From: Syntrophaceae bacterium
GTDB taxonomy: Bacteria; Desulfobacterota; Syntrophia; Syntrophales; Smithellaceae
Assembly: GCA_018436925.1 (NCBI GenBank)
Contig: JAHDKI010000017.1
Coordinates: forward strand, 88,288 to 152,287
Direction of reading: 5' to 3'
Length of the DNA stretch: 64,000 nucleotides
Within the stretch, counting starts at the first letter, position 1. The number at the start of each line of letters is the position of its first letter. Both the position numbers and the translations under genes were made by a program. The notes beneath the pieces were generated by a model. It did not search any database. It was not told the origin of the DNA and was given only the letters and a program-made list of their open reading frames with translations. Shown in pieces: positions 1-64,000 of this stretch.

Positions 1-1279
1 GAAGATCTTCGCGGTGATCCGGATGCGCAATATCAATCATCGCCAGCGCCCTCTCGCGGATGGACTTGCCGAAGAGATTGGCCACGCCGTACTCGGTGAC
101 GATGTACTTGACGACGCCCAATGTGCTGTGAGGATTGTCCGTGTCGCAGTCGTGCCGGATGACGATGTTGCTTTTTCCCTCTTTATCGACGGAGTTGAGC
201 GCGACGATGGCTTTTCCCTTTTTGGATATGGTGGCGGCGATGGCGAAATTGAGTTTGCTTTCATAGCCGGTGAGCAGATTGTCGCCGGAATGAAAAATCA
301 CCGATTCGCCGGAGATGTCGATCTTTTTAACATTCATGATGCCGACGAGGTTTTGGATGCGCCGCACGACAAACGGGTTGCTCAGTCGCGCGATCGGATA
401 AAACTCAAAAATCGGATTGCGGTTGACATAATCATAGAGCGCCCGGGTGCCGTAGCAGTAGCTTGCGGTCACCAGTCCTCCGGAATACCGGCTTCGGTCC
501 AGAGGGACCGTGCCGGATTCAATCAGATCAATCGCCCAGTCGGAAATGACATGGGTGAGAATGCCGAGGTTCTTTTTGCTTTTCAAATGAGACGCGACGG
601 CGCTGAAAATTTTTCCGACATGCAGCGCCACAGTGGCCCCGTCTTCAATGAGGTTGGCGATATTCCAGCCGATGCGGTCCGTTGTGTCGTTGTAAGGCTT
701 GTTTTCGCGTTCCAGAAGGGGCAAGTCGCTTTCGATGAAGTGGTCAAAACTGCTGATGTGAACGGCCGTCTCGCCGCGGGTCACCGGCATGTGCGGATTG
801 ATTTCGGCCACCACCATCTGCGCCTGCTTGATTACGATATTGGCGACATCGACCGAGACCCCCAGAGACATGAAGCCCTTGTCGTCCGGGACGGAGGTTT
901 GAATGACGGCGATATCCACGCCGACGGCGCCGGACAGAAAAATGTACGGCAATTCCATCAGATTGGCGGGAATGAAATCGACTTTGCCTTCGGCCACTTC
1001 CTTGCTGATGCTCTCACCGATATTGAAGGTTTTCAGCCGGTACTGGCGGGCGTTGGAATGCGACAGGTAATCGCCCAGTGTGATGAGCTGAATGATTTCC
1101 AGATCGCGAATGTTGCGGGCTTCAGAGCGCGCGATGGCGGCGAGCGTTTTGCCCGGCGCCGCCACGCCGCTGGTGACGAAAATTTTCTGGCCCGGACGAA
1201 ATTTCTCAAGCAGATCATCCGTGCTGATGACTTTGGCTTGCCAGTCGAGGCAGTGCGCTGTCTTTTCGTTTTCGCTCAT
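1..1279 (-). CDS. acetyl-CoA hydrolase/transferase family protein (4-hydroxybutyrate / succinyl-CoA:acetate CoA-transferase-like); C-terminus runs off the window
   Basis: Absent from the ORF track because it is open to the window edge. My translation from the ATG (complement of 1277-1279) has no stops: MSENEKTAHCLDWQAKVISTDDLLEKFRPGQKIFVTSGVAAPG...KVDFIPANLMELPYIF...VTEYGVANLFGKSIRERALAMIDIAHPDHRE. The plus-strand ORF 14..1312 is its antisense shadow. Confidence 0.8.
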   Translation of the reverse strand, partial: MSENEKTAHCLDWQAKVISTDDLLEKFRPGQKIFVTSGVAAPGKTLAAIARSEARNIRDLEIIQLITLGDYLSHSNARQYRLKTFNIGESISKEVAEGKVDFIPANLMELPYIFLSGAVGVDIAVIQTSVPDDKGFMSLGVSVDVANIVIKQAQMVVAEINPHMPVTRGETAVHISSFDHFIESDLPLLERENKPYNDTTDRIGWNIANLIEDGATVALHVGKIFSAVASHLKSKKNLGILTHVISDWAIDLIESGTVPLDRSRYSGGLVTASYCYGTRALYDYVNRNPIFEFYPIARLSNPFVVRRIQNLVGIMNVKKIDISGESVIFHSGDNLLTGYESKLNFAIAATISKKGKAIVALNSVDKEGKSNIVIRHDCDTDNPHSTLGVVKYIVTEYGVANLFGKSIRERALAMIDIAHPDHREDL

Positions 1280-1595
1280 TGTTTGAACGGTCATTCCCCG
1301 GATTCGAATTGATCGGTCATCATGAAAAGTCCGACCCGACCGGGTGCAAGATAGAATATTTGACAAAAATAATCAATTCTTCTTGCGCGCGATCGGTAAG
1401 ATGTGCCTTAAATCACAAAACGGGCGCCTTCTTTGCCTGTTTTATTTAAAAGTGGCCGCCGCCGATTAAACTTTATTGCAATAAATGCCGAAAATACTTA
1501 CATTCATCCCTGACTTGTGACAAGGGACACAGATCGGGCCGCAAGCCGTATTGTATAGAAGAACCATCAAAACCTTTTTAAAAGAAAGGCCGCTT

Positions 1596-4418
1596 ATGGA
1601 CAAAAGCAGAGCCGACGAAATCAAAACCCTGAGGCGTCAGATTGCCGATCTGGAGGATATCATTACCGAGTGCCGGCAGGTGATCGAACCGCTCAAGGAA
1701 AGCGAACAACACTACCGACTGATCGCTGAAAACACCCCCGCCTGGGTCTTCTGGCTCGACGCCGATGACAAGCTGATTTACGTGTCTCCGTCGTGCCGCC
1801 AGATCACGGGCTATACGCCGGAGGAGTTTCACAAAGACAAATCCCTGTTGTTCAAAATCATCCATTCTTATGACCGGTCGCTCTTCGAAGAACACCGCCG
1901 TCTGGCCCATCGAACCAAATCCACGGGCGAGGAAGACTTCCGCATCGTCCGCAAGGACGGTCAGACGCGATGGATCAACCATGTCTGCCGGGCCGTCCAC
2001 ACCGACGACGGCGAGTTTGCGGGAATCGTCTCCCATAACCGCGACATTACCGAGCAAAAAACATTCTCTGATCGTCTGGAAGAAAGCGAAAAACTCTGCG
2101 CGATGCTGGCCGATCATATCAACGACGTGGTGTGGACGCTCGACACCAATAGTCTGAAACTGACCTATGTGAGCCCGTCGGTTGAACGGTTCAGGGGATA
2201 CACGGCAAACGAAACCCTGCGCCAGAATCTCGACGACATGCTGGCCCCCGGCTCTTTCAAGGCTGCCAAAGAGCTTCTGGCCGAGGAACTGGCCCTTGAG
2301 CGGGCCGGCGGATCGGATCCGAACCGGTCGCGCACGCTTGAGTTGGAGTACCGCCGCAAAGACGGCTCGAGCGCCTGGATGGAATGCCGTGTGACGGCCA
2401 TCCGCGACGTCAAGGGAGCGGTTTCAGAACTTCTGGGCGTATCGCGCGACATCACCGGCCTGAGGGACCTGGAGGTGGCCAAGCTCGCCTGCGAAGAGCA
2501 ATCCGCCGTCTATGAAAAGAAGCATAAAAGCGCGGAGGCTCGTCTGCGCGCGATTATGAGCGCTTCGGCCGACGGCTTGATCCTGATGGATACGGAAGGC
2601 AAAACCCTGGCGGCCAATGAAACGGCCGCCCGCTATTTCGGTACGGATTCGGACGCGCTTTTGAAAAAACGGCTGTATTTTCATCTGCTGCCGCATGCGC
2701 TGGTCGAGAAGCATCGAAAAATCGTTCAGGACGTGCAAAAATCCGGCAAGCCGGTCCGTTTCGAAGAAACGCTGGCGGGCAAATCTCTTTTGATCGCCGT
2801 GCATCCGGTGGCCGGTCCCGACGGCAGAATTGCGCAAATGCTCATCTGCGCGACGGAACTGACCGACCGGAAAAATGCGGAAGCGGCAGTTGAAGAAAGC
2901 AGGCAAAAAATGTCGGCGCTCTTTGCGCAGGAAGAAAGACGTCTGGCCTTCTTTTTCGAAAAACACCCCGCCCCCATGCTGCTTCTCGATCCCGACCGGG
3001 GCGTTATCGCGGATGCCACACCGGCTGCCTGCGCTTTTTACGGATGGAAGAAAAACGAGCTGGCGGGCAGGAAAATGTCCGAGATCAATATTCTAACGGC
3101 GGAAGAGAATCTCTCCGAGATGCGCCGGAATCTGATGGGACCGGGCGCCCCGTCCGTTTACAAGCATCGGCTGGCCGACGGCACCATTCGGGACGTGATG
3201 GTCGCCGCCGGCCCCATGGAACTGCACGGCAAAACGATGATCTGCGCGGTGATAACGGATATCACTGAGCGCCTGCGCATGGAAAATTCGCTTAAGCAGG
3301 CCGAAGGGCCCGGCGCCCTCGGTATTCTGGCGGGAGGCATCGCGAGGGACTTCAATAACCTGATGACGATCGTTCAGGGATATATCGATGTGGCGCTTCT
3401 CGACGTGCCGGAGAATTCGGTCATCCGCCAATCCCTGCGTCAGGCTCAGGACACTGTTGAAAAAACCCGCGCCATTACAGGCCGGCTGCTTCAGTTTTCT
3501 CAGACGGACGCGCCGCAGCTTCAGCCCCGACGGATCGACAGGATCATTGCCGATACGGTGACGGAGGCCGTCAAATCGGAATCCATAGAGCTGACGCTCG
3601 ACATTCCACGGGATCTTTGGCCGGTGGCGGCGGATGAAAACCGGATCCGGCAATGTCTCCGACATCTGGCGGAAAACGCCCAGGAGGCGATGCCCGGCGC
3701 GGGCAAGCTTTCCGTTTTTGCCGAAAACGTCGAGCTTCACGAGGCGGACGACTTGCCGCTCAACGACGGCCCCTACGTCAAAGTCAGCGTCAGCGATACC
3801 GGGCAGGGCATCCCCCGTGAGAATCTGTCGAAAATATTCGATCCCTTCTTTTCCACCAAAACACCGGAAGATGAAAAAAGGCTCGGTCTCGGACTCGCCT
3901 TGTGCCATGCAGTCGTGAATCAGCATGGCGGGTATATTACCGCCGAGTCAGAAGAGGGACAAGGCGCCCGGTTCATTTTTTACCTGCCGGCCCGACCGGA
4001 TGCCGAGATTCCTCAGTCCGTCGAGGAAAAACCGCCGGTTCGCAGGCGTCTTCTGATCATGGACGATGACGAAGACGTCCGCAAGATTCTCAGGCTCTAC
4101 GCCGAGCAGCTGGGATATGAAACCCAGGCGGCGGCGGAAGGCCAGGAGGCGATTCGGCTTTACCGGGAGGCGCTCGACAACGGATCAGCCTATGACGCGG
4201 TGCTCATGGAATTGTCCGTCAAACAGGGGCTGGGCGGAGAGGCCGCGCTTCCGAAATTGCTCGGCATCGATCCGGCGGTGAAAGCCGTCGCCGTGCTATC
4301 GAATTATGATGCCTCCAAACAGCACGATTTTAACAAGCGCGGGTTTGCCGCAGCGTTGGGAAAACCTTTCCGCCTGGACGATGTGCGTCGCATTTTGCAG
4401 GGTCTTTTCGCGGCCTGA
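1596..4418 (+). CDS. multi-PAS hybrid histidine-kinase-like protein with C-terminal receiver; both phospho-acceptor positions substituted
   Basis: ATG 1596 follows AAAGAAAGG (the track start TTG 1551 is less likely). Repeated PAS-like segments. DHp box reads GIARDFNNLMTIV, with Arg where His is expected. ATPase boxes DTGQGI and GLGLGLA are present. Receiver reads LLIMDDDEDV...AVLMELSV...GKPF, with Glu where Asp is expected. Confidence 0.85.
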   Translation: MDKSRADEIKTLRRQIADLEDIITECRQVIEPLKESEQHYRLIAENTPAWVFWLDADDKLIYVSPSCRQITGYTPEEFHKDKSLLFKIIHSYDRSLFEEHRRLAHRTKSTGEEDFRIVRKDGQTRWINHVCRAVHTDDGEFAGIVSHNRDITEQKTFSDRLEESEKLCAMLADHINDVVWTLDTNSLKLTYVSPSVERFRGYTANETLRQNLDDMLAPGSFKAAKELLAEELALERAGGSDPNRSRTLELEYRRKDGSSAWMECRVTAIRDVKGAVSELLGVSRDITGLRDLEVAKLACEEQSAVYEKKHKSAEARLRAIMSASADGLILMDTEGKTLAANETAARYFGTDSDALLKKRLYFHLLPHALVEKHRKIVQDVQKSGKPVRFEETLAGKSLLIAVHPVAGPDGRIAQMLICATELTDRKNAEAAVEESRQKMSALFAQEERRLAFFFEKHPAPMLLLDPDRGVIADATPAACAFYGWKKNELAGRKMSEINILTAEENLSEMRRNLMGPGAPSVYKHRLADGTIRDVMVAAGPMELHGKTMICAVITDITERLRMENSLKQAEGPGALGILAGGIARDFNNLMTIVQGYIDVALLDVPENSVIRQSLRQAQDTVEKTRAITGRLLQFSQTDAPQLQPRRIDRIIADTVTEAVKSESIELTLDIPRDLWPVAADENRIRQCLRHLAENAQEAMPGAGKLSVFAENVELHEADDLPLNDGPYVKVSVSDTGQGIPRENLSKIFDPFFSTKTPEDEKRLGLGLALCHAVVNQHGGYITAESEEGQGARFIFYLPARPDAEIPQSVEEKPPVRRRLLIMDDDEDVRKILRLYAEQLGYETQAAAEGQEAIRLYREALDNGSAYDAVLMELSVKQGLGGEAALPKLLGIDPAVKAVAVLSNYDASKQHDFNKRGFAAALGKPFRLDDVRRILQGLFAA

Positions 4419-4448
4419 CGCCGGCTAAAGCCGGGTTGATGTTGACAA

Positions 4449-4477
4449 TTGACACGCAGGGGATTCGAGCCTATAAT
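4449..4477 (+). promoter_or_regulatory. consensus sigma-70 promoter (TTGACA-17 nt-TATAAT)
   Basis: TTGACA at 4449-4454, a 17-nt spacer, then TATAAT at 4472-4477. It lies about 29 nt upstream of the GTG start at 4506. Confidence 0.6.
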
Positions 4478-4505
4478 CGCGCAACTTTTCCCAAAGGAGT
4501 CTGTT

Positions 4506-5207
4506 GTGAGAAAATTAGCCGCGGTTTGGTGTCTGATGGCGATGCTTTTTCCCGGGTGTTCATCGGCGGAGAAGCTGTCTCCGGAGGCGCAATTTAAACA
4601 AAGCTTTCCCGACAAAACGTATGAAACCTTCAAAGCCACTTCCGTTCCCGGCGTCTACGAGCTGTATAATGGACGGCAAATTTTCTATTATCTGCCGTCG
4701 GCAGATGTGGTGCTGTACGGAAGCCTGGTGACGAAAGACGGCGTCAATCTGACGCGCGAGAGCCACCTTCAGAAGATGACGCCGAAATTTGCTTCCCTGC
4801 CTTTGGATCAAGCGCTTAAAGTGGGCAACGGCAAGAAAATCGTCGTGGAGTTCACCGATCCGAATTGTCCGTATTGCCGCCAGGGATTTGAATTTTTCAA
4901 CAAGATTAAAGAGGATGTCACCCTCTATATTTTTTTAGTCCCTCTGTCGGCCGACTCCGAGCGCAAAATCCGCCATATTCTTTGTTCGTCGGACCGGGTT
5001 CGGGCCTATGAGGAGGTTTTCTCGGGAAAATTTGACTCAGGCTCCGGTCTCAATGCCTGCAAGGATCCGAAGGTTGGAGAGCAAATGCGCGCGCATCGGG
5101 ATCTCGCGCAGCACGTCGGCCTTCGCGGCACGCCGCTGTTTTATCTTCGCGGAAAAGTTGTAGACGGGTTTGACCCGCCTGCGCTTCAAACCCTTTTAGA
5201 GGAATAA
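4506..5207 (+). CDS. DsbC/DsbG-like thiol:disulfide interchange lipoprotein (thioredoxin fold)
   Basis: GTG 4506 lies 6 nt after GGAG and downstream of the promoter. Signal and lipobox MRKLAAVWCLMAMLFPGC. CxxC motif in FTDPNCPYCRQ. Confidence 0.75.
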   Translation: MRKLAAVWCLMAMLFPGCSSAEKLSPEAQFKQSFPDKTYETFKATSVPGVYELYNGRQIFYYLPSADVVLYGSLVTKDGVNLTRESHLQKMTPKFASLPLDQALKVGNGKKIVVEFTDPNCPYCRQGFEFFNKIKEDVTLYIFLVPLSADSERKIRHILCSSDRVRAYEEVFSGKFDSGSGLNACKDPKVGEQMRAHRDLAQHVGLRGTPLFYLRGKVVDGFDPPALQTLLEE

Positions 5208-5222
5208 CTCAAGGAGGCATTT

Positions 5223-5480
5223 ATGAAAAAATGGAGTTGTGTTTTGAGTTTTGCGGTCGGAATGTGCCTGATGACCGGCTTTGCCTGGGCGCAGCCGGCA
5301 GGCAAAGCGTTGGTGGATCAAGCCTGCGCCAAATGCCACAACACCAAACGGGTCTATAGCGCCAAAAAAACGCCGGATCAGTGGGAGCAGACTCTTGACA
5401 GGATGATCAAGAAAGGCGCGGCGGTGAGCCCCGATCAACGAAAAGCTGTCCTGGACTTCCTCAACACCCTGAATAAATGA
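5223..5480 (+). CDS. small secreted monoheme c-type cytochrome
   Basis: AAGGAGG RBS, a signal peptide, and a single CxxCH heme motif (ACAKCHN). 85 aa. Confidence 0.7.
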   Translation: MKKWSCVLSFAVGMCLMTGFAWAQPAGKALVDQACAKCHNTKRVYSAKKTPDQWEQTLDRMIKKGAAVSPDQRKAVLDFLNTLNK

Positions 5481-5488
5481 TGAAATAG

Positions 5489-5524
5489 AAGAGGCCGGCT
5501 CAGAGTGTTGAGCCGGCCTCTTTT
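5489..5524. terminator. bidirectional rho-independent terminator (cytochrome gene / metG)
   Basis: Perfect 12-bp stem GAGGCCGGCTCA / TGAGCCGGCCTC with a 6-nt loop. TTTT follows on the plus strand and an A-rich run precedes it. It sits between convergent genes. Confidence 0.75.
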
Positions 5525-5533
5525 GTATTGATC

Positions 5534-7429
5534 CTAGCGGATTTTTCCGCCGGTTTTCGCCTCCCGGTCGAATCCCAGAAGTGTCAACCCCGCCGGAGAA
5601 TCCGTGGCGAGCAGCATGCCGCGCGATTCGACGCCCATCAGTTTTGCCGGCTTGAGGTTGGCCACCACCACAATGGATTTCCCCACCAGCTCCTCCGGTT
5701 TGTAATCTTTGCCGATGCCGGCGACAAGGGTTCTTTCCTCGCCGATGTCGACTTTCAGCTCGATGAGCTTGTCGGATTTCGGAACCCGCCGGGCCTCCAG
5801 GATTTTGGCCACCCGCAGGTCCACTTTGGCGAAATCATCGTACTCGATTTCCGGCTTCAATTCGACAGCGGGCTTTGACGGCTGAACGGGCTTGTCTTTT
5901 TCAGGCTCCACGCGCGGAAAAAGCGAGTCGCCCCGATCCAGCAATCCGCCCTCCGGCAGAGGCGCGCGGTTTCGGATGCTGTCGAGGCTTAAGGCGTCCG
6001 ATGTCCCGACGCCGATTTGCGCGAGAATCTTTTCCCCGGCCTGCGGCATAAAGGGAGAAATGAAGATCGCCACGGCGCGCAGGGCCTCCAAAAGGCGATA
6101 CAGGATGACGGACAGCTTTTCGCGATTGGCCGGGTCTTTGGCCAGGTTCCACGGTTCATTTTCGACGATGTACTTGTTGGCGGCGCCGATCAGCTCCCAG
6201 ATGGCCGAAAGCGCCTTGTGCAGGGACATTTCGGCAAAACAGGCTTCGACATCCGATGCGACTCTGACGGCCAGGTCCGCCAATCCGCTTTGTTCGCCCT
6301 CCGGCGGAGCGGCGGGAATCTTTCCGTTTAAGTACTTGATCGCCATGGTGACGGAGCGGCTGACCAGGTTGCCCAGATCGTTGGCCAGATCGGAGTTGAG
6401 CCTGGCGACAAAGGCTTCTTCGGAGAATGTGGAATCAAGTCCGAAAACCATGTCGCGAAGCAGGAAATAGCGGAAGGCGTCGAGCCCGTACTTGTCTTTC
6501 AGATCGAGCGGGCGGACGACGTTTCCGAGACTTTTGGACATTTTGCCTGTGTCCATGATCCAGTAGCCGTGGACATTCAGATTCCGGTAAGGCTCGATGC
6601 CCGCCGCTTTGAGCATGGTGGGCCAGTAAATGCCGTGCGGCTTTAAGATGTCTTTGGCGATCAGGTGCTGAGCTTCGGGCCAGAACTTTTTGAAGTTTGC
6701 GCCGTCGGGATAACCCAGCGCGGTCACGTAGTTGATCAGCGCGTCGAACCAGACATACGTGACGTACTGAGCGTCAAAGGGGAGTTCAATGCCCCAGTCC
6801 AGGCGGGTTTTGGGCCGCGAGATGCACAGATCCTCCAGCGGCTCGCGCAGGAAGGCCAGCACTTCGTTTTTGTATCGCTCCGGACGGATGAAATCCGGGT
6901 TTTTCTGAATATGGCTAATCAGCCAGTTCTGATATTTGCTCATCCGGAAAAAGTAGTTGCTCTCCTTGCGATGCTCCGGTTCGGTCTGATGATCCGGGCA
7001 TTTGCCGTCCACGAGTTCCTTTTCCGTATAGAACCGTTCGCAGCCGACGCAGTAATAGCCTTCGTAAGCGTCGAAATAGATATCCCCCGCGTCATAGACC
7101 TTCTGCAAAATGGAGCGGACCGTGTCGATGTGATCGGCATCCGTCGTGCGGATGAAATAATCATGCTGCACCGACAGCTCGGGCCACAAGGCGCGAAACT
7201 GGGCGCTCACGCCGTCGGCGTATTGCTTGGGTGTGATATTCGCCTTCCGGGCGGCTTCGGCGATCTTGTCTCCGTGCTCGTCCGTGCCGGTGACAAAGAA
7301 GGTCTCGCGTCCGGACATGCGGGCGAACCGGGCCAGCACATCAGCGACGATGGTGGTATAGGCGTGTCCGATGTGTGGGGACGCATTGACATAATAGATC
7401 GGGGTGGTGATGTAAAATGGTTTTGACAT
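5534..7429 (-). CDS. metG: methionine--tRNA ligase with C-terminal tRNA-binding (Trbp111/EMAP-like) domain
   Basis: MSKPFYITTPIYYVNASPHIGHAYT (HIGH motif), KMSKSLGN (KMSKS motif), C-terminal AKVDLRVAKILEA...VVANLKPAKLMGVES. The track's 53-codon N-terminal extension overlaps the upstream gene region and was trimmed. Confidence 0.95.
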   Translation of the reverse strand: MSKPFYITTPIYYVNASPHIGHAYTTIVADVLARFARMSGRETFFVTGTDEHGDKIAEAARKANITPKQYADGVSAQFRALWPELSVQHDYFIRTTDADHIDTVRSILQKVYDAGDIYFDAYEGYYCVGCERFYTEKELVDGKCPDHQTEPEHRKESNYFFRMSKYQNWLISHIQKNPDFIRPERYKNEVLAFLREPLEDLCISRPKTRLDWGIELPFDAQYVTYVWFDALINYVTALGYPDGANFKKFWPEAQHLIAKDILKPHGIYWPTMLKAAGIEPYRNLNVHGYWIMDTGKMSKSLGNVVRPLDLKDKYGLDAFRYFLLRDMVFGLDSTFSEEAFVARLNSDLANDLGNLVSRSVTMAIKYLNGKIPAAPPEGEQSGLADLAVRVASDVEACFAEMSLHKALSAIWELIGAANKYIVENEPWNLAKDPANREKLSVILYRLLEALRAVAIFISPFMPQAGEKILAQIGVGTSDALSLDSIRNRAPLPEGGLLDRGDSLFPRVEPEKDKPVQPSKPAVELKPEIEYDDFAKVDLRVAKILEARRVPKSDKLIELKVDIGEERTLVAGIGKDYKPEELVGKSIVVVANLKPAKLMGVESRGMLLATDSPAGLTLLGFDREAKTGGKIR

Positions 7430-7460
7430 AGGGCATTTTTCCTCACAAGGCCAAGCGATA

Positions 7461-8210
7461 TTATTTTCTTCCGGCTTGGGGCGGTTTGGATTTTTTCTGA
7501 GGCGCCGGCGCCGGGTCACCTGACGGATCGGCGCCCTGCGGGGCGGTCTTGGGGATTTTTTTGGCCTGCGCATAGCCTTCATGTTCATAGGACAGACAGC
7601 ACATAAGCCGTCCGCACAGGCCGGAAATCTTTTCGGGATTGAGCGACATGCTTTGCTCTTTGGCCATTTTGACGGTCACGCGGTCCAGATTCTGCAAGAC
7701 GCCGGCGCAGCAGACCTCGCGCCCGCAGATGGCCAGACCCTTGACGATCCGGGTTTCCTGTCTGGCGCCGATTTGCTTGAGTTCAATGCGTGTTTTAAAT
7801 TTTGCGACCAGATCTTTGACCAACTCCCGGAAGTCCACCCGGTTGTCGGCCGTGAAATAAAAGATGATCTTGCTTCGATCAAAGAGCGTTTCCACCGCGA
7901 CCAGTTTCATCACCAGTCCTTTTTCCAGGATCTTTTCCCTGCAAAAGGCTTTGGCCTGAGCTTCGAGCTGTTCGTTTTCTTCGCGGACGCGCAGATCGTC
8001 CGGAGTGACTTTGCGGATGACTTTTTTGAGATTCGGCGGCAGCGCTTCAGGCGCGCACCGCTCCACATCGGCGACCACAATGCCCAAGGCGGGGCCGTTG
8101 TCCGTCTGGACGATGACCTGGTCTTTTTTTCGCAGGATCAGATCGCCCGCGTCGAAGCTGTAGATTCTGCCTTCTTTTTTGAATTTAACGCCGATGATGT
8201 TGGTCAGCAC
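7461..8210 (-). CDS. PSP1 domain protein (YaaT/RicT-like)
   Basis: IGVKFKKEGRIYSFDAGDL...CGRLMCCLSYEH Cys motif. It occupies the conserved position between holB and metG. Confidence 0.85.
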   Translation of the reverse strand: MLTNIIGVKFKKEGRIYSFDAGDLILRKKDQVIVQTDNGPALGIVVADVERCAPEALPPNLKKVIRKVTPDDLRVREENEQLEAQAKAFCREKILEKGLVMKLVAVETLFDRSKIIFYFTADNRVDFRELVKDLVAKFKTRIELKQIGARQETRIVKGLAICGREVCCAGVLQNLDRVTVKMAKEQSMSLNPEKISGLCGRLMCCLSYEHEGYAQAKKIPKTAPQGADPSGDPAPAPQKKSKPPQAGRK

Positions 8211-8238
8211 GATGAGGGTTCCATTTCCGTCCGTTCTT

Positions 8239-9219
8239 TTACAGGCGAAGCTTAAATGCCATTGTTTCCAATGTCAACGATTTGTTCACACTCATTTCCA
8301 GCAGGGCGGCGGCGCGCTCGATGCCCGCCAGATTTGCAAGAAGGTTTTCTGCTTTGGCGCGTTTGCACAGATCCGTAATCAGGCCTGCGTGATCGGAATT
8401 GATCACCAGACCGGGATTGGCCGTTTCGCCCAGCACCAGCGCGTCGCGGAAAAATGATTTCAGAATATCCAGGCCCTGGCGGGCGTCGTTTTTCTCCCGC
8501 CCGAGCAAGGCGGCCATAGACAGCAGGCTCTGCGGGCTTTCTGTGCTGGCCTGCGCCAACAAGCGGGCCAGATCCGAGCGGTAAGCCAGATAATCGGCAT
8601 CCTGCAGATCCATCGCCGCCGCCATCGAGCCCTGACTCAAATTCGCAAGCAGCGTTGCCTGTGCCGGATCGACGTCGCGCCGGTCGATCAGAAATCGTTC
8701 GATCGTTTCGGCAGGCAGGGGGCTGAAGCGCAGATGTCGGCAGCGGGAAACGATCGTCGGCGGAAGCCAGTCGGGCCTTGCCGTGATCAGGATGAGCACA
8801 TTGGACACGGTGGGCTCTTCGAGGGTTTTCAAAAGCGCATTGGCGGCCTGCTCGTTCATTTTGTCCGCGTCGTCGATGATGACCACCCGACGCGAGGCTT
8901 CAAGCGGTTTAAAGGTCATCTGCTTATGAATGTCCCGCACGGCGTCGATGCGCAGAAACTGACGCTCGGTGGACAGGACGTGAAGATCGGGATGATTTTG
9001 CGCGGCGATCTTTCGACAGGCGGGACAATGACCGCAGGCGTCCGCAGGCTCCGGAACCGCTTCGCAATTGATCGTCTGGGCAAACGCCAGCGCAACGGCC
9101 TTTTTGCCGATTCCGGACAGGCCGCTGAAAAGATAGGCATGGGCCACGCGTCCGCCGGCAATGGTTTTTTGCAGCATTGCGATTTGCCGGCTATGTCCGC
9201 AGACGTCGGAAAAAGGCAT
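8239..9219 (-). CDS. holB: DNA polymerase III subunit delta prime
   Basis: AHAYLFSGLSGIGKK P-loop-like motif, Cys cluster CGHCPACRK, and position immediately after tmk. Confidence 0.9.
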   Translation of the reverse strand: MPFSDVCGHSRQIAMLQKTIAGGRVAHAYLFSGLSGIGKKAVALAFAQTINCEAVPEPADACGHCPACRKIAAQNHPDLHVLSTERQFLRIDAVRDIHKQMTFKPLEASRRVVIIDDADKMNEQAANALLKTLEEPTVSNVLILITARPDWLPPTIVSRCRHLRFSPLPAETIERFLIDRRDVDPAQATLLANLSQGSMAAAMDLQDADYLAYRSDLARLLAQASTESPQSLLSMAALLGREKNDARQGLDILKSFFRDALVLGETANPGLVINSDHAGLITDLCKRAKAENLLANLAGIERAAALLEMSVNKSLTLETMAFKLRL

Positions 9220-9224
9220 GGTCT

Positions 9225-9881
9225 TTACCCGGCCTGTGCTGGACGATTCAAAAATCGCAGCAGGTGTTCGCTGACCCGCTTTCGAACGGTTTCCACATCG
9301 CCTGACGCGTCGATCAGGCGAAACCGGTCCGGGTCTTCGCGGGACAGCCGCAGATAGCCTTCGCGGACGCGGTTGTGGAAATCGATTTCTTCGCGTTCGA
9401 AACGATCCGCCAGCGCCGGGTTTTCCAGCTTTTCGTCGCGGCGCCTGGCTCGGGCCAGGCCCGCCTCAACGGGCAGGTCGAAAAGAAGGGTCAACGCGGG
9501 TTTCAGGCTTTGCGCACTGTAATCGTTAAGCACAGAGAGCATGCGCATATCGAGCCTTCGGCCCGATCCCTGGTAGGCGAAGGTCGCGTCGGCGAAGCGG
9601 TCGCACAACACCACTTTGTCTTCGGCCAGGGCGGGTGAAATGACTTCCCGCACATGCTGGGCGCGCGCGGCGAAAAAAAGCAGCACCTCCGTCTCGGCGC
9701 ACATCGAGTCATGACTGCGATCAAACAGAATCGCGCCGATTTTTCGGCCGATTGCGGTTCCGGACGGTTCCGAAGTCAGAATCGCGGGAATGCCGTTTTC
9801 CCGAAGAAGCTGCGCGGCAAGCCGAATCTGGGTGGATTTGCCTGAGCCTTCGCCCCCTTCGAATGTAATGAATCGGTTCAT
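9225..9881 (-). CDS. tmk: thymidylate kinase
   Basis: FITFEGGEGSGKSTQ P-loop and DRFADATFAYQG LID-region pattern. Confidence 0.95.
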   Translation of the reverse strand: MNRFITFEGGEGSGKSTQIRLAAQLLRENGIPAILTSEPSGTAIGRKIGAILFDRSHDSMCAETEVLLFFAARAQHVREVISPALAEDKVVLCDRFADATFAYQGSGRRLDMRMLSVLNDYSAQSLKPALTLLFDLPVEAGLARARRRDEKLENPALADRFEREEIDFHNRVREGYLRLSREDPDRFRLIDASGDVETVRKRVSEHLLRFLNRPAQAG

Positions 9882-10035
9882 CGGACGCCTTTCCTCCGGC
9901 TTGGCAAATCGTTCGGGGCGATTCGTCTTTTTGGATAACGCTTAAAAGGGGATCGGATGATCAGAAAGTCAAAACAGCCGTCCGACCGGAGGAGGCCCAA
10001 AACGGCGCTCCACCGGCGGCCGGATGTCCATGCGT

Positions 10036-10230
<195 letters not shown>

Positions 10231-10288
10231 TCATCAAATTTAATGATCCGCGTCCGGCCTGTCTGAAATCGGCGCTGCGGCGCGGTCT

Positions 10289-10510
10289 TTAAACGGATAC
10301 CACTTCCTTGACGGACGGCACCTGTTGTTTAATAATTTTTTCTATCCCCATCTTCAGGGTCATCTGAGCCATCGGGCAGCCGTGACAGGCGCCGGTAAGC
10401 TTCACTTTGACGATTCCGTCATCGGTCACTTCAACCAGTTCCACGTCTCCGCCGTCCGCCTGCAGGCCGGGGCGAACCTTTTCTATTGCTTTCTGGACGT
10501 CTTCTTTCAT
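10289..10510 (-). CDS. NifU-like Fe-S cluster scaffold/carrier domain protein
   Basis: 73 aa. GGDVELVEV...GACHGCPMAQMTLK is the typical NifU C-terminal domain pattern. Confidence 0.85.
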   Translation of the reverse strand: MKEDVQKAIEKVRPGLQADGGDVELVEVTDDGIVKVKLTGACHGCPMAQMTLKMGIEKIIKQQVPSVKEVVSV

Positions 10511-10555
10511 TGTTTTTCCTTTCCTGTAGAAATCGCTTACGATGAAGCGAATCCA

Positions 10556-11146
10556 TCATCTCGGCATATAGCCGACCATCTGCGACACAAGCGATCCGGC
10601 CACGTTCGCCAGAGCCGGTTTGAGCAGAATATAGCTTTCATCCCGCGTGTGGCCCGCTTTCCACATGATTTTTCCGGTTTGCGCATCGATAAGCCGCATA
10701 GCCATGCCGACACGCGCGATCTTTTTGTCTTTTTCGGTGGTGTAGTTCCAAAAATCCACACTGACCAATAAAAACGCATCGGTTTTTGTGATGTCGCCGA
10801 TTTGTTTGCTCAACTCCGCGTCTGAAAAATTGAGCGTCCGGAGCTTGGACAAGTAAGACGCCAGAGCGTTTTGCAAATCGGGATTGGCGGCCGTCTGGCG
10901 GGCGAGCGACGACGCGTCAACGACATCCTCGAACCATTTTTTTTCAACCAGCACGCCGGGGACAATCTGATCAATGTGCAATCGCGCTTCTTCGTAAGTT
11001 CCGACATCGGCGGCAAACACGGCGATCCGGCGCGGGTGATAATTTTCAGCGGCCGGATCCAATTGAGAAAAACGCAGGCCGCCGCAGGCGGAAAGACAAA
11101 ACATTAACACGATGAGGATTCCCTTGGCGCATAACTTCCCGGTCAT
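10556..11146 (-). CDS. lipoprotein of unknown function (LpoB/DUF799-like by eye)
   Basis: Signal peptide plus lipobox LSAC. No catalytic motif recognised. Confidence 0.55.
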   Translation of the reverse strand: MTGKLCAKGILIVLMFCLSACGGLRFSQLDPAAENYHPRRIAVFAADVGTYEEARLHIDQIVPGVLVEKKWFEDVVDASSLARQTAANPDLQNALASYLSKLRTLNFSDAELSKQIGDITKTDAFLLVSVDFWNYTTEKDKKIARVGMAMRLIDAQTGKIMWKAGHTRDESYILLKPALANVAGSLVSQMVGYMPR

Positions 11147-11184
11147 GTTCTTTTCCCCTTCGAATTGCCTTTGAAGTATGAGCT

Positions 11185-12915
11185 TCAGCCCAGAATGTAT
11201 CCGCAGAAAACACCAAAACCCGCAATGATATAGCTTGTTTCCAGAAGACCTTCCAGAAGACCCCCCGAAAGCCCCGACCTTCTATCACAAAGTCGGAAAC
11301 AAATCCATAGATATAATAAACTGCCCAGGAGCAATACATTCAAGAAAGAAACGGGTCCGAAAGCCACGCTGATGAGCAAGATCGATAAAGCCGCTAAAAT
11401 AATCCCTTTGAGCATGCGCAGCGTGACGGTTTTGCCCAAGACCACGGGAATCGTTTCCCTGCCCAAAAGTTTGTCGGATTGCATTTCCAGAACATCCGAC
11501 AGGGCCGAACGGACAAAAACAAGAGAAAAAACAAAAGCAAAAGCCGCGGCCAGCGCGGGAGTGATCCAATGATCGCTGGAGAGCGCCGGACCGACTGCCG
11601 CAACCATTCCCCACGCGGTCGCCATGAAGAGATTCTTGGAGCCGGGGATATCCTTGAGTCGTTGAAAACGCCACCCGTTGGGCAAAAGTTTCATATTATA
11701 AAGAACACCGGCCAACGAAATCACAAATAAAAACATAAACATGATGACGCCAGTGTAAAGGGCGAGCCCCAGGGCGCAGGCCAGGGCGAAAACGGCCGCC
11801 GCCAAATAGTATTTTTCATAGCGCAGGTAGGTGGTTTCCCGAAAAGACCCCACATAGGCCGAGGCCTTGCGGCTGATGAGACGATTAATGACATGCATTC
11901 CGTAAACGAAAAGGGATGAAATGATTACAGATCTGAAATGAAAGGGAATTTTTTGCATCATCATCCCTGCAAGGGCCAGACAGCCGGCACCGAGCGCCGA
12001 GTATAGGTCGGTTTTGACCGACCAAAGCCAAAGCCGGAACAAGACGCCGACCTTCTTTATTTGACCGTTGTGCCGCTCGGCCAGCGTATCCATCACCCGG
12101 TCGATAATCCAGTTCGGTGTCGATGCGCCTGCTGAAACCCCGATGCGGTGGTAGGGTTTCAGATCGATGCTTTGGATTTCCTCCGCGGTTTCGATATGGA
12201 ACGTGGGGGTTCTCCGGCTTGCGGCCAGATCCGCGAGCCGGCAGGTGTTGGCGCTGTTTTTGCCGCCGACGACGAACAGAGCATCCATCTCCGAGGCCAA
12301 TTCAATGACTTCCGCCTGCCTTTTTTCCGTCGAAGAGCAGATGGTCTTAAAGATCACCGCCTGCGGACAGGATTTTTGAATTTTTTGAACAATTTGATTA
12401 TAGTTTTCAATATCCTGAGTGGTTTGCGCCACCACACAGACTTTATCCAGGCAGGGCAGTTCTTCGGCTTCCTTCAACGTCGAGATGACCTTGCCTTTTC
12501 CCCGGGTATATCCCAAAAGGCCGTCCACTTCAGGATGCGCGCGGTCCCCCACGATGATGACGGTGTAGTCCTGGGCGGCATGTTTTTTAATGATGCCCTG
12601 GACGTATCCCACCTTCGGACAGGTGGCGTCGAGAATTCGAATGCCGCTTTCCTTGATTTTTCTTCTTTCTTCCGGTGCGATTCCGTGCGCGCGGATGACC
12701 AGAACACTGTTTTGCGGGTTCTCAATTTCATCGATGCTTTTCACAGCCGTGATACCCCGACTCTTTAAAAGCTCGATCGTTTGCGGATTGTGAATCAGCG
12801 GGCCGTAGGTATAAATACGGCGTCCGGTTTCGTGCTGGGCCACTTCCAGCACGGCATCCACCGCGCGGCGGACACCCATGCAGAAGCCGGCGGTTTTCGC
12901 GAGTTTTATTTCCAT
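11185..12915 (-). CDS. ispH: 4-hydroxy-3-methylbut-2-enyl diphosphate reductase fused to a polytopic UbiA-like membrane domain
   Basis: The N-terminal ~300 aa is IspH/LytB, with the three cluster Cys in AGFCMGV, DATCPKV and KTICSST. The C-terminal ~280 aa is hydrophobic with ~8 predicted helices and contains DVLEMQSDKLLGRETIPVVLG. Start ATG 12915 shares one nt with the tlyA stop. Confidence 0.85.
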   Translation of the reverse strand: MEIKLAKTAGFCMGVRRAVDAVLEVAQHETGRRIYTYGPLIHNPQTIELLKSRGITAVKSIDEIENPQNSVLVIRAHGIAPEERRKIKESGIRILDATCPKVGYVQGIIKKHAAQDYTVIIVGDRAHPEVDGLLGYTRGKGKVISTLKEAEELPCLDKVCVVAQTTQDIENYNQIVQKIQKSCPQAVIFKTICSSTEKRQAEVIELASEMDALFVVGGKNSANTCRLADLAASRRTPTFHIETAEEIQSIDLKPYHRIGVSAGASTPNWIIDRVMDTLAERHNGQIKKVGVLFRLWLWSVKTDLYSALGAGCLALAGMMMQKIPFHFRSVIISSLFVYGMHVINRLISRKASAYVGSFRETTYLRYEKYYLAAAVFALACALGLALYTGVIMFMFLFVISLAGVLYNMKLLPNGWRFQRLKDIPGSKNLFMATAWGMVAAVGPALSSDHWITPALAAAFAFVFSLVFVRSALSDVLEMQSDKLLGRETIPVVLGKTVTLRMLKGIILAALSILLISVAFGPVSFLNVLLLGSLLYLWICFRLCDRRSGLSGGLLEGLLETSYIIAGFGVFCGYILG

Positions 12916-13673
12916 CAGGCATCCTTCGCTTTGGCCAGAATAAAAAATTCCCGGTTGCCGGCCGGCCCCGTAATCGGCGATTCGCACATTCCGATTGCGT
13001 CGAGGTTCACAGACGGGCAGACATCGCGGATTTCATCCATAACGCGCCGCTGCACGGATTCGTCGGAGATGACGCCGTCGGGACCGACTTCTTCTCGTCT
13101 GGCTTCAAACTGCGGTTTGATCAGCGCCAGGACAAGGCCGCCTCCGGCCAAAAGCGGCGCCACCGCCGGCAGAACGGTTTTGAGCGATATAAAGGAGACG
13201 TCAATGACCGCAAGCGAGGGCCGCTCGTCGAAATCCCGCCCGTCGTAGTGGCGGATATTCGTCCGTTCGATGACCACCACCCTTGGATCCTGCCGGATTT
13301 TCCAGGCCAGTTGTCCATAGCCGACATCGAGTGCGTAGACTTTCTTCGCACCCGCCTGAAGAAGGCAATCGGTGAAACCGCCGGTGGACGCGCCCACATC
13401 TATAACAACCCGGCCTTCGACGCCAAGCGCGAAATGATCCAATGCGCCGCGCAGCTTCAGGCCGCCGCGGCTGACATAAGGGGTGTCCGTGCCTTTGATG
13501 GCGATGTCGGCGTCAATGGGAACCTTCGCATCGGCCCGGTCCACAGATTCGCCTTCGATTTTGACGGAGCGCGCCAGAATAAGCGCCCGCGCTTTGTCCA
13601 CAGTCAAAGCAAGCCCGCGTTCCACAAGCAACTGATCCAAACGGATTTTCTTGATGCGTATTTTAATAGACAT
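12915..13673 (-). CDS. tlyA: TlyA family rRNA (cytidine-2'-O)-methyltransferase
   Basis: S4-like N-terminus RLDQLLVERGLA. SAM motif VIDVGASTGGFTD. Confidence 0.9.
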   Translation of the reverse strand: MSIKIRIKKIRLDQLLVERGLALTVDKARALILARSVKIEGESVDRADAKVPIDADIAIKGTDTPYVSRGGLKLRGALDHFALGVEGRVVIDVGASTGGFTDCLLQAGAKKVYALDVGYGQLAWKIRQDPRVVVIERTNIRHYDGRDFDERPSLAVIDVSFISLKTVLPAVAPLLAGGGLVLALIKPQFEARREEVGPDGVISDESVQRRVMDEIRDVCPSVNLDAIGMCESPITGPAGNREFFILAKAKDA

Positions 13674-13892
13674 GCCCGTGTCCTGAAGTTGCAGGCATCC
13701 GTGACGGCAATCCGTTGCAACTGTCTATAATTCTTAAGATCATTCTGACTTGGGATGGGTAAAGCATTTTGCCTTCGAGGTCAAGACAATATAATATTAT
13801 CTGCCTGCGGCGTTTGTCGAAAATGCTTACACTTCGCAAGTGCCGGAGTACGGCTTTATTGAAATCATTTATTATTTCAATAATTTATTTTC

Positions 13893-13908
13893 TGGCATCC
13901 TTTATGCT
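13893..13908 (+). promoter_or_regulatory. sigma-54 (-24/-12) promoter candidate upstream of the PEP-CTERM gene
   Basis: TGGCAT-CCTTT-ATGCT has GG and GC at the consensus spacing (TGGCAC-N5-TTGCW). It sits in an AT-rich intergenic region about 190 nt upstream of ATG 14101. Confidence 0.55.
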
Positions 13909-14100
13909 GAAATAACGAGGAGATCGCATCGTCACATTCGGTTTGCTTTCTTTTGTTGTTGTCCGGCTTCCTCACCGTCCCTATTGCTTTTGTGTGCAAG
14001 ACTTGGCGCGTTTCGAGTTTTTTACGAGGTACATGCGACCGATCATTGGTGCCGGTATTTCAAGGGTGCAAAAAAACGTTAGGTTAAAGGAGCTACGAAA

Positions 14101-14685
14101 ATGAAGAAGATATTATTCAGCGGTCTTTGCGTTATCGTTGTGACCCTATGTGCTTCATACGCTTTTGCCATTTCCGTGTGGTTCAGTCCGTCTGCTCCCA
14201 CGATTGAAGCAGGCGGCAGCTTTGATTTGGTCTTGATAGCCGACAACCGGGAAGAGGGATTCAACGAAGCGATTACACAGTTTGGTCTCGAGATCCTTTT
14301 TGATGAAAACCTCCTGATATTGGATGCGGTGACGAATTCAGGGGACTGGCCGGTTCTCAATCTTCTTGCCGGAAATATCCTTCAGGGAGGCGTAGGGCCT
14401 TATTTTATTGCTTATAGTGGAGATGAACTGATTCTGGCCACTCTTCATTTCACCTGCCTGGGCCCCGGTCTATCCACGATTGGCCTGGCCGGGGCTCTTG
14501 AGAATTCCAACGCTTTCGAACTTTGGGATTGGTTTTCCGATCCCACTTATTACGACTGGACGTTTACGCCGGCGATGATCAATCAGACCGGCGGATCGAC
14601 CTTGGTGCCGGAACCTTCCATGTGGCTTCTGACATGTTTGGGGCTTGTGGGTCTGGCGGTCCTTCAGCGCAGACGGAAGCAATAA
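14101..14685 (+). CDS. PEP-CTERM sorting-domain secreted protein
   Basis: Signal peptide MKKILFSGLCVIVVTLCASYAFA. C-terminal VPEPS motif, then a TM helix and a basic tail (VPEPSMWLLTCLGLVGLAVLQRRRKQ). Confidence 0.8.
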   Translation: MKKILFSGLCVIVVTLCASYAFAISVWFSPSAPTIEAGGSFDLVLIADNREEGFNEAITQFGLEILFDENLLILDAVTNSGDWPVLNLLAGNILQGGVGPYFIAYSGDELILATLHFTCLGPGLSTIGLAGALENSNAFELWDWFSDPTYYDWTFTPAMINQTGGSTLVPEPSMWLLTCLGLVGLAVLQRRRKQ

Positions 14686-14698
14686 AACAGTGGGTCTC

Positions 14699-14721
14699 AC
14701 CCGGATAAACCACATCCGGGT
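14699..14721. terminator. hairpin between convergent genes (possible terminator; no T-run)
   Basis: ACCCGGAT-AAACCAC-ATCCGGGT gives a perfect 8-bp stem. Confidence 0.3.
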
Positions 14722-14807
14722 AAGAGGGATTTCGTTCCGTCAAAAGGTGAAGACGATCCGAGTCGAAACCGCCGAAAGCAAGGGGTGCCGGTTTGCCTGG
14801 CGGAAAT

Positions 14808-15464
14808 TTATGGAGTCTGCCGCGTCTTGATAATTCTGGCGGGGATTCCCGCGACCGTGACATGGTCCGGCACATCCCGATTGACCACCGCCCCCGCTCC
14901 GATGATGCTGTTGTTTCCGATGATCACAGAAGGGTTGATGATGGCGCCTGTTCCCACGACGCATGATGAGCCGATTTGGGCGCCACCCCCGATGAAGATT
15001 CCCGAGTACAAAGTGGTATAATCGCCGATGACGACATCATGTCCGATGCTGTTGTGGGAGTTGATAAAAACGAAATCGCCATATCGGGTGTTAATGCTGA
15101 TGCCGTTCCAGTAGAAGGAGACGATGCACCCTTCGCCCCATACGGCGTCGGGCGCGATATGCGAACCCGGCGCGATAACCACAGGAAACCGGACAACGCC
15201 GGATCTTTTGAGTCTGCCGACAATATCTTTTTTTCTCTCCGGGTTTCCCACAACGCATACGGCGACGTTGCCGCCGTGGGATTCCAGCCAGGAAGAATTT
15301 CCCAACATGGGAAATCCATCAACGGTTTTTCCTTCAAGGGCCGGATGGTCATCGACAAATCCGGCGACCGTCCAGGATTCACTGGGCTGGTCCGTTCTGG
15401 TCAGGGAGTAGGCCAGTTCCCTGCCCGCGCCCCCGGCGCCGAAAATGATGAGCGGCTGTTTCAT
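14808..15464 (-). CDS. NeuD/PglD-family sugar O-/N-acyltransferase (hexapeptide repeat)
   Basis: N-terminal Rossmann-like IIFGAGGAGRE. C-terminal left-handed beta-helix repeats (IGDYTTLYSGIFIGGGAQIGSSCVVGTGAIINPSVIIGNNSIIGAGAVV). Confidence 0.8.
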   Translation of the reverse strand: MKQPLIIFGAGGAGRELAYSLTRTDQPSESWTVAGFVDDHPALEGKTVDGFPMLGNSSWLESHGGNVAVCVVGNPERKKDIVGRLKRSGVVRFPVVIAPGSHIAPDAVWGEGCIVSFYWNGISINTRYGDFVFINSHNSIGHDVVIGDYTTLYSGIFIGGGAQIGSSCVVGTGAIINPSVIIGNNSIIGAGAVVNRDVPDHVTVAGIPARIIKTRQTP

Positions 15465-15529
15465 GTGGTCTCCTTAAGTCGACAGACAAAGAAAGCATCT
15501 TCAATTTTCGAGGCTGCGGAGAGACTTTA

Positions 15530-17434
15530 TCAATCCTGCCCGCCTCCGGCCATGAGCGCTTTTAGCGCTTTAAAAATGCCTTCTTCATCCAGGCCGTACT
15601 GCGCGCGGAGTTCGGCCTGGGTGGCGTGTTCGATATATTCGTCCGGAATGCCCAGGCGCCGGATCATCACGCCGCTTTTGCCTTGATCGGCCAAAAGCTC
15701 GAGTACCGCGCCGCCGAAACCGCCCTGAAGAACGTTTTCCTCAACCGTGAGAACCCGGCCGGTTTGAGCCGCCCTGAGGATCAGCTCCGTGTCGAGGGGT
15801 TTGACATACCGGGCGTTGATGACGGAGACGGACAAACCTTCCTCGGCAAGCCTCCTTGCGGCGGCAAGCGCCGGATAGACCGTTACGCCCACGGCAAGAA
15901 TCGCTGCGTCGTTTCCGTCTTGCAAAACTTCACCTTTGCCGATGGGCAGAATCTTTAAGGTTTCGGAGCAATCGACGCCGAGGCCTTTTCCGCGCGGATA
16001 GCGAACGGCGACGGGGAAAGCGCTTTGGGCGGCCGTTTTGAGCATATGGCGCAGTTCGTTTTCGTCTTTGGGCGCCATGACGATCAGATTCGGCAAGGAA
16101 CGAAGATATGACAGATCGAAGATGCCCTGGTGCGTCGAGCCGTCTTCGCCCACGAATCCGGCCCGGTCGACGGCGAAAATCACGGGCAGATTCTGCAGGC
16201 AGACGTCGTGAGAAATCTGATCGTAGGCCCGCTGCAGGAAGGTGGAATAAATCGCCACAACCGGCCGCATGCCTTCAATCGCCAGGCCCGCCGCAAAGGT
16301 TACGGCGAGCTGTTCGGCGATGCCGACATCATACATGCGCTTGGGGAATTCCCGGGCGAAGAGATCCAGGCCGGTGCCTTCGGACATGGCTGCCGTAATG
16401 GCGACGACGCGGTCGTCCTGTTGGGCGAGTTCAATCAGCGTCCGGCCGAAGACCTGTGTGTAGGAGGGGATCGTTGACGTCGCCAGCGCTTTGCCCGTGT
16501 CCACGTCGAATGGCGCAATGCCGTGGTAGGTGGGCGAGTTCTCTTCGGCAAACTTGTAACCTTTGCCCTTTTGCGTGATCACGTGAACGAGGACGGGTCC
16601 GGGCAGATCGCGAACGTTTTCAAAATTTTTGATCAAATAGTCCAGTCGGTGGCCCTCCAGCGGACCGACATAGGTGAATCCCAGAGACTCAAACAGCGTT
16701 CCTGGAACGACCATGTTTTTGAGCGATTCTTCGAGCTGGCGCGACATTTTGAAAACCTGCTCGCCGATGCCCGGAATGCTTTTGAGAAAATTTTTCAGAT
16801 CGGTTTTGAGCCGGGTGACGGTGTGTCCCGTCATCAGCTGGTTTAAATGAGCCGACAGCGCCCCGACGTTAGGTGAGATCGACATTTCATTGTCGTTTAA
16901 AACGATGATCATGTCCTTTTTCCGGTCGCCCGACCAGTTCAGGCCTTCGAAGGCCATGCCGGTCGTCATCGAGCCGTCTCCGATAACGGCGATGGTTTTG
17001 TGCTTGTCGCCCGCAAGACAGGCCGCTTCCGCAAACCCCGCCGCAGCGGCGATAGAGGTGCCGCTGTGGCCGACGTTGAAGGTGTCGTAGATGCTCTCCG
17101 AGCGCTTGGGAAAACCGGAGAGGCCGCCTTTTTTGCGCAGCGTTGCAAATCGATCTTTGCGTCCCGTGACGATTTTGTGGGCGTAGGATTGGTGCCCCAC
17201 ATCCCAGATCAGCCGGTCGTCGGGCGTGTTGAAAACATAGTGCAAAGCCAGCGTCAGCTCGACGGTGCCCAGAGACGAGGCCAGGTGACCGCCTGAGGCG
17301 GCCACTGTCTGAATAATGAACGTCCGGATGTCCTGGGCCAGACGGTTGAGCTCCGGAAGCGTCAGCCGTCGGATGTCCGCCGGATCGTTCACAGCGGAGA
17401 GAACTTCATAATCGGCGATTTCGATTGGTTTCAT
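15530..17434 (-). CDS. dxs: 1-deoxy-D-xylulose-5-phosphate synthase
   Basis: LASSLGTVELTLALHYVF, GHSGTSI, and ThDP motif GDGSMTTGMAFEGLN. 634 aa. Confidence 0.95.
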   Translation of the reverse strand: MKPIEIADYEVLSAVNDPADIRRLTLPELNRLAQDIRTFIIQTVAASGGHLASSLGTVELTLALHYVFNTPDDRLIWDVGHQSYAHKIVTGRKDRFATLRKKGGLSGFPKRSESIYDTFNVGHSGTSIAAAAGFAEAACLAGDKHKTIAVIGDGSMTTGMAFEGLNWSGDRKKDMIIVLNDNEMSISPNVGALSAHLNQLMTGHTVTRLKTDLKNFLKSIPGIGEQVFKMSRQLEESLKNMVVPGTLFESLGFTYVGPLEGHRLDYLIKNFENVRDLPGPVLVHVITQKGKGYKFAEENSPTYHGIAPFDVDTGKALATSTIPSYTQVFGRTLIELAQQDDRVVAITAAMSEGTGLDLFAREFPKRMYDVGIAEQLAVTFAAGLAIEGMRPVVAIYSTFLQRAYDQISHDVCLQNLPVIFAVDRAGFVGEDGSTHQGIFDLSYLRSLPNLIVMAPKDENELRHMLKTAAQSAFPVAVRYPRGKGLGVDCSETLKILPIGKGEVLQDGNDAAILAVGVTVYPALAAARRLAEEGLSVSVINARYVKPLDTELILRAAQTGRVLTVEENVLQGGFGGAVLELLADQGKSGVMIRRLGIPDEYIEHATQAELRAQYGLDEEGIFKALKALMAGGGQD

Positions 17435-17450
17435 AGGGCGTCGGGTGCTT

Positions 17451-18350
17451 TCACATTTTTCTGTCCATGATGTAGCGGGCGATCACGCGCAACGGCAGAG
17501 CCCGGGCGTCAAAGGCGTCAATGCTGTCGATTGCCTGTTCCACATGCTGGGCGAGGTTGGTTTTGGCGGCGTCGAGTCCCAGAAGCGACGGATAGGTGAC
17601 TTTGCCCATCGCCGCGTCGCTGCCGGTGCTTTTGCCCATCAGCTCCGCGTCGCCTTCGATATTGAGCACGTCATCCGCTATCTGAAACGCCATGCCGACA
17701 TGATGACCGAACTTAGCCAGGGCGGATATCTTCTGTTCGCCGGCTCCGGCCAGGATCGCGCCGGCCTTAACCGAGGCGGTGAGGAGCGCGCCGGTCTTGC
17801 GGCGATGGATTTCCTGCAGGCCCCGGAAGTCCGGTTTGACTTTTTCCGCCCCGATATCCAGCGCCTGGCCGCCCACCATGCCGGCCAGTCCCGCGGCAGC
17901 CGCGATTTCCTGAATGACCGCAAGACGCCTCTCCGCCGGCGTGGGAATTTTCTCCGAGCGGGACAAAAGGACAAACGCTTCCGTCAGAAGCGCGTCGCCG
18001 GCGAGAATCGCGGTCGCTTCGCCGAAGGCTTTATGGCAGGTGGGTTTGCCCCGGCGTAGATCGTCGTTGTCCATGGCCGGCAAATCGTCGTGAATGAGCG
18101 AATAGGTGTGAATGAATTCCAGCGCGCAGGCCGTGGGCATGGCCGCTGCGAGATCTCCGCCGCAGGCCTCATGCGCGGCCAGGCATAAAATCGGCCGGAT
18201 GCGTTTGCCGCCCGCAAACACGCTGTAATGCACCGCCGTGTGCAGATCCTGAGGAAGGGTATCCTCGTCGGGAAGGTAGCGTTGGAGCGCCTCTTCCACA
18301 ATCTTGCGACGGTCCTTGAGGTAGGCGTCCAGGAATTCTTCAGGATTCAT
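17451..18350 (-). CDS. ispA: polyprenyl (farnesyl/geranylgeranyl) diphosphate synthase
   Basis: LIHDDLPAMDNDDLRRGKP and FQIADDVLN aspartate-rich motifs. ATG 18350 (MNPEEF) overlaps the xseB end by 11 nt. The longer track start is rejected. Confidence 0.9.
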   Translation of the reverse strand: MNPEEFLDAYLKDRRKIVEEALQRYLPDEDTLPQDLHTAVHYSVFAGGKRIRPILCLAAHEACGGDLAAAMPTACALEFIHTYSLIHDDLPAMDNDDLRRGKPTCHKAFGEATAILAGDALLTEAFVLLSRSEKIPTPAERRLAVIQEIAAAAGLAGMVGGQALDIGAEKVKPDFRGLQEIHRRKTGALLTASVKAGAILAGAGEQKISALAKFGHHVGMAFQIADDVLNIEGDAELMGKSTGSDAAMGKVTYPSLLGLDAAKTNLAQHVEQAIDSIDAFDARALPLRVIARYIMDRKM

Positions 18351-18576
18351 GACCCTCCTCATTCGCAAAGGGGCGGGTGTCGGTCTGATCGTTTTTCTCC
18401 AGGAGCTGGTCAACCCGGCGTTGGGTGTCGTCCAGTTTTGCCTGGCACAAGCGAATCAGGCGGATGCCCTCCTCGAAAGATTTCAAAGCCGAATCGAGCG
18501 GCATTTGCCCCGCCTCCATCTCACGGACGATGGTTTCGAGTTTGTCCATCGCGTCTTCGAATTTTTCTTTGGCCAT
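18340..18576 (-). CDS. xseB: exodeoxyribonuclease VII small subunit
   Basis: 78 aa. FEDAMDKLETIVREME...LDSALKSFEEGIRL matches the typical XseB pattern, and the gene sits between xseA and ispA. Confidence 0.9.
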   Translation of the reverse strand: MAKEKFEDAMDKLETIVREMEAGQMPLDSALKSFEEGIRLIRLCQAKLDDTQRRVDQLLEKNDQTDTRPFANEEGHES

Positions 18577-18581
18577 ACACT

Positions 18582-19940
18582 TTACTCTCCGGTAATTTTT
18601 TCCACCCTGGCCACGGCCGAACCTTTCGCGAAGGCAATGTGCAGGCTGTCATGGACCATCAGCGTCTCCGACGTTTTGAGAATCTCTCCCGAAGGCAGAA
18701 GTCGGGTAATGCTGTAGCCGCGTTTGAGCACCGCCAGCGGACTGAGCGACGAAAGCAGCGCCGAGGCGGCGGTCAGGCGCTCGCGGCGCGCCGCTAAAAG
18801 CCGTAGACAGGCGTTTTGCAGGTTTTTTGTCAAATGGGCAAGCAAAATTTTCTTTTCCTTGGTCAGTCGGGCCGGGCTGGCGGAAGCCAGTTGCGCGTCG
18901 ATTCGCGCCAGACCATGGATCCGATCCTTCAGGATCAAATGCATTGACCGCCGCAGCCGTTCACCCAGATCGTCGAGCGTGAGGCGGTAATCATCCAGAA
19001 ACCGGCGCGGGTCTTTGAATCGGGTTTGCGCGGTCTCAAGGGCTCGCCGCCGGTCGGCCAGAATGCGGGCGGTGGAGACCGACAGACGCGCGCGCAGATC
19101 GTTCAGATCTTCGAGCAGATCGGCGCGATCGGGCACAACCAGCTCCGCCGCAGCCGAAGGCGTCGGGGCGCGCAGATCCGCGACAAAGTCGCAAATGGTG
19201 AAATCCGTTTCATGGCCGACCGCGGAGATGACCGGGACGGACAAACCATAAATGGCGCGGGCCAGGCCTTCGTCATTGAAAGGCGCGAGGTCTTCGAGCG
19301 AGCCGCCTCCCCGGGCGATGATGATGACGTCGACCAGGGCGGATTTTTCCAGACGCCGAAGCGCCGATATGAGTTCGCCTGCGGCCTCAGCGCCCTGGAC
19401 GCGGGCCGGCGCGATCAGGATGTTCACAGACGGAAAGCGCCTGGCCGTCACATGCAGGATGTCGCGTATGACCGCGCCGGTGGGCGAGGTCACCACCCCG
19501 ATGCGATGCGGGATGAAGGGGATCGGTTTTTTGCGGGAGTCTTCAAAAAGGCCTTCGGCGGCGAGCCTGGCCTTGAGTTGTTCAAAGGCCTTCTGCAAAG
19601 CCCCGATGCCCAGAGGCTCGACGGACTCGACAATAAGCTGGTACTCGCCGCGAGGCGCATAAACCCCCAGACGGCAACGGCAAAGCACCTTAACGCCGTC
19701 TTCCAGTTCAAAGCTTGCCGGTCTGGGTCGGCCGTAGCCGAATTGCCGGAAATAGACCGCCCGGATCTGGCTTTTTTCGTCTTTGAGTGTGAAATAGACA
19801 TGGCCCGAACCGGGGCGGCGCAGGTTGGAGACTTCGCCTTCCACCCAAAGCGTTTCGAATGTCTCTTCCAGGAGGCCCTTGATGTGCTCGTTTAATTGTG
19901 AAACCGTCAGAATATCATTCATTTGTCTGATCCAGGCCAT
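18582..19940 (-). CDS. xseA: exodeoxyribonuclease VII large subunit
   Basis: LTVSQLNEHIKGLLE...VEGEVSN OB-fold N-terminus, VISAVGHETD catalytic-region motif. The start could instead be the ATG at 19922. Confidence 0.9.
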   Translation of the reverse strand: MAWIRQMNDILTVSQLNEHIKGLLEETFETLWVEGEVSNLRRPGSGHVYFTLKDEKSQIRAVYFRQFGYGRPRPASFELEDGVKVLCRCRLGVYAPRGEYQLIVESVEPLGIGALQKAFEQLKARLAAEGLFEDSRKKPIPFIPHRIGVVTSPTGAVIRDILHVTARRFPSVNILIAPARVQGAEAAGELISALRRLEKSALVDVIIIARGGGSLEDLAPFNDEGLARAIYGLSVPVISAVGHETDFTICDFVADLRAPTPSAAAELVVPDRADLLEDLNDLRARLSVSTARILADRRRALETAQTRFKDPRRFLDDYRLTLDDLGERLRRSMHLILKDRIHGLARIDAQLASASPARLTKEKKILLAHLTKNLQNACLRLLAARRERLTAASALLSSLSPLAVLKRGYSITRLLPSGEILKTSETLMVHDSLHIAFAKGSAVARVEKITGE

Positions 19941-19987
19941 GACCTATCAAATAATGTATGGCAATACAAGGCGCAAATGGTCTCAAA

Positions 19988-20422
19988 TCAGGCAAACGTG
20001 TTGATATTATTGCCCAGGTTCAAATCCGGAAGCTCTTGTTTGGGCGTAAAATGGGTTTCGGTTTTGCCGCCCGCCACATAGATGCGCCCGCATTCGGGGC
20101 AGACACCGTAGGAAATCGTGACGGTGGAATGCGCGACCAGGCCTTCGCGCTGCGCTTTTTCGCGATTGTGGACGACGTGTTCATATTCGTGCGCCGCCAC
20201 GGCCAACGCCGCTTCGCCGGGAGACAGTTTGGTGGGTGTTTGAAAAGAGACGGAAGAATCGCTGGATTGATCGACATAGCGGCGCGCCGCGCAGGTTTTG
20301 CATTCCTTCGGATGGAGCTCGGGCTTATCCGGCGGCGTCGCGGCGGAGACCCCCTGAGCCGGTGCGGCGGCTGCGGCGGGAAAATAATTATATCCGCTAT
20401 GTCCAATCGGTGAAACGGCCAT
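19988..20422 (-). CDS. SprA-related putative metalloprotease-like protein (HExxH)
   Basis: 144 aa. CKTC...YVDQSSDSSVSFQTP...AAHEYEHV...CPECG...GG. The family assignment is from memory of this motif pattern. Confidence 0.55.
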   Translation of the reverse strand: MAVSPIGHSGYNYFPAAAAAPAQGVSAATPPDKPELHPKECKTCAARRYVDQSSDSSVSFQTPTKLSPGEAALAVAAHEYEHVVHNREKAQREGLVAHSTVTISYGVCPECGRIYVAGGKTETHFTPKQELPDLNLGNNINTFA

Positions 20423-20533
20423 AATCCACCCTGTCTGTGCTGATCTCCTTCTGCACTAGTTCTGCATTAAGCAGTATCGGCTTTTTTCATCAGAAACTCA
20501 AATGCGCCGTGAAAAGGAGGAGGCGGCGATCGG

Positions 20534-21727
20534 CTAGTGCGCTTTGCAGTCCGGCATGGCGCATTTAACGATGTCTCCGGGATGCTTGGTCAGACAGTAT
20601 TTCTGGGCCAGGCCGGCATAGGTGCAGGAGGGCAGGATCAGAGGATTGATTTGCTGATCGTCGTGTCCCCTCTGGTATCCTTTTGACGCCCGGTCAAAGG
20701 CTTCAGGCAGTGTCAGCGAGGAATCGGTATCGAGCAGATAAACGGCATGCAGGGCTCCTGTGCGGTCGGCGCCCTGCATGCAGTGGAAGTAGATCAATCG
20801 CTTGGATTTGCCGGATTCCGGAGACGGCGCGCCGGCCAGCAGCGCGCTCAGATGTCCCGGCAGATCGTTGAATTTGAAGTTTATCAACCCGATTTGCGTA
20901 TCCGTGTCGTTGCAGGGGGTTGTGCCGCAGGCGTATATCGGCCACCAGATCAACCCCCAGGGGCGCTGTCCGGACGGCAAGACGGTTGCAAAGACCTGTT
21001 CGGGATCCCATGCGCAGCTGTTATTGTAAGGCGGCCACTCGCTGCCGCAGGGAATGGACGCCAGGCCGAAGGCGTTCATTTCGGCGGTGAACTGATTGCG
21101 GTCGCTTTGGTTGTCGATGAGCGTGACGTCAATAATTTCGTAGTCATCCAAATTGAAGTCGCCCAGCAGGGTTTTCATCTTCGCGTCGATTGAGGCGTAG
21201 GCGAAAGTGCGATCCAAAATGGGCAGACAGGTATCCGAGGCGTCGTTGGTGATCATCGGCAGATTGCCGCGTACCAGCAGGTTGCCGTTTTCGTGCGTAT
21301 CGACGAGCGCGAGCCTTGCCGGGTCGAACTGAGTGCAGCGGTAACCGGCCGCAATTCTAGCGGTTTGCGCGCCGTCGAAAGAAACGGCATAGGCGTTTGC
21401 ATTGAGCTCCTCGTGACCTGCGGTTTGAAATACGGCGACAAGTAAAACCACGCTCGACGGAACGTTCACCAACGTATGCGTGGAAGAAAGATCTTTTGCC
21501 GGCGAGTCGTAAACACGATGGCCGGCGGCGTCGTAGCCGATGTAGTGCAGGTGGTCGACGCCTGCGGGGATGTCGGATAGAACATGATGAATCGTCACCA
21601 CGCCTCCGGCCGACGAAATCCGTTCATCGTTCGCGCTGCAACCCGGAAGCGCGCCGGTCAGGGCCGATAAACAAACCAGCAAATACAAAAAACGGACCGC
21701 CACAGCAAAAAGTTTATGTTTTGTCAC
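20534..21727 (-). CDS. lipoprotein with C-terminal Cys-based (PTP/dual-specificity-like) phosphatase domain
   Basis: Signal peptide plus lipobox LPGC. CX5R P-loop in IYFHCMQGADRTGALHAVYLL. Confidence 0.6.
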   Translation of the reverse strand: MTKHKLFAVAVRFLYLLVCLSALTGALPGCSANDERISSAGGVVTIHHVLSDIPAGVDHLHYIGYDAAGHRVYDSPAKDLSSTHTLVNVPSSVVLLVAVFQTAGHEELNANAYAVSFDGAQTARIAAGYRCTQFDPARLALVDTHENGNLLVRGNLPMITNDASDTCLPILDRTFAYASIDAKMKTLLGDFNLDDYEIIDVTLIDNQSDRNQFTAEMNAFGLASIPCGSEWPPYNNSCAWDPEQVFATVLPSGQRPWGLIWWPIYACGTTPCNDTDTQIGLINFKFNDLPGHLSALLAGAPSPESGKSKRLIYFHCMQGADRTGALHAVYLLDTDSSLTLPEAFDRASKGYQRGHDDQQINPLILPSCTYAGLAQKYCLTKHPGDIVKCAMPDCKAH

Positions 21728-21782
21728 AGCGAAGACTCCGGGACTGATAAAAAACCCGGGGATGCCCCCGGGTTTTCATCGT

Positions 21783-22862
21783 TTAGACCCATTTCAGAAA
21801 ATTTTTCACAAGATATTCCGCCGTTTGCAGCGCGCCTTTGGCCGCCCCCAGCTTGGTGTTGTGCGCCAGACAGACATACTTGATGCCGTTTTCCAGAATC
21901 GGATCCTTGCGGATGCGTCCCACGGTGACGGTCATGCCGCCGCCTTTGTCCCGGTCCATCCTCGGCTGCGGGCGGAACGGATCATCGGTCACGTCAATCA
22001 AATGAGGCGGAGAGCTGGGCAGATGGAGTTCCGCGAAGTCTTTGCCGTATTCCACCATCACTCTTTTGACGTCTTCGGGAGTGCAGGGTTTTTCGGTCTG
22101 CACGAAGGCGCACACCAGGTGGCCGTCGAGCACCGGCACGCGGGTACAGGTCGCGGTGATGCCGAACGGGGCGGAAACGATTTTATCCCCGGCCAGCCGG
22201 CCCAGAATTTTCTGCGGTTCGCTTTCCACTTTCGGCTCTTCGCCGGAAATATAGGGGACGACATTTTCGGTCATGTCCATAGCCGAAAGCCCCGGTGTCC
22301 GGCCGGCGCCCGACATGGCCTGCAGCGAGGTCGCCACCACCTGCTTAACGCCGAAGTTGTCCAGAATCGGTTTGAGCGACACGACCAGACCGGCGATTGT
22401 ACAGTTGGACTTGGGTGAAATAAAGCCTTTCCAACCGCGGTTTTTCTGCTGGATGGCCAGCAGCTCGGCGTGTTCCATGTTGACGCCGCCCACCAGAATC
22501 GGGGTGTCGGTTTCATAGCGAAAGGCCGAGGCGGTGCTGATCACGGGTGTGGTTTTGGCATACTTGGGTTCAAGTTCTTTGGCCGGGCCCGCGTCCATGG
22601 TTGAGAAAATGACGTCCACCGAAGTCGGATCGAAGGTTGACGCCTCTTCGACGACCATGCCGGCGATGTTTTCAGGCAGTTCTTCCGGACACCACCAGCG
22701 GATAGACCCGTTGGCGTCGCGAAGCGCGTCGATATATTTTTTATTCGCGGAGCGCTCGGACGCGACCAGTTTTGAAATTTCAAACCAGGGATGCCCCAGC
22801 AAACTGACAATCGCTTGCTGACCGACGATCCCGGTCGCCCCTACAATGGCAATTTTTAACAT
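21783..22862 (-). CDS. asd: aspartate-semialdehyde dehydrogenase
   Basis: IVGATGIVGQ NAD(P)-binding motif, active-site Cys in KSNCTIAG, and C-terminal LAHNTKLGAAKGA. Confidence 0.9.
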   Translation of the reverse strand: MLKIAIVGATGIVGQQAIVSLLGHPWFEISKLVASERSANKKYIDALRDANGSIRWWCPEELPENIAGMVVEEASTFDPTSVDVIFSTMDAGPAKELEPKYAKTTPVISTASAFRYETDTPILVGGVNMEHAELLAIQQKNRGWKGFISPKSNCTIAGLVVSLKPILDNFGVKQVVATSLQAMSGAGRTPGLSAMDMTENVVPYISGEEPKVESEPQKILGRLAGDKIVSAPFGITATCTRVPVLDGHLVCAFVQTEKPCTPEDVKRVMVEYGKDFAELHLPSSPPHLIDVTDDPFRPQPRMDRDKGGGMTVTVGRIRKDPILENGIKYVCLAHNTKLGAAKGALQTAEYLVKNFLKWV

Positions 22863-22877
22863 AAATCTCCTCCAGGT

Positions 22878-23807
22878 TTATTGGGTTGAAAGGATGGTTT
22901 TTGTTCTTTCCACATCCGCCGCGATCTGGCGCTTTAAGCTTTCCGGGCCGTCGAACTTGACGATGTCCCGAAGCTTCTCCACAAACAGCACGTTGATTTT
23001 ATGTCCGCGCAGGTTTCCTTCATAATTGAGCAAAAAGACTTCCAGTGTCGAGGTGTAATCCTCAAAGGTCGGCTTCGCGCCGATGTTGAGCGCCGCGGCG
23101 TAACGCGCCCGGTCGGTGTCTACGAAGGCCGCGTAAATGCCCGGCGGAGGCAGAAGCTCTTTTTCAGGATCGACATTCGCGGTGGGGTAGCCCAGGCCCG
23201 CCCCGCGGCCGGCGCCGCTGGTCACCGGCCCCGCGACATTATAGTAGCGGCCCAGAAACTTGGCTGCGGCAGGCAGGTTGCCGGCCAGAATGAAGTTGCG
23301 GATCAGCGTGCTGCTGACAATCTGATCGTCGATTTTGAACGCTTCAATCACCTCCACGGCAAAACCGAGTTTTCTGCCGTGTTTTTTCAGAAAGGCGTCA
23401 TTGCCTTGTCTGGCCTGTCCGAAAACATAATCATGTCCGATGATAATCTTCGTGATAGCCAGCTGTTTCCATAAAAAGTCGCATACGAACTGCTCGGCGG
23501 TTGTTTTGGAATACGCCTCGTCGAAGGTGATGACCACCGTCGCATCCACTCCGCATTCTTCCAGAAGAGCCATCTTTTCGTTGCGCGTCGTGATCAGGTA
23601 GAAAGGATGGATATTCGGGTGCAGGATCATTTTGGGATGCGGGTCGAAGGTGATGACCAGCGATTTTTTTCCGGCTTTTTTGGCCTCGGCGGCCAGCTTT
23701 CGGCAAATGTGCTGATGGCTCAAATGCACGCCGTCGAAATTGCCGATCGTGACCAGAGCATTTCGGAAATCTTGAGTAATTTTTTCGACCCCTTCAAATA
23801 TCAACAT
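22878..23807 (-). CDS. ribF: bifunctional riboflavin kinase / FMN adenylyltransferase
   Basis: IGNFDGVHLSHQ adenylyltransferase motif and GYPTANV kinase motif. ATG 23807 (MLIFEG) is preferred over the track start 23867. Confidence 0.9.
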   Translation of the reverse strand: MLIFEGVEKITQDFRNALVTIGNFDGVHLSHQHICRKLAAEAKKAGKKSLVITFDPHPKMILHPNIHPFYLITTRNEKMALLEECGVDATVVITFDEAYSKTTAEQFVCDFLWKQLAITKIIIGHDYVFGQARQGNDAFLKKHGRKLGFAVEVIEAFKIDDQIVSSTLIRNFILAGNLPAAAKFLGRYYNVAGPVTSGAGRGAGLGYPTANVDPEKELLPPPGIYAAFVDTDRARYAAALNIGAKPTFEDYTSTLEVFLLNYEGNLRGHKINVLFVEKLRDIVKFDGPESLKRQIAADVERTKTILSTQ

Positions 23808-23879
23808 ACCATCTTCCACTTTCAAGAAATCAGCTCGAAACCATAACATGTTAACCGTGAAATTCAAGTGGATTTTGTC

Positions 23880-23907
23880 TTGACAAGACCTGCGGGTTCG
23901 GTATAGT
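23880..23907 (+). promoter_or_regulatory. sigma-70 promoter candidate for tRNA-Leu
   Basis: TTGACA-16 nt-TATAGT ends 13 nt before the tRNA 5' end. Confidence 0.5.
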
Positions 23908-23920
23908 GCACATCTCGCGT

Positions 23921-24007
23921 GCCGAAGTGGCGGAATTGGTAGACGCGCTAGGTTCAGGGTCTAGTGGGCGTACGCCTGTCCGAGTTCAAATCTCGGCTTC
24001 GGCACCA
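23921..24007 (+). tRNA. tRNA-Leu (anticodon CAG), CCA encoded
   Basis: Manual cloverleaf fold. Acceptor GCCGAAG/CTTCGGC, anticodon stem CTAGG/TCTAG with loop TTCAGGG, a long variable arm, and T arm CCGAG-TTCAAAT-CTCGG. Confidence 0.95.
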
Positions 24008-24115
24008 TTTTTCTTCGTTTTTTTTCAAAGACAGATTTTTATTCACGCAAAACAGGCGACACAAAGGTCATGCGTTCTTGGTCCTTAACGTAAGTGCGAA
24101 GGAGGCAACGGCAAT

Positions 24116-24691
24116 ATGAGCGCGCTGGAAATTGTCTACGTTGGATGTTTTATTCTGGGCCTGGCCTATGCCATCATCTCCACGATTCTGGGGGGCGGCT
24201 TTTCCGGCGACGCGGATGCGGGACTCGATGCGGCCCATGATGTGACCGGGCATGTCGATACCGATCCGGACGCATCGGCCGGGTCGTTGCATTTTTCACC
24301 GCTCAGCCCCGTGGTCATCGCCATGTTCGTTACGGCATTCGGCGCCACCGGCATGATCTGTCTGAAGGCCTTCAAGACGTCCGCCATTGTCAGTTTGCCG
24401 ATAGCCGTCGCCGCGGGAGTGGGCGTCGCGGCGCTGACCTTTTATCTTTTTGTTTTAATGTTCAGCAAAACGCAAGGCAGCAGCGAATCTCAGGTTGCAA
24501 ATCTGATCGGTCGGGAAGCCGAGGTGATTACCCCGATTCCTGCCGAAGGGGTCGGCGAAATTGCTTATGTGTCCCGTGGATCGCGTTACACGGCGCCCGC
24601 CCGCTCGCTTCAAAACCATGACATTAAAGCGCGCGTGATCGTCCGGATCGCCAAGATCGTCGGAAGCACGTTTTTTGTCGAGCCCTCGTAA
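24116..24691 (+). CDS. NfeD-family membrane protein
   Basis: GAAGGAGG RBS. N-terminal TM helices and a C-terminal soluble beta-domain. Located immediately upstream of the flotillin gene. Confidence 0.75.
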   Translation: MSALEIVYVGCFILGLAYAIISTILGGGFSGDADAGLDAAHDVTGHVDTDPDASAGSLHFSPLSPVVIAMFVTAFGATGMICLKAFKTSAIVSLPIAVAAGVGVAALTFYLFVLMFSKTQGSSESQVANLIGREAEVITPIPAEGVGEIAYVSRGSRYTAPARSLQNHDIKARVIVRIAKIVGSTFFVEPS

Positions 24692-24745
24692 AAGCAGGAT
24701 AAATAGCCGCTTGTTATTGGATCGAATGATCGAAAGGAGTTGAGT

Positions 24746-26194
24746 ATGGGCTACAGCGTGGAATATAGCTGGATTGCATTTGGCGCGGTTGCCGTTGTCG
24801 TGGTTTTGCTGCTGCTTTTGAAAATGTATTCCAACCGCTACACCAAGGTCGGTCCCAATGAAGTTCTGGTTGTATCCGGTTTAAGCCGGATGATGGCCGA
24901 CGGGCAGAAAATCGGCTTCCGCCTGGTGAAGGGCGGCGGAACCTTTGTCTGGCCGATTTTCGAGAAAGTTGATTTTCTGTCTCTGGAACTCATGACGCTT
25001 GATGTGCGGCTTAAAGAGGTCTACACGATCACCGGCGTATCGATCAACATCGACGGCGTGGCCCAGGTGAAGATCAAGGGCGAGGATGAAGCCATCCGCA
25101 CGGCGGCTGAACGATTTCTGGGCCGGACCGAAGAGCAGATCAAGAATATCGCCCTGCAAACGGTGGAAGGCCACCTGCGGGCGATTGTCGGCACGTTGAC
25201 CGTTGAAGAAATCTATAAAAATCGAGATGTTTTTGCCCAGAAGGTGCAGGAAGTGTCGGCGGGCGACCTGGCCAATATGGGATTGGGCATCGATTCGTTC
25301 ACCGTCCGAGACATCAAAGACGATCACGGTTATCTGGATGCATTGGGCAAACCGCGCATCGCCCAGGTCAAGCGTGACGCGCAAATCGCCCAGGCCGAAG
25401 CGGACCGGGACGCGCTCATCCGCAGTTCGCAGGCGAATCAGGCGGGTCAGGAAGCAAAATTCGAGGCCGACACCAAAATCGCCGAAGCGAATCAAAACTT
25501 CGAGGTGAAGCGGGCCGCATATCAGATTAACATCAACCAGAAGAAAGCCGAGTCCGACCTGGCCTATGACCTTCAGAAATATAAGACCAACCAGTCGGTG
25601 AAGGCGGAAGAAATTCAGGTCATGGTTGTGGAAAAAGAGCGCATGATTTCCGTTCAGGAAAAAGAAATATCCCGCAAGCAAAAAGAACTGGAAGCGACCA
25701 TCAACAAGCCGGCCGATGCGGAAAAATACAAAATTGAAACATTGGCCAACGCACAGCGCTACAAAACCATGACGGAAGCCGAAGGCCAGGCCAACGCGAC
25801 CAAAAGCATCGGGATCGGCGAGGCTGAAGCCAACCGGGCCCGCGGTCTGGCGCAGGCCAACGTCATTCAGGCCACCGGGACGTCAGAAGCCGAAGCGATG
25901 GCGAAAAAAGCGGAATCCTGGAAAGCTTACAACCAGGCCGCCGTGACGCAGCTGATCATCGAAAAGCTGCCGGAGCTGGCCCGCGCCATTGCCGAACCTT
26001 TGTCGAAAACCGAGAAGATTATCGTGGTCAACGCGGGCGGCGAGTCCGCCGGCGCTTCCAAGGTGACCAAGGACGTCACCAATATCATCGCGCAGCTGCC
26101 GCCGGTGATCGAAGCCTTAAGCGGCATAAAAATCGAAGATCTGGTCGCCAAGCTGCCCAAAATTACCACGACGGATTCCGGCGAAAAAAAATAG
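24746..26194 (+). CDS. flotillin (SPFH/band-7 family) protein
   Basis: N-terminal TM helix, SPFH core, and a long Ala/Glu/Gln-rich coiled-coil flotillin region. ATG 24746 follows AAAGGAG. Confidence 0.9.
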   Translation: MGYSVEYSWIAFGAVAVVVVLLLLLKMYSNRYTKVGPNEVLVVSGLSRMMADGQKIGFRLVKGGGTFVWPIFEKVDFLSLELMTLDVRLKEVYTITGVSINIDGVAQVKIKGEDEAIRTAAERFLGRTEEQIKNIALQTVEGHLRAIVGTLTVEEIYKNRDVFAQKVQEVSAGDLANMGLGIDSFTVRDIKDDHGYLDALGKPRIAQVKRDAQIAQAEADRDALIRSSQANQAGQEAKFEADTKIAEANQNFEVKRAAYQININQKKAESDLAYDLQKYKTNQSVKAEEIQVMVVEKERMISVQEKEISRKQKELEATINKPADAEKYKIETLANAQRYKTMTEAEGQANATKSIGIGEAEANRARGLAQANVIQATGTSEAEAMAKKAESWKAYNQAAVTQLIIEKLPELARAIAEPLSKTEKIIVVNAGGESAGASKVTKDVTNIIAQLPPVIEALSGIKIEDLVAKLPKITTTDSGEKK

Positions 26195-26217
26195 CAGATC
26201 AGATCGACCTTCTCAGT

Positions 26218-26261
26218 CCCGTCGGCTGAATCCTAAATAGGTTCAGCCGACGGGATTTTTT
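26218..26261 (+). terminator. rho-independent terminator after flotillin
   Basis: 13-bp perfect stem CCCGTCGGCTGAA / TTCAGCCGACGGG, an 11-nt loop, then ATTTTTT. Confidence 0.8.
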
Positions 26262-26399
26262 GTGCGAGCGTCCGGATTCTATGGCGGCCGGTAATATCGT
26301 TCGTTACGGAAATGATTTTTCCTGCGATGGTGCCCCAACGGCAATTTTTTTGAATGGCCTCAGGTCGGCGTTCCGGATAGTGTTCCGGATGAAAAAGGG

Positions 26400-27725
26400 T
26401 CAGGCGCACAGTCGCCTGAGGATCTCGCGCGTCATAGCGATGCCGAAATGCAGATTGTCGATGGAGATGCGCTCGTCAATGCCGTGCACGCGTCCCATGT
26501 CGGATTTGTCCAGAATCATCGGTGTGAATCCATAGGCCGGATAGCCGCGCTCCCGCCAGTATCGTCCGTCGGTGGCGCCGGCCATCAGAAGCGGCAAGAC
26601 GCCCGCCCCGAAAGACAGGGCATGAACCGTCTCTTCAATCGCGCGATAAAACGCGCTGTCCGTCGGCGCGATGCCCGAAGGCGGCGAGCTTTGAATTTTC
26701 TCCAGCTGGATTCGCTTGTCGTTGATGCGCGACAGCAGCCAATTTTCAAATTCACCCGCGTCCGTTTCCGGAAGCAGACGGCAATCGAGTTCGGCGCAGG
26801 CGCGCTCCGGAATCACATTAATCTGATAGCCGGCCCGTACGATGTTAACGCTGACGGTGTCGCGCAGAAGCGCGTTTGTGAATTTGTCGGAGGACAGTTT
26901 TTTGCCGGCCAGGGCCAGCACAAGGGGGTTGGCCAAATGCTTGAGCAGCCAGGACGCGGGAAAGGGCTGCGCCGGCGCGATGGCGGAAAACATTTGCTTA
27001 GCGGCCCTGCCTGCTTTGAGCGGCCGGGGATCGGACACGATCCGTCCCAGCGCCGCAAGCAAGGTTTCCGAGGCGCTGTCTTTGTGCGGCATGGATCCGT
27101 GCCCCGGCGCGCCGGTTGCGGTGAGCCGGACCCGGTAAATCTGTTTTTCAGCCACGGCCACGGCAAAAAGAAGCGCGTCCCCAAAAACGCCCCGGTAGGC
27201 GCCTGTGCCTTCATCCCAAACCCATTCGGGATCGATATCGTTTAAATGTCGCTCCACCAGCCAGCGCATCCCGTGATCGCCGCCCGGCTCCTCGTCCGGC
27301 ACGGCGGTGAAGAGAATCGGACGGCGAAACCGGACGCCCTCTTTGAGCAGCGATTCCAGCGCGAACAAAAACATCACTCCCAGGCCTTTGGTGTCCAGCG
27401 CTCCCCGTCCCCAGACATAGCCGTCGGCGATGTGTCCGGCAAAGGGGGGATACGTCCATTTTGCAGGGTCGGCGGCAACGACATCGATATGGTGATTGAT
27501 CATGAGCGGCTTTAAGGGTTCGTGGCCGGCAATTCCGGCCACGACCAGTCCCCGCCCCGGCACAGGCTCATGGATTTGAATGTCGGAGGTGATGCCCCGG
27601 CCGGCCAATTGATCGGCCAACCACTTGGCGGCCGAAAGCTCATTTCCGGGCGGATTGGTCGTATCGAATTGAATGTAGCGGCTAAGGGCCAACGCCGGAT
27701 CGTCCGTCATGCTTTGATTTTTCAT
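26400..27725 (-). CDS. M20-family metallopeptidase / amidohydrolase (ArgE/DapE/ACY1-like)
   Basis: Metal-ligand motifs NHHIDVV, GRGALDTKG and VPDEEPGG. True start is MKNQSMTDD at 27725; the track's 110-codon extension overlaps the MFS gene. Confidence 0.85.
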   Translation of the reverse strand: MKNQSMTDDPALALSRYIQFDTTNPPGNELSAAKWLADQLAGRGITSDIQIHEPVPGRGLVVAGIAGHEPLKPLMINHHIDVVAADPAKWTYPPFAGHIADGYVWGRGALDTKGLGVMFLFALESLLKEGVRFRRPILFTAVPDEEPGGDHGMRWLVERHLNDIDPEWVWDEGTGAYRGVFGDALLFAVAVAEKQIYRVRLTATGAPGHGSMPHKDSASETLLAALGRIVSDPRPLKAGRAAKQMFSAIAPAQPFPASWLLKHLANPLVLALAGKKLSSDKFTNALLRDTVSVNIVRAGYQINVIPERACAELDCRLLPETDAGEFENWLLSRINDKRIQLEKIQSSPPSGIAPTDSAFYRAIEETVHALSFGAGVLPLLMAGATDGRYWRERGYPAYGFTPMILDKSDMGRVHGIDERISIDNLHFGIAMTREILRRLCA

Positions 27726-27753
27726 CGGTCCACCCTGAAATGTCGAAACGGTT

Positions 27754-29061
27754 TCATTCCTCCAGAATGGTTTCGTCCTTAACCTTCTGCAGATCCTGAG
27801 GATAGGTTCGGGAAGCCACAAAGAAAAGAACACCCGCCGCCACGCCGAAAAGACCGCAAAGCATGACGGCCGTGCCCAAACCGTCCGCGCCGCCGCCCAG
27901 CCAATCCGATAAAACGCCGACAGCGTAAGGTCCCCAGGCGCCGCCCAGCATGTATTGGGCGAAGATGGCCAGGCCCATGGACAGCCCCTTGTGGGCGACC
28001 GGAACGACATCCTGTGAAATCGCGGCGATCGCCGGCATGGCCATGGCCGCTGCAATGCCGTACAGACAGGCCAGGGCGATACCCACCGGGCTGAAACGGG
28101 TGAGAATAACGATCATCAGAAGCAGGCCGCCTGCGATATAGGCCACAACCGGCACATACATCCGGCCGCGCGGATTCTTTCTTTGCCAAAAGTCCGCAAG
28201 GAAGCCGCCGACCGGCGCGCCGATGATCGCCATGAGCCCGATGCCGCCGGTGATCAGACCGGCTGTGGCTTCAGAAATGTTCATCATCCGCATCATTAAG
28301 GAGGGCAGCCAGACCAATACAGAGGCGGTCATGAAAACGGCAATGCCCAGACCGAAATAATACCAGCGCATAGTGGGCAATTTTAAAACGCTGGTAAAGG
28401 CCGCAACGAACTGCCGGATGCCGCCGGTTGCGTGCGGGGCGTCGGCCGTTTTGTAATCTTTCATGAAGAAGGCCAGGATTCCCAGAAGCACACCCGGAAT
28501 GGCAAAGAATAAGAAAGGCGCCCGCCAGCCGTATTTGACGGATATCAGGCCGCCGAAGATGACGCCCGCGGCCGCGCCCAGCGGAATAGCCATATTGAAG
28601 ATACCCATGGCCCAACCGCGTTTTTCTTTGGGGTAGGAGGCACAGATGATGGCGGTTCCACCGGGCACAAATCCCGCTTCGCCCAATCCGACGAAGAACC
28701 TTGGAAACAAAACGCTCAAAAAGTTTCTGGCCATGCCTGTGGCAAAGGTTGCGGCGCTCCAGAAAAGCGCCATCAGCGAGATCGCCTTGCGCCGGCTCCA
28801 GCGGTCCACCAGATAGGACACCGGAAAAGAAAAAAAGGCCATGCCGACAATGAGCACCGTTGAGGCAAGACCGCATTGCGCATCCGTCAGCCCCAGGTCG
28901 ATTTTCATTGGCTGCAAAATCACCGAAAAGACCTGCCGATCCATGTAATTGACGATGTACAGCAGCGTGCAGACGATCAGCGTATAGTGGGCGCGCCACC
29001 CGGCGGTTTTATCGTTTCCCGCCGTCCGGGGCGCTTTCTGCGAAGGGTTGGAGTGAGCCAT
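27754..29061 (-). CDS. MFS transporter (anion:cation symporter / phthalate-permease-like)
   Basis: About 12 hydrophobic helices and MFS motif A in LVDRWSRRKA. Confidence 0.9.
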   Translation of the reverse strand: MAHSNPSQKAPRTAGNDKTAGWRAHYTLIVCTLLYIVNYMDRQVFSVILQPMKIDLGLTDAQCGLASTVLIVGMAFFSFPVSYLVDRWSRRKAISLMALFWSAATFATGMARNFLSVLFPRFFVGLGEAGFVPGGTAIICASYPKEKRGWAMGIFNMAIPLGAAAGVIFGGLISVKYGWRAPFLFFAIPGVLLGILAFFMKDYKTADAPHATGGIRQFVAAFTSVLKLPTMRWYYFGLGIAVFMTASVLVWLPSLMMRMMNISEATAGLITGGIGLMAIIGAPVGGFLADFWQRKNPRGRMYVPVVAYIAGGLLLMIVILTRFSPVGIALACLYGIAAAMAMPAIAAISQDVVPVAHKGLSMGLAIFAQYMLGGAWGPYAVGVLSDWLGGGADGLGTAVMLCGLFGVAAGVLFFVASRTYPQDLQKVKDETILEE

Positions 29062-29087
29062 CGTGTCGGTCTTTCTGAAAAAGTCTT

Positions 29088-29873
29088 TTATGTTTCGGTT
29101 TCCGCCGCCCAGAGCGCGGCGCCGTAAGCGGCAGTCAATCTGGGTTTTTCGGGAACGAATATTTTCACCTTCAGTGTCTCGCCGATGGCGCGGGCAAGGC
29201 CTTCATCCTCGCCGCCGCCGCCCGCAAGCACCACATCCGGCTCCATTTTGAGGCGTTTGACGAGCATGCCGACTTTTGCCGCCATCGCCTTGTGAACGCC
29301 CGCCAGAATGTCGGCGGGCTTTGCGCCTTCGGCAATGCGGGAGATGGTTTCCGATTCGGCGAACACGGCGCAATTGGTGGAAAATTCCACGGGATGTTCC
29401 GACTGTATCGACAGCGGTCCGATTTCATCAAGCGGCACATGCAGAATCCGGGAAATGACCTGCAAAAAACGTCCCGACCCGGTGGCGCACTTTTCGCTCA
29501 TTAAAAAGTCGGCAATCCGTCCCGGGGGCGAAATTCTTGCCGCCTTGGTGAATTGTCCGCCGATGTCGATGATCGTCCTCGCGGAAGGAAAAAGAAAGAA
29601 ACAGCCTCTTGCCTGGCAGGAAATGTCGGAGACCTGGCGGCCGGGAAAAGGCGAGCTCTCCGCGCCCAGACCGGTTGCGACCAGGCCGGCAAGCGAGCCG
29701 AAGTCGATGCCGGCCTGCGCCAGAACATCCTGCATCACTTTTTGCGCGCCGGCTTTGTAATGTCCGCCGGAGGGGATAAGAGAAGACGCGATGATCCGTT
29801 CGCCGCGAATCAAAACCGCCTTGATGGACACAGACCCCATATCGAGTCCGGCGTAATATTTGTCGTCATTCAT
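29088..29873 (-). CDS. BadF/BadG/BcrA/BcrD-type ATPase subunit of a benzoyl-CoA-reductase-like enzyme
   Basis: ASKHA phosphate-1 loop GLDMGSVSIKAV. [4Fe-4S]-bridging Cys pair in MSEKCATGSGRF and TNCAVFAESE. Start may be ATG 29873 or TTG 29885. Confidence 0.8.
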   Translation of the reverse strand: MNDDKYYAGLDMGSVSIKAVLIRGERIIASSLIPSGGHYKAGAQKVMQDVLAQAGIDFGSLAGLVATGLGAESSPFPGRQVSDISCQARGCFFLFPSARTIIDIGGQFTKAARISPPGRIADFLMSEKCATGSGRFLQVISRILHVPLDEIGPLSIQSEHPVEFSTNCAVFAESETISRIAEGAKPADILAGVHKAMAAKVGMLVKRLKMEPDVVLAGGGGEDEGLARAIGETLKVKIFVPEKPRLTAAYGAALWAAETET

Positions 29874-29894
29874 GTCGGAATCCAAAAGGCTTCT

Positions 29895-30725
29895 CTAAGT
29901 GAAAAAAGTCACGTCCTCTTTTTTGCGTTCTTTGGCCGGTCGAACACCGCGGTCGTAAAAATCCTTTCCGACGAGCGCCGCGCCCAGCGCGCCGGTAATA
30001 AACGGCTCGGGCGGCGTGAGGACGTCAAAACCCACCTTGCCGGCAATCGCCTTGATCAATCCTTTATTTTTCGCGCCGCCGCCTGTCACCACGACATCTT
30101 TCTCAATGCCCAGATGCCGCGTCATGTTCACGACGCGCGAGGCGATGGCTTCATGAAGCCCCGCGACGATTTGCGCCACGTCCGCGCCTTCGGCAAGCCT
30201 TGATGTGACTTCATGCTCGGCAAACACCGTGCACATGCTGGAAATCTGAACAAAGCCGTCGGCCCGGGACGCGATGTCGCCCATATCGACCAGGTTGATG
30301 CCCAGCGTTTCGGCGATGACTTCGAGAAACCGGCCGGTTCCCGCCGCGCATTTGTCATTCATGACGAAGTTGGCGACTTTGCCGTCGGCGTCGAGCTTGA
30401 TGCCTTTGGAATCCTGTCCGCCGATATCGATGATGATTTTCGCGGAGGGGAACAAGGCGCGGATGCCGCGCGCGTGGCAGGTGATTTCGGTAATCTGCTT
30501 GTCGGCAAACGGAACGTTGATGCGTCCGTAGCCGGTGGCGACGATAAACCGGAGTTGGTCGATGGACAACCCCGCTTGGGAAAGCGTTTCATCCATCACG
30601 GCCAGCGCCAGATGCCGGTGCTCCGCGCCGGTGGGCCCGATGTGCGAAGCGAGTATTTGTTCTTTTTCATCGGCGATGACGACTTTCGTCATCGTGGAGC
30701 CGATATCGATTCCGCCAAACGGCAT
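29895..30725 (-). CDS. second, distinct BadF/BadG/BcrA/BcrD-type ATPase subunit
   Basis: GIDIGSTMTKVV, MNDKCAAGTGRF and SMCTVFAEHE. Confidence 0.85.
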   Translation of the reverse strand: MPFGGIDIGSTMTKVVIADEKEQILASHIGPTGAEHRHLALAVMDETLSQAGLSIDQLRFIVATGYGRINVPFADKQITEITCHARGIRALFPSAKIIIDIGGQDSKGIKLDADGKVANFVMNDKCAAGTGRFLEVIAETLGINLVDMGDIASRADGFVQISSMCTVFAEHEVTSRLAEGADVAQIVAGLHEAIASRVVNMTRHLGIEKDVVVTGGGAKNKGLIKAIAGKVGFDVLTPPEPFITGALGAALVGKDFYDRGVRPAKERKKEDVTFFT

Positions 30726-30751
30726 AAAACACCTTCGGTGTGTTAGGGGTG

Positions 30752-30779
30752 AGGCGTCAGGAGTCAGGCGTCAGGCGTT
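30752..30779. repeat. four tandem heptamers inside the intercistronic gap
   Basis: AGGCGTC AGGAGTC AGGCGTC AGGCGTT read directly from the plus strand. Confidence 0.7.
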
Positions 30780-30814
30780 TCTAGTCCTGACGTTTTGCGC
30801 TTGACTCTTTGCGC

Positions 30815-32131
30815 CTAACGCCTCCCGCTCCTGGCCTGAAGCGCTTCGATAAACGCGCCGATTTGCGCCTTCCACTGCGCTTCCGAATAATCCCGCAGAT
30901 CCACCATATCGGAGACGAGCTGCATCATCGGCAGATCGCAGTATTTCCCCAGCTCGCTTTTGATATGCGTCTGGCCGATGGTGGTCGCGCGGCAGGACCG
31001 GCAGGCGTGAAACACCACGCCGTCGATTTGATAGTCCTCGATCATGCCCAGCAGTTTTTCCACGGTGGGATTGCCGCTGCGCGCCCGGGCTTTTTCATGG
31101 TAGGCCGTGTAGCGCAAAAACGCGCGCCAGGCCAGATAATCGACCGGGTCTTTGACGTGCGAAGGCACTTCGACCGGATCGAATCCGCGATAGACGTTTT
31201 CGATCACAAACACCGCGCCGAAACTTTCAAAGTAATTGAAGATCCACAGCGTATGCCACGGCGGAAGTCCGCCGCCGTAAAGAATGCGGTATTTTTCGTC
31301 CGGGATCACGCCGATTTTGTGATCGACTTTATACTTCACTTCGTCATAGAGCTTCTGATAGAAGTCCACGGCGATCTGGGTGCCGGCATAGTAGTGGCCC
31401 GCCACCATGATGCTGAAGTGATCCTGCGACGGCATGGGGGAAGGAACCGCCACGCGCAGACGGTCGATGTCGTACCATAGCTGCCAGGCTTTGTCGCCCA
31501 AACGGATGCACTCCCAGAGGCGTTCCTTGTCCAGTTTCTTTCCGGTTTGCGCCTCCAGAAAGTCGATCAGTCCCTGCACCTGGTCGCGTTGATATTGAAT
31601 GTAGTAGTCCCGGACTTCGTTCAAATCGTCCTGAGGCGGCGGCGCGACGACATCCATGCCGAATGTGGGCACATCAAGATAGCGGCTCGCGGCCTGATAC
31701 CACTTGAAACGCGGATCGCACACCGCCGAAGAGCCCAGCATCATGTCGGGGGCGGGCATGCCGCCGTCCGGCGAGTTGTCGGGAATGCGCCCCAGCTCCT
31801 TGCGCAGGCTGTCGAATCCCAGGCCGATGCGGGCATAGCTGCACAGCACTTGCGAGTAGCCGTCCGCTTCCGCCTTGAGCAGGAAGCGATCCATATCGCG
31901 CTTGGCGGCGCAAAGCCCGGCGTAGTTTTCCGTGGGCAGCGGAATGACGTCCATCGCTCGGATGACCTCGTCATATTGCGAGGCCACCATGAAGTAGGCC
32001 ACTTTTTTGCCGTTGGCCTTGGCCTCATGCGCGCTTTTATAGATGTTCTTGACCAGCGCGCGCACCTCGCGCGCCGTGTCCGTCCCCTTGACGGCCGTGG
32101 TTTTGGCCTGCTGTGTGGATTCCATTTTCAT
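30815..32131 (-). CDS. benzoyl-CoA reductase B/O-type subunit-like protein (2-hydroxyacyl-CoA dehydratase fold)
   Basis: 438 aa. Family-level resemblance to BcrB/BadE/BzdO (KKVAYFMVASQYDEVIRAMDVIPL..., FHACRSCRATTIGQ). Confidence 0.75.
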   Translation of the reverse strand: MKMESTQQAKTTAVKGTDTAREVRALVKNIYKSAHEAKANGKKVAYFMVASQYDEVIRAMDVIPLPTENYAGLCAAKRDMDRFLLKAEADGYSQVLCSYARIGLGFDSLRKELGRIPDNSPDGGMPAPDMMLGSSAVCDPRFKWYQAASRYLDVPTFGMDVVAPPPQDDLNEVRDYYIQYQRDQVQGLIDFLEAQTGKKLDKERLWECIRLGDKAWQLWYDIDRLRVAVPSPMPSQDHFSIMVAGHYYAGTQIAVDFYQKLYDEVKYKVDHKIGVIPDEKYRILYGGGLPPWHTLWIFNYFESFGAVFVIENVYRGFDPVEVPSHVKDPVDYLAWRAFLRYTAYHEKARARSGNPTVEKLLGMIEDYQIDGVVFHACRSCRATTIGQTHIKSELGKYCDLPMMQLVSDMVDLRDYSEAQWKAQIGAFIEALQARSGRR

Positions 32132-32135
32132 CTCC

Positions 32136-33275
32136 CTACAAAATCATTTCCAGAAACGCTTGAATGCGCGTTCTGAGCTGTCCCATCGTCGATGTGGAGT
32201 AGTCGTCCTCGATCATTAAGACCGGCAGCTTCAGGCCGTTTAGATAGTCCTTCAGGTCCGGTCCTTCGAGCTCGCAGGTGTCGCAGTAGCGGACAATGTA
32301 GAAAATCGCTCCGTCGGCTTTCCAGTCCGCCATGAACTGCCGGATATAGCCGAAGCGGTTTTCCAGATCGGTCTGACGATCGCCCGCCTGGGGTTTAAGG
32401 GTTCGCGGACAGTGCGTGCAGATATAGCGCCGTGCCAGCGCCTCCAGCGGATCACCCGTTTCCGGGACATCTTCCCAGAAAAACCGCGATCCCGTGCACA
32501 GATCATCCATCACGACATGCGCGCCGCACTCTTCGACCAGTTGAATAAAGGCGGCATCGTCAATTTCGTTGCCCCAGATAAAGATGCGCGGCAGACCGTC
32601 GGGGTTCGGCGCCGGCCGGTTTTTCACCTCCTGAATAAAAGCCGAGACAAGCTCAATATGCTCGTCGGCGGGAATGCCCATTCCGGCCACCAACACTTTG
32701 GTGATTTCCGTTCCCGAGACGCGCGGCGGATTTTCTTTTCTCAGAGCATAAAGCTCGCGAAGCAGCTCCCGGCGTCGGTTGTACAGCGAGACGGCATCGC
32801 GAAGTTTGGCCGGGTCCATTTTCCTGCCGGAAAAGTCTTCCAGCCGCTTGATGAAGTATTCCAGCTCTTTGCGGTAAAACGCGTCGGATGACGGTCCCAG
32901 CATGTGCGGAACATTGATCATATGATTAAACGGCGACGGTTTGTTCTGATGCCAGATATGGTACATCCGCTCGATTGTGTCGCAGCTGTGCGGCGCGACA
33001 AAGCCGTCCAGAAAATCATACTCGCCCTTGAGCGCGAGGTTAAAGCAGCTGCGGGCAAACGGACAGGCCATCGGCTCCAAAAGCGCGTCCGCCTCGTCGA
33101 TGGGGTCGTTTTGCGACCCCTGGATGCGGTAGGGAAGCATATCCATTGCCGTGATAATTTCGTCGGGGACAAAGCAGCAGAAATACCCGATGACTTTTTT
33201 CCCCGATTCGCGCAATTTGCGGGCGCGCTCTCCCCGATTCTGATAAAGGCCGTCGATTTTATCCAAGACGCTCAT
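32136..33275 (-). CDS. benzoyl-CoA reductase C/N-type subunit-like protein (2-hydroxyacyl-CoA dehydratase fold)
   Basis: 379 aa. KKVIGYFCCFVPDEIITAMDMLPYRI, HSCDTIERM, YIVRYCDTCE. Confidence 0.75.
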   Translation of the reverse strand: MSVLDKIDGLYQNRGERARKLRESGKKVIGYFCCFVPDEIITAMDMLPYRIQGSQNDPIDEADALLEPMACPFARSCFNLALKGEYDFLDGFVAPHSCDTIERMYHIWHQNKPSPFNHMINVPHMLGPSSDAFYRKELEYFIKRLEDFSGRKMDPAKLRDAVSLYNRRRELLRELYALRKENPPRVSGTEITKVLVAGMGIPADEHIELVSAFIQEVKNRPAPNPDGLPRIFIWGNEIDDAAFIQLVEECGAHVVMDDLCTGSRFFWEDVPETGDPLEALARRYICTHCPRTLKPQAGDRQTDLENRFGYIRQFMADWKADGAIFYIVRYCDTCELEGPDLKDYLNGLKLPVLMIEDDYSTSTMGQLRTRIQAFLEMIL

Positions 33276-33302
33276 GATTGTGCCCCGCTTTCCGGTTTTT
33301 TG

Positions 33303-33325
33303 CGTATATCATGCTCAGATATACG
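33303..33325. promoter_or_regulatory. perfect 8-bp inverted repeat (candidate operator) in the divergent control region
   Basis: CGTATATC-N7-GATATACG. It overlaps a possible minus-strand promoter (TTGCTT at 33347-33342, an 18-nt spacer, then TATATC at 33323-33318). Confidence 0.45.
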
Positions 33326-33409
33326 GGCAAAGACGCTCGAAAAGCAAGCGGGTTTTTCTTTAAAACGTCTTGCCTTGATGAACGAAAGGCGAAATGATAT
33401 GGTCCGCGC

Positions 33410-34198
33410 ATGAAAAAGACGATCATTCAAATTTACGAAATTCAAAAACCGAAAGAAGCCGAAGCGCTTGCCGCGGCCGGCGTTGATCATATCGGCAGCG
33501 TGCTTCTGGATACCGACAAGCGGAAGAACGCCGCGATCCGCAAAACCGTTTTGGCGGCCCGGCAAGCCGGAGCCAAAAGCGGCGTGATTCCGTTGTTTAA
33601 CGATCCGGCCCGGATTTTCGCTGCGCTGGAGTATTACGAACCGGATTTTGTGCACCTTTGCGATACGCTTGCCCCCTACCCCGACCGCCGGAAGGCGGTG
33701 GTGCGCGATTTCGACGCGTTTTTGTCTTTGCAAATCGACATTAAAGACCGTTTTCCGCGGATTGAAATCATGCGGTCCCTGTCCGTGCCCCGGCCCGGCC
33801 GTCCGGATCGGCAGGAGGTTGAAAAGATCCTGCTGGATTTTGCCGAACGCTTCTCGCCTTTTTCCGATTACTTTCTTCTGGACACGCTGCTCGACGGCGA
33901 CGCTCAGCCTGTTGACGGTTTCGTCGGCGTCACGGGGGAAACCTGCGATTGGGAAATGGCCAAAAGCGTGATCGAAAAAAGCCGCATTCCCGTGATTCTG
34001 GCGGGAGGTCTCTCGCCGGAAAATGTCTTTGAAGCCATCACCGCCGTGCGTCCGGCCGGCGTGGACAGCTGCACGAAAACCAACGCCGTGGATCCATCGG
34101 GACAACCCGTGAGGTTTAAAAAGGATATGAAGAGAGTCGAAAAGTTCATCGCGGAAGTCCGCCGCGGTGATGCCTTTTTTTCCGGAGTCGCCTCTTGA
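33410..34198 (+). CDS. phosphoribosylanthranilate-isomerase (TrpF)-like TIM-barrel protein, atypically long, not in a trp context
   Basis: GVTGETCDWEMAK...PVILAGGLSPENV...AGVDSCTKTN...KDMKRVEKFI resembles the TrpF C-terminal half. 262 aa. Confidence 0.6.
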   Translation: MKKTIIQIYEIQKPKEAEALAAAGVDHIGSVLLDTDKRKNAAIRKTVLAARQAGAKSGVIPLFNDPARIFAALEYYEPDFVHLCDTLAPYPDRRKAVVRDFDAFLSLQIDIKDRFPRIEIMRSLSVPRPGRPDRQEVEKILLDFAERFSPFSDYFLLDTLLDGDAQPVDGFVGVTGETCDWEMAKSVIEKSRIPVILAGGLSPENVFEAITAVRPAGVDSCTKTNAVDPSGQPVRFKKDMKRVEKFIAEVRRGDAFFSGVAS

Positions 34199-34530
34199 CG
34201 CCGTCGAAAGCCTTTCAGAGAGAAGCCCAAACGCTTGACGCGATGATCGCGCTGTACTGCCGCGGACGCCATTCCATGCCGGAAGGAGAGCTTTGCTATT
34301 CCTGCCGCGAACTTCTAACGTACGCGCTATCGCGGCTGGACAAGTGCCCTTTCGGAGACAACAAACCCGCCTGCTCGGCCTGCCCCGTGCATTGCTACAA
34401 ACCGGCGCGCCGTAAGGACATCCAGGAGGTCATGCGTTACTCAGGCCCCCGGATGATGCGTTCGCACCCGCTTTTGGCCATTCGTCATCTTTTAAAAAAA
34501 CTGAAAACGTCCAAGGTGGAAACACCATGA
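34195..34530 (+). CDS. YgbA / nitrous-oxide-stimulated-promoter family Cys-rich protein
   Basis: REAQTLDAMIALYC...CPFGDNKPACSACPVHCYKPARRKDIQEVMRYSGPRMMRSHPLLAIRHL is near-colinear with my recollection of E. coli YgbA. The TTG start overlaps the upstream TGA (TTGA). Confidence 0.8.
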   Translation: MTPSKAFQREAQTLDAMIALYCRGRHSMPEGELCYSCRELLTYALSRLDKCPFGDNKPACSACPVHCYKPARRKDIQEVMRYSGPRMMRSHPLLAIRHLLKKLKTSKVETP

Positions 34531-35642
34531 AGATCGCGATTATCGGAGCGGGTCCGGCCGGACTTTATGCGGCGCTTGCCGCGGCGGAGAAAGGAATGAC
34601 CGCGGACCTTTATGAAAAACGTCGGGTCGGAGAGGGCATTGTTTGCGGCGAGTGCATCTTCGACTCGCTTCGACTTATGAAAAAACCCGGCGTCGGCCTT
34701 TTGCGCCCTGTGGATGAAATCATTCTTCAGGGCAGGAAACCCTATCCGTTCAGCCTCTCCCGCCACCGTCCGCTGTGGATGCTCGACCGCAAAACCTGGC
34801 AGCGGGATCTCGCGCGGCGGGCGGTTGACAAAGGGGTTTCGCTCTTCGAGCGCTGTAAAATAACGTCCGATCGCTTGCGGAGCATGCACAACGAGTATGC
34901 ATGGATCATCGACGCCAGCGGCGCGCCGTCGGTGACGTCAAGGCATTATGGCTTTGCCGCCGAGTACTTCAAAGATTTTCTTGTGGCCCATCAGGTTGTC
35001 CTCGCAGGCGATTTCAGCGCTCTCTGGCCGCGGATCAAGGTCGCTTTTTTCGAAGCCTGGCCTTCGTCAAACCAGCCCGCTTATTACTGGGTTTTCCCCA
35101 AGGATGAAAAGACCGCCAATGTCGGCGTGGTCTGCGCTGCGCGAAAACGCCTGGATCAAAAAACGGTCAACTTAAAACGCCGGCTTTCCGAGGTGCTCAA
35201 GCGTGAAGGGTTGACGGAGACGGCCGTTTTGGAGACGGGCGGCGGGATTGCCGCCGGACGGGTTCTGCCGCGCCTGGTTTATGGCAACATTCTGCTTTGC
35301 GGAGACGCGGCGGGGCTGACCTCGCCGTTGCACGGCGGCGGGATCGATCTGGCGTGTTTAAGCGGCGTCTTAGCCGTCGAGGCCGTGCGGACGGGCGGTT
35401 CGGGCGTCGCGGCCTATGAAAAAACCGTCAAGGGGTACCTGCGGGAGCGAACGGCGCTGGAAGGCGTCACGATCGGCAAAATGCGTCGAATGACCTTCAA
35501 GCAATTCGACCGGCTCTTGGCCGGCGTGACCGCCAAAAGCCGACGGACTCGTTTGATCACTGGTTTAAAGAATCTCGATATGCTCCTTACCACGCTTCAA
35601 TGGTTCGGCACGACAAAGAAAAGTCTCGACTGGCCGGATTGA
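34527..35642 (+). CDS. FAD-dependent oxidoreductase, geranylgeranyl-reductase-like
   Basis: MKIAIIGAGPAGLYAALAAAEKG dinucleotide fold and CGDAAGLTSPLHGGGI. ATGA overlap with the upstream gene. Confidence 0.8.
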   Translation: MKIAIIGAGPAGLYAALAAAEKGMTADLYEKRRVGEGIVCGECIFDSLRLMKKPGVGLLRPVDEIILQGRKPYPFSLSRHRPLWMLDRKTWQRDLARRAVDKGVSLFERCKITSDRLRSMHNEYAWIIDASGAPSVTSRHYGFAAEYFKDFLVAHQVVLAGDFSALWPRIKVAFFEAWPSSNQPAYYWVFPKDEKTANVGVVCAARKRLDQKTVNLKRRLSEVLKREGLTETAVLETGGGIAAGRVLPRLVYGNILLCGDAAGLTSPLHGGGIDLACLSGVLAVEAVRTGGSGVAAYEKTVKGYLRERTALEGVTIGKMRRMTFKQFDRLLAGVTAKSRRTRLITGLKNLDMLLTTLQWFGTTKKSLDWPD

Positions 35643-35693
35643 TGCGCGGCAGACGTTATGAAGTCTTAACCGAACAGGCTCTGAAAGCGGCCG

Positions 35694-36065
35694 TCAGGCG
35701 GACAAGACGGCGTGAATTTTTTCGATCAGTTCATCGAGCTTGACCGGCTTGGCGATTAAGGCTTTGCCGCTTGAGATGCCGGCGCCTCTTTTGATGTCGT
35801 CCTCGTTGATCATGGCCGTGATAAAGATGATCGGAATAGAACGCGTGGCGGGATCCTCCGACAGAGCCCGGGCCACTTCGGTGCCGTACATGCCGGGCAT
35901 CATCATATCGAGCAGAATGATATCCGGGTTTTCGGCTTTGGCCAGCCGCATGCCTTCATCGCCCCGCGTCGCCGTCAGGACCTCGAAATCCGTCTTGGCC
36001 TCGAGACTCTTTTTCATGGCCCGGCAAAAAAATTCCTCATCGTCGATAATGAGCAGCTTTTTCAT
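35694..36065 (-). CDS. single-domain response regulator (CheY-like)
   Basis: LLIIDDEE, IILLDMMMPGM, KPVK. ATGA overlap with the upstream kinase. Confidence 0.9.
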   Translation of the reverse strand: MKKLLIIDDEEFFCRAMKKSLEAKTDFEVLTATRGDEGMRLAKAENPDIILLDMMMPGMYGTEVARALSEDPATRSIPIIFITAMINEDDIKRGAGISSGKALIAKPVKLDELIEKIHAVLSA

Positions 36066-37795
36066 GACGTCCTCCCTGTATGTGCATGATGATGGTGATT
36101 TGCGGCGGATTCGGCAGGCAAACTGAAGAAGAAGGAGGCGCCTCCCTCTTCATTATTTTCCGCCCAGATGTCGCCGCCGTGATCTTTAATGATTCCGTAG
36201 GAAATGGAAAGCCCCAGTCCGGTGCCTTTTCCCTGTTCTTTGGTGGTGAAGAAGGGGTTGAATATTTTCGACAGGTGTTCGCTTTTAATGCCGTCTCCCG
36301 TGTCGGCCACCATGACTTGGACTTGGCGGCGATGAGGGTCCCATCTCGTCGCGATTCGCAGGATTTTTTTCTCTTTGCCGGCCATGGCGCCCCGGGCGTT
36401 CGAAATCAGGTTCAGAATAACCTGCTCAATCTTTTTGCGATCCATGACCATGTCCGGCAGATTGTCGCCGTATTGAACATCGGTTTCGATTTGATCGATC
36501 ATGAATTGCGATGTGTGCAAAGTCATGATCTGGGCGATCACGCTGTTGATATTGACGGTGTCCATTTTCCTGTCGCTGACGCGCGATAGGTGCTTCAGGC
36601 CGTCGGCAATGGCGACGATGCGGTCGATCTGCGCCATGCAGATGTCGAGCTCTTCTGCGGCTTCCTTGGGCAGGGCGTCCATTTCCCGCAGGATCTGCAA
36701 TTCCAGAGAGATAATATTCAGTGGATTCAGAATTTCGTGGGCGACGCCGGCGGATAATTGGCCGATGGCGGAGAGTTTTTCCGCCTGAAGCAAATGATCC
36801 CTTGCAGTTTGCAAGTCCTGCTCCGCTTTTTTCCGCGCCGTGATATCGCGGCCGACGAACATGATGCCGGTGGCCCGGCCGTTTTCATCGCGAATGAAAG
36901 AGGCCGTGGTTTCCTGCCAGAAGGTGCCGCCGTTTTTGTGGTACAGCTCCATTTCCAAAATTCGTTTTCGATTCGGGTCCGCTGGTCCGCTGCCGAACTC
37001 CCGCTCAATCTCTTCGGCGAATACCCTTTGCGCCATGGTCCAGGATTCGGGCGTGATGCTCTGGTCGATTGGAATCGCAAGGGCCTCTTCAGCCGTGTAG
37101 CCGGATGTCCGCACTTCGGACGGACTGAGGTAAGTGTACTGGAGATTCAAATCCATTGTCCAGATGCTGTCGTACATGTTTTCGACAATCATCCGCAGGC
37201 GATTTTCACTTTCCCGGAGCGCATCTTCCATCGCCTTTCGTTCAGTGATGTCCCGTGAAATGCTGCGAAATCCGACGGGGTTCCCCTCGGCATCCCCGGT
37301 CAGCGCGGCGGACAGCTCATAGATTCTCTTCGATCCGTCTTTGCGGATGCATTCCAGCTCGAAGGATTTGACGGGTGTTTTGGTTTTATAGATTTGAGTG
37401 AAAATGTCGCGCGTTTTTTTCGCGTTGACGTCGTCCTGGATTTTGCTGATGTTGCGGCCGATGAGTTCTTCCCTGGTGTATCCCAGATGTCCGCAGATCA
37501 CGTCATTGATAAAAGTGAATGTTCCGGAAAGGTCCACCTCGATATAGCCGTCTTGCAGGGTTTCTATAATGGTTCGATATCTCGCTTCGCTTTCCCGCAG
37601 CCTCGCCTCCGTCAGCCTGTAGGCGGATTCTGTTTTTTCCAGCCGATGAATTTTCTTGGTGAGCTCGGCGACTTCTTTTTTGAGATCCGCATTGGTTTTT
37701 GAAGGCGGGCGCATAGGGCCTTTCCTTGTTCCGGGTGTGGTTAGAGCAGCCGCGCGTGACTTTTTATCACCCGGAAGCATCCGGATGTGTTTCAA
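36062..37795 (-). CDS. PAS-domain sensor histidine kinase
   Basis: Coiled-coil plus two PAS segments. H-box GVAHEILNPLN, DTGDGI, GTGLGLS. Start is uncertain (TTG 37795, ATG 37780 or ATG 37714). Confidence 0.9.
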   Translation of the reverse strand: MKHIRMLPGDKKSRAAALTTPGTRKGPMRPPSKTNADLKKEVAELTKKIHRLEKTESAYRLTEARLRESEARYRTIIETLQDGYIEVDLSGTFTFINDVICGHLGYTREELIGRNISKIQDDVNAKKTRDIFTQIYKTKTPVKSFELECIRKDGSKRIYELSAALTGDAEGNPVGFRSISRDITERKAMEDALRESENRLRMIVENMYDSIWTMDLNLQYTYLSPSEVRTSGYTAEEALAIPIDQSITPESWTMAQRVFAEEIEREFGSGPADPNRKRILEMELYHKNGGTFWQETTASFIRDENGRATGIMFVGRDITARKKAEQDLQTARDHLLQAEKLSAIGQLSAGVAHEILNPLNIISLELQILREMDALPKEAAEELDICMAQIDRIVAIADGLKHLSRVSDRKMDTVNINSVIAQIMTLHTSQFMIDQIETDVQYGDNLPDMVMDRKKIEQVILNLISNARGAMAGKEKKILRIATRWDPHRRQVQVMVADTGDGIKSEHLSKIFNPFFTTKEQGKGTGLGLSISYGIIKDHGGDIWAENNEEGGASFFFSLPAESAANHHHHAHTGRTS

Positions 37796-37872
37796 CCCTG
37801 CTTAGGGTGTCATCCCCAAAAAGACACATTGACGGATCGGCAGGTTGCCTCTTGCCTTCTTAAGGATCTGTC

Positions 37873-38988
37873 TCAACCTTCCGCCGCAATCGTCAGCAGC
37901 ATCTGCGTCCAGGTGAGCCCCGCGCCGACAATCGACAAGGCCACGTAGTCTCCCGGCCGCAGTTCGTCCCAGTGCTGGCTTAAAACGGAAGGCGCGCCGG
38001 CGCAGCCGACATTTCCGTACTGGTCGACATTGAACCAGTGGTGCGCAGGCGCGATATTCGCCCGTTCAGCCGCCGTTTGCAGCACGCCGAGATTGGCCTG
38101 ATGGCCGATAAAGAAGATCCGGGTCGGGTCTGCATCCGGAATGAGCGCCAAGATGTTGCGCAGACCGTCGGTGGTTTTGCGGATCGCATACCCTTGCACG
38201 GCGTTGCCGTCCTGATTGAAATATCCCCATCGAGGCACCACCACCTTGTCCCACATGGTCGGTCGGGAATCCATCTCGCAGTCGGTAAAATACTTATTGG
38301 ACGGGATGGTCACCGACAGAATCGACGCGGTGGCGCAATCGCCGAAGAGCACGGCGGAGCGGCGATCGGAATAGTCGATGGTCGTCGTCGCGGCTTCAAT
38401 ATTCGTCACCAAGATATAAGGAGGCAATCTGTCCGGTTTGGTGGCCTCCAAATAGCGCATTTGCACTCCATAAGTGCCGCAGGCCGAATTGATGTCGAAA
38501 CAGGGCACGTCGATTCCCAGGTCCGCCGCCACGGTCGACGCCATGCAGGGCGTCAGAAACTGAGGCAGGGAGCTGCCGGAAATGACCATGCCGATGTCGG
38601 TCGCTTTGAGGCCCGCGCGCTCAAGCGCCATCCGCGCGGCGCGCCCGCCCATCTGAGCGTCGGTGTAAAGACGCACCGTATCCGTTTCCATCGGATTGGC
38701 ATTTTTCGTTTTTTCAAGATAATCCAAAGGAATGACCGTGCGGCGCTCTTCAATGCCGACGCGTTCCATAATCCAGTCCACCGTGGTGCCGATATTCAAG
38801 TCTTCCAGAAACTTATTGCAGATGACATTTTCGGGATGAAAATGGCCGATGCCATGTAAGTATACCATTCTATTGTAGAACTCCTTTTTGGTGTGCGCCG
38901 GCCTGCCGCCGGAAAGTGTGCGACTATAATGAATAGGCTCCCGTCTGTCAATCATTTTGAACAAATCCTTGACACTGGCGCGGTCCAT
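37873..38988 (-). CDS. ketoacyl-ACP synthase III (FabH)-family condensing enzyme
   Basis: Cys-His-Asn triad contexts CFDINSACGTYG, IGHQANLGV and YGNVGCAGAP. A possible 40-aa N-terminal extension; the alternative start is ATG 38868. Confidence 0.8.
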   Translation of the reverse strand: MDRASVKDLFKMIDRREPIHYSRTLSGGRPAHTKKEFYNRMVYLHGIGHFHPENVICNKFLEDLNIGTTVDWIMERVGIEERRTVIPLDYLEKTKNANPMETDTVRLYTDAQMGGRAARMALERAGLKATDIGMVISGSSLPQFLTPCMASTVAADLGIDVPCFDINSACGTYGVQMRYLEATKPDRLPPYILVTNIEAATTTIDYSDRRSAVLFGDCATASILSVTIPSNKYFTDCEMDSRPTMWDKVVVPRWGYFNQDGNAVQGYAIRKTTDGLRNILALIPDADPTRIFFIGHQANLGVLQTAAERANIAPAHHWFNVDQYGNVGCAGAPSVLSQHWDELRPGDYVALSIVGAGLTWTQMLLTIAAEG

Positions 38989-39022
38989 AATATATGCTCG
39001 CGACGCTTTTTTTTCAGGGACT

Positions 39023-39098
39023 GGGGATGTAGCTCAGCTGGGAGAGCGCGGCGTTCGCAATGCCGAGGCCAGGGGTTCGATCCCCCTCATCTCCACCA
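39023..39098 (+). tRNA. tRNA-Ala (anticodon CGC), CCA encoded
   Basis: Manual fold. Acceptor GGGGATG/CATCTCC with the G3:U70 Ala identity pair, anticodon loop TTCGCAA, T arm AGGGG-TTCGATC-CCCCT. Confidence 0.95.
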
Positions 39099-39320
39099 GA
39101 TCCTGCCTTTCAGAATAAAAGGCCTTCAGGATTCTGCCGGAGCCGGCGGGGTTGTTTTTGTCGAGTTGATTGCGCGGCATCGCCCAGGACGAGGCTTTTT
39201 CGTTGACAACCTCCGGGCCTTTCCTATAGGTTTTTATCCCAAAAGAGGCTTTGACCTCCTTTCGCTGCATTTTTTAAAGCCATCGTTTGTTGAAACTGCA
39301 AATCATAAAGGAACCGGTTG

Positions 39321-40595
39321 ATGGTTGACGCGCGCCTGCCCGTCTCGAAAATTGAACAGTCCCTTTCCTTGGGCGATTTACCGTTTGCGGATATTTTAAG
39401 TCCCTATTGTCATAAAGGGGAACGCGCGTTTTCAACCTTTTGGATTCGCCGGGGCGATGCCGCTTCCACATCGTTTCGCGTCGAGTTGGGCGATACCGGA
39501 TCCTCCTGCGTGCGGTTATTCAATGCGGCCAACGCAATGTTGTCGATGCCCGCCGAAACGTGCCCCTATGATCTGACGCCCGCCCAGTGGGGAGACTACG
39601 CGATTTCACCGCATAGTTACATGTCCGTGGGAGACGGCCAGTATCAGATCGGTCTCAACTATTTTAACCGGTTTATGCAACTGGACGTTTATCGTTCGGA
39701 AGTCCGTCTTCTGGATCCGGGTGTGGAGGGAGATTTTTTATCCACAACCAACTGGTTTGACGCCGCGTCGGACGAAATATGGTTTGCCTCCTGGAACGCG
39801 GTCGATGCGATTTACCGCAACATCGACCCGCGGGCGGATGTGACAGTCCGCATTTGGAGAGGGCCCTTGCAGGAGGGCCGCTTCAAACAGGTCTGGGAGG
39901 GGACGCTGGGGGATTCTTTGCATCAGCTGGCCGTCAACCCCGACAAAAAATTTCTCATCGCGGCGGAGTTGGGGCTGCGGTCGGATCGGTTCTGCGCCCC
40001 TGCCAAACTGGTGCCCTCCAGGGTGTTGTTTCTGAGCCTCGAAACAGGCAGGCAGTGGCATCTGGAGATGCCGGCGGCCGCCCACATTGAATTTGATCCG
40101 TCGGATCCGGCTGTGTGTTATCTGTCCGGTCACAACATCGGATTGGTTGGGCCGAAGGTCGGCATCTTCGGACCGGGGATGATTTCAAAGGTGCGTTTGA
40201 CGCCCGACGGTCCGCGGGTGGAAAAAACTTTCAGTCATCCGGACTTTCACCGCATCACGTCGCATATCGTCTTTTCACATCGAGAGAAAACGCTGATTGC
40301 GGCAAGCGGTTATCCCGGATCCGTTTTTCTGATCGATGCCGCCTGCATGGACCTTTTCAAAATTATTGATATGAGAACAGACGATCCGGTGGATACGTCC
40401 TGCGGGCCGCACCTCTGCCGGCAGGACAGCTACGGTCTGTGCGCCTCCGATGACGGAAGACATCTGCTTGCCGTGACCACGGGGGGGCTTCGTGTATTTG
40501 ATCTTGAGACGGGAGGCGCAGTCCTTGAAGAGCCCGTAGAAGGCAACTGCAGTTTCACGGGCCATGCCGCCCGAATTCAGAAAGCGCAAGACTAA
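39321..40595 (+). CDS. hypothetical cytoplasmic protein, beta-propeller-like repeats by eye
   Basis: No signal peptide. Repeated strand-rich blocks (LAVNPDKKFLIAAELG, CYLSGHNIGLVG, TLIAASGYPGSVFLIDA, RHLLAVTTGGLRVFDLETG). No family recognised. Confidence 0.55.
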   Translation: MVDARLPVSKIEQSLSLGDLPFADILSPYCHKGERAFSTFWIRRGDAASTSFRVELGDTGSSCVRLFNAANAMLSMPAETCPYDLTPAQWGDYAISPHSYMSVGDGQYQIGLNYFNRFMQLDVYRSEVRLLDPGVEGDFLSTTNWFDAASDEIWFASWNAVDAIYRNIDPRADVTVRIWRGPLQEGRFKQVWEGTLGDSLHQLAVNPDKKFLIAAELGLRSDRFCAPAKLVPSRVLFLSLETGRQWHLEMPAAAHIEFDPSDPAVCYLSGHNIGLVGPKVGIFGPGMISKVRLTPDGPRVEKTFSHPDFHRITSHIVFSHREKTLIAASGYPGSVFLIDAACMDLFKIIDMRTDDPVDTSCGPHLCRQDSYGLCASDDGRHLLAVTTGGLRVFDLETGGAVLEEPVEGNCSFTGHAARIQKAQD

Positions 40596-41654
40596 ATGAA
40601 TGTCTACCAGATTTTCGCCGATGACGCGCTGAGCTTTGATTTCGTCACGATTTCCGAATTATCCGAACAAGATCCCCGCATCCTGCTTAAGGAGTGCGTC
40701 GGGCGCGGAGGATATGTCCTGCAGGAAAGACTTCTTCTTCCCAAGCCTCTTGCGGCCGGGGCGCAACGTTTTTCAGTCTTCGATCTGGAGCCGGAAAAAT
40801 GCAACGCTCCGCTGATTCTTCTTTCGGATGCCGGCTTGCCTCCGCAGTACAGCGCTTTCCTGGTCAGGCCCCATGACAGCCGGGTGAAAGTGAACAAGAG
40901 GGCCGATTCGATCAAAGTCGAATCCGACGGACTCAATCTTTTTTTCAGCGCGCCTCTTTCGAGCCGCGAAGACAGGACGACTTCATCCTTCACCAAGGCT
41001 TTTGACGAACTGAGCCGCGCTTTGCGCGGTCAAGCCATGATAGAAGCGAACATTGCCCGCACCTGGCTGTATCTGGACGACATCCTGAGCGATTACGGCA
41101 TGCTCAATGAGGCGCGCGAAGCATTTTTCGCGAAGTGGCACCATCCCGAAGAGCATATGATTCCCGCCAGCACCGGCATCGAAGGGCATGCGCGGGCCGG
41201 AGAACCGCTGATCCTTCAGGCCTGTGCCTTCTTTGGAGAACGCTTGTCGATCCGGCAGCAGGCATCGCCGCTTCAGGACGAGGCCACCCGATACGGCAAA
41301 CTCTTCAGCCGCTGTGTCGTGGTTGAACTGCCCCGTCATCGGCTGGTCTATATCAGCGGCACGGCGTCGATCGACCGCACGGGAGCCAGTGTTCATCAGG
41401 GGGATTTCGACCGGCAGATGGTTTTTACGCTGGATGTTTTGCTGGCGATCCTTCGCGAAACGGGCGGAGACTTTTCTCACGTGGGCCAGGCGGCCGTTTA
41501 TCTCAAACGCGGCAAGGATCTTGAAAAAAGCAGAAAGATTCTCAACGAGGCGATGTTTCCGACACAGCGGGCGCTGTTTCACCTCGACACTCCGGTATGC
41601 CGCGATGATTTGCTGTGCGAGATTGAATTGACCGCCGCCATACCGAATCGGTGA
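40596..41654 (+). CDS. RidA(YjgF)-fold protein with N-terminal extra domain; FkbO/Hyg5/XanB2 chorismatase-like architecture
   Basis: 352 aa. IARTWLYLDDILSDYGMLNEAREAFF, IPASTGIEG, LVYISGTASID, C-terminal CRDDLLCEIELTA. The ATG directly abuts the upstream TAA. Confidence 0.5.
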   Translation: MNVYQIFADDALSFDFVTISELSEQDPRILLKECVGRGGYVLQERLLLPKPLAAGAQRFSVFDLEPEKCNAPLILLSDAGLPPQYSAFLVRPHDSRVKVNKRADSIKVESDGLNLFFSAPLSSREDRTTSSFTKAFDELSRALRGQAMIEANIARTWLYLDDILSDYGMLNEAREAFFAKWHHPEEHMIPASTGIEGHARAGEPLILQACAFFGERLSIRQQASPLQDEATRYGKLFSRCVVVELPRHRLVYISGTASIDRTGASVHQGDFDRQMVFTLDVLLAILRETGGDFSHVGQAAVYLKRGKDLEKSRKILNEAMFPTQRALFHLDTPVCRDDLLCEIELTAAIPNR

Positions 41655-41762
41655 CGGCAAGGGTTTGGATGCGCTTGCGATCGGCAGGCCGATACTCGTG
41701 AACCTTCTTAAAAAGGGTTTTCCGAAACGCGCGATATGAAGACGGATGCCGGTTGACCGGAC

Positions 41763-41794
41763 AAAAAAATCGGGCCGAAGCGGCCCGATTTTTC
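41763..41794. terminator. bidirectional rho-independent terminator
   Basis: AAAAAAAT-CGGGCCG-AAG-CGGCCCG-ATTTTT sits between the convergent genes ending at 41654 and 41801. Confidence 0.7.
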
Positions 41795-41800
41795 AGCAGG

Positions 41801-42841
41801 TTATTTCCGTTTTTTTAGCTTGGCCGAATCGAAAATCCTGGCCAGGTCCCACTTCCTGCGTTTTTTCCAGCTTCCTTTGTGATACGCATAGCTGGCCAGA
41901 AGCGGCAGGGCCGTGGTGGCTTCGGCATAGACCATCTGCTCGCAGGAAGAATCGACCTTGCCCCAGGAATTGGCTTCTTTGAGTGTTGAGCTCGAACAGG
42001 CGCCGTCGCGCACATCGGCGACGGTAATCTGGATCGCGTACTTGTGCATCGGCACGTCTTTGCCGAGGATCTCGGCGCACACGACCGTGTCCTGCGCGAA
42101 GTTCTTGGGAACGCCTCCGCCGATCATCAGAAGCCCGGTCGTTCCCGCATGGATCTTGATCTGCGTCAGTTCCAGAAAATCCTTGACCGAGTCAATCGAC
42201 AGATGCTTTTCGGGTCGCTCATACTGGTGCAGCACCAGACCGAAGCCGGCGGAGCTGTCGGAAAAGGCCGGGCAGAAAATCGGGACATTGTGTTCATAGG
42301 CCGCCTGAACCAGAGAATGCTTTTTCCTGGCGTTTTTCACCAGATACCTGCCCATTTCGGCGATGAATTCCCGCGAGGAATAGGGGCGGGGTTCCAGGGC
42401 GTCGGCGATCTTTTTGATGGTTTTGTCACAGGCCTGCAGATCGTCTTCGCTGATGAAGGTGTCGTAAATGCGGTCGATGTAAAGTTCTCGCAACTGCTTG
42501 TCGTCGACAAACGGCGTGCCCTGGTAATGCTTAAATCCCAGAGCCTCGAAGAAATCCATGTCCACAATGGACGCGCCGGTGGCGACAATCGCGTCCACCA
42601 TGTTGTTTTGGACCAGATCGACATACGCCTGCATACAGCCGGCGGCGCTGGTCGAGCCGGCCAACGTGAGGATCACCGCGCACTTTTTCTCTTTCAGCAT
42701 CCGGTCATAGATGTCGGCGGCATTGGCCAAGTCTCGGGCGGAAAAAGACATCTTTTTCATGGCTTCGATAATGTCCACCGCATTGATGGCTTTAATGTCG
42801 ATATGCTCGACGGCTTTTTTAAGAAAATCCTTCTTTTTCAT
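41801..42841 (-). CDS. deoxyhypusine-synthase-like protein
   Basis: 346 aa. ILTLAGSTSAAGCMQAYVDLVQNNMVDAIVATGASIVD and MIGGGVPKNF match the DHS family pattern. Confidence 0.8.
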   Translation of the reverse strand: MKKKDFLKKAVEHIDIKAINAVDIIEAMKKMSFSARDLANAADIYDRMLKEKKCAVILTLAGSTSAAGCMQAYVDLVQNNMVDAIVATGASIVDMDFFEALGFKHYQGTPFVDDKQLRELYIDRIYDTFISEDDLQACDKTIKKIADALEPRPYSSREFIAEMGRYLVKNARKKHSLVQAAYEHNVPIFCPAFSDSSAGFGLVLHQYERPEKHLSIDSVKDFLELTQIKIHAGTTGLLMIGGGVPKNFAQDTVVCAEILGKDVPMHKYAIQITVADVRDGACSSSTLKEANSWGKVDSSCEQMVYAEATTALPLLASYAYHKGSWKKRRKWDLARIFDSAKLKKRK

Positions 42842-43031
42842 GCAGTATTCACACTTCCCCCGAGGGGATCCCCCCTTGTTTTTTTTTCAAGTTATTAGAT
42901 CATGGTCTGATAAAAGTCAATCTTTTGTGGCAAGCGCGAGCAGGCGGATAGCCGCCGGATTTTTTCCCGTCGCTTTTTGACGGTTTTAACGCTATACAAC
43001 GGCCATCATCAGCCAAGCGGGAACAAGGAAA

Positions 43032-44558
43032 ATGGATACCTTTACACTGGCGGCGACCAGTTTCATCATCGGTTTGTCGCTTCTGATTACGGGAAAGAAA
43101 GACGCGCTGCGCCGATCGTTTGCGGCTTTTTGCGCCGCCCTTTTTGTGGCGCAAACAGGCGTTTTCTTTTCCAATATTTTCGCGTCCCCGATATGGACCG
43201 CAATCGAATACGCAGGCACGCTGGCCGTCGCGCCTCTGGCGATCCGCTTCTTTTTCCATTTGACGCAAAAACGGTCCTATCTGACCCGGGGATCCGTGTT
43301 GGTCGCCACCCTGATCAGCGCGGCGGGACTGGCGGCGCTTTTCACGCCGGCATCCCAGTGGCTGTATTTTCCCCTGGCCCTTCATGCCTATGCCTATTGC
43401 GTTTTGATCATTTGTTACATGGCGCTGGTGGTTCATATCCGGAGGTTGCCGCCCAGCGCGGATAAACGCCGCCTTCGCTATCTGTTGATCGCCTGTCCGA
43501 TCGCGCTGGCGCTTTGCGCCGCCGATTATCTGGCGCACCTGGGTTTCGGAACGCCGCAAATCAGCGGACAGGTGCTCGCCGCGCTTTTGTACCTCGTTCT
43601 GCTGGTGATCGCCTACCCGCAGCTGTCGGAACTGCACGATTTTCTCGCCCGCGCTTTTGTGATTCTCGTCAGCACGGTCACCGGCGCTTTTATTTTTTAT
43701 CTGGCTGCGTTTTTCTTCAGCGACAGCCTGCCTTCGTTTCCCAGTGTGATCATGGCTTCGTTTCTGATCGTCATTTCCGTCACGCCGATCAAAATGATTT
43801 TGAAAAAAATATTCAGTTATTTCTATCCGGACAGCAAAGACGTCTTCACGTCGCTTTATGAGTTCGACGAAAAGCTGGAGCGGGAAAAAGCCCTGCTGCT
43901 GGCGGAGATGGCGCCGGTCTTCGCCCACGAAATTCGGAATCCTTTAGGGTCGATCAAAGGCGCGGCGCAGTATCTTCAGACCGAAGCCTCCACGGAAGAA
44001 CAGCAAAAGCTGCTTGACGTCATCATCGAAGAGGTTAACCGGCTCAATTCGGTGGTCAGCCGCTTCCTGGACTACGCGCGCCCCTTTCAGATGAAAGTCG
44101 ATGCCGTGAATATCAATGATATCATCCGCAAAGCCGTGTCGGTCATCCGGGCCAACCGCCTGACGGAAAATATCTCTGTGGTTCTAGACCTCAACGAGGA
44201 GCTGCCCTGTGTGCCGGCCGACGGCCAGCAGATTCTTCAGGTCATCTTGAATGTTGCCTTAAACGCTATCGAGGCGATGCCTGAAGGCGGCGCCCTGACT
44301 TTCCGCACGGCAAGACTGGAAACCGATACGGGAACGGACGTCGCCGTCTCCATCCGGGACACGGGCAGCGGCATCTCCGCCGAAGCCCTGGCGAACATCT
44401 TCAAGCCCTTTTATACCACCAAAGAGCGCGGCGTGGGCTTGGGTCTGGCCATTTGCCAGCGCATTGTGCGCGAACACGGCGGATCGATCCGCGTCAAGTC
44501 CCTCCCAGGCCAGGGAAGCGTTTTTTTTATTCGCCTTGCAGCCGCCCCCAAGTCGTGA
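43032..44558 (+). CDS. membrane sensor histidine kinase (NtrB/AtoS-like core, polytopic N-terminus)
   Basis: About 6-8 TM helices, then FAHEIRNPLGSI, DTGSGI and GVGLGLAI. Confidence 0.9.
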   Translation: MDTFTLAATSFIIGLSLLITGKKDALRRSFAAFCAALFVAQTGVFFSNIFASPIWTAIEYAGTLAVAPLAIRFFFHLTQKRSYLTRGSVLVATLISAAGLAALFTPASQWLYFPLALHAYAYCVLIICYMALVVHIRRLPPSADKRRLRYLLIACPIALALCAADYLAHLGFGTPQISGQVLAALLYLVLLVIAYPQLSELHDFLARAFVILVSTVTGAFIFYLAAFFFSDSLPSFPSVIMASFLIVISVTPIKMILKKIFSYFYPDSKDVFTSLYEFDEKLEREKALLLAEMAPVFAHEIRNPLGSIKGAAQYLQTEASTEEQQKLLDVIIEEVNRLNSVVSRFLDYARPFQMKVDAVNINDIIRKAVSVIRANRLTENISVVLDLNEELPCVPADGQQILQVILNVALNAIEAMPEGGALTFRTARLETDTGTDVAVSIRDTGSGISAEALANIFKPFYTTKERGVGLGLAICQRIVREHGGSIRVKSLPGQGSVFFIRLAAAPKS

Positions 44559-44600
44559 CGCTTTCGTTTATCGCTTGATTTAAATGGAAACTTCGAATAG

Positions 44601-45977
44601 TTGAACGCCATGAACAAGGTCCTGATTGTTGACGACGAACTTAATATGCGCCTGGTGCTCGGCGCCATGCTTAAAAAAGAAGGATACGACGTCGCCTCCG
44701 CCGCCGACGGCCGCGAAGCGCTGGATATTCTCAAGGCCGGGCGAATTGCCGCCGTCGTGACGGATTTGAAAATGCCCCATATCGACGGCATGGAGCTTCT
44801 GCGCCGGATGAGCGAGCTGTACCCCGAAGTGCCGGTGGTCATGATCACGGCGCATGGCACGGTGGCCACGGCCGTGGAAGCGTTGAAAAAAGGCGCGCTC
44901 GATTACATTACCAAGCCCTTCGAGATCGAAGAGCTCAAAAACGTCATCGCCAAGGCCGTCAAAACGCGCAATCTGAAAGATAATGAGCTTTATCTGCCTC
45001 CCGACGACATTGAAAAAGCCGGAATGGTCGGAGCCGGCCGGGCCTCAGGCGAGCTTTTCGAAGCGATCCATCGCGTGGCGCCGACCACGACCACCGTTTT
45101 GATCACCGGAGAAACCGGAACGGGCAAGGAGCTGGTTGCGGAAGCCATCCACGCCAATTCCCCGCGCCGAACCAATCCGCTCATCAAAATCAACTGCGCG
45201 GCGATTGCCGAAACTCTGATGGAAAGCGAACTGTTCGGCTACGAAAAAGGCGCCTTTACAGGCGCCGCCATTACCAAGCCGGGAAAGTTCGAACTGGCCA
45301 ACAAGGGAACGCTGTTTCTCGACGAAATCGGCGAAGTTCCGCGCGACATGCAGGTAAAGCTTCTGCGGGTTCTCCAGGAGCAGGAATTCGAACGGGTGGG
45401 GGGCCTCAAGACCATCAAGGTGGATGTCCGCATTATCGCTGCGACGAACCAGAATCTGCAGCAAAATGTCGCGGCGGGAGCCTTCCGCGAAGATCTGTTC
45501 TACCGCCTCAATGTGTTCCCGATTCGCGTGCCGCCCTTGCGGGAAAGGCTCGACGACCTGGATCTGCTGGTGGCGTATTTCATCGAAAAGTTCAACAGAA
45601 AACTGGGGCTTTCCGTTTCCGGAACGGACGACGACGTCCGTCAAAGCTTCCGTCTGCATGCCTGGCCGGGCAACATCCGCGAACTGGAAAACGTCATTGA
45701 AAGAATGATGCTCATGACCAAAACGGACCGGCTTTCCGCTTCGGTGCTGCCCGAAGAATTGAAAAATCCCTCACCGGAGCTTCCCGATGATGAACCGGCC
45801 GACGGCGGCAAGACCTTCAAGGCGGCCATGCGCGATCATATTGAAAATGTTGAAAGCCGGATGATTGTAAAATGTCTGGAAGAAACCGACTGGAACGTCA
45901 CGAAAGCGGCCAAGCTTCTGGGGTTGAGCCGCAAAGGCCTTCAGCTCAAGATGATCCGGTATCATCTGCGCAAGTAG
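44601..45977 (+). CDS. sigma-54-dependent response regulator (NtrC family)
   Basis: VLIVDDE, VVTDLKMP, GETGTGKE, GAFTGA, and a C-terminal Fis-type HTH NVTKAAKLLGLSRKGLQLKM. Confidence 0.95.
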   Translation: MNAMNKVLIVDDELNMRLVLGAMLKKEGYDVASAADGREALDILKAGRIAAVVTDLKMPHIDGMELLRRMSELYPEVPVVMITAHGTVATAVEALKKGALDYITKPFEIEELKNVIAKAVKTRNLKDNELYLPPDDIEKAGMVGAGRASGELFEAIHRVAPTTTTVLITGETGTGKELVAEAIHANSPRRTNPLIKINCAAIAETLMESELFGYEKGAFTGAAITKPGKFELANKGTLFLDEIGEVPRDMQVKLLRVLQEQEFERVGGLKTIKVDVRIIAATNQNLQQNVAAGAFREDLFYRLNVFPIRVPPLRERLDDLDLLVAYFIEKFNRKLGLSVSGTDDDVRQSFRLHAWPGNIRELENVIERMMLMTKTDRLSASVLPEELKNPSPELPDDEPADGGKTFKAAMRDHIENVESRMIVKCLEETDWNVTKAAKLLGLSRKGLQLKMIRYHLRK

Positions 45978-45986
45978 CGTTTCGGA

Positions 45987-46967
45987 TCAATTCACTTCCC
46001 GGGCCTTGGACGGAAACAGATAGTTTTCCGTTTCGATATAGGGGAAGACTTCCGCAAAGGCCTTGACGACTGCCGGGTCGAAGTGCGTGCCGGAGTTGGC
46101 GATGATTTCCTGCTTGGCCTGCAGGGAACTGAACGCTTTGCGGTAGGGACGATCGGTGGTGAGCGCGTCGTAGACATCCGCCACGGCGATGATTCTGGCC
46201 CCCAGCGGAATATCCTCTTGCGCCGCCTTGTAATAGCCGCTGCCGTCGTATTTTTCATGGTGGTGCAAAATGATCGGCAGAATATCCCCCACGGTTTCTC
46301 CCAGCGGCTCGAGCATGTTGACGGCCAGCCAGGTATGCTGGCGCATTTTCACTCTCTCCTGAGCCGTCAGCGCCGTCACTTTCTGCAGCACGGCTTCGCT
46401 GACGCCGATTTTCCCCAGATCGTGCAAAAGAGCGGCCACGCGGATATTTTCCACCTCAAATTCATTGAGCCTCATTTTCCGGGCGATCATCTCGGCAATC
46501 ATGGAGACGCGGTGGGAGTGGCTTTGTGTATAATTGTCGGCCGATTCGATGACCAGTGACAGCATTTCGATGATCCCGCTGTAGGTGCGTTGGAGCTCTT
46601 TGCGGGCTTCTTCCTTTTTGTCGTACAAAATGCCCATGCAATAGCCGGTGAAGACCAGAAACAGGCCCCAGGTGACCAGATCAAGCCATTTATAGAGTGT
46701 TGCATTGGTCCCCGTCTGCAGGGCAAAGCTGTGCGGAAAAACCCACGCCATGATTAAAATTATCGCTACGGACAGCGTCGAAGAAATAATGGCGTAACGC
46801 TTGCCGAAAAAGTAGGCGCCCAGAAGAACCGGCAGATAGAAGACATTGAGAAACGCGCGCTGATTGACGATGAAAAAATAGATAAAGCAGGCCAGGGCGA
46901 CGAGCAAAAGAAGGATGATCAGTTCTTTATCGATGTTAATTTTGCTTTGCGTCAAACGATTTTGCAC
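45987..46967 (-). CDS. membrane-anchored HD-GYP domain phosphodiesterase
   Basis: Four N-terminal TM helices. HDLGKIGV, HHEKYDGSGY, AVADVYDALTTDRPY. Confidence 0.85.
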   Translation of the reverse strand: MQNRLTQSKINIDKELIILLLLVALACFIYFFIVNQRAFLNVFYLPVLLGAYFFGKRYAIISSTLSVAIILIMAWVFPHSFALQTGTNATLYKWLDLVTWGLFLVFTGYCMGILYDKKEEARKELQRTYSGIIEMLSLVIESADNYTQSHSHRVSMIAEMIARKMRLNEFEVENIRVAALLHDLGKIGVSEAVLQKVTALTAQERVKMRQHTWLAVNMLEPLGETVGDILPIILHHHEKYDGSGYYKAAQEDIPLGARIIAVADVYDALTTDRPYRKAFSSLQAKQEIIANSGTHFDPAVVKAFAEVFPYIETENYLFPSKAREVN

Positions 46968-47130
46968 AAATACAACCTTAATTCTCCAAAGGTTCTTATC
47001 GCGGCCGATGACGGTAAAATCGTAGAACGCTTATACGCGAAAAAAAAGAAGGATGTCAATAATTTGTTTTTCCCGAAAAAAAGCCGCGCCATACCCCGCC
47101 GCGTCTTTTGGGGTCAGTTTGCGGGCTTGG

Positions 47131-48369
47131 TCAGGGCGCTCCCTCCCAGCCTGCGATTCTGGCCCACAGCCACCAGGCGGCGCGCCCTTTAAGAACACAA
47201 TTGAGCTTCGCCTGCGAGGGGCTGTCCGAGTGAGCACAACTGCTGCAATAGGTGTTGGTTAGCGTCGTCAGGATATGACCGGGGTTGGCATTGATCCACT
47301 CGGTGGCCCAGTTGCCGCCTGAATACGCACAATTTTCGTCGCCGTTGAGCATCATGAAATTGGTGGCGCCCACCGGGTCGAAACTTTCAATGTCGGCAAA
47401 ATCGAAAAGTATTTTGTTGTGGGTTCGGCAATAGGCTCGAATCTGTTCGTTGCGCAGATTGACGCTGCCTGCGGCCCCGCCCCCGTTGAGGTGGCCGGTC
47501 ATATAAACGAATCTGACATTCGGATAATCGTTTTCCAGCGCATTCATCAAATCGAGATAGGTCTGGATTTCAGCTTCGGTGCCGCCCACCTGTCCGCACC
47601 AGGACCACATGATGACATTAATCGTCGGATGGGCGGCCAGATAGGATCGCGTGGCCGTCGCCCAAGCCGTCCGGTCGGGATTTCCCAAATCGGAAGCGCC
47701 GGAAAAGGGTGTGTCGTGCAGCGAAAGCGCGCCCCCCGAGCCGCTACTATTGTAGGTGTAAAGGCTGTCGAAGGTGGCCAGTGCCGCCATTCCGGTTATC
47801 AACTGGCTTCCGTGGGACGTATGGCCATAGGCAATACGCAGGCCTGACTTGGCGGCGGCAATAGACGCGGCGGGGATGGAGGGAAAAGCCGCCGCCGCCA
47901 GATGATCCGCGATGATGGCCCCGGTCGGAGCGGGGGCTTCGCTGACGGTCACAATATATTGTTTTGTAGACTCGTCTTCAGCTGTAACCGTATAGGTCAC
48001 CGGGCCGGTAAAATCGTTGGCCGTGACACCGCTGGTCTGAATCAGGGAATCGACCGTCACGGACTCTCCCGTTGCGGTAAAGGTGGCAATCAGCGCGGAA
48101 CGGCCGGCGCCGTTGGGGACGGTTGCGAAAATATTTGTTCCTGCGATCGTTGCGACCACATCTTCAGACAGGTCGTTGTTGACGGCCTCTCGAAACGAAA
48201 AAGCGGTGATGTCTTTGTCGGAATCGGAAGGAAGGTTGGGCAGCGCCGCCAGGTTTGAATCGGAACCGCCCGAACAGGCTGCGATAAAAAGATAAAAAGC
48301 GATGAGCAGGACGGATCGGCGGCTGTTTGGCGCAATCCATTTCACGGCGGAAAGAAACATTCTGAACAT
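47131..48369 (-). CDS. lipoprotein of unknown function (Ig/cadherin-like N-domain plus uncharacterised C-domain)
   Basis: AAAGGAG RBS before ATG 48369 and lipobox IAAC. N-domain DITAFSF...FTGPVTYTVTAEDESTKQYIVTV. C-domain motifs YGHTSHGSQ, MWSWCGQ and YMTGHLNGGG are not recognised. Confidence 0.55.
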   Translation of the reverse strand: MFRMFLSAVKWIAPNSRRSVLLIAFYLFIAACSGGSDSNLAALPNLPSDSDKDITAFSFREAVNNDLSEDVVATIAGTNIFATVPNGAGRSALIATFTATGESVTVDSLIQTSGVTANDFTGPVTYTVTAEDESTKQYIVTVSEAPAPTGAIIADHLAAAAFPSIPAASIAAAKSGLRIAYGHTSHGSQLITGMAALATFDSLYTYNSSGSGGALSLHDTPFSGASDLGNPDRTAWATATRSYLAAHPTINVIMWSWCGQVGGTEAEIQTYLDLMNALENDYPNVRFVYMTGHLNGGGAAGSVNLRNEQIRAYCRTHNKILFDFADIESFDPVGATNFMMLNGDENCAYSGGNWATEWINANPGHILTTLTNTYCSSCAHSDSPSQAKLNCVLKGRAAWWLWARIAGWEGAP

Positions 48370-48595
48370 TTCGAACTCCTTTCTTTCTAAGGCCCGGCAA
48401 CGCGCCGGACTTCTTCGGGGCCTCTGAATTAAAATGAACGCATGCCTCAATGGTCTCTCTTATCCGGAGAGCCGGGCAATTTGAGATATTTATGATTTTG
48501 AATTCGTTTTTGGAGCGTATCGGTAACGTATTCCCTTTGATTTCAAGATGTCAAGAGAAAAAACCGGTCGACCGGATCCCGTTTTATGCCGGTAG

Positions 48596-49660
48596 TCAGC
48601 GAATATGGATGATGCATCCCGTCGGCGCCGTTACGGTTTGACCCTCCGCCGCAGGGAAATGGAGAGTGACCCGGTATGCGCCGGGCGAAAGGGAAGTTCC
48701 GTCGAAGCGAGCCGACCAGCCTAGATAAGGCGGGCCCTGCCGGTCGTCGCCGGAAAGGTTAAGGTGGCGCGCCACATCGGGCCGGGAATGAATAAACGCC
48801 GCCGGGGCGAACGCATTGTTGAGGCCGACGGTCATCTCTTTCATCTTGACGCCGTGGCGATAATCATAGGCCCAGCCGGCTATCGACAGGGAAGAAAGTC
48901 CGGTCGGCAAGGTGATGGATCGATCTTCGCGGGGTTTGCTGCGAGCCGGCAGCCGGCCCTCAACCGTGTCCAGGCTGTACTCGATACTGCCGTAATCGTC
49001 GAGATAAGTCCGGTGGATCCAGGATCGCAAAAGGTCCGGGCTATGGCCAAGACGCGACAGGCCCCGCCAGGCTTCATATTGTCCGAAAAACAACGGCCCG
49101 ACGGACGTCCTGCCGGGAATAATGCCGAACCGCCAGGTCATCTGCTTTAAAGCGGTCTCATAGGGAACATTCTCTTCCAGAGCCAGAATCAGCGCGCTGA
49201 CGAAACTGGTGCGATCGATGCCTTGACGGCAGTGAATCAGAAGAGGTTTGTCGGCTGAATCCAGACAATGAAGCAATGCAATGACAAGACGCACGGGAGG
49301 CAGGCTCGAGGCATCAAAGGAGAAATCATAAAGGGCCGCGCCGTGCGCTTGAGCGATTTGTCTTTCCGTTTCGTACCATTGCCTTCCTTCATTGTCGCCC
49401 CGCAAGTTGATAATCGTCTTGAGGTTATATTTCCGGATGGCCCGGTGAAGTTGCTCGCCGTCGAGTTGACCGCTTCGGTAGACCGTTTTGTCGATCACGG
49501 GATGCAGGGTCCGGTTTGCATACGTGATGACATAGACGCACGCCGCTCCAATCGCCAGAAAGACGATCATCGATGCAAGACACCAGGTGACGAACCGGTT
49601 CCGGATCCATCTGAATCCCTCTTTTTGACTGTCATGCATGGCGGTTCGCTTTCCGATCAA
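48596..49660 (-). CDS. membrane-anchored Cys-based protein tyrosine/dual-specificity phosphatase-like protein
   Basis: One TM helix. CX5R loop in LLIHCRQGIDRTSFV and a C-terminal beta-rich domain. Start may be ATG 49639. Confidence 0.7.
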   Translation of the reverse strand: MIGKRTAMHDSQKEGFRWIRNRFVTWCLASMIVFLAIGAACVYVITYANRTLHPVIDKTVYRSGQLDGEQLHRAIRKYNLKTIINLRGDNEGRQWYETERQIAQAHGAALYDFSFDASSLPPVRLVIALLHCLDSADKPLLIHCRQGIDRTSFVSALILALEENVPYETALKQMTWRFGIIPGRTSVGPLFFGQYEAWRGLSRLGHSPDLLRSWIHRTYLDDYGSIEYSLDTVEGRLPARSKPREDRSITLPTGLSSLSIAGWAYDYRHGVKMKEMTVGLNNAFAPAAFIHSRPDVARHLNLSGDDRQGPPYLGWSARFDGTSLSPGAYRVTLHFPAAEGQTVTAPTGCIIHIR

Positions 49661-49792
49661 CCAGCCCCTCTTGAGGGGATCGGCGCTTTTTTTATAATGC
49701 GTCTTTCATAGCTTTCCTTTGATCGGCTGTCAAGACGGCCTTCTTTCTGGTCGGAATCCGTTGCCGCCTCCGTCGCGTATCCGGCAATTGCG

Positions 49793-49840
49793 GAAAAAAC
49801 GAATCCCCCGGAAGCGTGCGGCGGCCGTTTGGGGGGATTC
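49793..49840 (-). terminator. rho-independent terminator after the SDR gene
   Basis: 9-bp stem GAATCCCCC / GGGGGATTC with a 22-nt loop, followed on the minus strand by GTTTTTT. Confidence 0.6.
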
Positions 49841-49864
49841 GCATCTTGAGCGGGAAGGTCTTCA

Positions 49865-50677
49865 TCAATACGCTCCGGCAAGCGACACGTTGGACAGCAG
49901 CACGGCGCCGTCAATGAGGATTTCGGCTCCGGTCGTGTAGCTCGAAGCGTCGCCGGCCAGATAAACCGCTGCTCCGGCAATGTCGTCGGGATGTCCGATA
50001 CGCCCCATCGGCAGCGCGTTTTCCAGATCCTGCTTTGCTTTGCGGGCGTCTTCCGGCGACAGGTTGAACCAGTGAGAGTCCATCATCTTGGAGGTGACGG
50101 GCCCCGGGGCAATAGTGTTGACCTGGATGTTGTAGGGCGCCAGTTCCGCGGCGAACGCCTTGGTAATCATCCGCACGCCGGCTTTGGAGATGGAGTAGAT
50201 GCTGACAAACGGTTCCGGTTTGTAACCGTTGATGGACGCGATATTGATGATTTTGCCTCCTCCTTGTTTTTTCATAAGCCGGCCGGCGGCCTGACTGAGA
50301 AAATAGACCCCTTTCAAATTCAAGTTCATGACCGTATCCCACAGTCGTTCTTCACTCTCGAGGACGCTGCCCATCGACGGGCTGGCGCCGGCATTGTTGA
50401 CCAGAATGTCAAGCCGGCCGTAGCGGTCTTCGATGGTTTGGATGACGCGCGAGATCTCATCCATTCTGCCTAAGTGTGCGGGAAGCGTGAAGACGTCTCC
50501 GCCGCAGGCCCGGATGTCGGCGGCCGTCACCTCAAGGTCCGCGGCCTTGCGGCTGGTGATGATGACTTTGGCGCCCGCCCGGGCAAAGTCCAGCGCAATG
50601 GCCCGGCCGATGCCGCGGCTTCCGCCGGTCACGAGGGCGACCTTCCCGGTCAATAGAAATTTTGTGTGGTCGAACAT
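49865..50677 (-). CDS. SDR-family oxidoreductase (3-oxoacyl/3-hydroxyacyl reductase-like)
   Basis: GGAGGAG RBS before ATG 50677. TGGSRGIGRAIA, NNAG, and YSISKAG (YxxxK). Confidence 0.9.
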   Translation of the reverse strand: MFDHTKFLLTGKVALVTGGSRGIGRAIALDFARAGAKVIITSRKAADLEVTAADIRACGGDVFTLPAHLGRMDEISRVIQTIEDRYGRLDILVNNAGASPSMGSVLESEERLWDTVMNLNLKGVYFLSQAAGRLMKKQGGGKIINIASINGYKPEPFVSIYSISKAGVRMITKAFAAELAPYNIQVNTIAPGPVTSKMMDSHWFNLSPEDARKAKQDLENALPMGRIGHPDDIAGAAVYLAGDASSYTTGAEILIDGAVLLSNVSLAGAY

Positions 50678-50829
50678 CGATTCTCCTCCTGTCAAGTATG
50701 GTTCAGAGTGAAACGGAAAAAGCCTTCGGCGTTTTTTGCCGATTGCGTTTTCCACTTAAAATTTTTTTTGCGGGCCGGCGCTGCCGCTTCCAGATTATCA
50801 TTGCGCCTTCGAAGCTCCTGCCCCGTGCG

Positions 50830-51981
50830 TTATGCACTGATTGAGGCGTTGCGCAGCATGGTTGTCGGGCGGAAGAGGTCCAGTCCGAACTTGTCGTGCA
50901 GATCCTCCAGCCGATTCAGCAAGATGCCGTAGCCGGTCTGCCTGGCCATGGCGAAGGGGCCGATCGGCACGCCGCCGCCGCAGGCCAGCGCCTGGTCGAT
51001 CAGGTCCGGATTTTCAGCCACGCCTTCTTCAAGCAGCTTGGTGGCCTCATTGATCTGAAGGGCTCGTATATGATGGATGTCGTATTCCCGGGTGGCTTTG
51101 GCGGCGTCGATCACCGGCCGGCCGTCGGACCAATCGAAAAATCCTCTTCTGGTTTTCCGGCCCAATGTTCCCGCCGACAGGTAAGCCGACAGCTCGGCGG
51201 AGGGTTTATAGTCGGTCGATAAGACGCTGCTGAAATATTCGAGTCCGCAAACCATGACATCAATGCCGACGTAGTCCATCAGTTCGAAGGGCGTCATCGG
51301 CAGAGTCGCTTTGAAGGCGGCGTCGAATTCTTCCGGAGACGGATGCCCGACTTCCAGGATTTTCGACAAGAGGACAAGCAGCGGCTCATTGATGCGATTA
51401 TAAATAAACCCGGGAGAGTCTTTTCCCACCATCACGGGCGTCTTTCCGATCTGCAAGGCCATGTCATAGGCGGTTTGCAGCGACTCGGGGGACGAGTCGG
51501 CGCCTTTGATGACTTCCACAAGCTTCATGATGACGGCGGGATTGAAAAAATGATAGCCGATGACTTTGTCGGGTCTTTTCGTTGCGCGGGCGATCTCCGA
51601 AATGCTGATGTTTGATGTGTTGGAAGCCAAAATGGCATGCGGGGGCGCTAAGCGGTCCAGGTCGGAGAAAATTTGCTTCTTAAGATCCGGTTGTTCGGGA
51701 ACGGCTTCGATAATGAAGTCGGCCTCGCAGGCGGCGTGCTTGAGGTTAGTGCAGGAAATCAATCGCGTCAGGCTGCAGGCCGCTGTTTCCGGCGTGATCT
51801 TCCTTGCCGCCTGGAACCTTTCCAGGCTGTTGATGATTCCTTCCACGCCTCGTTGCACATAGTTGGGGTCGATGTCCTGCAGGATAACCGTGTAGCCGCC
51901 CAGGAGAAAGCAGGCCGCAATGGCATGCCCCATGTTGCCGGCGCCGATCACGGCGATTCTTTTTACGTCTTCGATGGTCAT
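50830..51981 (-). CDS. 3-hydroxyacyl-CoA dehydrogenase
   Basis: IAVIGAGNMGHAIA, ASNTSNISISEI, HFFNPAVIMKLVEV. Confidence 0.9.
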   Translation of the reverse strand: MTIEDVKRIAVIGAGNMGHAIAACFLLGGYTVILQDIDPNYVQRGVEGIINSLERFQAARKITPETAACSLTRLISCTNLKHAACEADFIIEAVPEQPDLKKQIFSDLDRLAPPHAILASNTSNISISEIARATKRPDKVIGYHFFNPAVIMKLVEVIKGADSSPESLQTAYDMALQIGKTPVMVGKDSPGFIYNRINEPLLVLLSKILEVGHPSPEEFDAAFKATLPMTPFELMDYVGIDVMVCGLEYFSSVLSTDYKPSAELSAYLSAGTLGRKTRRGFFDWSDGRPVIDAAKATREYDIHHIRALQINEATKLLEEGVAENPDLIDQALACGGGVPIGPFAMARQTGYGILLNRLEDLHDKFGLDLFRPTTMLRNASISA

Positions 51982-52020
51982 AACGTCTCCTTTCGTTGCG
52001 AAATCATAGCCAGGCGCGTA

Positions 52021-52036
52021 AGCAGATTTTGTGCCA
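52021..52036 (-). promoter_or_regulatory. sigma-54 promoter candidate for the hydroxyacyl-CoA dehydrogenase/SDR operon
   Basis: The minus strand reads TGGCAC-AAAAT-CTGCT, near consensus. It lies about 40 nt upstream of ATG 51981, with AAAGGAGA between them. Confidence 0.6.
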
Positions 52037-52228
52037 TGGAATTTCCGGTCTGGTCATTTCACCCCGGATAACTTTTCGCCGATCGGGCAGCCGTCTGTGA
52101 TTTCCCGGCTTGCAATTTGCATTTTCATTCGATAGACGTGGAACCAGGTTAGGGTCGTGAAAAGGCCGTGAGCCGCGGCCGAATGCGGCGCTTTTGATTA
52201 TCGACGGCGGAAATCGCGCGGGCCGCGG

Positions 52229-54118
52229 ATGCAAAAGAAAATTCCGGTGGCGAGAATGGCGGTAAAAAACAAAAAAGGTGCGCAAGGTCAAAGTCAATTC
52301 AAACCGGCATCCACCCGTGTCGCGCCGGATCGACTGACCGACCCAGTTGGGCGCGATGCGGCCTATCGGAAAAAAAAGGAAGCGACGACGGACACCGTTG
52401 AGGGCCTTCGCCGGATCATTGACAGCTACGCGACCATCATAGATCGCGTAGAGGACTGCGTCGGCCAGGTTGATCTGACAGGAAACATTGTCTTCACCAA
52501 CAAGGCGGGGGTTCGCATATGGGGCTTCAAGGAAGAAGGCGATATCATCGGTTTGAATTTCCGTCAGTATATGGATCCGGAAACAGCCGATTTTGTTTTT
52601 AAAGCCTATCATCGTGTTTTTCAAACCGGCCGGCCCGACAAGATCACCTATGACATCATCCGCCAGGACGGGGCGCAGCGAACGATTGAAGATTCCGTCG
52701 CGCCCATCCGCTCCGAAGGAAAACAGATTACGGGATTTCAAACCGTCAGCCGCGATGTGACCGAGCGTCTGCTCAAAGAGAAGGAACTGGCCGCGCACCG
52801 AAGCCGGCTGGAAGCCATTTTTCGAAGCGTCAAAGACGCCATCATTACGGTGGATTCCGAGATGAACGTGATCGAGGCCAACATGAACACGGAGACGATC
52901 TGCGGTCTTCAAACGGCCGCATTGCTGGGCAAAACGTTTTCCGAGTGTCTGGCCCAATGCAATCGGTCCTGTATCGATGTTTTGCGGCAGACCCTGGATA
53001 ACAGGACGACCGTCAAGGAGTATCGCATCGAATGCGGACACACCCAACACCAGAAGCAACAGGTCAGCGTGACCAGTTCGCCGCTTCTGGACCCCGAAGG
53101 CTGTTTCATGGGAGCGGTCCTCGTCATCCGGGACATGACCCTGCTTACAAATCTGGAACGTGAACTTCGAGAACGAAACCAGTTTCAAAATATTATCGGC
53201 CGAAGCAAAAAGATGCAGGAAATCTTTCGTCTGCTTGAGGATCTGGCCGACCTGGACACCACCGTCTTGATCACCGGAGAAAGCGGAACCGGCAAAGAAC
53301 TGGTTGCGCGCGCTTTGCACTACAGCGGCATTCGGGCTTTCAAGCCGTTCGTGACGGTGAATTGCTCCGCGTTGACGGAAAGCCTGCTGGAGAGCGAACT
53401 GTTCGGCCACGTCAGAGGCGCGTTTACCGGGGCGATCAAGGATCGCCAGGGGCGTTTTCAGGCGGCGGAAGAAGGAACGATTCTGCTCGACGAGATCGGA
53501 GACATTTCGCCGGTTATTCAGGTGAAACTTTTGCGCGTGCTGCAGGAAAAAATCATTGAAAGAGTGGGCGAGTCCGTGTCGAGGCCGGTGAATGTCCGGG
53601 TGATAGCCAGCACAAACAGGAATCTGCGTGAAAAAGTGAGGATCGGCGAATTTCGTGAAGACCTCTACTATCGCCTGAAGGTCGTTGAAGTCGCCCTGCC
53701 TCCGCTGCGCGAGCGGCTCGAAGACCTGCCCTTGCTGATCGACCATTTCCGTCAGGTCTTCAATAAACGATTCAAGAAAAATGTTGACGGTTTTTCCAAT
53801 GAAGTGCTCGATCGTTTCATGGATTACCCCTGGCCAGGCAATATCCGGGAACTGGAGCATGTCATCGAACACGCATTCATTCTCTGTCACGGCAATATTC
53901 TCACCTACGAGCATTTGCCGACGGAAATCAGAGCTTATCCGGAAGCGGACGACAAGAAAACCGTTTCGGACAGCACTCGGCGGGAATCGGATCTTTTTGC
54001 TAAAACGCTGGATGCCTTGTCGCGGGCCGGCGGGAACAAGGCCAAGGCGGCCAGGCTTTTGGGAATCGACCGACGGACGCTGTACCGGAGGCTCGATAAG
54101 TATAACATTGCCCGCTAG
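52229..54118 (+). CDS. PAS-domain sigma-54-dependent transcriptional activator (no receiver domain)
   Basis: Two PAS segments, GESGTGKE, GAFTGA, and a C-terminal HTH NKAKAARLLGIDRRTLYRRL. Confidence 0.9.
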   Translation: MQKKIPVARMAVKNKKGAQGQSQFKPASTRVAPDRLTDPVGRDAAYRKKKEATTDTVEGLRRIIDSYATIIDRVEDCVGQVDLTGNIVFTNKAGVRIWGFKEEGDIIGLNFRQYMDPETADFVFKAYHRVFQTGRPDKITYDIIRQDGAQRTIEDSVAPIRSEGKQITGFQTVSRDVTERLLKEKELAAHRSRLEAIFRSVKDAIITVDSEMNVIEANMNTETICGLQTAALLGKTFSECLAQCNRSCIDVLRQTLDNRTTVKEYRIECGHTQHQKQQVSVTSSPLLDPEGCFMGAVLVIRDMTLLTNLERELRERNQFQNIIGRSKKMQEIFRLLEDLADLDTTVLITGESGTGKELVARALHYSGIRAFKPFVTVNCSALTESLLESELFGHVRGAFTGAIKDRQGRFQAAEEGTILLDEIGDISPVIQVKLLRVLQEKIIERVGESVSRPVNVRVIASTNRNLREKVRIGEFREDLYYRLKVVEVALPPLRERLEDLPLLIDHFRQVFNKRFKKNVDGFSNEVLDRFMDYPWPGNIRELEHVIEHAFILCHGNILTYEHLPTEIRAYPEADDKKTVSDSTRRESDLFAKTLDALSRAGGNKAKAARLLGIDRRTLYRRLDKYNIAR

Positions 54119-54171
54119 TGTGGCGCATTGCCACAGAAGTGGGGGCCACAGTTATGTGGCCCGGTGCTACA
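54119..54171 (+). promoter_or_regulatory. upstream activator sequence array 1 (TGTGGC/GCCACA palindromes)
   Basis: TGTGGC-GCATT-GCCACA (54119-54135), GCCACA-GTTA-TGTGGC (54145-54160) and TGTGGC-CCGGT-GCTACA (54155-54171). Confidence 0.6.
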
Positions 54172-54234
54172 ACGCCTGCCTCCGATCCATCCCTCATTCA
54201 AAATAACCCATTGATATATCCCTGTATTTTTTTC

Positions 54235-54250
54235 TGGCATGATCTATGTA
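54235..54250 (+). promoter_or_regulatory. sigma-54-like promoter candidate 1 (atypical -12 GT)
   Basis: TTC-TGGCAT-GATCT-ATGTA lies about 40 nt upstream of ATG 54290. An IHF-like site (reverse strand TATCAATGGGTTA) sits at 54204-54216, between the UAS and the promoter. Confidence 0.4.
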
Positions 54251-54289
54251 GTTCAGGTTTTCAAAGATCGAAAAGGAGGAACCTGAAAT

Positions 54290-55531
54290 ATGAATCATTT
54301 TAAGTTATTTATCGGTTTGATCGTCTTTGTCATGTTCTTTGCGGCGTCGGGAACAAGCCGGGCCGGCGAAATCGTCATCGGCTATACGGGGCCCTTAAGC
54401 GGACCTGCCGCTGAATATGGCCAGGATATTCTGTACGGCGTGGAGATGGCGGTCAAAGAAATTAATGCCGCAGGCGGCGTTTCGGTGAACGGGAATAAGT
54501 ATACCATGAAGCTGCTTCGGGCGGATGACCGTGTCGATCCGGTCATGGCGACCAATAACGCGCGGCGATTCAAGGCAAGCGGTGCCGTCGCCGTTTTCAA
54601 CGGCGTCTTCACTACGGTGGCTCCCCTTCTGAAGATCAATGAAGAGCAGGGCAATGAATTTATCGTCAGCGCCTATGTCAGCGCACCGAAGTTGGACACG
54701 CTCGGCAACAGTCTTTTGGTGACGGCCACATTGGCCAATGATGTTTACGTGCGGGCCTTTGCCGATTGGGCGCTGAAAAAAGGCTGGAAAAAATGTGCCA
54801 TGGTGGTCACGCTGGGCGCCTACGGCGATGAATGGCGAAGCACATTCCGGTCGTACTGGGAAAAAAATGGCGGAACCATTTCGGCCGATAAACCGGCCAA
54901 TTATTACGCCGAAACGGATTTCACTCCGCAATTGTCGGCCGCTTTGGTCAGCGCTCCGGAAGTCATGCTGATCGGCGGCCCCTCGCCCACGACCGCTCTC
55001 GTTATAGAACAAGCCCGTTCGCTGGGGTATAAAGGGGCTTTTATCCTCATTGATCAGGCCAACCAGGATTACATTGCCCGTATGCTCAAAGGGACCGAGC
55101 TTATGGGCAATTTGATCGGTGTGGGCGGCCCCACAAGCCTAACCTCCCCGGGATCGGCCCAGTTTGCCAGGAACTATACCGAGCAATACAAAAGAATGGT
55201 GACCTGGGAGTGCGTGCTCAACTACACCGCGACTCATGCGCTGGCTCGCGCGATTACGGCTGCCGGAACGGCAACGGACGTCCGTAAAATCCGCGCCTCG
55301 TATGCCAAGGCTTTGGCAACGCCGATGTTGGGCGACAGATATCCCAATGAGATCTATGGTGTTGGTCCCACCGGGCGCGTGTTCGTCGGCGCCTCCGTCC
55401 AGACGATCACTTCAGGAAAACCCGATCCTTCAACCGTTTATGTTTGGTGGGCAAAAAGTCAGAAAGAATTTGATATGATCAAAAGCCAGACCGCGTTTAA
55501 AGGCAACGAGATGATCTGGCAGAAGCACTAA
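54290..55531 (+). CDS. ABC-transporter periplasmic substrate-binding protein (Leu/Ile/Val-type, family 6)
   Basis: AAAAGGAGG RBS and signal peptide. EIVIGYTGPLSGPAAEYGQDILYGVEMAVKEINAAGGV. Confidence 0.9.
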   Translation: MNHFKLFIGLIVFVMFFAASGTSRAGEIVIGYTGPLSGPAAEYGQDILYGVEMAVKEINAAGGVSVNGNKYTMKLLRADDRVDPVMATNNARRFKASGAVAVFNGVFTTVAPLLKINEEQGNEFIVSAYVSAPKLDTLGNSLLVTATLANDVYVRAFADWALKKGWKKCAMVVTLGAYGDEWRSTFRSYWEKNGGTISADKPANYYAETDFTPQLSAALVSAPEVMLIGGPSPTTALVIEQARSLGYKGAFILIDQANQDYIARMLKGTELMGNLIGVGGPTSLTSPGSAQFARNYTEQYKRMVTWECVLNYTATHALARAITAAGTATDVRKIRASYAKALATPMLGDRYPNEIYGVGPTGRVFVGASVQTITSGKPDPSTVYVWWAKSQKEFDMIKSQTAFKGNEMIWQKH

Positions 55532-55565
55532 CGGACCCTTTCCCAGTGTTGTTCTCTTTCTTGGA

Positions 55566-55599
55566 GAAAGGACGGGCTTGCCCGTCCTTTCTTTTTTTT
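55566..55599 (+). terminator. strong rho-independent terminator
   Basis: Perfect 11-bp stem GAAAGGACGGG-CTTG-CCCGTCCTTTC followed by T8. Confidence 0.85.
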
Positions 55600-55705
55600 C
55601 AAGGCGGCAACAACCCATGCAGAAGCTTTTGTTTGCGGGGCTTGGCTTGCGTTGGCCCATTTCTATGCGGCGATGCAACTGCGCGGCGCCAAAAAATGAG
55701 GCGTC

Positions 55706-55746
55706 GCCACACTAGTGTGGCCCACATTCTGTGGCGCCATGCTACA
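55706..55746 (+). promoter_or_regulatory. upstream activator sequence array 2 (same half-sites as array 1)
   Basis: GCCACA-CTAG-TGTGGC (55706-55721) and TGTGGC-GCCAT-GCTACA (55730-55746). The 10-mer CTAGTGTGGC is shared with array 1. Confidence 0.6.
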
Positions 55747-55823
55747 GCCGCGATTTCCCTCACAGACCGGCATTATGGACCTATCATATTGAATTCACTG
55801 CCTTTCGACATCAACCGGATTTC

Positions 55824-55839
55824 TGGCATAGTCCGTGTA
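55824..55839 (+). promoter_or_regulatory. sigma-54-like promoter candidate 2 (atypical -12 GT)
   Basis: TTC-TGGCAT-AGTCC-GTGTA has the same architecture and the same TTCTGGCAT as candidate 1. It lies about 40 nt upstream of ATG 55881. Confidence 0.4.
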
Positions 55840-55880
55840 CTAGCCTGATGCAAAATAAACTTTTTCCAGGTGAATGGCAG

Positions 55881-56201
55881 ATGTCCAGGGTTCAACTCAT
55901 TCGGCCGCAGAATTTTCAACAACACGTGATGGCCGAAAAAAAAATAGTGTTGTTTCTTTGCATGCCCCGGGATGACGCCTTTTATCACCAGATGAAGATC
56001 GTAGAGGAAATCGCCCGCCTGTATTCCAGAGAATTAAAAGTCGTCCTTCCTGAAGAAAGTTTCATTGATGTTTTCAAAGAAGATTATTCCATCGTGGGAA
56101 CGCCGACATTTTTAGTCCTGAAGAACGGCCGCGAGGTCGCCAGAAGTCTCGGCGTTGCCGATCTGGATGCTTTGAAGAAGTTGGTCGATCCCTTCCTCTA
56201 G
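55881..56201 (+). CDS. thioredoxin-fold protein lacking the CxxC motif
   Basis: KKIVLFLCMPRDDAFYHQ...YSIVGTPTFLVLKNGREV shows the Trx topology with a single Cys. ATG 55881 was chosen because the track start (55731) lies upstream of the promoter/UAS. Confidence 0.5.
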   Translation: MSRVQLIRPQNFQQHVMAEKKIVLFLCMPRDDAFYHQMKIVEEIARLYSRELKVVLPEESFIDVFKEDYSIVGTPTFLVLKNGREVARSLGVADLDALKKLVDPFL

Positions 56202-56320
56202 CCGCTGCGGCAGTCCGCAAAATGCATAAAGAACATTGCCTCAACCGGACAGACGCCCGGTGTCGGGCCGGGGCCCGCTGAATGGGGCGTTTAAGGAAAT
56301 TCTAAAAAGGAGAAATATTA

Positions 56321-58126
56321 ATGGCAGAGAGGTTTATCAGTGATCGGAATCTGAAGTTTCTATTATACGACGTGTTCGATGTCGAATCGCTTTTGCGTTA
56401 TCCGCGCTACAGCGACCACAGCAGGGAGGTCTTTGACATGGTGATCGACACCGCGATGAAAATGGGCAAAGACCTGTTCAAGCCGGTTGTTTCGGAGATG
56501 GATCGCAACGGTCCTGCGTATGTCGGAGGCGAAGTGAAAGTCCATCCTGCCGTGCGGACGATTATGCGGGAAGCCGGACTCGGCGGCTGGATCGGCGCCA
56601 CCTTTTCGTATGAAGACGGCGGACAGCAGTTGCCGGAGATGGTCGGGATGACGGTCCCCACGGCGATTTTTTCAGCCGCGAATTATTCAGCGGCGGTGTA
56701 TCACGGGCTGACCGCGGGAGCGGCCGGGCTCATCGCCACGTTCGGCGATCAGGCGATGAAAGACGTCTATCTGCCGAAAATGCTGTCCGGCGAATGGCAG
56801 GGCACCATGGCGCTGACTGAACCGCAGGCGGGTTCATCGCTTAGCGATATCGCCGCCATGGCGACGGCTGCGCCTCAGGGATATTACAACATTAAAGGGC
56901 AGAAGATTTTTATTTCCGCCGGCGATCATGACGGCGTCGACAATGTCGTTCACCTGGCTCTGGCCCGCGTGAAAGACGCCCCTGCCGGCGTCAAAGGCAT
57001 TTCCCTTTTCATCATTCCGAAAAAGCGCATCTGCGAAGATGGATCTCTGGAGCCAAACGATGTCAACTGCGCCGGCGTTTACCACAAACTCGGGTATCGA
57101 GGAGCGCCCATTACCCAGCTTGCCTTTGGAGAAAACGAGGATTGCCGCGGGTGGCTGGTCGGCGAGGCCAACCAGGGCCTGGCCTATATGTTCCAGATGA
57201 TGAACGGCGCCCGGATTGATGTCGGATTGGGCGCATCGTGCATCGCTTCCGCCGCGTACTATGCCTCTTACGAGTATGCGCTGGAGCGTCCCCAAGGACG
57301 AAGGCTTTCGTCCAAAAATCCCCTTGATCCGCAGGTCGCCATCATCGATCACCCGGACATCAAGCGCATGCTGCTTTTTCAGAAGGCCGTCGTGGAAGGG
57401 TCTCTGTCGCTGCTGATGCAGTGCAGTCGCTACGCCGATATGGAAAAAGTCACGCAAGGCGCAACGCGCGAAGACTACAATCTGCTTTTAGAGCTATTAA
57501 CGCCCGTGGCCAAAAGCTATCCTGCGGAGATGGGCATTTTGTCGTGCAGTCAGGGGCTGCAGATTCTTGGAGGTTACGGCTATTGCGACGAATTTCCGCT
57601 TGAGCAGTACTACCGGGATGTTCGTATTCATCCCATCCACGAAGGAACCACCGGAATTCAGGCGCTTGATCTTCTGGGACGCAAAATGACGATGAAGAAA
57701 GGCAGAGCGGGCCGGCTATATCTAGAGGAGGTTCGCAGGGTCATCCGGGAGGCCGGTGAAGACGCCCAACTAAGGCCCCTTGCCCAGGCTTTGGATAAAG
57801 CGCTCGGCCTCCTGGAAAAAGTCACGGCGCATTTAACCGCTTTGGGGGACGGAGGAAAGACGGAGCTCTTTTTGGCCGACGCAACTCTTTATCTGGAGTT
57901 TTTCGGAATTATCGCCGTTGCCTGGCAATGGCTGATGCAGGCTGCGGCGGCCCGCAAAGCGCTTGCGGGCGCAGTGTCGGAGACGGACGGTCCTTTCTAT
58001 GCGGGCAAGATTTTCACCTGCCGGTATTTCTTCGGCTATGAACTCCCCAAAATCGAGGGGCTGGCTCAGCGTCTGCTTGATTCCGACGGTCTGACGATCG
58101 CCATGCAGGCCGAGTATTTTGGATGA
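56321..58126 (+). CDS. large (~600 aa) acyl-CoA dehydrogenase with extra C-terminal domain
   Basis: AAAAGGAGA RBS. GTMALTEPQAGSSLSDI, FISAGDHD, YRDVRIHPIHEGTTGIQ. Confidence 0.9.
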   Translation: MAERFISDRNLKFLLYDVFDVESLLRYPRYSDHSREVFDMVIDTAMKMGKDLFKPVVSEMDRNGPAYVGGEVKVHPAVRTIMREAGLGGWIGATFSYEDGGQQLPEMVGMTVPTAIFSAANYSAAVYHGLTAGAAGLIATFGDQAMKDVYLPKMLSGEWQGTMALTEPQAGSSLSDIAAMATAAPQGYYNIKGQKIFISAGDHDGVDNVVHLALARVKDAPAGVKGISLFIIPKKRICEDGSLEPNDVNCAGVYHKLGYRGAPITQLAFGENEDCRGWLVGEANQGLAYMFQMMNGARIDVGLGASCIASAAYYASYEYALERPQGRRLSSKNPLDPQVAIIDHPDIKRMLLFQKAVVEGSLSLLMQCSRYADMEKVTQGATREDYNLLLELLTPVAKSYPAEMGILSCSQGLQILGGYGYCDEFPLEQYYRDVRIHPIHEGTTGIQALDLLGRKMTMKKGRAGRLYLEEVRRVIREAGEDAQLRPLAQALDKALGLLEKVTAHLTALGDGGKTELFLADATLYLEFFGIIAVAWQWLMQAAAARKALAGAVSETDGPFYAGKIFTCRYFFGYELPKIEGLAQRLLDSDGLTIAMQAEYFG

Positions 58127-58204
58127 CCCCTTTTAAAAACACCTGCGGGCCAAGGCGCGCGCGTCGCGGCCCCGGGCTTTATGAAACTTTGAACAGGAGG
58201 CTCC

Positions 58205-59416
58205 ATGAAGAACACAGAAGTTGTTTTTGTCGACGGCGTCCGCTCGGCGTTTGGAACGCTCGGGCGATCGCTCAGAAGCTTTACCATGGAACAGTTGGGC
58301 GGATTCGTCCTTGCCGGTCTGCTGAAAAAGACGCAGATCCTGGCGCGGGGTGCAAAGGTGGATTCCGTGTTTGCCGGATCGGCAATGGGCGGAACGTCCG
58401 CCGTCAATCCCGCGCGCTGGGTCTCGCTGGCCGGAGGACTGCCCCAGGACACGGCTGCGTCTTACGTGGAAATGCAGTGCGGCTCGGCGATTGATTCCAT
58501 CAATCATGCGGCCTGGCGTATTCTGGCCGGCCACGCCGATGTCATGATCGCCGGCGGCATGGAATCCTACAGTCAGACCTGCGCGAAATTCTCGATGTCC
58601 GTAGAGCCTTATCGCATGATTCCGCCTTCGCCCATTCCGACATCGCTGGCTCCGTCAATGGATCCCGCCACGATGAATATGGGGCTCACGGCGGAAGCCC
58701 TGCAGCAGAAATATGGCATTTCCCGCCAGTCTCAGGACGCTTTCGCCCTTCGAAGCCAGATTCTTGCCCGGTATGCAATGGAATCGGGTTACTTTGCGGA
58801 AGAAATCATTCCCATCAGCGTGCCCCAGGGAAAGAAAAATCCGCCTTTGGAATTCAAGGAAGACGAACATCCCAGAGCGACCTCTCTGGAAGCCCTGGCC
58901 GCCCTGCCTCCGGCCTTCATCAAATGCGGCACCGTGACGGCGGGCAACTCTTCCGGACGCAATGACGGCGCGGCTTTCGTGTTGATGATGTCGCGGCAAA
59001 AGGCGGATCAACTCGGGTATCAACCGCTGGCCCGCTGGGTGGCCGGCGGTGATTTCGGGGTCGATCCCAAAATCATGGGGATTGCTCCGGCCTACGCTGT
59101 TCCTCAGGCCCTCAAGCGCGCCGGGGTGAGGCTTTCGGAGATGGATGTCGTGGAATGCAACGAGGCGTTTGCCGTTCAGAATCTGGCGGTCATCAAAGAG
59201 CTGGAAAATCAGACCGGCGAAAAAGTGGATATGAACCGATGGAATCCCAACGGAGGCGCCATTGCGTTCGGGCATCCCAACGGCGCCTCCGGGGCCAGGA
59301 TATGCCTCTTCACAATGAAAGAGCTCATCCGGCGCGGGGGCCGCTGGGGCTGTTTCAGTTCCTGCTGCGGGGGCGGTCTGGGTGTCGCGACCGTAATTGA
59401 AAATCTGCAATGCTGA
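58205..59416 (+). CDS. acetyl-CoA C-acyltransferase (thiolase)
   Basis: VEMQCGSAIDSI (active-site Cys), NPNGGAIAFGHPNGASGAR, CCGGGLGVAT. Confidence 0.95.
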   Translation: MKNTEVVFVDGVRSAFGTLGRSLRSFTMEQLGGFVLAGLLKKTQILARGAKVDSVFAGSAMGGTSAVNPARWVSLAGGLPQDTAASYVEMQCGSAIDSINHAAWRILAGHADVMIAGGMESYSQTCAKFSMSVEPYRMIPPSPIPTSLAPSMDPATMNMGLTAEALQQKYGISRQSQDAFALRSQILARYAMESGYFAEEIIPISVPQGKKNPPLEFKEDEHPRATSLEALAALPPAFIKCGTVTAGNSSGRNDGAAFVLMMSRQKADQLGYQPLARWVAGGDFGVDPKIMGIAPAYAVPQALKRAGVRLSEMDVVECNEAFAVQNLAVIKELENQTGEKVDMNRWNPNGGAIAFGHPNGASGARICLFTMKELIRRGGRWGCFSSCCGGGLGVATVIENLQC

Positions 59417-59593
59417 GTTATCGGATATCCGATGTCGGCCGTTTGATCACAGGCGGGCTCGGATCGTTGCAAGACGTCTCCTTGCGGAGCATGAAACGTC
59501 CATTCGTCGCGGAAGAAGACTTCCGGACGCAGGCCGGTCGGGCTGCCGCGCGGACCCTGTGAGGTATTTGCTGTGGAAGACAAATCGAAGGTC

Positions 59594-60616
59594 ATGACGG
59601 CTCAAGAGGCGATACGCCGGTTTGTGCATGACGGAGATCAGCTGGTTTTAGGCAATTATACGGTGGGAACCTGCGCGGAGCTCGTCAATGAAATCGTCCG
59701 GCAGGGCCGACAAGGCTTCACCCTTTATTCCCAGTCCGGAATCTTTGACGTCGATATTCTGGTTGCCGGCGGATGTGTCGATAGGCTGGTGACGACATAT
59801 GTGCTGCGCGCCGGCGGCAAGAACGGGGGATCGGCGGTCGAACGGGCGATTCAAGCGGGAACCCTGCAAATCGAAGATTACACCAATTATCAATATAACG
59901 CGCGTCTGGTCGCGGGCATGCACGGCTTTACCCTCCTGCCGGTGTTTGAGAGCACGCTGGCCACAGACCTGTTTCGGCAAAGGGGCTTTATGGGTGACAA
60001 GAAGTACGCTGTCATCGAATGCCCCTTTACGGGTAGGAACATCGTCTTGGTGCCTGCTGTCAATCCGGATGTCTGTGTGGTTCACGTCCAGCGCGCGGAC
60101 CGATTCGGCAATGCGCAGTACTGGGGGGCGCAGGGCTCTGTGGCCGCGGCCGCCCTCGCAAGCAAAAGGATTATCGTCTCTTGCGAGGAAATCGTTGATG
60201 AGGCCATCATTCGATCGAGTCCCCATCTGACGATCCTGCCGGCCTTCCGCGTCGATGCGGTCGTTGAAATTCCGTGGGGCGCAAGCCCCTCCGAAGTGCT
60301 GGGATATTACAACATGGACATGCTGATGTACGGTTTGTTTATGGCCGCCGACAGCACGGCGGACGGGCTGAAGGCCTGGATGGCGGAGTGGGTGTACGGT
60401 TGTCCGGATCGCAAGGCGTATATCGATCGCTATATTTCTAAATTCGGCAGCCGGAGTCTTGACGCCATTAAAGCCAAACCTTTTTATTCCGCCCCGGCGA
60501 ATTACGGTTCAGCGTTTACCTCCCGCTGGGATCAAGACGGGCGCGAAAGAAACCTCGGCGTGACGATGGAGGAGTTGGAATCCATTCTGCACGAGAGAGG
60601 GAAATTCTATGAGTAA
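59594..60616 (+). CDS. family-I CoA-transferase subunit A (glutaconate-CoA-transferase-like)
   Basis: MTAQEAIRRFVHDGDQLVLGNYTVGTC and VCVVHVQRADRFGNAQY. GTG 59573 is an alternative start. Confidence 0.85.
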   Translation: MTAQEAIRRFVHDGDQLVLGNYTVGTCAELVNEIVRQGRQGFTLYSQSGIFDVDILVAGGCVDRLVTTYVLRAGGKNGGSAVERAIQAGTLQIEDYTNYQYNARLVAGMHGFTLLPVFESTLATDLFRQRGFMGDKKYAVIECPFTGRNIVLVPAVNPDVCVVHVQRADRFGNAQYWGAQGSVAAAALASKRIIVSCEEIVDEAIIRSSPHLTILPAFRVDAVVEIPWGASPSEVLGYYNMDMLMYGLFMAADSTADGLKAWMAEWVYGCPDRKAYIDRYISKFGSRSLDAIKAKPFYSAPANYGSAFTSRWDQDGRERNLGVTMEELESILHERGKFYE

Positions 60617-61430
60617 ACCCTATACGCTTGAAGAACTGCTGTCCATCGTTGTGGCCAGAGAAATTCGCGATCATGAAAACGTGATTCTCGGCGTCGGTAT
60701 TCCGATGACGGCCGGCGCGCTGGCCAAAGCGCTTTACGCGCCGCATGCCACGCTGATGATGGAATCTGGACTGATCGACATCAAACCTCTGCTGCCGCCG
60801 AATCATATCGCCGACGCGCACGCGTGCCGGGGATTTTCATACGCCACCGATCTGTTTTCCACCTTCACCATGACTTACCGGGGATTTGTGGATGTGTGTT
60901 TTCTCGGTGTCGCGCAGGTCGATCGATTCGGCAACCTCAATACCACCGTCATCGGCGACTACAACAAACCGACGATTCGCCTGCCTGGATCGGGCGGCGC
61001 GCCCGATTTTATTTCTTATGCCAAACGCACGGTTTTAACGATGCTTGGCGGCCAGTTTGTGGAAAAACTCGATTATTTAACCTCGCCGGGGCACCTCGAA
61101 GGCAGCGGCAGCCGTGATCGCTCGGGGCTGTTTCCGAAAGGGTCCGGGCCCACCCTGCTGGTCAGCACCCAGGGGGTTTTCGGATTTGATCCGGAGACAC
61201 AGGAAATTTACCTTGCCAAGCTCCATCCGGGTGTCTCGGTTGCCGATGTTCAGCGGGAAGTGCCCTGGACGCTTCGCGTGGCCGGGGATTTGAGCGAAAC
61301 ACCCCGTCCGACGGATGATGAAATTGATTTCATCAGACGCTTCAATCCGGCGAATTCCGTCGGCCGGGCTCTGGCGCTGGAGCTGTCGCTGGCCAATCTG
61401 GCGGCAAAAGGAGGGCTATCATCCTTATAG
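60609..61430 (+). CDS. family-I CoA-transferase subunit B
   Basis: VILGVGIPM and the catalytic-Glu context LMMESGLI, plus LPGSGGAPDF. Overlaps subunit A by 8 nt. Confidence 0.85.
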   Translation: MSKPYTLEELLSIVVAREIRDHENVILGVGIPMTAGALAKALYAPHATLMMESGLIDIKPLLPPNHIADAHACRGFSYATDLFSTFTMTYRGFVDVCFLGVAQVDRFGNLNTTVIGDYNKPTIRLPGSGGAPDFISYAKRTVLTMLGGQFVEKLDYLTSPGHLEGSGSRDRSGLFPKGSGPTLLVSTQGVFGFDPETQEIYLAKLHPGVSVADVQREVPWTLRVAGDLSETPRPTDDEIDFIRRFNPANSVGRALALELSLANLAAKGGLSSL

Positions 61431-61441
61431 GAGGGAGAGTT

Positions 61442-62686
61442 ATGAGGGAAAAGACCCGTGTTATTCTTCTGGCAGTGTTGATGATCGCATCGGTCGGCGC
61501 GAGTCGGATCTTTGCCGAAGAGATTGTAATCGGTTTCAGCGGACCGCTGAGCGGACCGGCGGCGGAGTATGGACAGGATTGTCTCAACGGCATTGAAATG
61601 GCAGTCGGTGAAATCAATGCGGGCGGCGGCGTTCTCGTCAAAGGGCAGCGCCTTAAAATCCGGGTGGAAAAAAGGGATGACCGGGTGGACCCGGCCGCAT
61701 CGCTTGAAAACGCGCGAGAGCTTCGCAACAGCCACAAAGCGCTCGCTATTTTCAATCCGGTGACCAACACCCTTGCCTCGATGATGGGCATCAATGAAAA
61801 ACCGGGCAGGGAATTTCTCATCATGGCCTATTCCAGCGTGCCCGGCGTGTCCGAGACCGGCAACAAGCTGCTTGTTGCCATCACCACGCCTTTTACGACT
61901 TATGTTCGAAATGAAGCGGATCTTGCCTGGAGCAAAGGGTGGCGCCGCGGCGCTATGGTCGTGACCTCAGGCGCCTATGGGGAAGGCTGGCGGAAAGCTT
62001 TCTCGCAGATATGGACACAGAAAGGCGGATTGATTACCATCGACAAGCCCACCAATTACTATGTGAAAACGGAATTCGTCGGTCCCCTGCAGGCGGCCTT
62101 GGAAACCGATCCGGATTTTTTGTTGATCGGCGGACCGTCGGCGACCACGGCGATGATTGTCGAGCAGGCCAGAGCAAGGGGTTTCGAAGGCGGCTTTGTG
62201 CTCACCGATCAGGTGAACCTCGACGCCCTGTATCAATTAATGGAAAAGCCCCTTTGTCTTGAAGGGGCCATCGGTGTGGCCATGTTGTCTCATATTTCGT
62301 ATCCGGCAAGCGGTTCGTTCACGCAAAGTTACAAGTCGAGCTATTTAAGAAATCCGACCTGGGAATGCGTTTTGAATTATGTGGGAATGCATGCGCTGGC
62401 CAAAGCCATTTTTCTGGCCGGGACGTCGGATGATGTCCGGAGCATCCGCTTAGCCTTTTCGAAAGTGATGCCCCTGTTGGGCGATATCTATCCCGTTGAA
62501 GTCTATGGCCTGACCCCGGGCGGCAGGTTTATTATCAGTTCATCCATTCAGACGTTTCGATATGGACGGTTTACAAAACCGACAAACGATGTGTGGTGGG
62601 CAAACACTATTGAGGAATACAATCAGGTCAAGAAGATCACCAAAAGCGATATTCCTCCGGTCTGGAAAAAATATGCCGATCAGTAA
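61442..62686 (+). CDS. second ABC-type substrate-binding protein, paralog of 54290..55531
   Basis: EIVIGFSGPLSGPAAEYGQDCLNGIEMAVGEINAGGGV, colinear with the first SBP along its length. Confidence 0.9.
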   Translation: MREKTRVILLAVLMIASVGASRIFAEEIVIGFSGPLSGPAAEYGQDCLNGIEMAVGEINAGGGVLVKGQRLKIRVEKRDDRVDPAASLENARELRNSHKALAIFNPVTNTLASMMGINEKPGREFLIMAYSSVPGVSETGNKLLVAITTPFTTYVRNEADLAWSKGWRRGAMVVTSGAYGEGWRKAFSQIWTQKGGLITIDKPTNYYVKTEFVGPLQAALETDPDFLLIGGPSATTAMIVEQARARGFEGGFVLTDQVNLDALYQLMEKPLCLEGAIGVAMLSHISYPASGSFTQSYKSSYLRNPTWECVLNYVGMHALAKAIFLAGTSDDVRSIRLAFSKVMPLLGDIYPVEVYGLTPGGRFIISSSIQTFRYGRFTKPTNDVWWANTIEEYNQVKKITKSDIPPVWKKYADQ

Positions 62687-62760
62687 TGATTCGCCGGCGA
62701 ATGTCCGGGCGAGCCTGCCGCAACGGCAGTCACTGTGCTGACCGTGAAAATCGAGCAGAG

Positions 62761-62794
62761 GACTCCGGCCGCTGCGGCGGCGGAGGCCGGAGTC
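62761..62794 (+). terminator. GC-rich hairpin, possible terminator of the catabolic operon (no clear T-run)
   Basis: 10-bp perfect stem GACTCCGGCC / GGCCGGAGTC with a 14-nt loop. Confidence 0.35.
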
Positions 62795-62992
62795 TCCATC
62801 CGGTTTGTCGGGTAAACTATCAATCTTAATCAGTAGAAATTTCTTTGCGCCAATCCTGTGGCAAATTCAGTCAACATTTGTTAGGTAAACACGAAGATAA
62901 GGCATTCCGGCAGGCGGGCAAAAGCTTTTCGTTGCTTGCCGGAGGGGGAAATCAATATTTTTTTATCTAAATCGTCTATGTCGGGTCGAGGA

Positions 62993-64000
62993 ATGAAAAA
63001 AAGAGTCCTGATCATTGCCGCGGCGATTTTGGTGATTTTGATCGTTGCCGCAGCCGTTGGCGCCTGGATCTATGCGTCCCATCGATTAACCCGCCTGGAG
63101 GCTTATCGTCACGAGATCACATCCTCTCTGGAAGAGGCGCTGGGACGCAAGGTGGAGTATCGCGAAGCGCAGGCCGCCTTAACCTTGCGAGCCGGCCTGT
63201 CTTTGCGGATTGATGACCTGGTGGTCTATGAAAAAGACGGTCCGGCGCAATGGGTCGCGGTGCGTTCGGCCTTTTTCCGGATGGCGCTGCTTCCGTTAAT
63301 TGGGGGGAAAATTGTCTTAAAGGAAGTGCTTTTGGATCATCCGCGGGTTCAGGTGATTCGAACGCAAGACGGCCTTCTCAATATCGACGATCTTCTGGTC
63401 CGGCAACCGAAGCCGAAATTTGCTCTGTCGGTGCGGGAGCTGTCCATCGAAGACGGTGAAATTCTTTTTACGGATTTCCTTTCCGCAACAGGAAAGAGAA
63501 CCGCCTCCGTGGGCAGGATTTCATTTCAAATTGATCCTTACCTGTGGAACGGCAGATTCCAGGTGCACCTGTCCGCCGTCCTGAAAGCGGGCGGAAGCGT
63601 CGCGCGCCTGACGGCGACGGGAAAAATCCGCCCTTCCGCGGCGGGACGGCCGATGTCGGAGACCGAAGCGGATTTTACGGCGAGGATCGCGGGCATGGAC
63701 CTTTCGGTTTGGTCTGCCTATATCCGCGAACTTTCGCCGCTTAAGCGCGTGGCGGGGCGTGCGGACATCGATGCCGCGTTTGCCGGGACGCTTAAACAGT
63801 TTGACACGAAAGGAAACGTGAGTGTCGATCAACCTGTCGTCGATTATCCCGATGTGTTTTCCGAAACCCTGTCTTTCGGACGCCTGTCCTTTCCGTTTAA
63901 CGTATCGCGCAAGGCGGACCGCCTGACCATGGAATTCAATGAGGTGAAAGCCGACCATTTTTCCGTGGCGGTTCGCTTGGACTGGCGGGAGCTCGGCGCA
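62993..64000 (+). CDS. AsmA-family outer-membrane biogenesis protein, N-terminal part (runs off window)
   Basis: Not in the track because it is open to the window end. My translation has no stops to 64000: MKKRVLIIAAAILVILIVAAAVGAWIYASHRLTRLEAYRHEITSSLEEALGRKVEYREAQAALTLRAGLSLRIDDLVVYE... Confidence 0.65.
   Translation, partial: MKKRVLIIAAAILVILIVAAAVGAWIYASHRLTRLEAYRHEITSSLEEALGRKVEYREAQAALTLRAGLSLRIDDLVVYEKDGPAQWVAVRSAFFRMALLPLIGGKIVLKEVLLDHPRVQVIRTQDGLLNIDDLLVRQPKPKFALSVRELSIEDGEILFTDFLSATGKRTASVGRISFQIDPYLWNGRFQVHLSAVLKAGGSVARLTATGKIRPSAAGRPMSETEADFTARIAGMDLSVWSAYIRELSPLKRVAGRADIDAAFAGTLKQFDTKGNVSVDQPVVDYPDVFSETLSFGRLSFPFNVSRKADRLTMEFNEVKADHFSVAVRLDWRELGA

Follow-up and report, generated by a model that had tools for sequence, protein, structure and literature searches.

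Gene content and layout of the locus

The locus lies in a stretch of 64,000 nucleotides from a Syntrophaceae bacterium, referred to here as the window, and consists of a six-gene block on the minus strand (33275-26400) which encodes two HGD-D subunits (N-like and O-like), two different BcrAD/BadFG ATPases (A1 and A2), an MFS permease and an M20 hydrolase (Table 1). A first-pass annotation had described a four-gene set, with a pair of catalytic-fold subunits and a pair of ATPases that differ from each other, together with an MFS and an M20 gene, and all six open reading frames are present. From N to M20, the genes are separated by 4, 89, 21 (or 9), 26 and 28 nt; the spacing of 26-28 nt given in that annotation holds for the last two junctions. 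The ATG start of A2 (261 aa) is the one used in the JGI gene call. In a mechanical ORF list, a 551-aa frame reaches 28055, which is an artefact, the true M20 start being the ATG at 27725.

Table 1. Genes of the block and the non-coding elements within and around it (positions in the window).
Feature	Position	Strand	Description
N-like gene	32136-33275	-	379 aa; PF06050, E 1.4e-98, 331 bits
O-like gene	30815-32131	-	438 aa; PF06050, E 5.6e-58
ATPase A1	29895-30725	-	276 aa; PF01869, E 1.4e-62, 212 bits
ATPase A2	29088-29885 or 29088-29873	-	265 aa (TTG) or 261 aa (ATG); PF01869, E 6e-48, 164 bits
MFS permease	27754-29061	-	435 aa; PF07690, 204 bits
M20 amidohydrolase	26400-27725	-	441 aa; PF01546 + PF07687
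O-A1 spacer	30726-30814	-	89 nt; read from sequence
Divergent intergenic region	33276-33409	-	likely operon promoter, predicted from sequence
Terminator candidate hairpin	26215-26257		18-bp stem + T-run; 3' of M20 gene

The divergent intergenic region contains a likely promoter candidate, composed of TTGCTT (33347-33342), an 18-nt spacer and TATATC (33323-33318), and a 7-bp inverted repeat, GTATATC/GATATAC, at 33324-33304. In an alignment of 17 Smithellaceae upstream regions, a conserved CTTG(C/A) lies about 17 nt 5' of a CAATAAT-like block. In the O-A1 spacer, whose length differs between orthologous loci, a hairpin, CGTCAGG-N10-CCTGACG (30792-30769), precedes repeated copies of GCCTGAC/TCCTGAC, and there is no T-run. 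The strong hairpin downstream of M20 is common to the convergent M20 and flotillin genes and is likely a bidirectional terminator, and no terminator or promoter better than chance was found inside the six-gene block. Identical proteins in the same six-gene order occur on three independent metagenome contigs, and the order also recurs in at least nine Smithellaceae genomes; therefore, it is no accident of assembly. As far as the DNA sequence indicates, the enzyme genes of the Smithellaceae are joined to the MFS and M20 genes and are probably co-transcribed with both.

The N-like and O-like subunits

The six cysteines of the N-like (beta-type) subunit (C33, C71, C98, C260, C289, C331) constitute a predicted double-cubane [8Fe-9S] site. 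They align with the ligands of BzdN and DCCP, show 100% conservation across 45 members of the family and persist in five distant relatives. Among solved structures, only BzdN and DCCP have the same signature, whereas two or three of the six are missing in HadC, a 3-Cys [4Fe-5S] protein, and in MbdN, which lacks three. The closest PDB match is BzdN (8s02_B, E 4.5e-55), and BzdN is the only defined catabolic enzyme known to have a double cubane, a proposed two-electron store (PMC11971306); such reductase-like hardware counts against the dehydratase reading that we favour below.

The O-like subunit, of the alpha (substrate-binding) type, combines a 3-Cys [4Fe-4S] site (C97, C138, C380) with the catalytic Glu68, Tyr99 and Arg141, all of which are invariant in 54/54 sequences. 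BzdO has the same 3-Cys site and equivalents of the Glu and Tyr (Glu65, Tyr97), and the alpha subunits of HadBC, FldBC and HgdAB (PDB 3O3M, 4EHT, 1HUX) share the 3-Cys site and a conserved Glu. Arg141, however, occupies the position of the catalytic His131 of BzdO, where MbdO has Phe and HadB a small hydrophobic residue, and BzdO Gln274 and Leu383 show no conservation in the O-like family. Against solved structures, O-like scores 131 bits with BzdO, 103 with HadB and 96 with MbdO, and its AlphaFold model (pLDDT 91) gives Foldseek TM values of 0.84, 0.80-0.81 and 0.82, respectively. That BzdO is the nearest solved relative both by sequence and by Foldseek rank also weighs against a dehydratase.

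The double-cubane site could also point to a small-molecule reductase of the DCCP kind, acting on no CoA ester and using O-like merely as a structural partner. The best NCBIfam match of N-like is double_cubane (241 bits), and DCCP, in addition to sharing the six ligating cysteines, has an ATP-dependent partner reductase, DCCP-R (PDB 6ENO, 7YYL; PMC7317905). This score, however, is below the cut-off of 350, and Gly stands in the column of the seventh DCCP Cys. Furthermore, DCCP is a homodimer of a 7-Cys protein whose reductase is likewise homodimeric and for which no CoA substrate is known, whereas N-like and O-like form a heterodimer pair whose genes are obligately paired, the 3-Cys/Glu/Arg site of O-like is invariant, and the neighbouring genes overwhelmingly encode CoA-ester enzymes. 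We regard this reading as very improbable.

The two ATPases

A1 has the canonical ASKHA motifs DIGST, TGYGR, DIGGQD and GGGAKN together with the cluster Cys pair (consensus of 36 orthologues) and a conserved basic C-terminal tail, and it scores 268 bits with TIGR00241, above the cut-off of 125. A2 keeps the Cys pair and shows conserved changes at the nucleotide-binding motifs, DxGSV, TGLGA, DIGGQF and GGGGED (consensus of 40 orthologues), a pattern also seen in a relative whose O-like is 49% identical. The Cys-pair motifs noted in the initial annotation, KCAAGTGRF/SMCTVF for A1 and KCATGSGRF/TNCAVF for A2, are both found in the sequence.

MbdP, which belongs to a true reductase, is likewise diverged, and the Thauera-type class I enzymes MbdONPQ/BcrCBAD (PDB 9G87, 9GAI) share the heterotetramer design with one canonical (MbdQ-like) and one diverged (MbdP-like) ATPase. 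To our knowledge, two different ATPase subunits are the pattern of class I benzoyl-CoA reductases (BCRs) and occur in no characterised 2-hydroxyacyl-CoA dehydratase (HAD), which counts against a dehydratase; the HadBC/HadI group, which includes FldBC/FldI and HgdAB/HgdC, uses one homodimeric activator instead of two non-identical ATPases, one of them with degenerate motifs. Both ATPases are nonetheless most similar to the HAD activator HadI (A1: HadI 240 bits, MbdQ 225, HgdC 204; A2: HadI 214, MbdQ 195), and this was counted for the dehydratase. The four-gene layout, with N and O subunits and two different ATPases of about 270 aa, is that of BzdNOPQ, the Azoarcus/Aromatoleum class I BCR (PDB 8S02; PMC11971306) and the top solved match by sequence and fold. 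The Bzd-type architecture proposed earlier is strengthened by the six-Cys [8Fe-9S] signature and by two non-identical ATPases that keep the cluster Cys pair.

A separate lineage of the BCR/HAD superfamily

Judged by sequence, the four core genes are a separate, large and uncharacterised lineage of the BCR/HAD superfamily. The N-O-ATPase-ATPase core is kept in about 50 Thermodesulfobacteriota genomes (about 50/68 genome loci), and the two ATPases are adjacent in 23/30 close metagenome loci that span 6 kb or more. In a tree with BzdO, HadB and MbdO as its references (HgdAB, FldBC, LcdAB and tetrahydronaphthoyl-CoA reductase were left out), the O-like clade excluded all three in 60/60 bootstraps; the large subunit falls inside none of these clades, which supports the first-pass annotation. 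Kimura distances from O-like are 1.51 for BzdO, 1.82 for HadB and 1.94 for MbdO, the farthest of the three. Identity to BzdNOPQ is about 25%, and no NCBIfam equivalog cut-off is reached, the Bzd, Bcr and Had models all falling far short; TIGR03190, TIGR03191 and TIGR03192 give 183, 153 and 178 bits against cut-offs of 454, 449 and 380 (34-47% of the cut-offs).

These data bear on the reading of the core as a Bzd-type two-electron reductase which would consume ATP stoichiometrically and act on a CoA ester other than that of benzoate, be it substituted aryl, alicyclic, dienoyl or heteroaromatic; the double cubane would accumulate electrons and pass them on at the cluster of the O subunit. The BzdN-like signature of N-like, the ATPase heterodimer, one half of which is diverged as in MbdPQ, and BzdN and BzdO as top solved matches favour such an enzyme, which we nevertheless consider unlikely: an invariant Arg replaces the catalytic His131, Gln274 and Leu383 are not conserved, the three TIGR scores are far under their cut-offs, BzdO lies outside the clade, and the hosts are syntrophs limited in energy. 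Facultative anaerobes typically have class I BCRs, and strict anaerobes of low ATP yield rely on class II (PMC11971306). The hosts of the operon are obligately anaerobic syntrophs, which was counted for the dehydratase.

Gene neighbourhoods of related loci

Neighbouring genes were surveyed around 148 related loci, including 80 metagenome loci (41 close, 39 distant). A sister lineage, defined by O-like proteins 47-62% identical with the same Cys and Arg signature and mostly without adjacent ATPases, is represented by 22 loci that span 6 kb or more. A family-III CoA-transferase (CoA_transf_3) occurs in 14/22 of these, D-2-hydroxyacid dehydrogenase in 12/22 and 2-oxoacid:ferredoxin oxidoreductase (OFOR) in 12/22, with at least one of them in 17/22. 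Examples of gene order are CoA-transferase, N, O, 2-Hacid_dh (L005); N, O, VorB-like OFOR, 2-Hacid_dh, ferredoxin, NMO (L078); ferredoxin, OFOR, CoA-transferase, N, O, B12 mutase (L074); and TPP enzyme, CoA-transferase, N, O, A1, A2 (L079).

In the close group, the gene directly upstream encodes an AMP-forming acyl-CoA ligase in about 14 loci and an enoate-reductase/BaiCD-type (OYE-type) flavoenzyme in five; the gene directly downstream encodes a Frc-like CoA-transferase in five others or the same (L009, L055, L052, L114, L119), and LutAB and Liv-type binding proteins are also among the partners. FldBC and HadBC are accompanied in clostridial Stickland pathways by FldA/HadA, FldH/LdhA and FldZ (see also PMC11574389). 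The CoA-transferase, dehydrogenase and enoate-reductase-type neighbours, together with OFOR, are companions of this kind and support a HAD. HAD-type neighbours are frequent in the sister group and rare in the close group (2-Hacid_dh 1/30 and OFOR 0/30 loci), so that the function of the enzyme would have to be transferred across about 50% identity; in the window itself, no CoA-transferase, ligase or 2-hydroxyacid dehydrogenase adjoins the operon.

For the Bzd-type reductase, the ferredoxin and OFOR genes that relatives have beside N and O could supply electrons stoichiometrically, like the donor system around Thauera bcr, and the adjacent OYE-type reductase recalls the naphthoyl-CoA pathway. 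However, the crotonase family, to which dienoyl-CoA hydratase and ring hydrolase belong, is adjacent in 5/80 metagenome loci (2/41 close, 3/39 distant), the neighbours that recur across the 148 loci included no set of benzoyl-CoA pathway genes, and the D-2-hydroxyacid dehydrogenase of the sister lineage has no part in ring reduction.

A proposed dehydratase-type enzyme with Bzd-like hardware

We see about an even chance that the core is an enzyme of the 2-hydroxyacyl-CoA dehydratase type that is activated by ATP and uses Bzd-like hardware. Despite its Bzd-type look, aromatic-ring reduction is probably not its role, because the uncharacterised sister lineage has relatives in 2-hydroxy-acid pathways. 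The aryl-CoA reductase function first suggested for it is not supported, given the His131-to-Arg exchange, the equivalog scores, the scarcity of crotonase-family genes nearby and the 2-hydroxy-acid-type neighbours.

In the proposed scheme, the core would be a two-component ATP-driven iron-sulfur radical enzyme. Reduced ferredoxin would donate an electron to a [4Fe-4S] cluster bridging the A1/A2 heterodimer, in which A1 would be the catalytic ATPase and A2 a structurally retained partner with probably impaired ATP hydrolysis. ATP hydrolysis would push the electron into the double-cubane cluster of N-like and from there to the 3-Cys [4Fe-4S] cluster of O-like, where the CoA thioester would be converted beside Glu68 and Arg141. 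Going by the genes that accompany the lineage, the likeliest substrate is an aliphatic (R)-2-hydroxyacyl-CoA or an alpha-substituted acyl-CoA closely related to it, and dehydration via a ketyl radical would yield an enoyl-CoA, that is, HAD-type chemistry without aryl-CoA dearomatisation.

A hybrid is also conceivable, an ATP-driven reductive alpha-dehydroxylation in which the ketyl radical expels the 2-hydroxyl and the enoxy radical takes a second electron from the double cubane to give a saturated acyl-CoA directly. It would reconcile the 2-hydroxy-acid context with a two-electron storage cluster and a stoichiometric-looking ATPase pair in the operon, and OFOR and ferredoxin beside N and O would feed the electrons. 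Such a reaction is without precedent and would waste ATP compared with a HAD plus Bcd/Etf route, and separate enoyl reductases (NMO, OYE/enoate-reductase type) beside several members suggest that an enoyl product is released; we rate it as quite improbable.

The MFS permease and the M20 hydrolase

At the level of the operon, the MFS and M20 proteins might be coupled to the enzyme, importing and hydrolysing an anionic N-acyl amino acid or conjugate, one product of which would reach the enzyme after CoA activation elsewhere. The short gaps and the lack of a terminator before 26257 fit this idea, which we consider less likely than not, as does the conservation of N-O-A1-A2-MFS(-M20) in at least nine Smithellaceae genomes and several metagenome contigs. 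The M20 enzyme (M20A) is a cytoplasmic metallo-amidohydrolase, with complete metal and catalytic motifs (HHIDVV, GRGALDTKG, PDEEPGG, WDEGTG, VHGIDE) and no evident signal peptide in its sequence.

Against such coupling, Smithellaceae, with O-like proteins at least 87% identical, are the only group in which MFS and M20 adjoin the enzyme core; the linkage noted in the first-pass annotation extends beyond one genome and stops at the family border. Even there, one to three inserted genes displace M20 (L006, L008, L010) or M20 is absent within 10 kb (L060), and in genomes with paralogous copies, ligase, binding-protein and CoA-transferase partners take the place of MFS/M20 (L009 vs L011). L084-L086 have lost N, O, A1 and the 5' half of A2, but their MFS (77% identical) and M20 (68% identical) genes are intact on 14 contigs. 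The restriction to Smithellaceae, the occasional separation of M20 from MFS and the survival of the pair without the enzyme all weaken the suggestion that M20 frees the substrate from a conjugate. The pair is a separable module which the enzyme does not require and which may supply an amino or hydroxy acid precursor. The best subfamily of the permease is TIGR00893 (anion:cation symporter, D-galactonate/ACS type; 145 bits, below its cut-off), and the closest solved structure of M20 is aminoacylase-1 (68 bits).

Organization of the Operon and Its Flanks

The six minus-strand genes that the first-pass annotation had described as one operon are present, including the Cys motifs quoted for both ATPases. 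They encode two HGD-D subunits (N-like and O-like) and two ATPases (A1 and A2), which together form the N-O-A1-A2 core, followed by an MFS permease and an M20 amidohydrolase. The intergenic gaps, from N-like to M20, measure 4, 89, 21, 26, and 28 nt, and a consensus scan for promoters and terminators within the operon gave matches at chance level only. The same gene order with identical proteins is found on three JGI metagenome contigs, and the nearest genomes are Smithellaceae/Smithella MAGs with an O-like identity of 90-95%. An ORF of 551 aa overlapping the 3' end of the MFS gene was rejected as a mechanical artefact.

Features of the operon and of its surroundings in the window
Feature	Position	Strand	Length	Domains and remarks
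N-like subunit	32136-33275	-	379 aa	PF06050 (HGD-D)
O-like subunit	30815-32131	-	438 aa	PF06050 (HGD-D)
ATPase A1	29895-30725	-	276 aa	PF01869 (BcrAD_BadFG)
ATPase A2	29088-29873	-	261 aa from ATG; 265 aa from TTG at 29885	PF01869
MFS permease	27754-29061	-	435 aa	PF07690, anion:cation-symporter type
M20 amidohydrolase	26400-27725	-	441 aa	PF01546 + PF07687
Strong hairpin and T-run	26215-26257			3' of M20, the last gene
O-A1 spacer	30726-30814		89 nt	Hairpin and reiterations
Inverted repeat	33304-33324			Candidate operator
Divergent trio	33410-35642	+	262, 111, and 371 aa	PRAI/TrpF-like, YgbA_NO, geranylgeranyl-reductase-like flavoprotein
LytB/IspH-UbiA ORF	11185-12987	-	600 aa	Unusual fusion
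Dxs	15530-17434			Near the LytB/IspH-UbiA ORF
ORF	52004-53914	-	636 aa	No Pfam match at E<=1e-8
ORF	47131-48450	-	439 aa	No Pfam match at E<=1e-8

Conserved elements upstream of the operon look like those of the sigma-70 type. No sigma-54 promoter (GG-N10-GC) was found when the 134-nt upstream region was read by eye; sigma-54 activators adjoin paralogous loci. A perfect 7-bp inverted repeat (GTATATC-N7-GATATAC), which may serve as an operator, overlaps the putative -10 of the operon promoter and has no obvious conservation in the upstream regions of other Smithellaceae. The O-A1 spacer, whose length differs among orthologous loci, holds a hairpin (CGTCAGG...CCTGACG) followed by three (G/T)CCTGAC reiterations and no T-run, and could act as a processing or attenuation element.

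The divergently oriented trio adjoins the core throughout a Smithellaceae subclade and is absent elsewhere; its PRAI/TrpF-like protein scores far under every TrpF cut-off (61 vs. 215 bits), and its YgbA_NO protein is rich in Cys. The remaining genes of the window are housekeeping genes (MetRS, Dxs, IspH, XseA, two-component systems) that offer no pathway clue, and the sole acyl-CoA dehydrogenase among them lies 23 kb away. In one of the window's ORFs, a UbiA-type prenyltransferase domain is fused to a complete LytB/IspH domain (302 bits), which represents the last enzyme of the MEP pathway.

A Lineage Outside the Characterized Families

None of the six proteins reaches any equivalog cut-off of NCBIfam. 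The N-like subunit scores 241 vs. 350 bits for double_cubane (NF040772) and 179 vs. 700 bits for HadC, and the O-like subunit 159 vs. 750 bits for HadB. The Bzd equivalogs TIGR03190, TIGR03191, and TIGR03192 gave 183 vs. 454 (N-like against the BzdN model), 153 vs. 449 (O-like against the BzdO model), and 178 vs. 380 bits. An exhaustive HMMER search over 1.84 billion cluster representatives yielded 1569 relatives, and more than 150 clusters (50% identity) score higher than BzdO (131 bits) or HadB (103 bits) does.

In a neighbour-joining tree of 147 sequences (60 bootstraps), which had BzdO, HadB, and MbdO as its characterized references, a single clade unites the window family with its relatives from Chloroflexota and with a radiation of proteins of the Arg141 type. 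All three references fall outside this clade in 60/60 bootstraps, at Kimura distances of 1.51 (BzdO), 1.82 (HadB), and 1.94 (MbdO), so that a nesting of the large subunit in a characterized clade, which would have counted against the first-pass annotation, is not seen for any of the three. When the AlphaFold model of the O-like subunit (pLDDT 91) was compared with the PDB by Foldseek, the TM scores (0.84 for BzdO, 0.82 for MbdO, and 0.80-0.81 for HadB) did not separate reductase from dehydratase. The unreached cut-offs, the clade of its own, and the near-equal fold matches thus make the enzyme a member of the BCR/HAD superfamily that belongs to none of the characterized families.

The lineage is large, widespread, and wholly uncharacterized, its nearest members being found in Smithellaceae, other syntrophs abundant in digesters, and Chloroflexota, and hundreds of 50%-identity clusters constitute a wider uncharacterized radiation around it. 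A literature search found no publication describing this gene set; the case of Geobacter Gmet_0544 (PMC1924859), that of a lone ATPase, is unrelated.

Predicted Cofactor Sites, Active-Site Residues, and ATPases

In the class I reductase BzdNOPQ, BzdN binds an [8Fe-9S] double cubane via six Cys, and BzdO carries an aqua-[4Fe-4S] cluster on Cys95, Cys128, and Cys380 together with the catalytic residues Glu65 and His131; HadC, of the 2-hydroxyacyl-CoA dehydratase HadBC, holds a [4Fe-5S] site only (PMC11971306). Six Cys of the N-like subunit (C33, C71, C98, C260, C289, and C331) align with those of BzdN and of the double-cubane cluster protein (DCCP) and show 100% conservation in an alignment of 45 family sequences, and a double-cubane site of the Bzd type is predicted on these grounds. 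HadC, in contrast, is without two of the six (the equivalents of C33 and C260) and MbdN, of the class I reductase MbdONPQ, is without three, and the six Cys at ligating positions set the N-like subunit apart from the three-Cys [4Fe-5S] beta subunit of HAD enzymes. The seventh, non-ligand Cys that belongs to the DCCP motif (PMC7317905) is missing from the N-like subunit, as it is from BzdN; furthermore, DCCP is a homodimeric seven-Cys protein, whereas the window enzyme is encoded by an obligate N/O gene pair.

Within the O-like subunit, C97, C138, C380, Glu68, and Tyr99 are invariant in 54/54 sequences, but this three-Cys/Glu site does not discriminate because it is common to BzdO and HadB. The position of BzdO His131 is taken by Arg141 in all 54 sequences, and by Val in HadB and Phe in MbdO. 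HgdA may have a Met here, a point that is not counted as evidence. From the benzoyl-binding set of BzdO (Gln274, Leu383, Trp46, Tyr298, and Leu302), Gln274 and Leu383 were compared on a partial BzdO sequence, the former being replaced by Gly or, in another alignment, by Leu, and the latter by Thr. Neither the catalytic His nor the two compared benzoyl-binding residues are thus kept in the O-like subunit. It may be speculated that Arg141, beside the cluster, points to an acyl moiety that bears an additional group of polar or anionic character.

The ATPases A1 and A2 share 41-44% identity, and the cluster-bridging Cys pair is kept in both. Two non-identical ATPases would therefore surround one [4Fe-4S] cluster as a Bzd-type heterodimer, and the two differing genes in the operon do not fit the single homodimeric activator of HAD systems. 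This gene pair is conserved across the close group, that is, the near orthologues with two ATPases in the operon, as well as in L079, a metagenome locus of the more distant sister group. The ASKHA motifs are canonical in A1, whereas in A2 orthologues (n=40) DxGSV, TGLGA, DIGGQF, and GGGGED replace DxGST, TGYGR, DIGGQD, and GGVAxN. The asymmetry recurs in L079, whose O-like subunit is 49% identical, and MbdP, from a genuine class I reductase, has also diverged (DIGGQT, GGIMRW). Both ATPases score highest against the HAD activator HadI (A1 240, A2 214 bits), with MbdQ next.

The hardware of the core speaks for a reductase like Bzd, and the pathway context across the clade for 2-hydroxyacyl-CoA chemistry; a two-electron reductase with a substrate other than benzoate is rather unlikely in our view.

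Gene Neighbourhoods in the Close and Sister Groups

The close group was surveyed at 68 species-level genome loci with an O-like subunit at least 74% identical, all of them from Thermodesulfobacteriota MAGs, and the core is present at every one where the flank allows, with the exceptions L019, L020, and L052. Directly upstream of it stands an AMP-binding acyl-CoA ligase in about 14 close loci and, in five, an Oxidored_FMN + Pyr_redox_2 Fe-S flavoenzyme of the BaiCD/FadH/enoate-reductase type. A Frc/YfdW-like family-III CoA-transferase follows directly downstream in the close orthologues L009, L055, L052, L114, and L119; further recurrent partners are LutA/LutB, an SDR, and Liv-type ABC components. 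Some single Smithellaceae genomes hold second copies of the core (L009 vs. L011 in OY820932.1, L006 vs. L055 in CAXXVL010000002.1, and L008 vs. L056), one copy being accompanied by MFS-M20 and the other by a sigma-54 activator, an acyl-CoA ligase, a Liv-type binding protein, and a family-III CoA-transferase; in OY820932.1, these are L011 and L009, respectively, the ligase being AMP-forming.

The first-pass annotation had rightly remarked that the usual benzoyl-CoA partners are missing from the operon, and neither dienoyl-CoA hydratase nor ring hydrolase nor a dedicated ferredoxin was found in the window, from which the HAD pathway neighbours (family-III CoA-transferase and D-2-hydroxyacid dehydrogenase) are absent as well. 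The crotonase family, which includes dienoyl-CoA hydratase and ring hydrolase, is represented by adjacent genes in 2/41 close and 3/39 distant metagenome loci (5/80), and the recurring neighbours of 148 related loci showed no set of genes for an aromatic or benzoyl-CoA pathway. Together with the replacement of the BzdO His by Arg, this speaks against the earlier assignment as an aryl-CoA reductase.

The sister group, whose O-like subunits are 47-63% identical, retains the Arg as well as an N subunit with all six Cys; its members, where named, are Chloroflexota or Dehalococcoidia, and there is striking uniformity in what surrounds the genes. In the 22 metagenome loci that span 6 kb or more, a family-III CoA-transferase occurs in 14, a D-isomer 2-hydroxyacid dehydrogenase in 12, and a multi-subunit 2-oxoacid:ferredoxin oxidoreductase (OFOR) in 12; 17 of the 22 have at least one of the three, and an adjacent ATPase is found in only one. 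The arrangements include CoA-transferase, N, O, and 2-Hacid_dh (L005); N, O, VorB-like OFOR, 2-Hacid_dh, ferredoxin, and NMO (L078); ferredoxin and OFOR divergent from N-O (L080); ferredoxin, OFOR, CoA-transferase, N, O, and a B12-dependent acyl-CoA mutase (L074); enoyl-CoA hydratase, N, O, and ATPase (L076); and a TPP enzyme (acetolactate-synthase/2-hydroxyacyl-CoA-lyase-like), CoA-transferase, N, O, A1, and A2 (L079). These neighbours match the genes that go together in clostridial Fld and Had systems, namely FldH/LdhA, FldA/HadA, FldBC/HadBC, and FldZ, with POR/VOR for the oxidative branch (reviewed in PMC11574389).

Chloroflexota-type N-O genes are in places flanked by the B12-dependent acyl-CoA mutase or by TPP enzymes (L074 11587-13650, L079 1324-3261, L083 24-1244), the latter resembling 2-hydroxyacyl-CoA lyase or oxalyl-CoA decarboxylase. 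L079 combines such neighbours with a family-III CoA-transferase and a gene that has a formyltransferase domain. The neighbours at these three loci hint at a metabolism of short 2-hydroxyacyl-CoA or of formyl-CoA.

Reaction Type and Significance

We favour a dehydratase-type reaction of the core enzyme, to which we give an even chance. Context is here weighted above hardware, because the double cubane is not needed, the His is replaced, crotonase-family genes are rare nearby and no set of aromatic-pathway genes recurs there, and the hosts are energy-limited. The double cubane is dispensable for ring reduction, since MbdN lacks it, and it is regarded as ancestral to the superfamily (PMC11971306), so that an enzyme which has kept it need not be of one particular reaction type. 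Stoichiometric ATP use of the class I kind is atypical of strict anaerobes with little energy to spend (PMC11971306), and the hosts are of this sort. It is mostly in the sister group that HAD-type neighbours occur, whereas partners in the close group are mainly of the ligase, CoA-transferase, and enoate-reductase types, and the dehydratase reading therefore transfers function across about 50% identity.

It seems improbable that the clade is a third functional type of BCR/HAD enzyme, in which a double-cubane store and a heterodimeric ATPase would serve an aliphatic 2-hydroxyacyl-CoA substrate. This type could take the form of an ATP-driven reductive alpha-dehydroxylase, or that of the radical enzyme still lacking in a syntroph pathway not yet worked out, such as the lactoyl-CoA/acryloyl-CoA step in the speculative "lactate pathway" of propionate oxidation or a step in the enzymatically unassigned propionate dismutation route of Smithella (PMC8892533). 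To a hybrid reductive dehydroxylation we assign a slender chance.

The first [8Fe-9S] double cubane in a defined catabolic enzyme was described in 2025 for BzdNO, where it is proposed to gather two electrons for Birch-type ring reduction (PMC11971306). What is new in the present lineage is that a Bzd-type cofactor signature and a BCR-style heterodimeric ATPase are joined with the pathway context of a redox-neutral 2-hydroxyacyl-CoA dehydratase. A single characterized member would provide a direct test: the double cubane and the two-subunit ATPase may mark two-electron reductases, or they may be ancestral, reaction-independent hardware. It would also correct the current database labels of the members ("benzoyl-CoA reductase subunit," "phenyllactyl-CoA dehydratase"), which can mislead when they are used to infer aromatic degradation in metagenomes.

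The MFS and M20 Module

The M20 protein contains the motifs HHIDVV, GRGALDTKG, PDEEPGG, WDEGTG, and VHGIDE as well as the PF07687 dimerisation domain; with metal and catalytic motifs intact, it is a predicted M20A metallo-amidohydrolase, and its closest solved relative is aminoacylase-1. The MFS permease is of the organic-anion type. Both genes are probably co-transcribed with the core in the window, as suggested by the short distances between the genes and by the presence of only one terminator and one conserved sigma-70-like promoter, the latter lying upstream of N.

The linkage of MFS and M20 to the core, proposed earlier from this one locus, recurs in other genomes, but the homologues stand beside the core in no group other than one subclade of Smithellaceae (O-like at least 87-88% identical), which is also the one that carries the divergent trio. 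Even there, M20 directly adjoins MFS in some loci (L007, L011, and L015-L018), is pushed away by inserted genes in others (L006, L008, and L010), and was not found within 10 kb in L060. On 14 contigs, including genome GCA_003152715.1 and metagenome contigs, the core is reduced to residues 112-245 of A2, with N, O, and A1 lost. The genes for MFS (77% identical) and M20 (68% identical) that follow this remnant are intact, and the pair is thus maintained without the enzyme. A linkage that is lineage-restricted, interruptible, and separable means that the first-pass scheme, in which import is followed by de-conjugation and reduction, describes at most a local adaptation of Smithellaceae and not a property of the enzyme.

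In L084 (5180-5581; also L085 and L086), the 134-aa A2 remnant lies immediately upstream of the intact MFS and M20 genes, and genes for an ADP-forming acyl-CoA synthetase, an NMO, and a thiolase are found near the L084 remnant.

Follow-up and report, generated by a model that had tools for sequence, protein, structure and literature searches.

The locus raises the question of whether three overlapping genes, which encode a TrpF-like barrel (PRAIL), a small Cys-rich protein of the YgbA family and a flavoprotein (GGRL), form a functional module, and what such a module might make. The window, i.e., the whole stretch of DNA analyzed, is 64,000 nucleotides of a Syntrophaceae bacterium contig. Syntrophs of the Smithellaceae and Syntrophaceae, which are uncultured or hard to grow, are central to methanogenic hydrocarbon and fatty-acid degradation. 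The features discussed below are the following.

29088..33275, - strand: BCR/HGD-type ATP-dependent Fe-S enzyme operon (BCR-like operon), four genes, two for HGD-D subunits and two for BcrAD ATPases
33375..33403, + strand: putative trio promoter, motif conserved across Smithellaceae loci
33410-34198, + strand: PRAIL, PRAI-like barrel gene, 262 aa
34195-34530, + strand: YgbA-like gene, 111 aa, TTG start
34527-35642, + strand: GGRL, gene for a geranylgeranyl-reductase (GGR)-like flavoprotein, 371 aa

Operon Structure and Promoter

The trio is a genuine operon that is kept in uncultured syntrophic bacteria. PRAIL and the YgbA-like gene overlap by TTGA (34195-34198), and the YgbA-like gene and GGRL overlap by ATGA (34527-34530). 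A sequence-only reading of this DNA had given exactly these coordinates for the three ORFs and their overlaps. Each internal start is preceded at 7 nt by a Shine-Dalgarno-like sequence, GGAG (34184-34187) for the YgbA-like gene and AGGTGG (34514-34519) for GGRL. The arrangement is beyond chance: dozens of independent MAGs have the genes in this order and as tightly spaced, with protein identities of 57-74%.

The three genes would be co-transcribed and translationally coupled from a conserved promoter of their own. A putative -35 box (TTGATG, 33375-33380) and -10 box (TATGGT, 33398-33403) are separated by a 17-nt spacer that contains a TG (33395-33396). The motif cTTGATc-N17-TGaTATG-N6/7-ATG is kept before PRAIL in essentially all Smithellaceae loci, whichever gene adjoins on the 5′ side. 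We did not find a Shine-Dalgarno sequence before the PRAIL start at 33410. The end of the putative -10 box lies 7 nt before the ATG. The mRNA implied by this spacing is leaderless or nearly so, and transcription of the trio is probably leaderless.

A gap of 134 bp separates PRAIL from the divergent BCR-like operon. The gap is real, but the control region that the two operons had been proposed to share within it is not borne out. Its alignment shows two promoter-like blocks per side and nothing else, for which reason a shared operator was rejected. The gap is, as read from this alignment, two back-to-back promoters that are conserved separately, and the promoter of PRAIL travels with PRAIL. Promoter and terminator scans of the gap gave nothing above chance, and no Rfam elements were found in it.

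PRAIL Is a TrpF-Fold Barrel of a Distinct Family

Annotation pipelines (JGI names) label PRAIL "phosphoribosylanthranilate isomerase." Judged by its profile scores and motifs, this annotation is wrong. The PRAI profile (PF00697) matches PRAIL with 40.5 bits over the C-terminal third only (residues 158-219). The NCBIfam TrpF equivalogs all fall far under their cut-offs, and the best-matching one reaches 61.2 bits (cut-off 215). The AlphaFold2 model of PRAIL (pLDDT 93.6) was compared with the PDB by Foldseek, where the top 10 matches are all TrpF (TMt 0.76-0.86). The predicted fold of PRAIL is the (beta-alpha)8 barrel of TrpF (EC 5.3.1.24; PF00697; PDB 4aaj, 1nsj, 1lbm).

An hhalign comparison with the TrpF of the same genome covers residues 140-251 only and pairs FLLDT with ILVDT, GVTGETCDW with GGTGKTSDW, and ILAGGL with ILSGGL. 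The phosphate-binding motifs are shared (G-x-T-G...D-W, AGGL, GVD), and the general-acid Asp of TrpF aligns with the strand-6 Asp of PRAIL (beta6, D158). D158, G173, T175, G176, G199, and G200 are invariant in the PRAIL family. Strand 1 is different. Where TrpF has KICG with its general-base Cys, the PRAIL family has an invariant QIYE (Q7, Y9, E10), so that Tyr-Glu (Y9-E10) replaces the Cys; an ungapped comparison of IQIYEIQKPKEA of PRAIL with VKICGITNPKDA of the genome's own TrpF places a Tyr at the catalytic Cys position. PRAIL further differs from TrpF by the SPR arginine, which is not conserved, by an extra helical insertion of ~50 aa, by three extra Cys, of which C84 and C221 are invariant and C179 almost so, and by its place outside any trp operon. 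By these alignments PRAIL belongs to a distinct "QIYE" family of TrpF-fold barrels. Because the catalytic set differs (Gln-Ile-Tyr-Glu in strand 1, retained Asp in strand 6), PRAIL is not a phosphoribosylanthranilate isomerase; it would bind a phosphate-bearing, probably phospho-sugar-type substrate.

The genome also has a canonical trpF with a full-length match (141.7 bits, contig C25), located in a trpD-trpC-trpF-trpB operon on a contig other than that of the window. The window itself holds no trp genes, as the sequence-only reading had noted. That PRAIL is the housekeeping TrpF was rejected on the canonical gene in the trp operon, the missing catalytic Cys, and the scores under cut-off. The GGR-type neighbor suggested a barrel of the GGGPS/PcrB prenyltransferase type. 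This is not favored: Foldseek gives a TMq of ~0.5 vs. 0.65 for TrpF, and the motifs are TrpF-like.

GGRL Is a Lineage-Restricted Reductase of the GGR Type

Profile scores and motifs show that the earlier assignments of the three proteins to the TrpF fold, to YgbA, and to the GGR type were right. GGRL stays under the curated family cut-offs, with 135.6 bits for TIGR02032 GG-red-SF (cut-off 158.8) and 26.7 for PF22578 (cut-off 27). Its best PDB sequence match is 3oz2, the Thermoplasma digeranylgeranylglycerophospholipid reductase (E 4e-14), and in this alignment C40 of GGRL falls on the GGR Cys. Invariant in 22 GGRL members are the GxGxxG glycines (G7, G9, G12), C40-G-E, the YxWxFP residues (Y186, W188, F190, P191), and G259-D-A-A-G-L. 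The FAD-binding GxGxxG, the catalytic Cys in CGE context, YxWxFP, and GDAAG are common to GGRs (3oz2, BchP/ChlP, MenJ; TIGR02032, PF22578). Apart from its scores, GGRL differs from these enzymes in being shorter, at 371 aa, in having a second invariant Cys that gives a CxxC (C40-G-E-C43), and in being tied to a TrpF-like gene, not to lipid, chlorophyll, or quinone genes. A total of 262 GGRL relatives were found, and all named ones are from Smithellaceae, Syntrophaceae, or Syntrophus. The clade, as these sequences delimit it, is limited to Syntrophales. GGRL is an FAD-dependent oxidoreductase in which the family catalytic Cys is extended to a CxxC, and its most likely reaction is the saturation of a C=C bond.

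YgbA Is a Facultative Member

The YgbA family is widespread and, to our knowledge, without any known biochemistry. The protein of the window matches PF11756 YgbA_NO over its full length (142.9 bits, cut-off 25) and NF007714 (129 bits, cut-off 88), has the CPFG..KPAC..CPVHCY..GPRM signature that had been pointed out, and is encoded by the sole copy in its genome. Across phyla, the family alignment (47-70% identity) has an invariant Cys6His2 pattern, C-x3-H-x7-C-x2-C plus C-x8-C-x2-C-x2-H-C; C22, H26, C34, C37, C51, C60, C63, H66, and C67 are invariant in alignment numbering, which after C51 runs one above that of the window protein. The pattern is common to E. coli/Salmonella YgbA (PF11756), and the window protein is 57% identical to a named Vibrio homolog, P0358 (BLASTP). 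In E. coli/Salmonella, ygbA is a single NO-induced gene, whereas here it is coupled within an enzyme operon. NO/NsrR-responsive expression is known for enterobacterial ygbA only (PMC2884951, PMC5320621).

The AlphaFold2 model of YgbA has four helices (pLDDT 87.6), and Foldseek found no structural analog of it in the PDB (best E 2.5). There was no Fer4 Pfam match, and neither the ferredoxin CxxCxxCxxxCP motif nor a ferredoxin fold was found in the sequence and the model. YgbA is a facultative part of the module and not its core. It is missing from 5/24 adjacent PRAIL-GGRL pairs in Smithellaceae and from 6/10 of the genomes in which no ygbA adjoins PRAIL and GGRL, and there is no phyletic correlation of YgbA with PRAIL in 191 Syntrophales genomes. 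Among 20 sampled loci from other families, conserved neighbors of YgbA were not found, and on this basis YgbA as a constant flavoprotein partner was rejected.

PRAIL and GGRL Are the Linked Pair

The compact operon recurs in other genomes. All three genes are present in 19/31 informative Smithellaceae loci, and PRAIL and GGRL in 24/31. In the Syntrophaceae genus g306 there is a five-gene operon (CrtI-like, PRAIL, DUF1499, YgbA, GGRL), and one of its two loci also has an upstream B12-radical-SAM gene. PRAIL is found in 19/22 of the Syntrophales genomes with GGRL vs. 27/169 of those without it (191 genomes; Fisher 5.5e-11) and at the genus level in 5/6 (hypergeometric 0.002), statistics that are inflated by shared ancestry. 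Of the three genomes with GGRL and no PRAIL, one assembly is clearly incomplete and one borderline. GGRL-centered look-ups found PRAIL within 3 kb for 3/3 queries. The link is kept in five genera and survives rearrangement: YgbA is present or absent, DUF1499 is inserted, or three opposite-strand genes lie in between. The two genes co-occur also where they are unlinked. Most lineages with PRAIL, Desulfobacterales and families f121 and f122 among them, have no GGRL, so the PRAIL reaction does not need GGRL.

The sequence-only reading had seen a three-component module. The recurring operon agrees with this: the genes do occur together in other genomes, contrary to the refuting condition set with that reading. 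The trio is, however, not obligate, and YgbA is facultative. The module is both narrower and less tight than had been supposed, and within it only PRAIL and GGRL are consistently linked.

Proposed Function

The reading that we prefer, with a probability of roughly 0.4, is a two-enzyme pathway, encoded by one co-transcribed operon, that pairs a phosphate-binding barrel with a CxxC-bearing C=C reductase; YgbA would be an optional redox or metal accessory. PRAIL and GGRL would be the functional core and may both work on a single small molecule, for which an isoprenoid-bearing lipid, quinone, or cofactor precursor is the most plausible candidate. YgbA, a putative helical Cys6His2 metal-binding protein, would probably supply or relay reducing equivalents to GGRL, the part that ferredoxins encoded at the same locus play for some archaeal GGRs. 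The precedent is a GGR with a dedicated neighboring ferredoxin (PMC10821996); GGRL likewise has a small Cys-rich protein encoded directly alongside, but its neighbor is YgbA and not a ferredoxin. We infer the substrate class, the order of reactions, and the role of YgbA from sequence.

The overlaps, internal Shine-Dalgarno sites, recurring order, and conserved promoter speak for a real operon, the co-occurrence of PRAIL and GGRL for a shared pathway, and the TrpF-type fold of a protein that is not TrpF together with the GGR hallmarks for the two enzyme types. The isoprenoid flavor comes from the CrtI-family flavoprotein gene that opens the g306 operon and from a UbiE-like methyltransferase or UbiB gene adjoining GGRL in other loci. 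Such neighbors are confined to few lineages, and in the genome of the window the CrtI-like and PlsC-like genes are on another contig. The many PRAIL genomes without GGRL, the three GGRL genomes without PRAIL, the scores under the GGR cut-offs, the inflated statistics, and a YgbA that has no ferredoxin-type motif or fold and is missing from many pair-bearing genomes also weigh against the two-enzyme pathway. A re-tooled TrpF barrel and a lineage-specific GGR-type reductase in a conserved operon would point to an unrecognized cofactor or lipid pathway, and the coupling of YgbA to a flavoenzyme partner gives a concrete in vitro handle on the YgbA family.

A bolder and rather doubtful version is that the QIYE family is a new enzyme with a new TrpF-fold reaction, an Amadori-type or related isomerization of a phosphorylated substrate different from PRA. 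The CxxC GGR-type reductase and the YgbA metalloprotein would have been recruited to it in Syntrophales to yield a reduced lipid or cofactor, possibly isoprenoid- or ribityl-type, needed alongside the BCR-like enzyme. If true, this would be the first biochemical role for the YgbA family, as redox partner of a flavoenzyme.

The BCR-Like Operon and Other Readings

The BCR-like operon may share the function of the trio. It is divergent from PRAIL in 19/35 informative Smithellaceae loci and adjoins only where GGRL is present (14/21 loci with GGRL vs. 0/7 without). GGRL is found in 9/13 genomes with a BCR-like orthologue vs. 13/178 without (Fisher 3.5e-7), at the genus level in 3/6 (0.008), including two genera in which the genes are unlinked. 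The BCR-like operon encodes no ferredoxin of its own, and it is conceivable that the trio feeds electrons to the enzyme, with GGRL as an NAD(P)H- or thiol-dependent reductase, YgbA as carrier, and PRAIL as passenger or maker of a cosubstrate. In bzd clusters, BzdM/BzdV-type ferredoxin and ferredoxin-reductase genes accompany benzoyl-CoA reductase. Here, too, genes for a flavoprotein and a small Cys-rich protein adjoin those of a class-I-BCR-like enzyme. The present locus is unlike the bzd clusters in that the trio is divergent from the BCR-like operon and not within it, the flavoprotein is of the GGR type, the small protein is not a ferredoxin, and only about half of the loci show the association. 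Electron supply is improbable on further grounds: GGRL retains the substrate-side motifs of a C=C reductase (YxWxFP, catalytic Cys), a third of Smithellaceae loci as well as Syntrophaceae have the trio and no BCR-like operon, 13/22 GGRL genomes are without a BCR-like orthologue and 4/13 BCR-like genomes are without GGRL, the promoters are separate, and the stronger link of PRAIL to GGRL is left unexplained.

The neighbors of PRAIL outside the trio suggest a pathway of N-ribosylamine phosphates or nucleotides (salvage, house-cleaning, or a translation-linked modification). PRAIL would catalyze the Amadori-type isomerization of a 5-phosphoribosyl-amine other than PRA, consistent with its TrpF phosphate site and general-acid Asp, and in Syntrophales GGRL would reduce the product. 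In 11 Desulfobacterales loci efp directly follows PRAIL, and in a distant lineage PRAIL lies between a QTMAN-type glycosyltransferase gene and efp. Some Smithella have a DTW-domain (tRNA acp3U-type) gene after PRAIL, and so does a contig with a protein labeled Candidatus Omnitrophota by NCBI. Members of the wider family have PfkB or GHMP kinase genes as neighbors or carry a fused Maf or Smr domain. We judge this pathway unlikely. PRAIL neighbors are heterogeneous and mostly housekeeping, and the synteny may be incidental. Ketoamine reduction is not known for GGR-type enzymes, and the Maf/Smr fusions are found in distant relatives, one of which is without the QIY motif. The adjacency to efp had also suggested that PRAIL could replace EpmA, the EF-P lysyl-transferase, in EF-P modification. 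This was rejected: EpmA is present in 175/191 Syntrophales regardless of PRAIL, so that the known modification is not replaced. It is also present in 9/10 genomes with PRAIL-efp adjacency, and in the genome of the window its gene adjoins efp.

A lineage-specific accident of gene order, kept by descent in Syntrophales and leaving three co-transcribed but functionally unrelated genes, would fit the origin of every trio locus in one bacterial order, the independent occurrence of YgbA and of PRAIL elsewhere, and the placement of the genes on different contigs in three genera (G116, G406, G424, G441), but it is hard to reconcile with start/stop coupling kept at ~60% identity, a PRAIL-GGRL link that outlasts rearrangement, and the co-occurrence of the two when unlinked, and we regard it as improbable as well.

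In genus g261, GGRL seemed to be fused to an N-terminal domain of 280 aa. This fusion is artefactual and comes from a long open frame of high GC; the gene upstream of GGRL there encodes a separate MBL-fold protein.

Gene Structure and Gene Order

The trio is a real and conserved operon of three ORFs, all on the same strand:

33410-34198, same strand as the other two, 262 aa, ATG start, TrpF-fold protein (the barrel)
34195-34530, same strand as the other two, 111 aa, TTG start, YgbA
34527-35642, same strand as the other two, 371 aa, ATG start, flavoprotein (GGRL)

The ORF list and the sequence confirmed the start/stop overlaps described in the sequence-only reading (TTGA at 34195-34198, ATGA at 34527-34530). 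On inspection, Shine-Dalgarno-like sequences lie 7 nt ahead of the ygbA start (GGAG, 34184-34187) and 7 nt ahead of the GGRL start (AGGTGG, 34514-34519), and none was seen ahead of the barrel start at 33410. The 3′-terminal part of the barrel gene contains a G+C-rich hairpin followed by TGCCTTTTTT (34146-34179), 16 nt ahead of the first codon of ygbA; terminator-like sites are no more numerous in the region than expected by chance. The divergent neighbors are two HGD-D subunits and two BcrAD ATPases (the BCR-like operon) and an MFS permease, as identified by Pfam and NCBIfam scans.

We collected 80 related loci and mapped the window's proteins onto each. The Smithellaceae set, defined by a barrel homolog of at least 59% identity, has 31 loci with enough downstream sequence. 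GGRL is within 4 kb of the barrel gene in 24 of these and YgbA is near it in 20, with spacing as close as in the window. The proposal that the three genes form one module is partly borne out by the recurrence of the trio (19/31), but YgbA is missing from five loci in which GGRL follows the barrel directly; one locus has YgbA only. The persistent link is between barrel and reductase; YgbA and the BCR-like operon are often present but can be dispensed with. Two complete Smithellaceae chromosomes carry the full arrangement, with genes for MFS, two ATPases and two HGD-D subunits on one side and, divergent from them, barrel, YgbA and GGRL. Genes for an ABM-domain protein and for DUF6016 recur downstream of GGRL, each in eight loci. 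A convergent FabH/KAS-III-like gene lies just 3′ of GGRL in several loci (37873-38988 in the window; L008, L037, L038, L043, L005:10708-11694), and in the window a response regulator and histidine kinase pair (35694-37795) is interposed.

In the Syntrophaceae genus g306 we found a five-gene operon encoding a CrtI-family flavoprotein, barrel, DUF1499, YgbA and GGRL (L087:3784-8113; L122:2227-6616; L123:1708-7889). The stop of the CrtI-family gene overlaps the barrel start. One of two loci (L123) has a B12-binding radical SAM gene upstream, and downstream there is an MBL-fold gene in convergent orientation. In genus g6, a 2-kb stretch with three opposite-strand genes separates the barrel from GGRL, and no YgbA is nearby. 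In genus g261 (L113:4974-7000, genome G441), GGRL has no linkage to the barrel and comes directly after a distinct MBL-fold gene; an apparent 654-aa GGRL fusion there was rejected as an artifact of high-GC DNA, in which a long frame stays open. Neither YgbA nor GGRL adjoins the barrel in Desulfobacterales loci (46-51% identity).

Identity of the Three Proteins

The barrel is not TrpF. Its match to PRAI (PF00697, 40.5 bits) is confined to residues 158-219, and its highest-scoring TrpF equivalog reaches 61 bits, where the cut-off is 215. The idea that it is simply the housekeeping isomerase fails, as the 3.5 Mb genome, whose relatives' names point to a Smithellaceae-like family, has a canonical trpF on contig C25 (full-length PRAI match, 141.7 bits, starting MIGVKICGITNPKDA) between trpC and trpB, and the barrel lacks the catalytic Cys. 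Ungapped comparison lines up barrel IQIYEIQKPKEA with TrpF VKICGITNPKDA, which puts a Tyr at the catalytic Cys position. Other trp genes are absent from the window, as previously claimed. A profile alignment to the genome's own TrpF covers only residues 140-251, in which barrel D158 pairs with the strand-6 Asp and the phosphate-binding motifs also pair. The AlphaFold2 model (pLDDT 93.6) is nearest to TrpF structures (TMt up to 0.86), with GGGPS/PcrB, HisA and others far behind. Family alignments gave as invariant Q7, Y9, E10, Q12, H82, C84, R122, S123, D158, T159, G173, T175, G176, an AGG motif, D219, S220, C221, R235 and K238. We searched 1.84 billion representatives exhaustively with a profile and obtained only 90 clusters at E ≤ 1e-30, and wider kin of 217-240 aa ("QIY" proteins) that lack the helical insertion. 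All of these relatives are metagenomic and automatically named PRAI or hypothetical. Short QIY members adjoin PfkB or GHMP kinases (L128, L132), and two distant TrpF-like relatives (P0494, 390 aa; P0480, 321 aa) are fused to a Maf nucleotide-pyrophosphatase or Smr domain.

YgbA matches PF11756 (YgbA_NO) at 142.9 bits. The family is strongly conserved between phyla, at 47-70% identity to the window copy, with named homologs in Vibrio, Nitrospirota, Verrucomicrobia, Phycisphaerae and others. Its Cys6His2 residues, all invariant, fall into two groups, C-x3-H-x7-C-x2-C and C-x8-C-x2-C-x2-H-C. The structural model shows four helices (pLDDT 87.6); we found no structural analog in the PDB, no solved structure among sequence relatives, and no conserved ygbA neighbors across 20 other genomes of the phylum. 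In the literature searched, ygbA is known only as an NsrR-regulated, NO-induced gene.

The reductase is of the geranylgeranyl reductase (GGR) type. It scores 135.6 bits against TIGR02032 (GG-red-SF), under the 158.8 cut-off, but the GGR hallmarks are present as invariants: the FAD motif, C40-G-E-C43, Y186-x-W-x-F-P and GDAAGL-x-S-x-L-H-G-G-G-I-D. The search for relatives yielded only 262, and those with a name all belong to Smithellaceae, Syntrophaceae or Syntrophus. Among solved structures, the Thermoplasma digeranylgeranylglycerophospholipid reductase (3oz2, E 4e-14) is the best match. The invariant CxxC (34644-34655) is at the site of the single catalytic Cys of GGRs and is absent from 3oz2, the sole GGR aligned, which has CGEG, with Gly opposite C43. 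This hints at dithiol/disulfide chemistry beside the flavin.

Putative Promoters Between the Barrel and BCR-like Genes

Alignment of the barrel-to-BCR gaps from 22 loci revealed four conserved blocks. Two of them, ATTATT.A-GT and A.AAAA.CAAG..G.TTTT, belong to the minus-strand operon as its -10 and -35 elements. The other two, CTTGATC and TGATATG, are on the barrel side, with the ATG 6-7 nt later. Practically all Smithellaceae loci have the barrel-side motif, cTTGATc-N17-TGaTATG-N6/7-ATG, within the 60 nt upstream of the barrel gene (L007-L049), even where ABC-transporter or other genes replace the BCR-like operon. In the window the putative barrel promoter comprises:

33375-33380, -35 element TTGATG
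33395-33396, TG within the 17-nt spacer
33398-33403, -10 element TATGGT, ending 7 nt before the ATG at 33410

This geometry and the missing Shine-Dalgarno sequence suggest that the barrel mRNA is probably leaderless. A control region shared by the trio and the BCR-like operon had been proposed; the separately conserved blocks, and a barrel-side motif independent of the upstream gene, show that it is instead a pair of independent promoters placed back to back. The results of generic scans for promoters and terminators did not exceed chance, and the only Rfam element was a tRNA (39023-39095).

Phyletic Distribution

Among 401 sampled genomes from the phylum, barrel orthologs (E 1e-60 or lower) occur in 25, GGRL orthologs in four, all with the barrel, and YgbA in 65, which is not significantly enriched with the barrel (5/25 vs. 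60/376). By tests that take no account of phylogenetic dependence and therefore exaggerate significance, barrel and GGRL co-occur among 191 Syntrophales genomes (46 and 22, both in 19; Fisher 5.5e-11) and at genus level (of 65 genera 15 have the barrel, and these include five of the six with GGRL; p 0.002), as do BCR-like orthologs of at least 73% identity and GGRL (9/13 genomes, Fisher 3.5e-7; 3/6 genera, some with the genes unlinked, p 0.008). The divergent BCR-like operon is present in 14/21 Smithellaceae loci with GGRL vs. 0/7 without. Six of ten genomes lacking ygbA beside the barrel and reductase genes have none anywhere, MAG completeness being uncertain. Several Smithellaceae genomes have a gene for an IS200/IS605-type Y1 transposase (~167-189 aa) inserted in the BCR-like operon, with an HGD-D subunit gene on either side (L004:4215-4718; cluster c17 in L007, L019, L020, L038, L049); it is absent from the window.

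Possible Functions

We tentatively favor a small-molecule modification pathway of barrel and flavoenzyme, with YgbA optional (probability about 0.4), and the uncertainty sits mostly in the substrate class. The barrel would handle a phosphate-bearing head group, GGRL would saturate a double bond, and YgbA may serve optionally to relay electrons or thiols. A redox-partner role for YgbA has a precedent in archaea, where, according to a review, the Methanosarcina GGR requires ferredoxin from its own locus and several GGR paralogs have ferredoxin-like neighbors (PMC10821996). The GGR motifs, and CrtI-like, B12-radical-SAM, UbiE-like and UbiB neighbors in a few Syntrophaceae loci, would give the pathway an isoprenoid flavor. 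In the window's own genome, CrtI-like and PlsC-like genes are on another contig than the trio.

The nested co-occurrence of GGRL and BCR-like genes could instead reflect electron supply to the BCR-like enzyme. This is unlikely, given that GGRL has substrate-type motifs, that the promoters are separate and that the co-occurrence has many exceptions.

A role in nucleotide or N-ribosylamine-phosphate metabolism would draw on the genes and domains associated with the barrel family (efp, DTW, QTMAN-glycosyltransferase, kinase, Maf and Smr). The Desulfobacterales barrel is usually between guaA and efp, and lies directly upstream of efp in L057, L059, L061, L066, L067, L076, L080, L081, L083, L085 and L086. 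Outside this Desulfobacterales set, the barrel gene also adjoins efp on its upstream side in L131 and in L130:3826-5189, where a QTMAN_N/GT1 glycosyltransferase and an 80-aa ORF precede it. However, these contexts are heterogeneous and EpmA is ubiquitous, which makes such a role improbable. EpmA was found in 9/10 Desulfobacterales genomes tested with barrel-efp adjacency, and thus the pairing is not a substitute EF-P modification system. The window's own genome has epmA (genX-type lysyl-transferase, 332.7 bits) directly after efp (C22:59027-60544), and its EF-P loop is Lys-type (KPGKGQA).

That the gene order of the trio is merely inherited seems to us doubtful.

In Syntrophus-like genomes (L089:868-5175; L091:1-3815; L060, L079) the barrel has as its divergent neighbor an AP_endonuc_2 (xylose-isomerase-like) gene, after which come cobU, cobT, cobS and cobD. 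The AP_endonuc_2 gene may resemble the cobamide-remodeling enzyme CbiR.

Follow-up and report, generated by a model that had tools for sequence, protein, structure and literature searches.

Within the window analysed here (a stretch of 64,000 nucleotides of DNA from a member of the Syntrophaceae), a tRNA-Ala(CGC) gene is followed, after a gap of 222 nt (put at about 220 nt in the original prediction, which was made from sequence alone), by two genes that we refer to as ORF1 and ORF2 (Table 1). As had been claimed, the TAA of ORF1 (40593–40595) runs directly into the ATG of ORF2, with zero spacing, and the products are of 424 and 352 amino acids, respectively; a TTG one codon 5' of the ORF1 ATG provides an alternative start, which would give a protein of 425 amino acids. 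The G+C content of the pair (0.56–0.58) is that of its surroundings.

A consensus scan detected a hairpin in the gap (39130–39153, with a 10-bp stem and then GTTTTTGTCG) which, as a pattern match only, may split the tRNA transcript off from that of the pair. An Rfam scan for a riboswitch or leader 5' of ORF1 found no element in the 222-nt gap, the tRNA being the sole match. At the other end, the clean bidirectional terminator that had been described can readily be recognized: a G+C-rich stem of 9 bp with a 3-nt loop (41769–41789), preceded by A7 and followed by T5, has the appearance of a hairpin that can end transcripts both of the pair and of a convergent gene (41801–42841).

Table 1. Features of the ORF1–ORF2 locus, with positions numbered from the first nucleotide of the window
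Feature	Position	Strand	Basis and remarks
tRNA-Ala(CGC)	39023..39098	+	ARAGORN; Rfam tRNA 63.6 bits; context, outside the module
Hairpin with T-run 3' of the tRNA, resembling a terminator	39130..39163	+	Consensus scan, pattern match only
Shine–Dalgarno-like AAGGA	39308..39312	+	8 nt 5' of the ORF1 ATG; read from the sequence
ORF1, 424 aa, cytoplasmic seven-bladed beta-propeller (modelled)	39321..40595	+	Open reading frame, alignment A1, AlphaFold2
ORF2, 352 aa, divergent single-chain chorismatase homologue (FkbO/Hyg5 fold)	40596..41654	+	Open reading frame, Pfam/NCBIfam, alignment A2, AlphaFold2
Putative two-way intrinsic terminator	41763..41793	.	Read from the sequence; absent from the consensus-scan list

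The two proteins

The motifs that had suggested a RidA/YjgF-like protein (PASTGIEG, LVYISGTASID and EIELTA) are all to be found in ORF2, and its C-terminal domain (residues 247–348) gives the only Pfam match above threshold, to PF01042 (43.5 bits). The further proposal, that the full-length protein has the architecture of a chorismatase, has stood up well. The AlphaFold2 model of ORF2 (pLDDT 94) was matched by Foldseek to 5ag3, 4bps and 5a3k over about 370 columns (E 1e-19 to 1e-21, TM 0.65–0.73; for 5ag3 and 4bps, E of about 1e-21 and TM 0.68–0.73), the next tier of matches being single-domain RidA proteins with a TMq of just 0.32, and a phmmer search of the PDB also led to 4bps and 5ag3. In Hyg5, Glu-334 is the essential catalytic residue that protonates the enolpyruvyl methylene (PMC7170507); it aligns with E342 of ORF2, which lies in a CR(S/D)DLL(V/C)EIE motif and is invariant in an alignment of the ORF2 family (A2). 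Likewise, the CH-II (Hyg5-type) signature, comprising G164, G231 and C318 of Nat-Hyg5 and their counterparts G173, G240 and C327 of Hyg5 (PMC7170507), aligns with G194 (in PASTG), G255 (in SGTAS) and C335 (in VCRDD) of ORF2 when it is compared with Hyg5 and FkbO. Within A2, G255 and C335 are invariant and G194 is kept in at least 90% of sequences; R155-T156-W157, Y233, R239 and R336 are also invariant there, and are matched in the FkbO and Hyg5 alignments. The N-terminal 125 residues are specific to the propeller-linked subfamily.

The proposed check with family models gave a mixed answer: TIGR04444 and PF21168, as well as PF01042, do match ORF2, but the first two fall below their curated cut-offs (48.2 against 325 bits, and 22.1 against 27 bits). 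With scores so far under the cut-offs, ORF2 must be placed in a divergent branch that the family models cannot name as chorismatase, and these scores, together with an identity of 17–19% to the solved chorismatases, make a different substrate possible. Nevertheless, sequence and model support the view that ORF2 is a chorismatase homologue with the whole FkbO/Hyg5 architecture, rather than a generic RidA. A role as a RidA imine deaminase was rejected: Arg105 of Escherichia coli TdcF, which is essential for imine hydrolysis in RidA proteins (PMC4433059), has no equivalent in ORF2 (the 'PARS' of a 130-aa homologue, 5yu2, aligns with 'RALF', so that the Arg position is occupied by Leu), and the chain has 352 residues instead of the c. 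125 of a RidA subunit. ORF2 is the sole chorismatase-like gene of its host genome, in which a chorismate synthase gene is present.

ORF1 had been described as propeller-like and without a nameable family, and both descriptions hold. Its AlphaFold2 model (pLDDT 90, pTM 0.90) is a confident one, of a cytoplasmic seven-bladed beta-propeller that belongs to an unnamed family. Searches of Pfam (E ≤ 1) and NCBIfam gave no family match (save a spurious one to AlgF in Pfam), ten distant relatives were likewise without matches to the Pfam models of YncE/lactonase type, and profiles A1 and A3 gave only noise (E ≥ 0.1) against the PDB. Foldseek, which had been proposed as the test of its structure, returned only generic propellers (best TMq 0.57), and a viral structure library only generic WD40 matches. 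Two more specific assignments were rejected: one source labels a relative, P0113, as a YncE/YVTN-type propeller, and there is no match to PF21783 (YNCE) or PF10282 (Lactonase); for the carotenoid/stilbene cleavage oxygenases (RPE65 family) there is no Pfam match, and the resemblance to 2biw (TMq 0.57, 11% identity) is at the level of fold only. Homologues of ORF1 fall into 117 clusters by sequence search, and the superfamily detected by profile search among 1.84 billion representatives comprises 236.

In the alignment of the ORF1 family (A1), some 45 positions are invariant, regularly spaced on the inner strands and including eight histidines, one cysteine and several Asp, Glu and Arg residues (among them H98, H201, H255, H271, H315, H364, C366 and H415, and further D198, E216, D259, R166 and R311). 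When A1 is read onto the model, the innermost strand is seen to begin with an invariant histidine in six blades (I, III, IV, V, VI and VII); even in relatives of only 16–20% identity, H98, H255, H271 and H415 do not vary, and H201 hardly does. This suggests a ring of histidines at the entrance to the central channel, which might form a metal-dependent active site, metal binding being proposed from where the conserved residues fall in the secondary structure. The hosts belong to strictly anaerobic lineages, which makes a reaction that depends on O2 unlikely.

Linkage, distribution and neighbours of the pair

Of 21 independent loci that an alignment-based scan of genome contigs brought to light, 19 have homologues of ORF1 and ORF2 side by side and in the same order, so that the arrangement exceeds what chance would give. 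The intergenic gap is between −4 and +4 nt in most loci, and the pairwise distances of the two proteins are strongly correlated (r = 0.91, a value reached by none of 2000 Mantel permutations). Thus, the two points on which the original prediction was staked, that ORF2 is more than a generic RidA and that the genes are linked in other genomes, have both come out in its favour. Even some very distant propellers (P0284 and P0343, 18–20% identical) adjoin chorismatase-like genes, recognized by the A2 profile with E values of 5e-41 and 7e-45; some propeller relatives (L021, L032 and L034) have no such gene nearby. A common N-terminal extension is present in P0269, P0272 and P0284, and in P0284 it includes a sub-threshold match to PglD_N.

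The pair is accessory and patchy in its distribution, being present in five of the 201 genomes of the order and in none of six from the genus, and its loci are scattered among anaerobic bacteria of several phyla. Source records label hosts as Smithella, Smithellaceae and Syntrophaceae, from subsurface, hydrocarbon and sediment samples. Two elements of the original prediction fall away when other genomes are considered. One is the association with the tRNA gene: none lies beside the relatives of the pair in the other loci, or in the genus-relative regions examined. A tRNA-linked island was also rejected, as in same-genus genomes the region on that side of the DHS gene where the pair would lie is non-syntenic, with no tRNA found in it, so that a clean insertion boundary cannot be drawn, and the G+C content is unremarkable. 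The other is the suggested tie to the FabH-type gene on the far side of the tRNA: no FabH homologue was found near the pair in any of the 21 loci, one genome of the genus has an orthologue (84% identical) but not the pair, and orthologues of FabH and DHS in pair-less relatives from the genus are on separate contigs.

The recurrent neighbours of the pair are ATP-grasp ligases and PaaK-like ligases. A TupA-like ATP-grasp gene is immediately upstream in eight loci, making it the commonest direct neighbour, and genes for PaaK-like and LdmS-like ligases are found downstream in several. In the host genome there is no ligase gene adjacent to the pair, and homologous ligases are encoded on other contigs. 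The Smithella loci have a longer string of genes, for a YegS-like lipid kinase, an SDR, an LdmS-like ATP-grasp, a sugar-transfer-associated ATP-grasp (PF14397), a NeuD/PglD-type acetyltransferase and a polyprenyl glycosylphosphotransferase. Elsewhere, the broader chorismatase-like family has members beside a gene for DAHP synthase and near one for a UbiA prenyltransferase. Distant relatives of the pair are in clusters with radical SAM and methyltransferase genes (the radical SAM neighbours gave only generic SPASM and B12-rSAM matches, and no informative equivalog).

A possible chorismate-based module

How might these observations be brought together? The reading that we favour, to which we would give a probability of roughly one-half, is that ORF1 and ORF2 constitute a co-inherited module of two enzymes, the product of which is an acid derived from chorismate and used by variable ligases. 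The pair would be self-contained, having a promoter region and a terminator to itself. If ORF2 works as Hyg5 does, its E342 would donate a proton to the enolpyruvyl methylene of chorismate, after which pyruvate would leave and a hydroxylated benzoate or cyclohexadiene carboxylate would remain; the Gly/Gly/Cys set points, by the same analogy, to chemistry of the 3-hydroxybenzoate type. ORF1 might then catalyse a second reaction in close coupling with the first, its substrate being either the ring compound that ORF2 releases or a reactive intermediate of the ORF2 reaction, and the two proteins probably act as a complex. In other genomes, the acid may be passed to a TupA-like ATP-grasp, an LdmS-like ATP-grasp or a PaaK-like adenylating enzyme, any of which could attach it to an amine or to a surface polymer. 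It is reasonable to suppose, with the original prediction, that an aryl or alicyclic acid is made or modified by the module. A bolder extension, which we offer only tentatively, is that with ORF1 a new class of cytoplasmic metalloenzymes comes to light, of which it would be the first member and whose conserved role is to partner chorismatase-like enzymes, the two jointly making a novel chorismate-derived small molecule (a cofactor, a signal or a surface-decorating acid) in anaerobes, in which case the two-gene form would be a minimal version of the larger cassettes with radical SAM genes in distant relatives.

Among the alternatives, the one that survives best, although we think it unlikely, is that the substrate is not chorismate but some other enol-ether, enolpyruvyl or imine compound (a modified sugar or sugar-peptide, for instance), and that the pair is involved in the decoration of a surface glycoconjugate, by a pathway centred on the ATP-grasp enzymes. 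This would account for the company of a glycosylphosphotransferase, an acetyltransferase, ATP-grasps, a lipid kinase and an SDR in Smithella, for the prominence of the TupA-like ATP-grasp, for the PglD_N-like extension of P0284 (and the extensions of P0269 and P0272), and for the failure of ORF2 to reach the curated chorismatase cut-offs. It is less easily reconciled with the retention by ORF2 of the catalytic Glu, the Gly/Gly/Cys set and several arginines of chorismatases, with the presence of DAHP synthase beside, and of UbiA near, members of the broader family, which fits aromatic precursor chemistry, or with the occurrence of the pair in this window and at several loci without any glycan gene.

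It is also possible, but less probable still, that ORF2 alone is a hydroxybenzoate-forming chorismatase, and that the propeller is a partner without catalytic function, serving as a scaffold, in regulation or as a carrier by which the product is sequestered. Here the conservation of ORF1 is the main obstacle: the c. 45 invariant positions on its inner strands (with their eight histidines, one cysteine and Asp, Glu and Arg residues), and the four histidines that stay invariant, with H201 nearly so, at 16–20% identity, make up a pattern that one typically sees in active sites or metal sites and not in a binding scaffold. This has to be set against the facts that known chorismatases act singly (PMC7170507) and that the structural neighbours of ORF1 are mostly non-enzymatic propellers of the WD40 type, and against the idea that ORF2 could dock through its subfamily-specific N-terminal 125 residues.

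A catabolic or detoxifying pair, which would degrade some exogenous enol-ether, aromatic or alicyclic, that these anaerobes encounter, might be expected from a patchy accessory distribution (five of 201 genomes of the order) and from the subsurface, hydrocarbon and sediment origins of the Smithella, Smithellaceae and Syntrophaceae hosts, but we consider it improbable, as the ligases that are its conserved neighbours are of a biosynthetic kind, no transporter, CoA-transferase or ring-reduction gene is conserved beside it, and the distant members are in radical SAM/methyltransferase gene clusters. Finally, a fortuitous placing of a generic RidA-type imine deaminase beside an unrelated hypothetical protein, which the lone PF01042 match and the RidA labels given to ORF2 relatives in source annotations might suggest, is refuted by adjacency in 19 of 21 loci with r = 0.91 and by the full chorismatase fold, as well as by the Leu at the position of the RidA Arg105 (PMC4433059), and can be given almost no weight. 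Overall, the interpretation offered in the original prediction is partly supported.

Significance and comparison with known systems

Here, a divergent branch of the chorismatases is coupled, and has been for much of its evolution, to a nameless superfamily without a solved structure. For this orphan superfamily of 236 propeller clusters, the pairing is a first functional anchor, and it points to an unrecognized chorismate-derived metabolite in anaerobic organisms labelled as Smithella/Syntrophaceae, Nitrospirae, Lentisphaerales, Desulfuromonadales and Planctomycetia. With two soluble proteins and a commercial candidate substrate, the proposal should be directly testable in vitro.

In size, ORF1 is similar to metal-centred seven-bladed propellers such as apocarotenoid oxygenase (2BIW), thiocyanate dehydrogenase (8Q9Y) and NirN (6RTD). 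In these enzymes conserved histidines surround the axis on the innermost strands (2BIW has a four-His iron site), and the conserved histidines of ORF1 are also on innermost strands. Its best whole-chain overlay is with 2BIW, but there is no detectable sequence relationship to any of these enzymes, and the TM scores are at the generic propeller level.

The C-terminal domain of ORF2 is shared with RidA/YjgF proteins (PF01042; overlay on single-domain RidA, TMt c. 0.8), but these are homotrimers of 125-aa subunits, whereas ORF2 has three RidA-like domains in a single chain. Chorismatases are stand-alone enzymes that supply starter units to natural-product pathways of actinomycetes and Xanthomonas. 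FkbO is the CH-I type, forming 4,5-dihydroxycyclohexa-1,5-dienecarboxylate, and Hyg5 and Nat-Hyg5 are of the CH-II type (3-hydroxybenzoate synthase, EC 4.1.3.45). FkbO (PDB 4BPS) resembles ORF2 in its fold (E 1.4e-20, TM 0.69–0.72), catalytic Glu and Arg motif, but it has Ala in place of the Gly (SATAG rather than SGTAS) and the Cys (AREDLL rather than CRDDLL) that ORF2 and Hyg5 share, so at these positions ORF2 is nearer to the Hyg5 type. Hyg5 and Nat-Hyg5 (PDB 5AG3 and 5A3K) are, like ORF2, single chains of about 340 aa that resemble a RidA trimer (TM c. 0.7); Hyg5 and ORF2 both carry R-x-W, PA(A/S)TGI, Y..F.R and CR.DLL.EIE (PMC7170507), in addition to the equivalences of E334 with E342, and of G173, G240 and C327 with G194, G255 and C335. 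They differ in overall sequence (17–19% identity), in the N-terminal 125 residues and in their standing with TIGR04444 (48 bits for ORF2, against a cut-off of 325). Moreover, Hyg5 belongs to PKS/NRPS clusters of actinomycetes, whereas ORF2 is found in anaerobic, mostly uncultured bacteria, and in contrast to the known chorismatases, which are without such a partner, it is nearly always accompanied by the propeller gene.

The gene pair and its neighbourhood

The two genes considered here encode a 424-aa propeller protein (ORF1) and a 352-aa chorismatase-like protein (ORF2), and their originally noted layout (an adjacent tRNA gene, abutting stop and start codons and a closing hairpin) is all present in the window sequence, as set out in the table. 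The hairpin ends the pair and the convergent gene alike, and an Rfam scan of the 222-nt leader of ORF1 found no elements.

Features of the pair and of related loci (window coordinates unless a locus, contig or protein is named)
Feature	Location	Strand	Details
FabH-like gene	37873-38988	-	Under every curated FabH cut-off; best NF006829, 162 vs 249 bits
tRNA-Ala(CGC)	39023-39098		Rfam
Terminator-like hairpin after the tRNA	39130-39153
ORF1	39321-40595	+	ATG at 39321, TAA at 40593-40595; AAGGA 8 nt 5' of ATG
ORF2	40596-41654	+	ATG begins at the base right after the ORF1 TAA
Hairpin	41769-41789		9 bp, G+C-rich, between A7 and T5
Deoxyhypusine-synthase-like (DHS-like) gene	41801-42841	-	NCBIfam NF002699, 598 bits (cut-off 500)
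PF21168, chorismatase N-domain	ORF2 aa 100-195		22.1 bits (cut-off 27)
PF01042, RidA	ORF2 aa 247-348		43.5 bits (cut-off 27.3)
TIGR04444, against ORF2	positions 80-308 of 311		48 bits (cut-off 325)
Broken ORF2 orthologue (Smithella sp. D17)	L010 9274-9934		Two pieces, middle gone
Split ORF1 orthologue	L014 7998-9270		Frameshift
P0235, broader chorismatase-like family	L022 5897-13600		Divergent from DAHP synthase
Fused propeller, then chorismatase-like gene	L029 6001-8916
P0343 locus	L033 4938-12708		P0343 divergent from 332-aa chorismatase-like gene
P0250, propeller relative	L034 3061-7350		Without chorismatase-like neighbour
PaaK-like gene (57% identical), then ATP-grasp_ST gene	contig C2:122197-124589		Apart from the pair
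PglD-type, then LdmS-like gene (47% identical), weaker PaaK-like matches	contig C5:92275-101073		Apart from the pair

The two families are linked: when one genome of each species was scanned with an alignment, which gave 21 loci, HMMs of both families placed an ORF2 homologue directly downstream of an ORF1 homologue in 19 (two ending at a contig edge, one with a broken ORF2 copy and one with a split ORF1 copy), with most intergenic gaps falling between -4 and +4 nt. A single glycosyltransferase gene separates the homologues in L020, and the HMM found no ORF2 homologue in L021. Pairwise distances within the two families were strongly correlated over 17 complete pairs (r = 0.91, a value reached in none of 2000 Mantel permutations), and chance adjacency of a generic RidA gene beside ORF1 is excluded. 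The two broken genes may be cases of decay or assembly errors.

The pair is accessory, since it was found in only 5 of 201 sampled genomes of the order and in none of the other six of the genus. The convergent DHS-like gene is matched by an equivalog model for 1,9-bis(guanidino)-5-aza-nonane synthase and has orthologues in all six same-genus genomes (86-89% identity), so it counts as conserved core and its predicted function is specific. The original prediction had also drawn in the FabH-like gene across the tRNA, a link that is not supported: a FabH homologue was looked for near the pair in the 21 loci and found in none, and a genus relative without the pair has an 84% orthologue. The FabH-like and DHS-like orthologues are not adjacent in the same-genus genomes. 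The FabH-like gene has a 55% paralogue on another contig (C25) of this genome, and shows faint matches to DarB/StlD-type ketosynthases.

ORF2 and the chorismatases

By sequence, the only structural relatives of ORF2 other than RidA proteins are the chorismatases FkbO (CH-I; 4BPS, E 4.7e-7) and Hyg5 (CH-II; 5AG3, E 5.9e-7). These two were also the top PDB matches of its predicted model (pLDDT 94, from 33 homologues), spanning the entire chain (E 1e-19 to 1e-21, TM 0.65-0.73), with a steep fall to single-domain RidA proteins (TMq 0.32), so that in the model the chorismatase architecture is complete, and ORF2 is, as had been proposed, chorismatase-like rather than a generic RidA protein.

In HMMER alignments, E342 of ORF2 corresponds to Glu-334 of Hyg5, the essential acid that protonates the enolpyruvyl methylene (PMC7170507), and G194, G255 and C335 correspond to three residues characteristic of the Hyg5 subfamily (PMC7170507), the last two of which are Ala in FkbO. 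These signature residues favour Hyg5-type chemistry for ORF2. The Arg diagnostic of RidA proteins that hydrolyse imines (PMC4433059) is replaced by Leu at the aligned position. Across both the close family of ORF2 and a much larger family of ~370-aa relatives, R155-T156-W157, Y167, N171, R174, PAST190-193, Y233, R239, SGTA254-257, K304, C335, R336 and E342 are invariant, and G194 is kept in at least 90% of the aligned sequences. The homologue search gave 2341 matches in total; the N-terminal 125 residues are confined to ORF2's own subfamily. Within the larger family, one member adjoins a DAHP synthase gene (L022) and one is near a UbiA prenyltransferase gene (L025); the former, P0235, also lies upstream of genes for HZS_alpha-like, FG-GAP and multihaem-cytochrome/propeller proteins. 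This genome encodes chorismate synthase, and a search of it for a second chorismatase-like gene found none.

ORF1 and its distant relatives

ORF1 had been described as propeller-like and of no nameable family, and both points stand. No Pfam or NCBIfam model and no PDB sequence matched it, and the strand pattern of its confident model (pLDDT 90, pTM 0.90) is that of a seven-bladed propeller with N-terminal strands closing the ring. It is read as cytoplasmic because its sequence begins without a hydrophobic stretch. All Foldseek matches were generic propellers; apocarotenoid oxygenase overlaid the whole chain best (TMq 0.57), ahead of NirN, WD40 proteins and thiocyanate dehydrogenase. Homologues form 117 clusters at 90% identity, nearly all unnamed (source labels include Smithella, Smithellaceae, Nitrospirae, Lentisphaerales and Desulfuromonadaceae); the ORF1 profile found only 236 clusters among 1.84 billion representatives, and none of ten of these scanned with Pfam attained any family cut-off.

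The 45 invariant positions of the ORF1 alignment include H98, H201, H255, H271, H315, H364, C366 and H415. In the predicted strands of six blades, H98, H201, H255, H315, H364 and H415 mark the beginning of the innermost strand or lie just ahead of it, with N144 at the corresponding position of the seventh; from the geometry of the fold, these positions would encircle the central channel at one of its openings. H98, H255, H271, R311 and H415 remain invariant, and H201 nearly so, among relatives whose identity to ORF1 is only 16-28%. The conserved set is probably a metal-binding active site; the rival view is that the propeller is non-catalytic.

The partnership extends well beyond the close loci. 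P0284, a propeller 18% identical to ORF1, is followed by a gene for a 403-aa protein (ORF2 profile E 5e-41), and divergent from P0343 (499 aa) is a gene whose 332-aa product matches that profile at E 7e-45; both propellers lie inside clusters of radical SAM/SPASM, B12-radical SAM and methyltransferase genes. Some other propeller relatives have no chorismatase-like neighbour at their loci, among them P0250, which is divergent from one gene resembling GH3-family acyl-acid amido synthetases and one for a muconate-cycloisomerase-like member of the enolase superfamily. An N-terminal extension of ~200 aa is found in P0269, P0272 and P0284 (566-595 aa), that of P0284 having a sub-threshold match to PglD_N (22.5 bits, cut-off 23.4). 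Upstream of the propeller in L029 are two genes of radical SAM/SPASM type, one of them truncated at the locus end, three methyltransferase genes and a B12-radical SAM gene. In L033 the downstream genes include three for radical SAM proteins, of which one is SPASM and one B12-type, and among them is a gene that joins a PQQ-like propeller to an orotate-phosphoribosyltransferase-like N-terminus.

A possible two-enzyme module

The best-supported reading is that the pair is a two-enzyme module, for which the folds, residues, linkage and distribution have been shown and the substrate, product, metal and complex are inferred. ORF2 would remove the enolpyruvyl side chain of chorismate, releasing pyruvate and leaving the ring as a hydroxybenzoate or dihydroxy-cyclohexadiene carboxylate, and ORF1 would catalyse a step coupled to this one, probably with a metal, on the ring product or on a reactive intermediate. 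The resulting acid would then be a substrate for variable ligases. A TupA-like ATP-grasp gene is immediately upstream of the pair in eight loci of several lineages, and recurrent downstream neighbours include a PaaK/DVU_1553-like adenylating enzyme, an LdmS-like ATP-grasp and a sugar-transfer-associated ATP-grasp, together with a PglD-type acetyltransferase and a sugar-phosphate transferase; in Smithella loci a YegS-like lipid kinase gene neighbours the pair. Homologues of those ligases are encoded in this genome on contigs other than that of the pair, the C2 and C5 sets being homologous to ligase and glycan genes found beside it in Smithella and Syntrophaceae. It is conceivable instead that the substrate is other than chorismate and that the pair serves surface-glycan decoration, or that its role is catabolic.

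No paper in the library searched contains both 'chorismatase' and 'propeller'. What is new here is the near-constant association of a chorismatase homologue with an uncharacterised partner.
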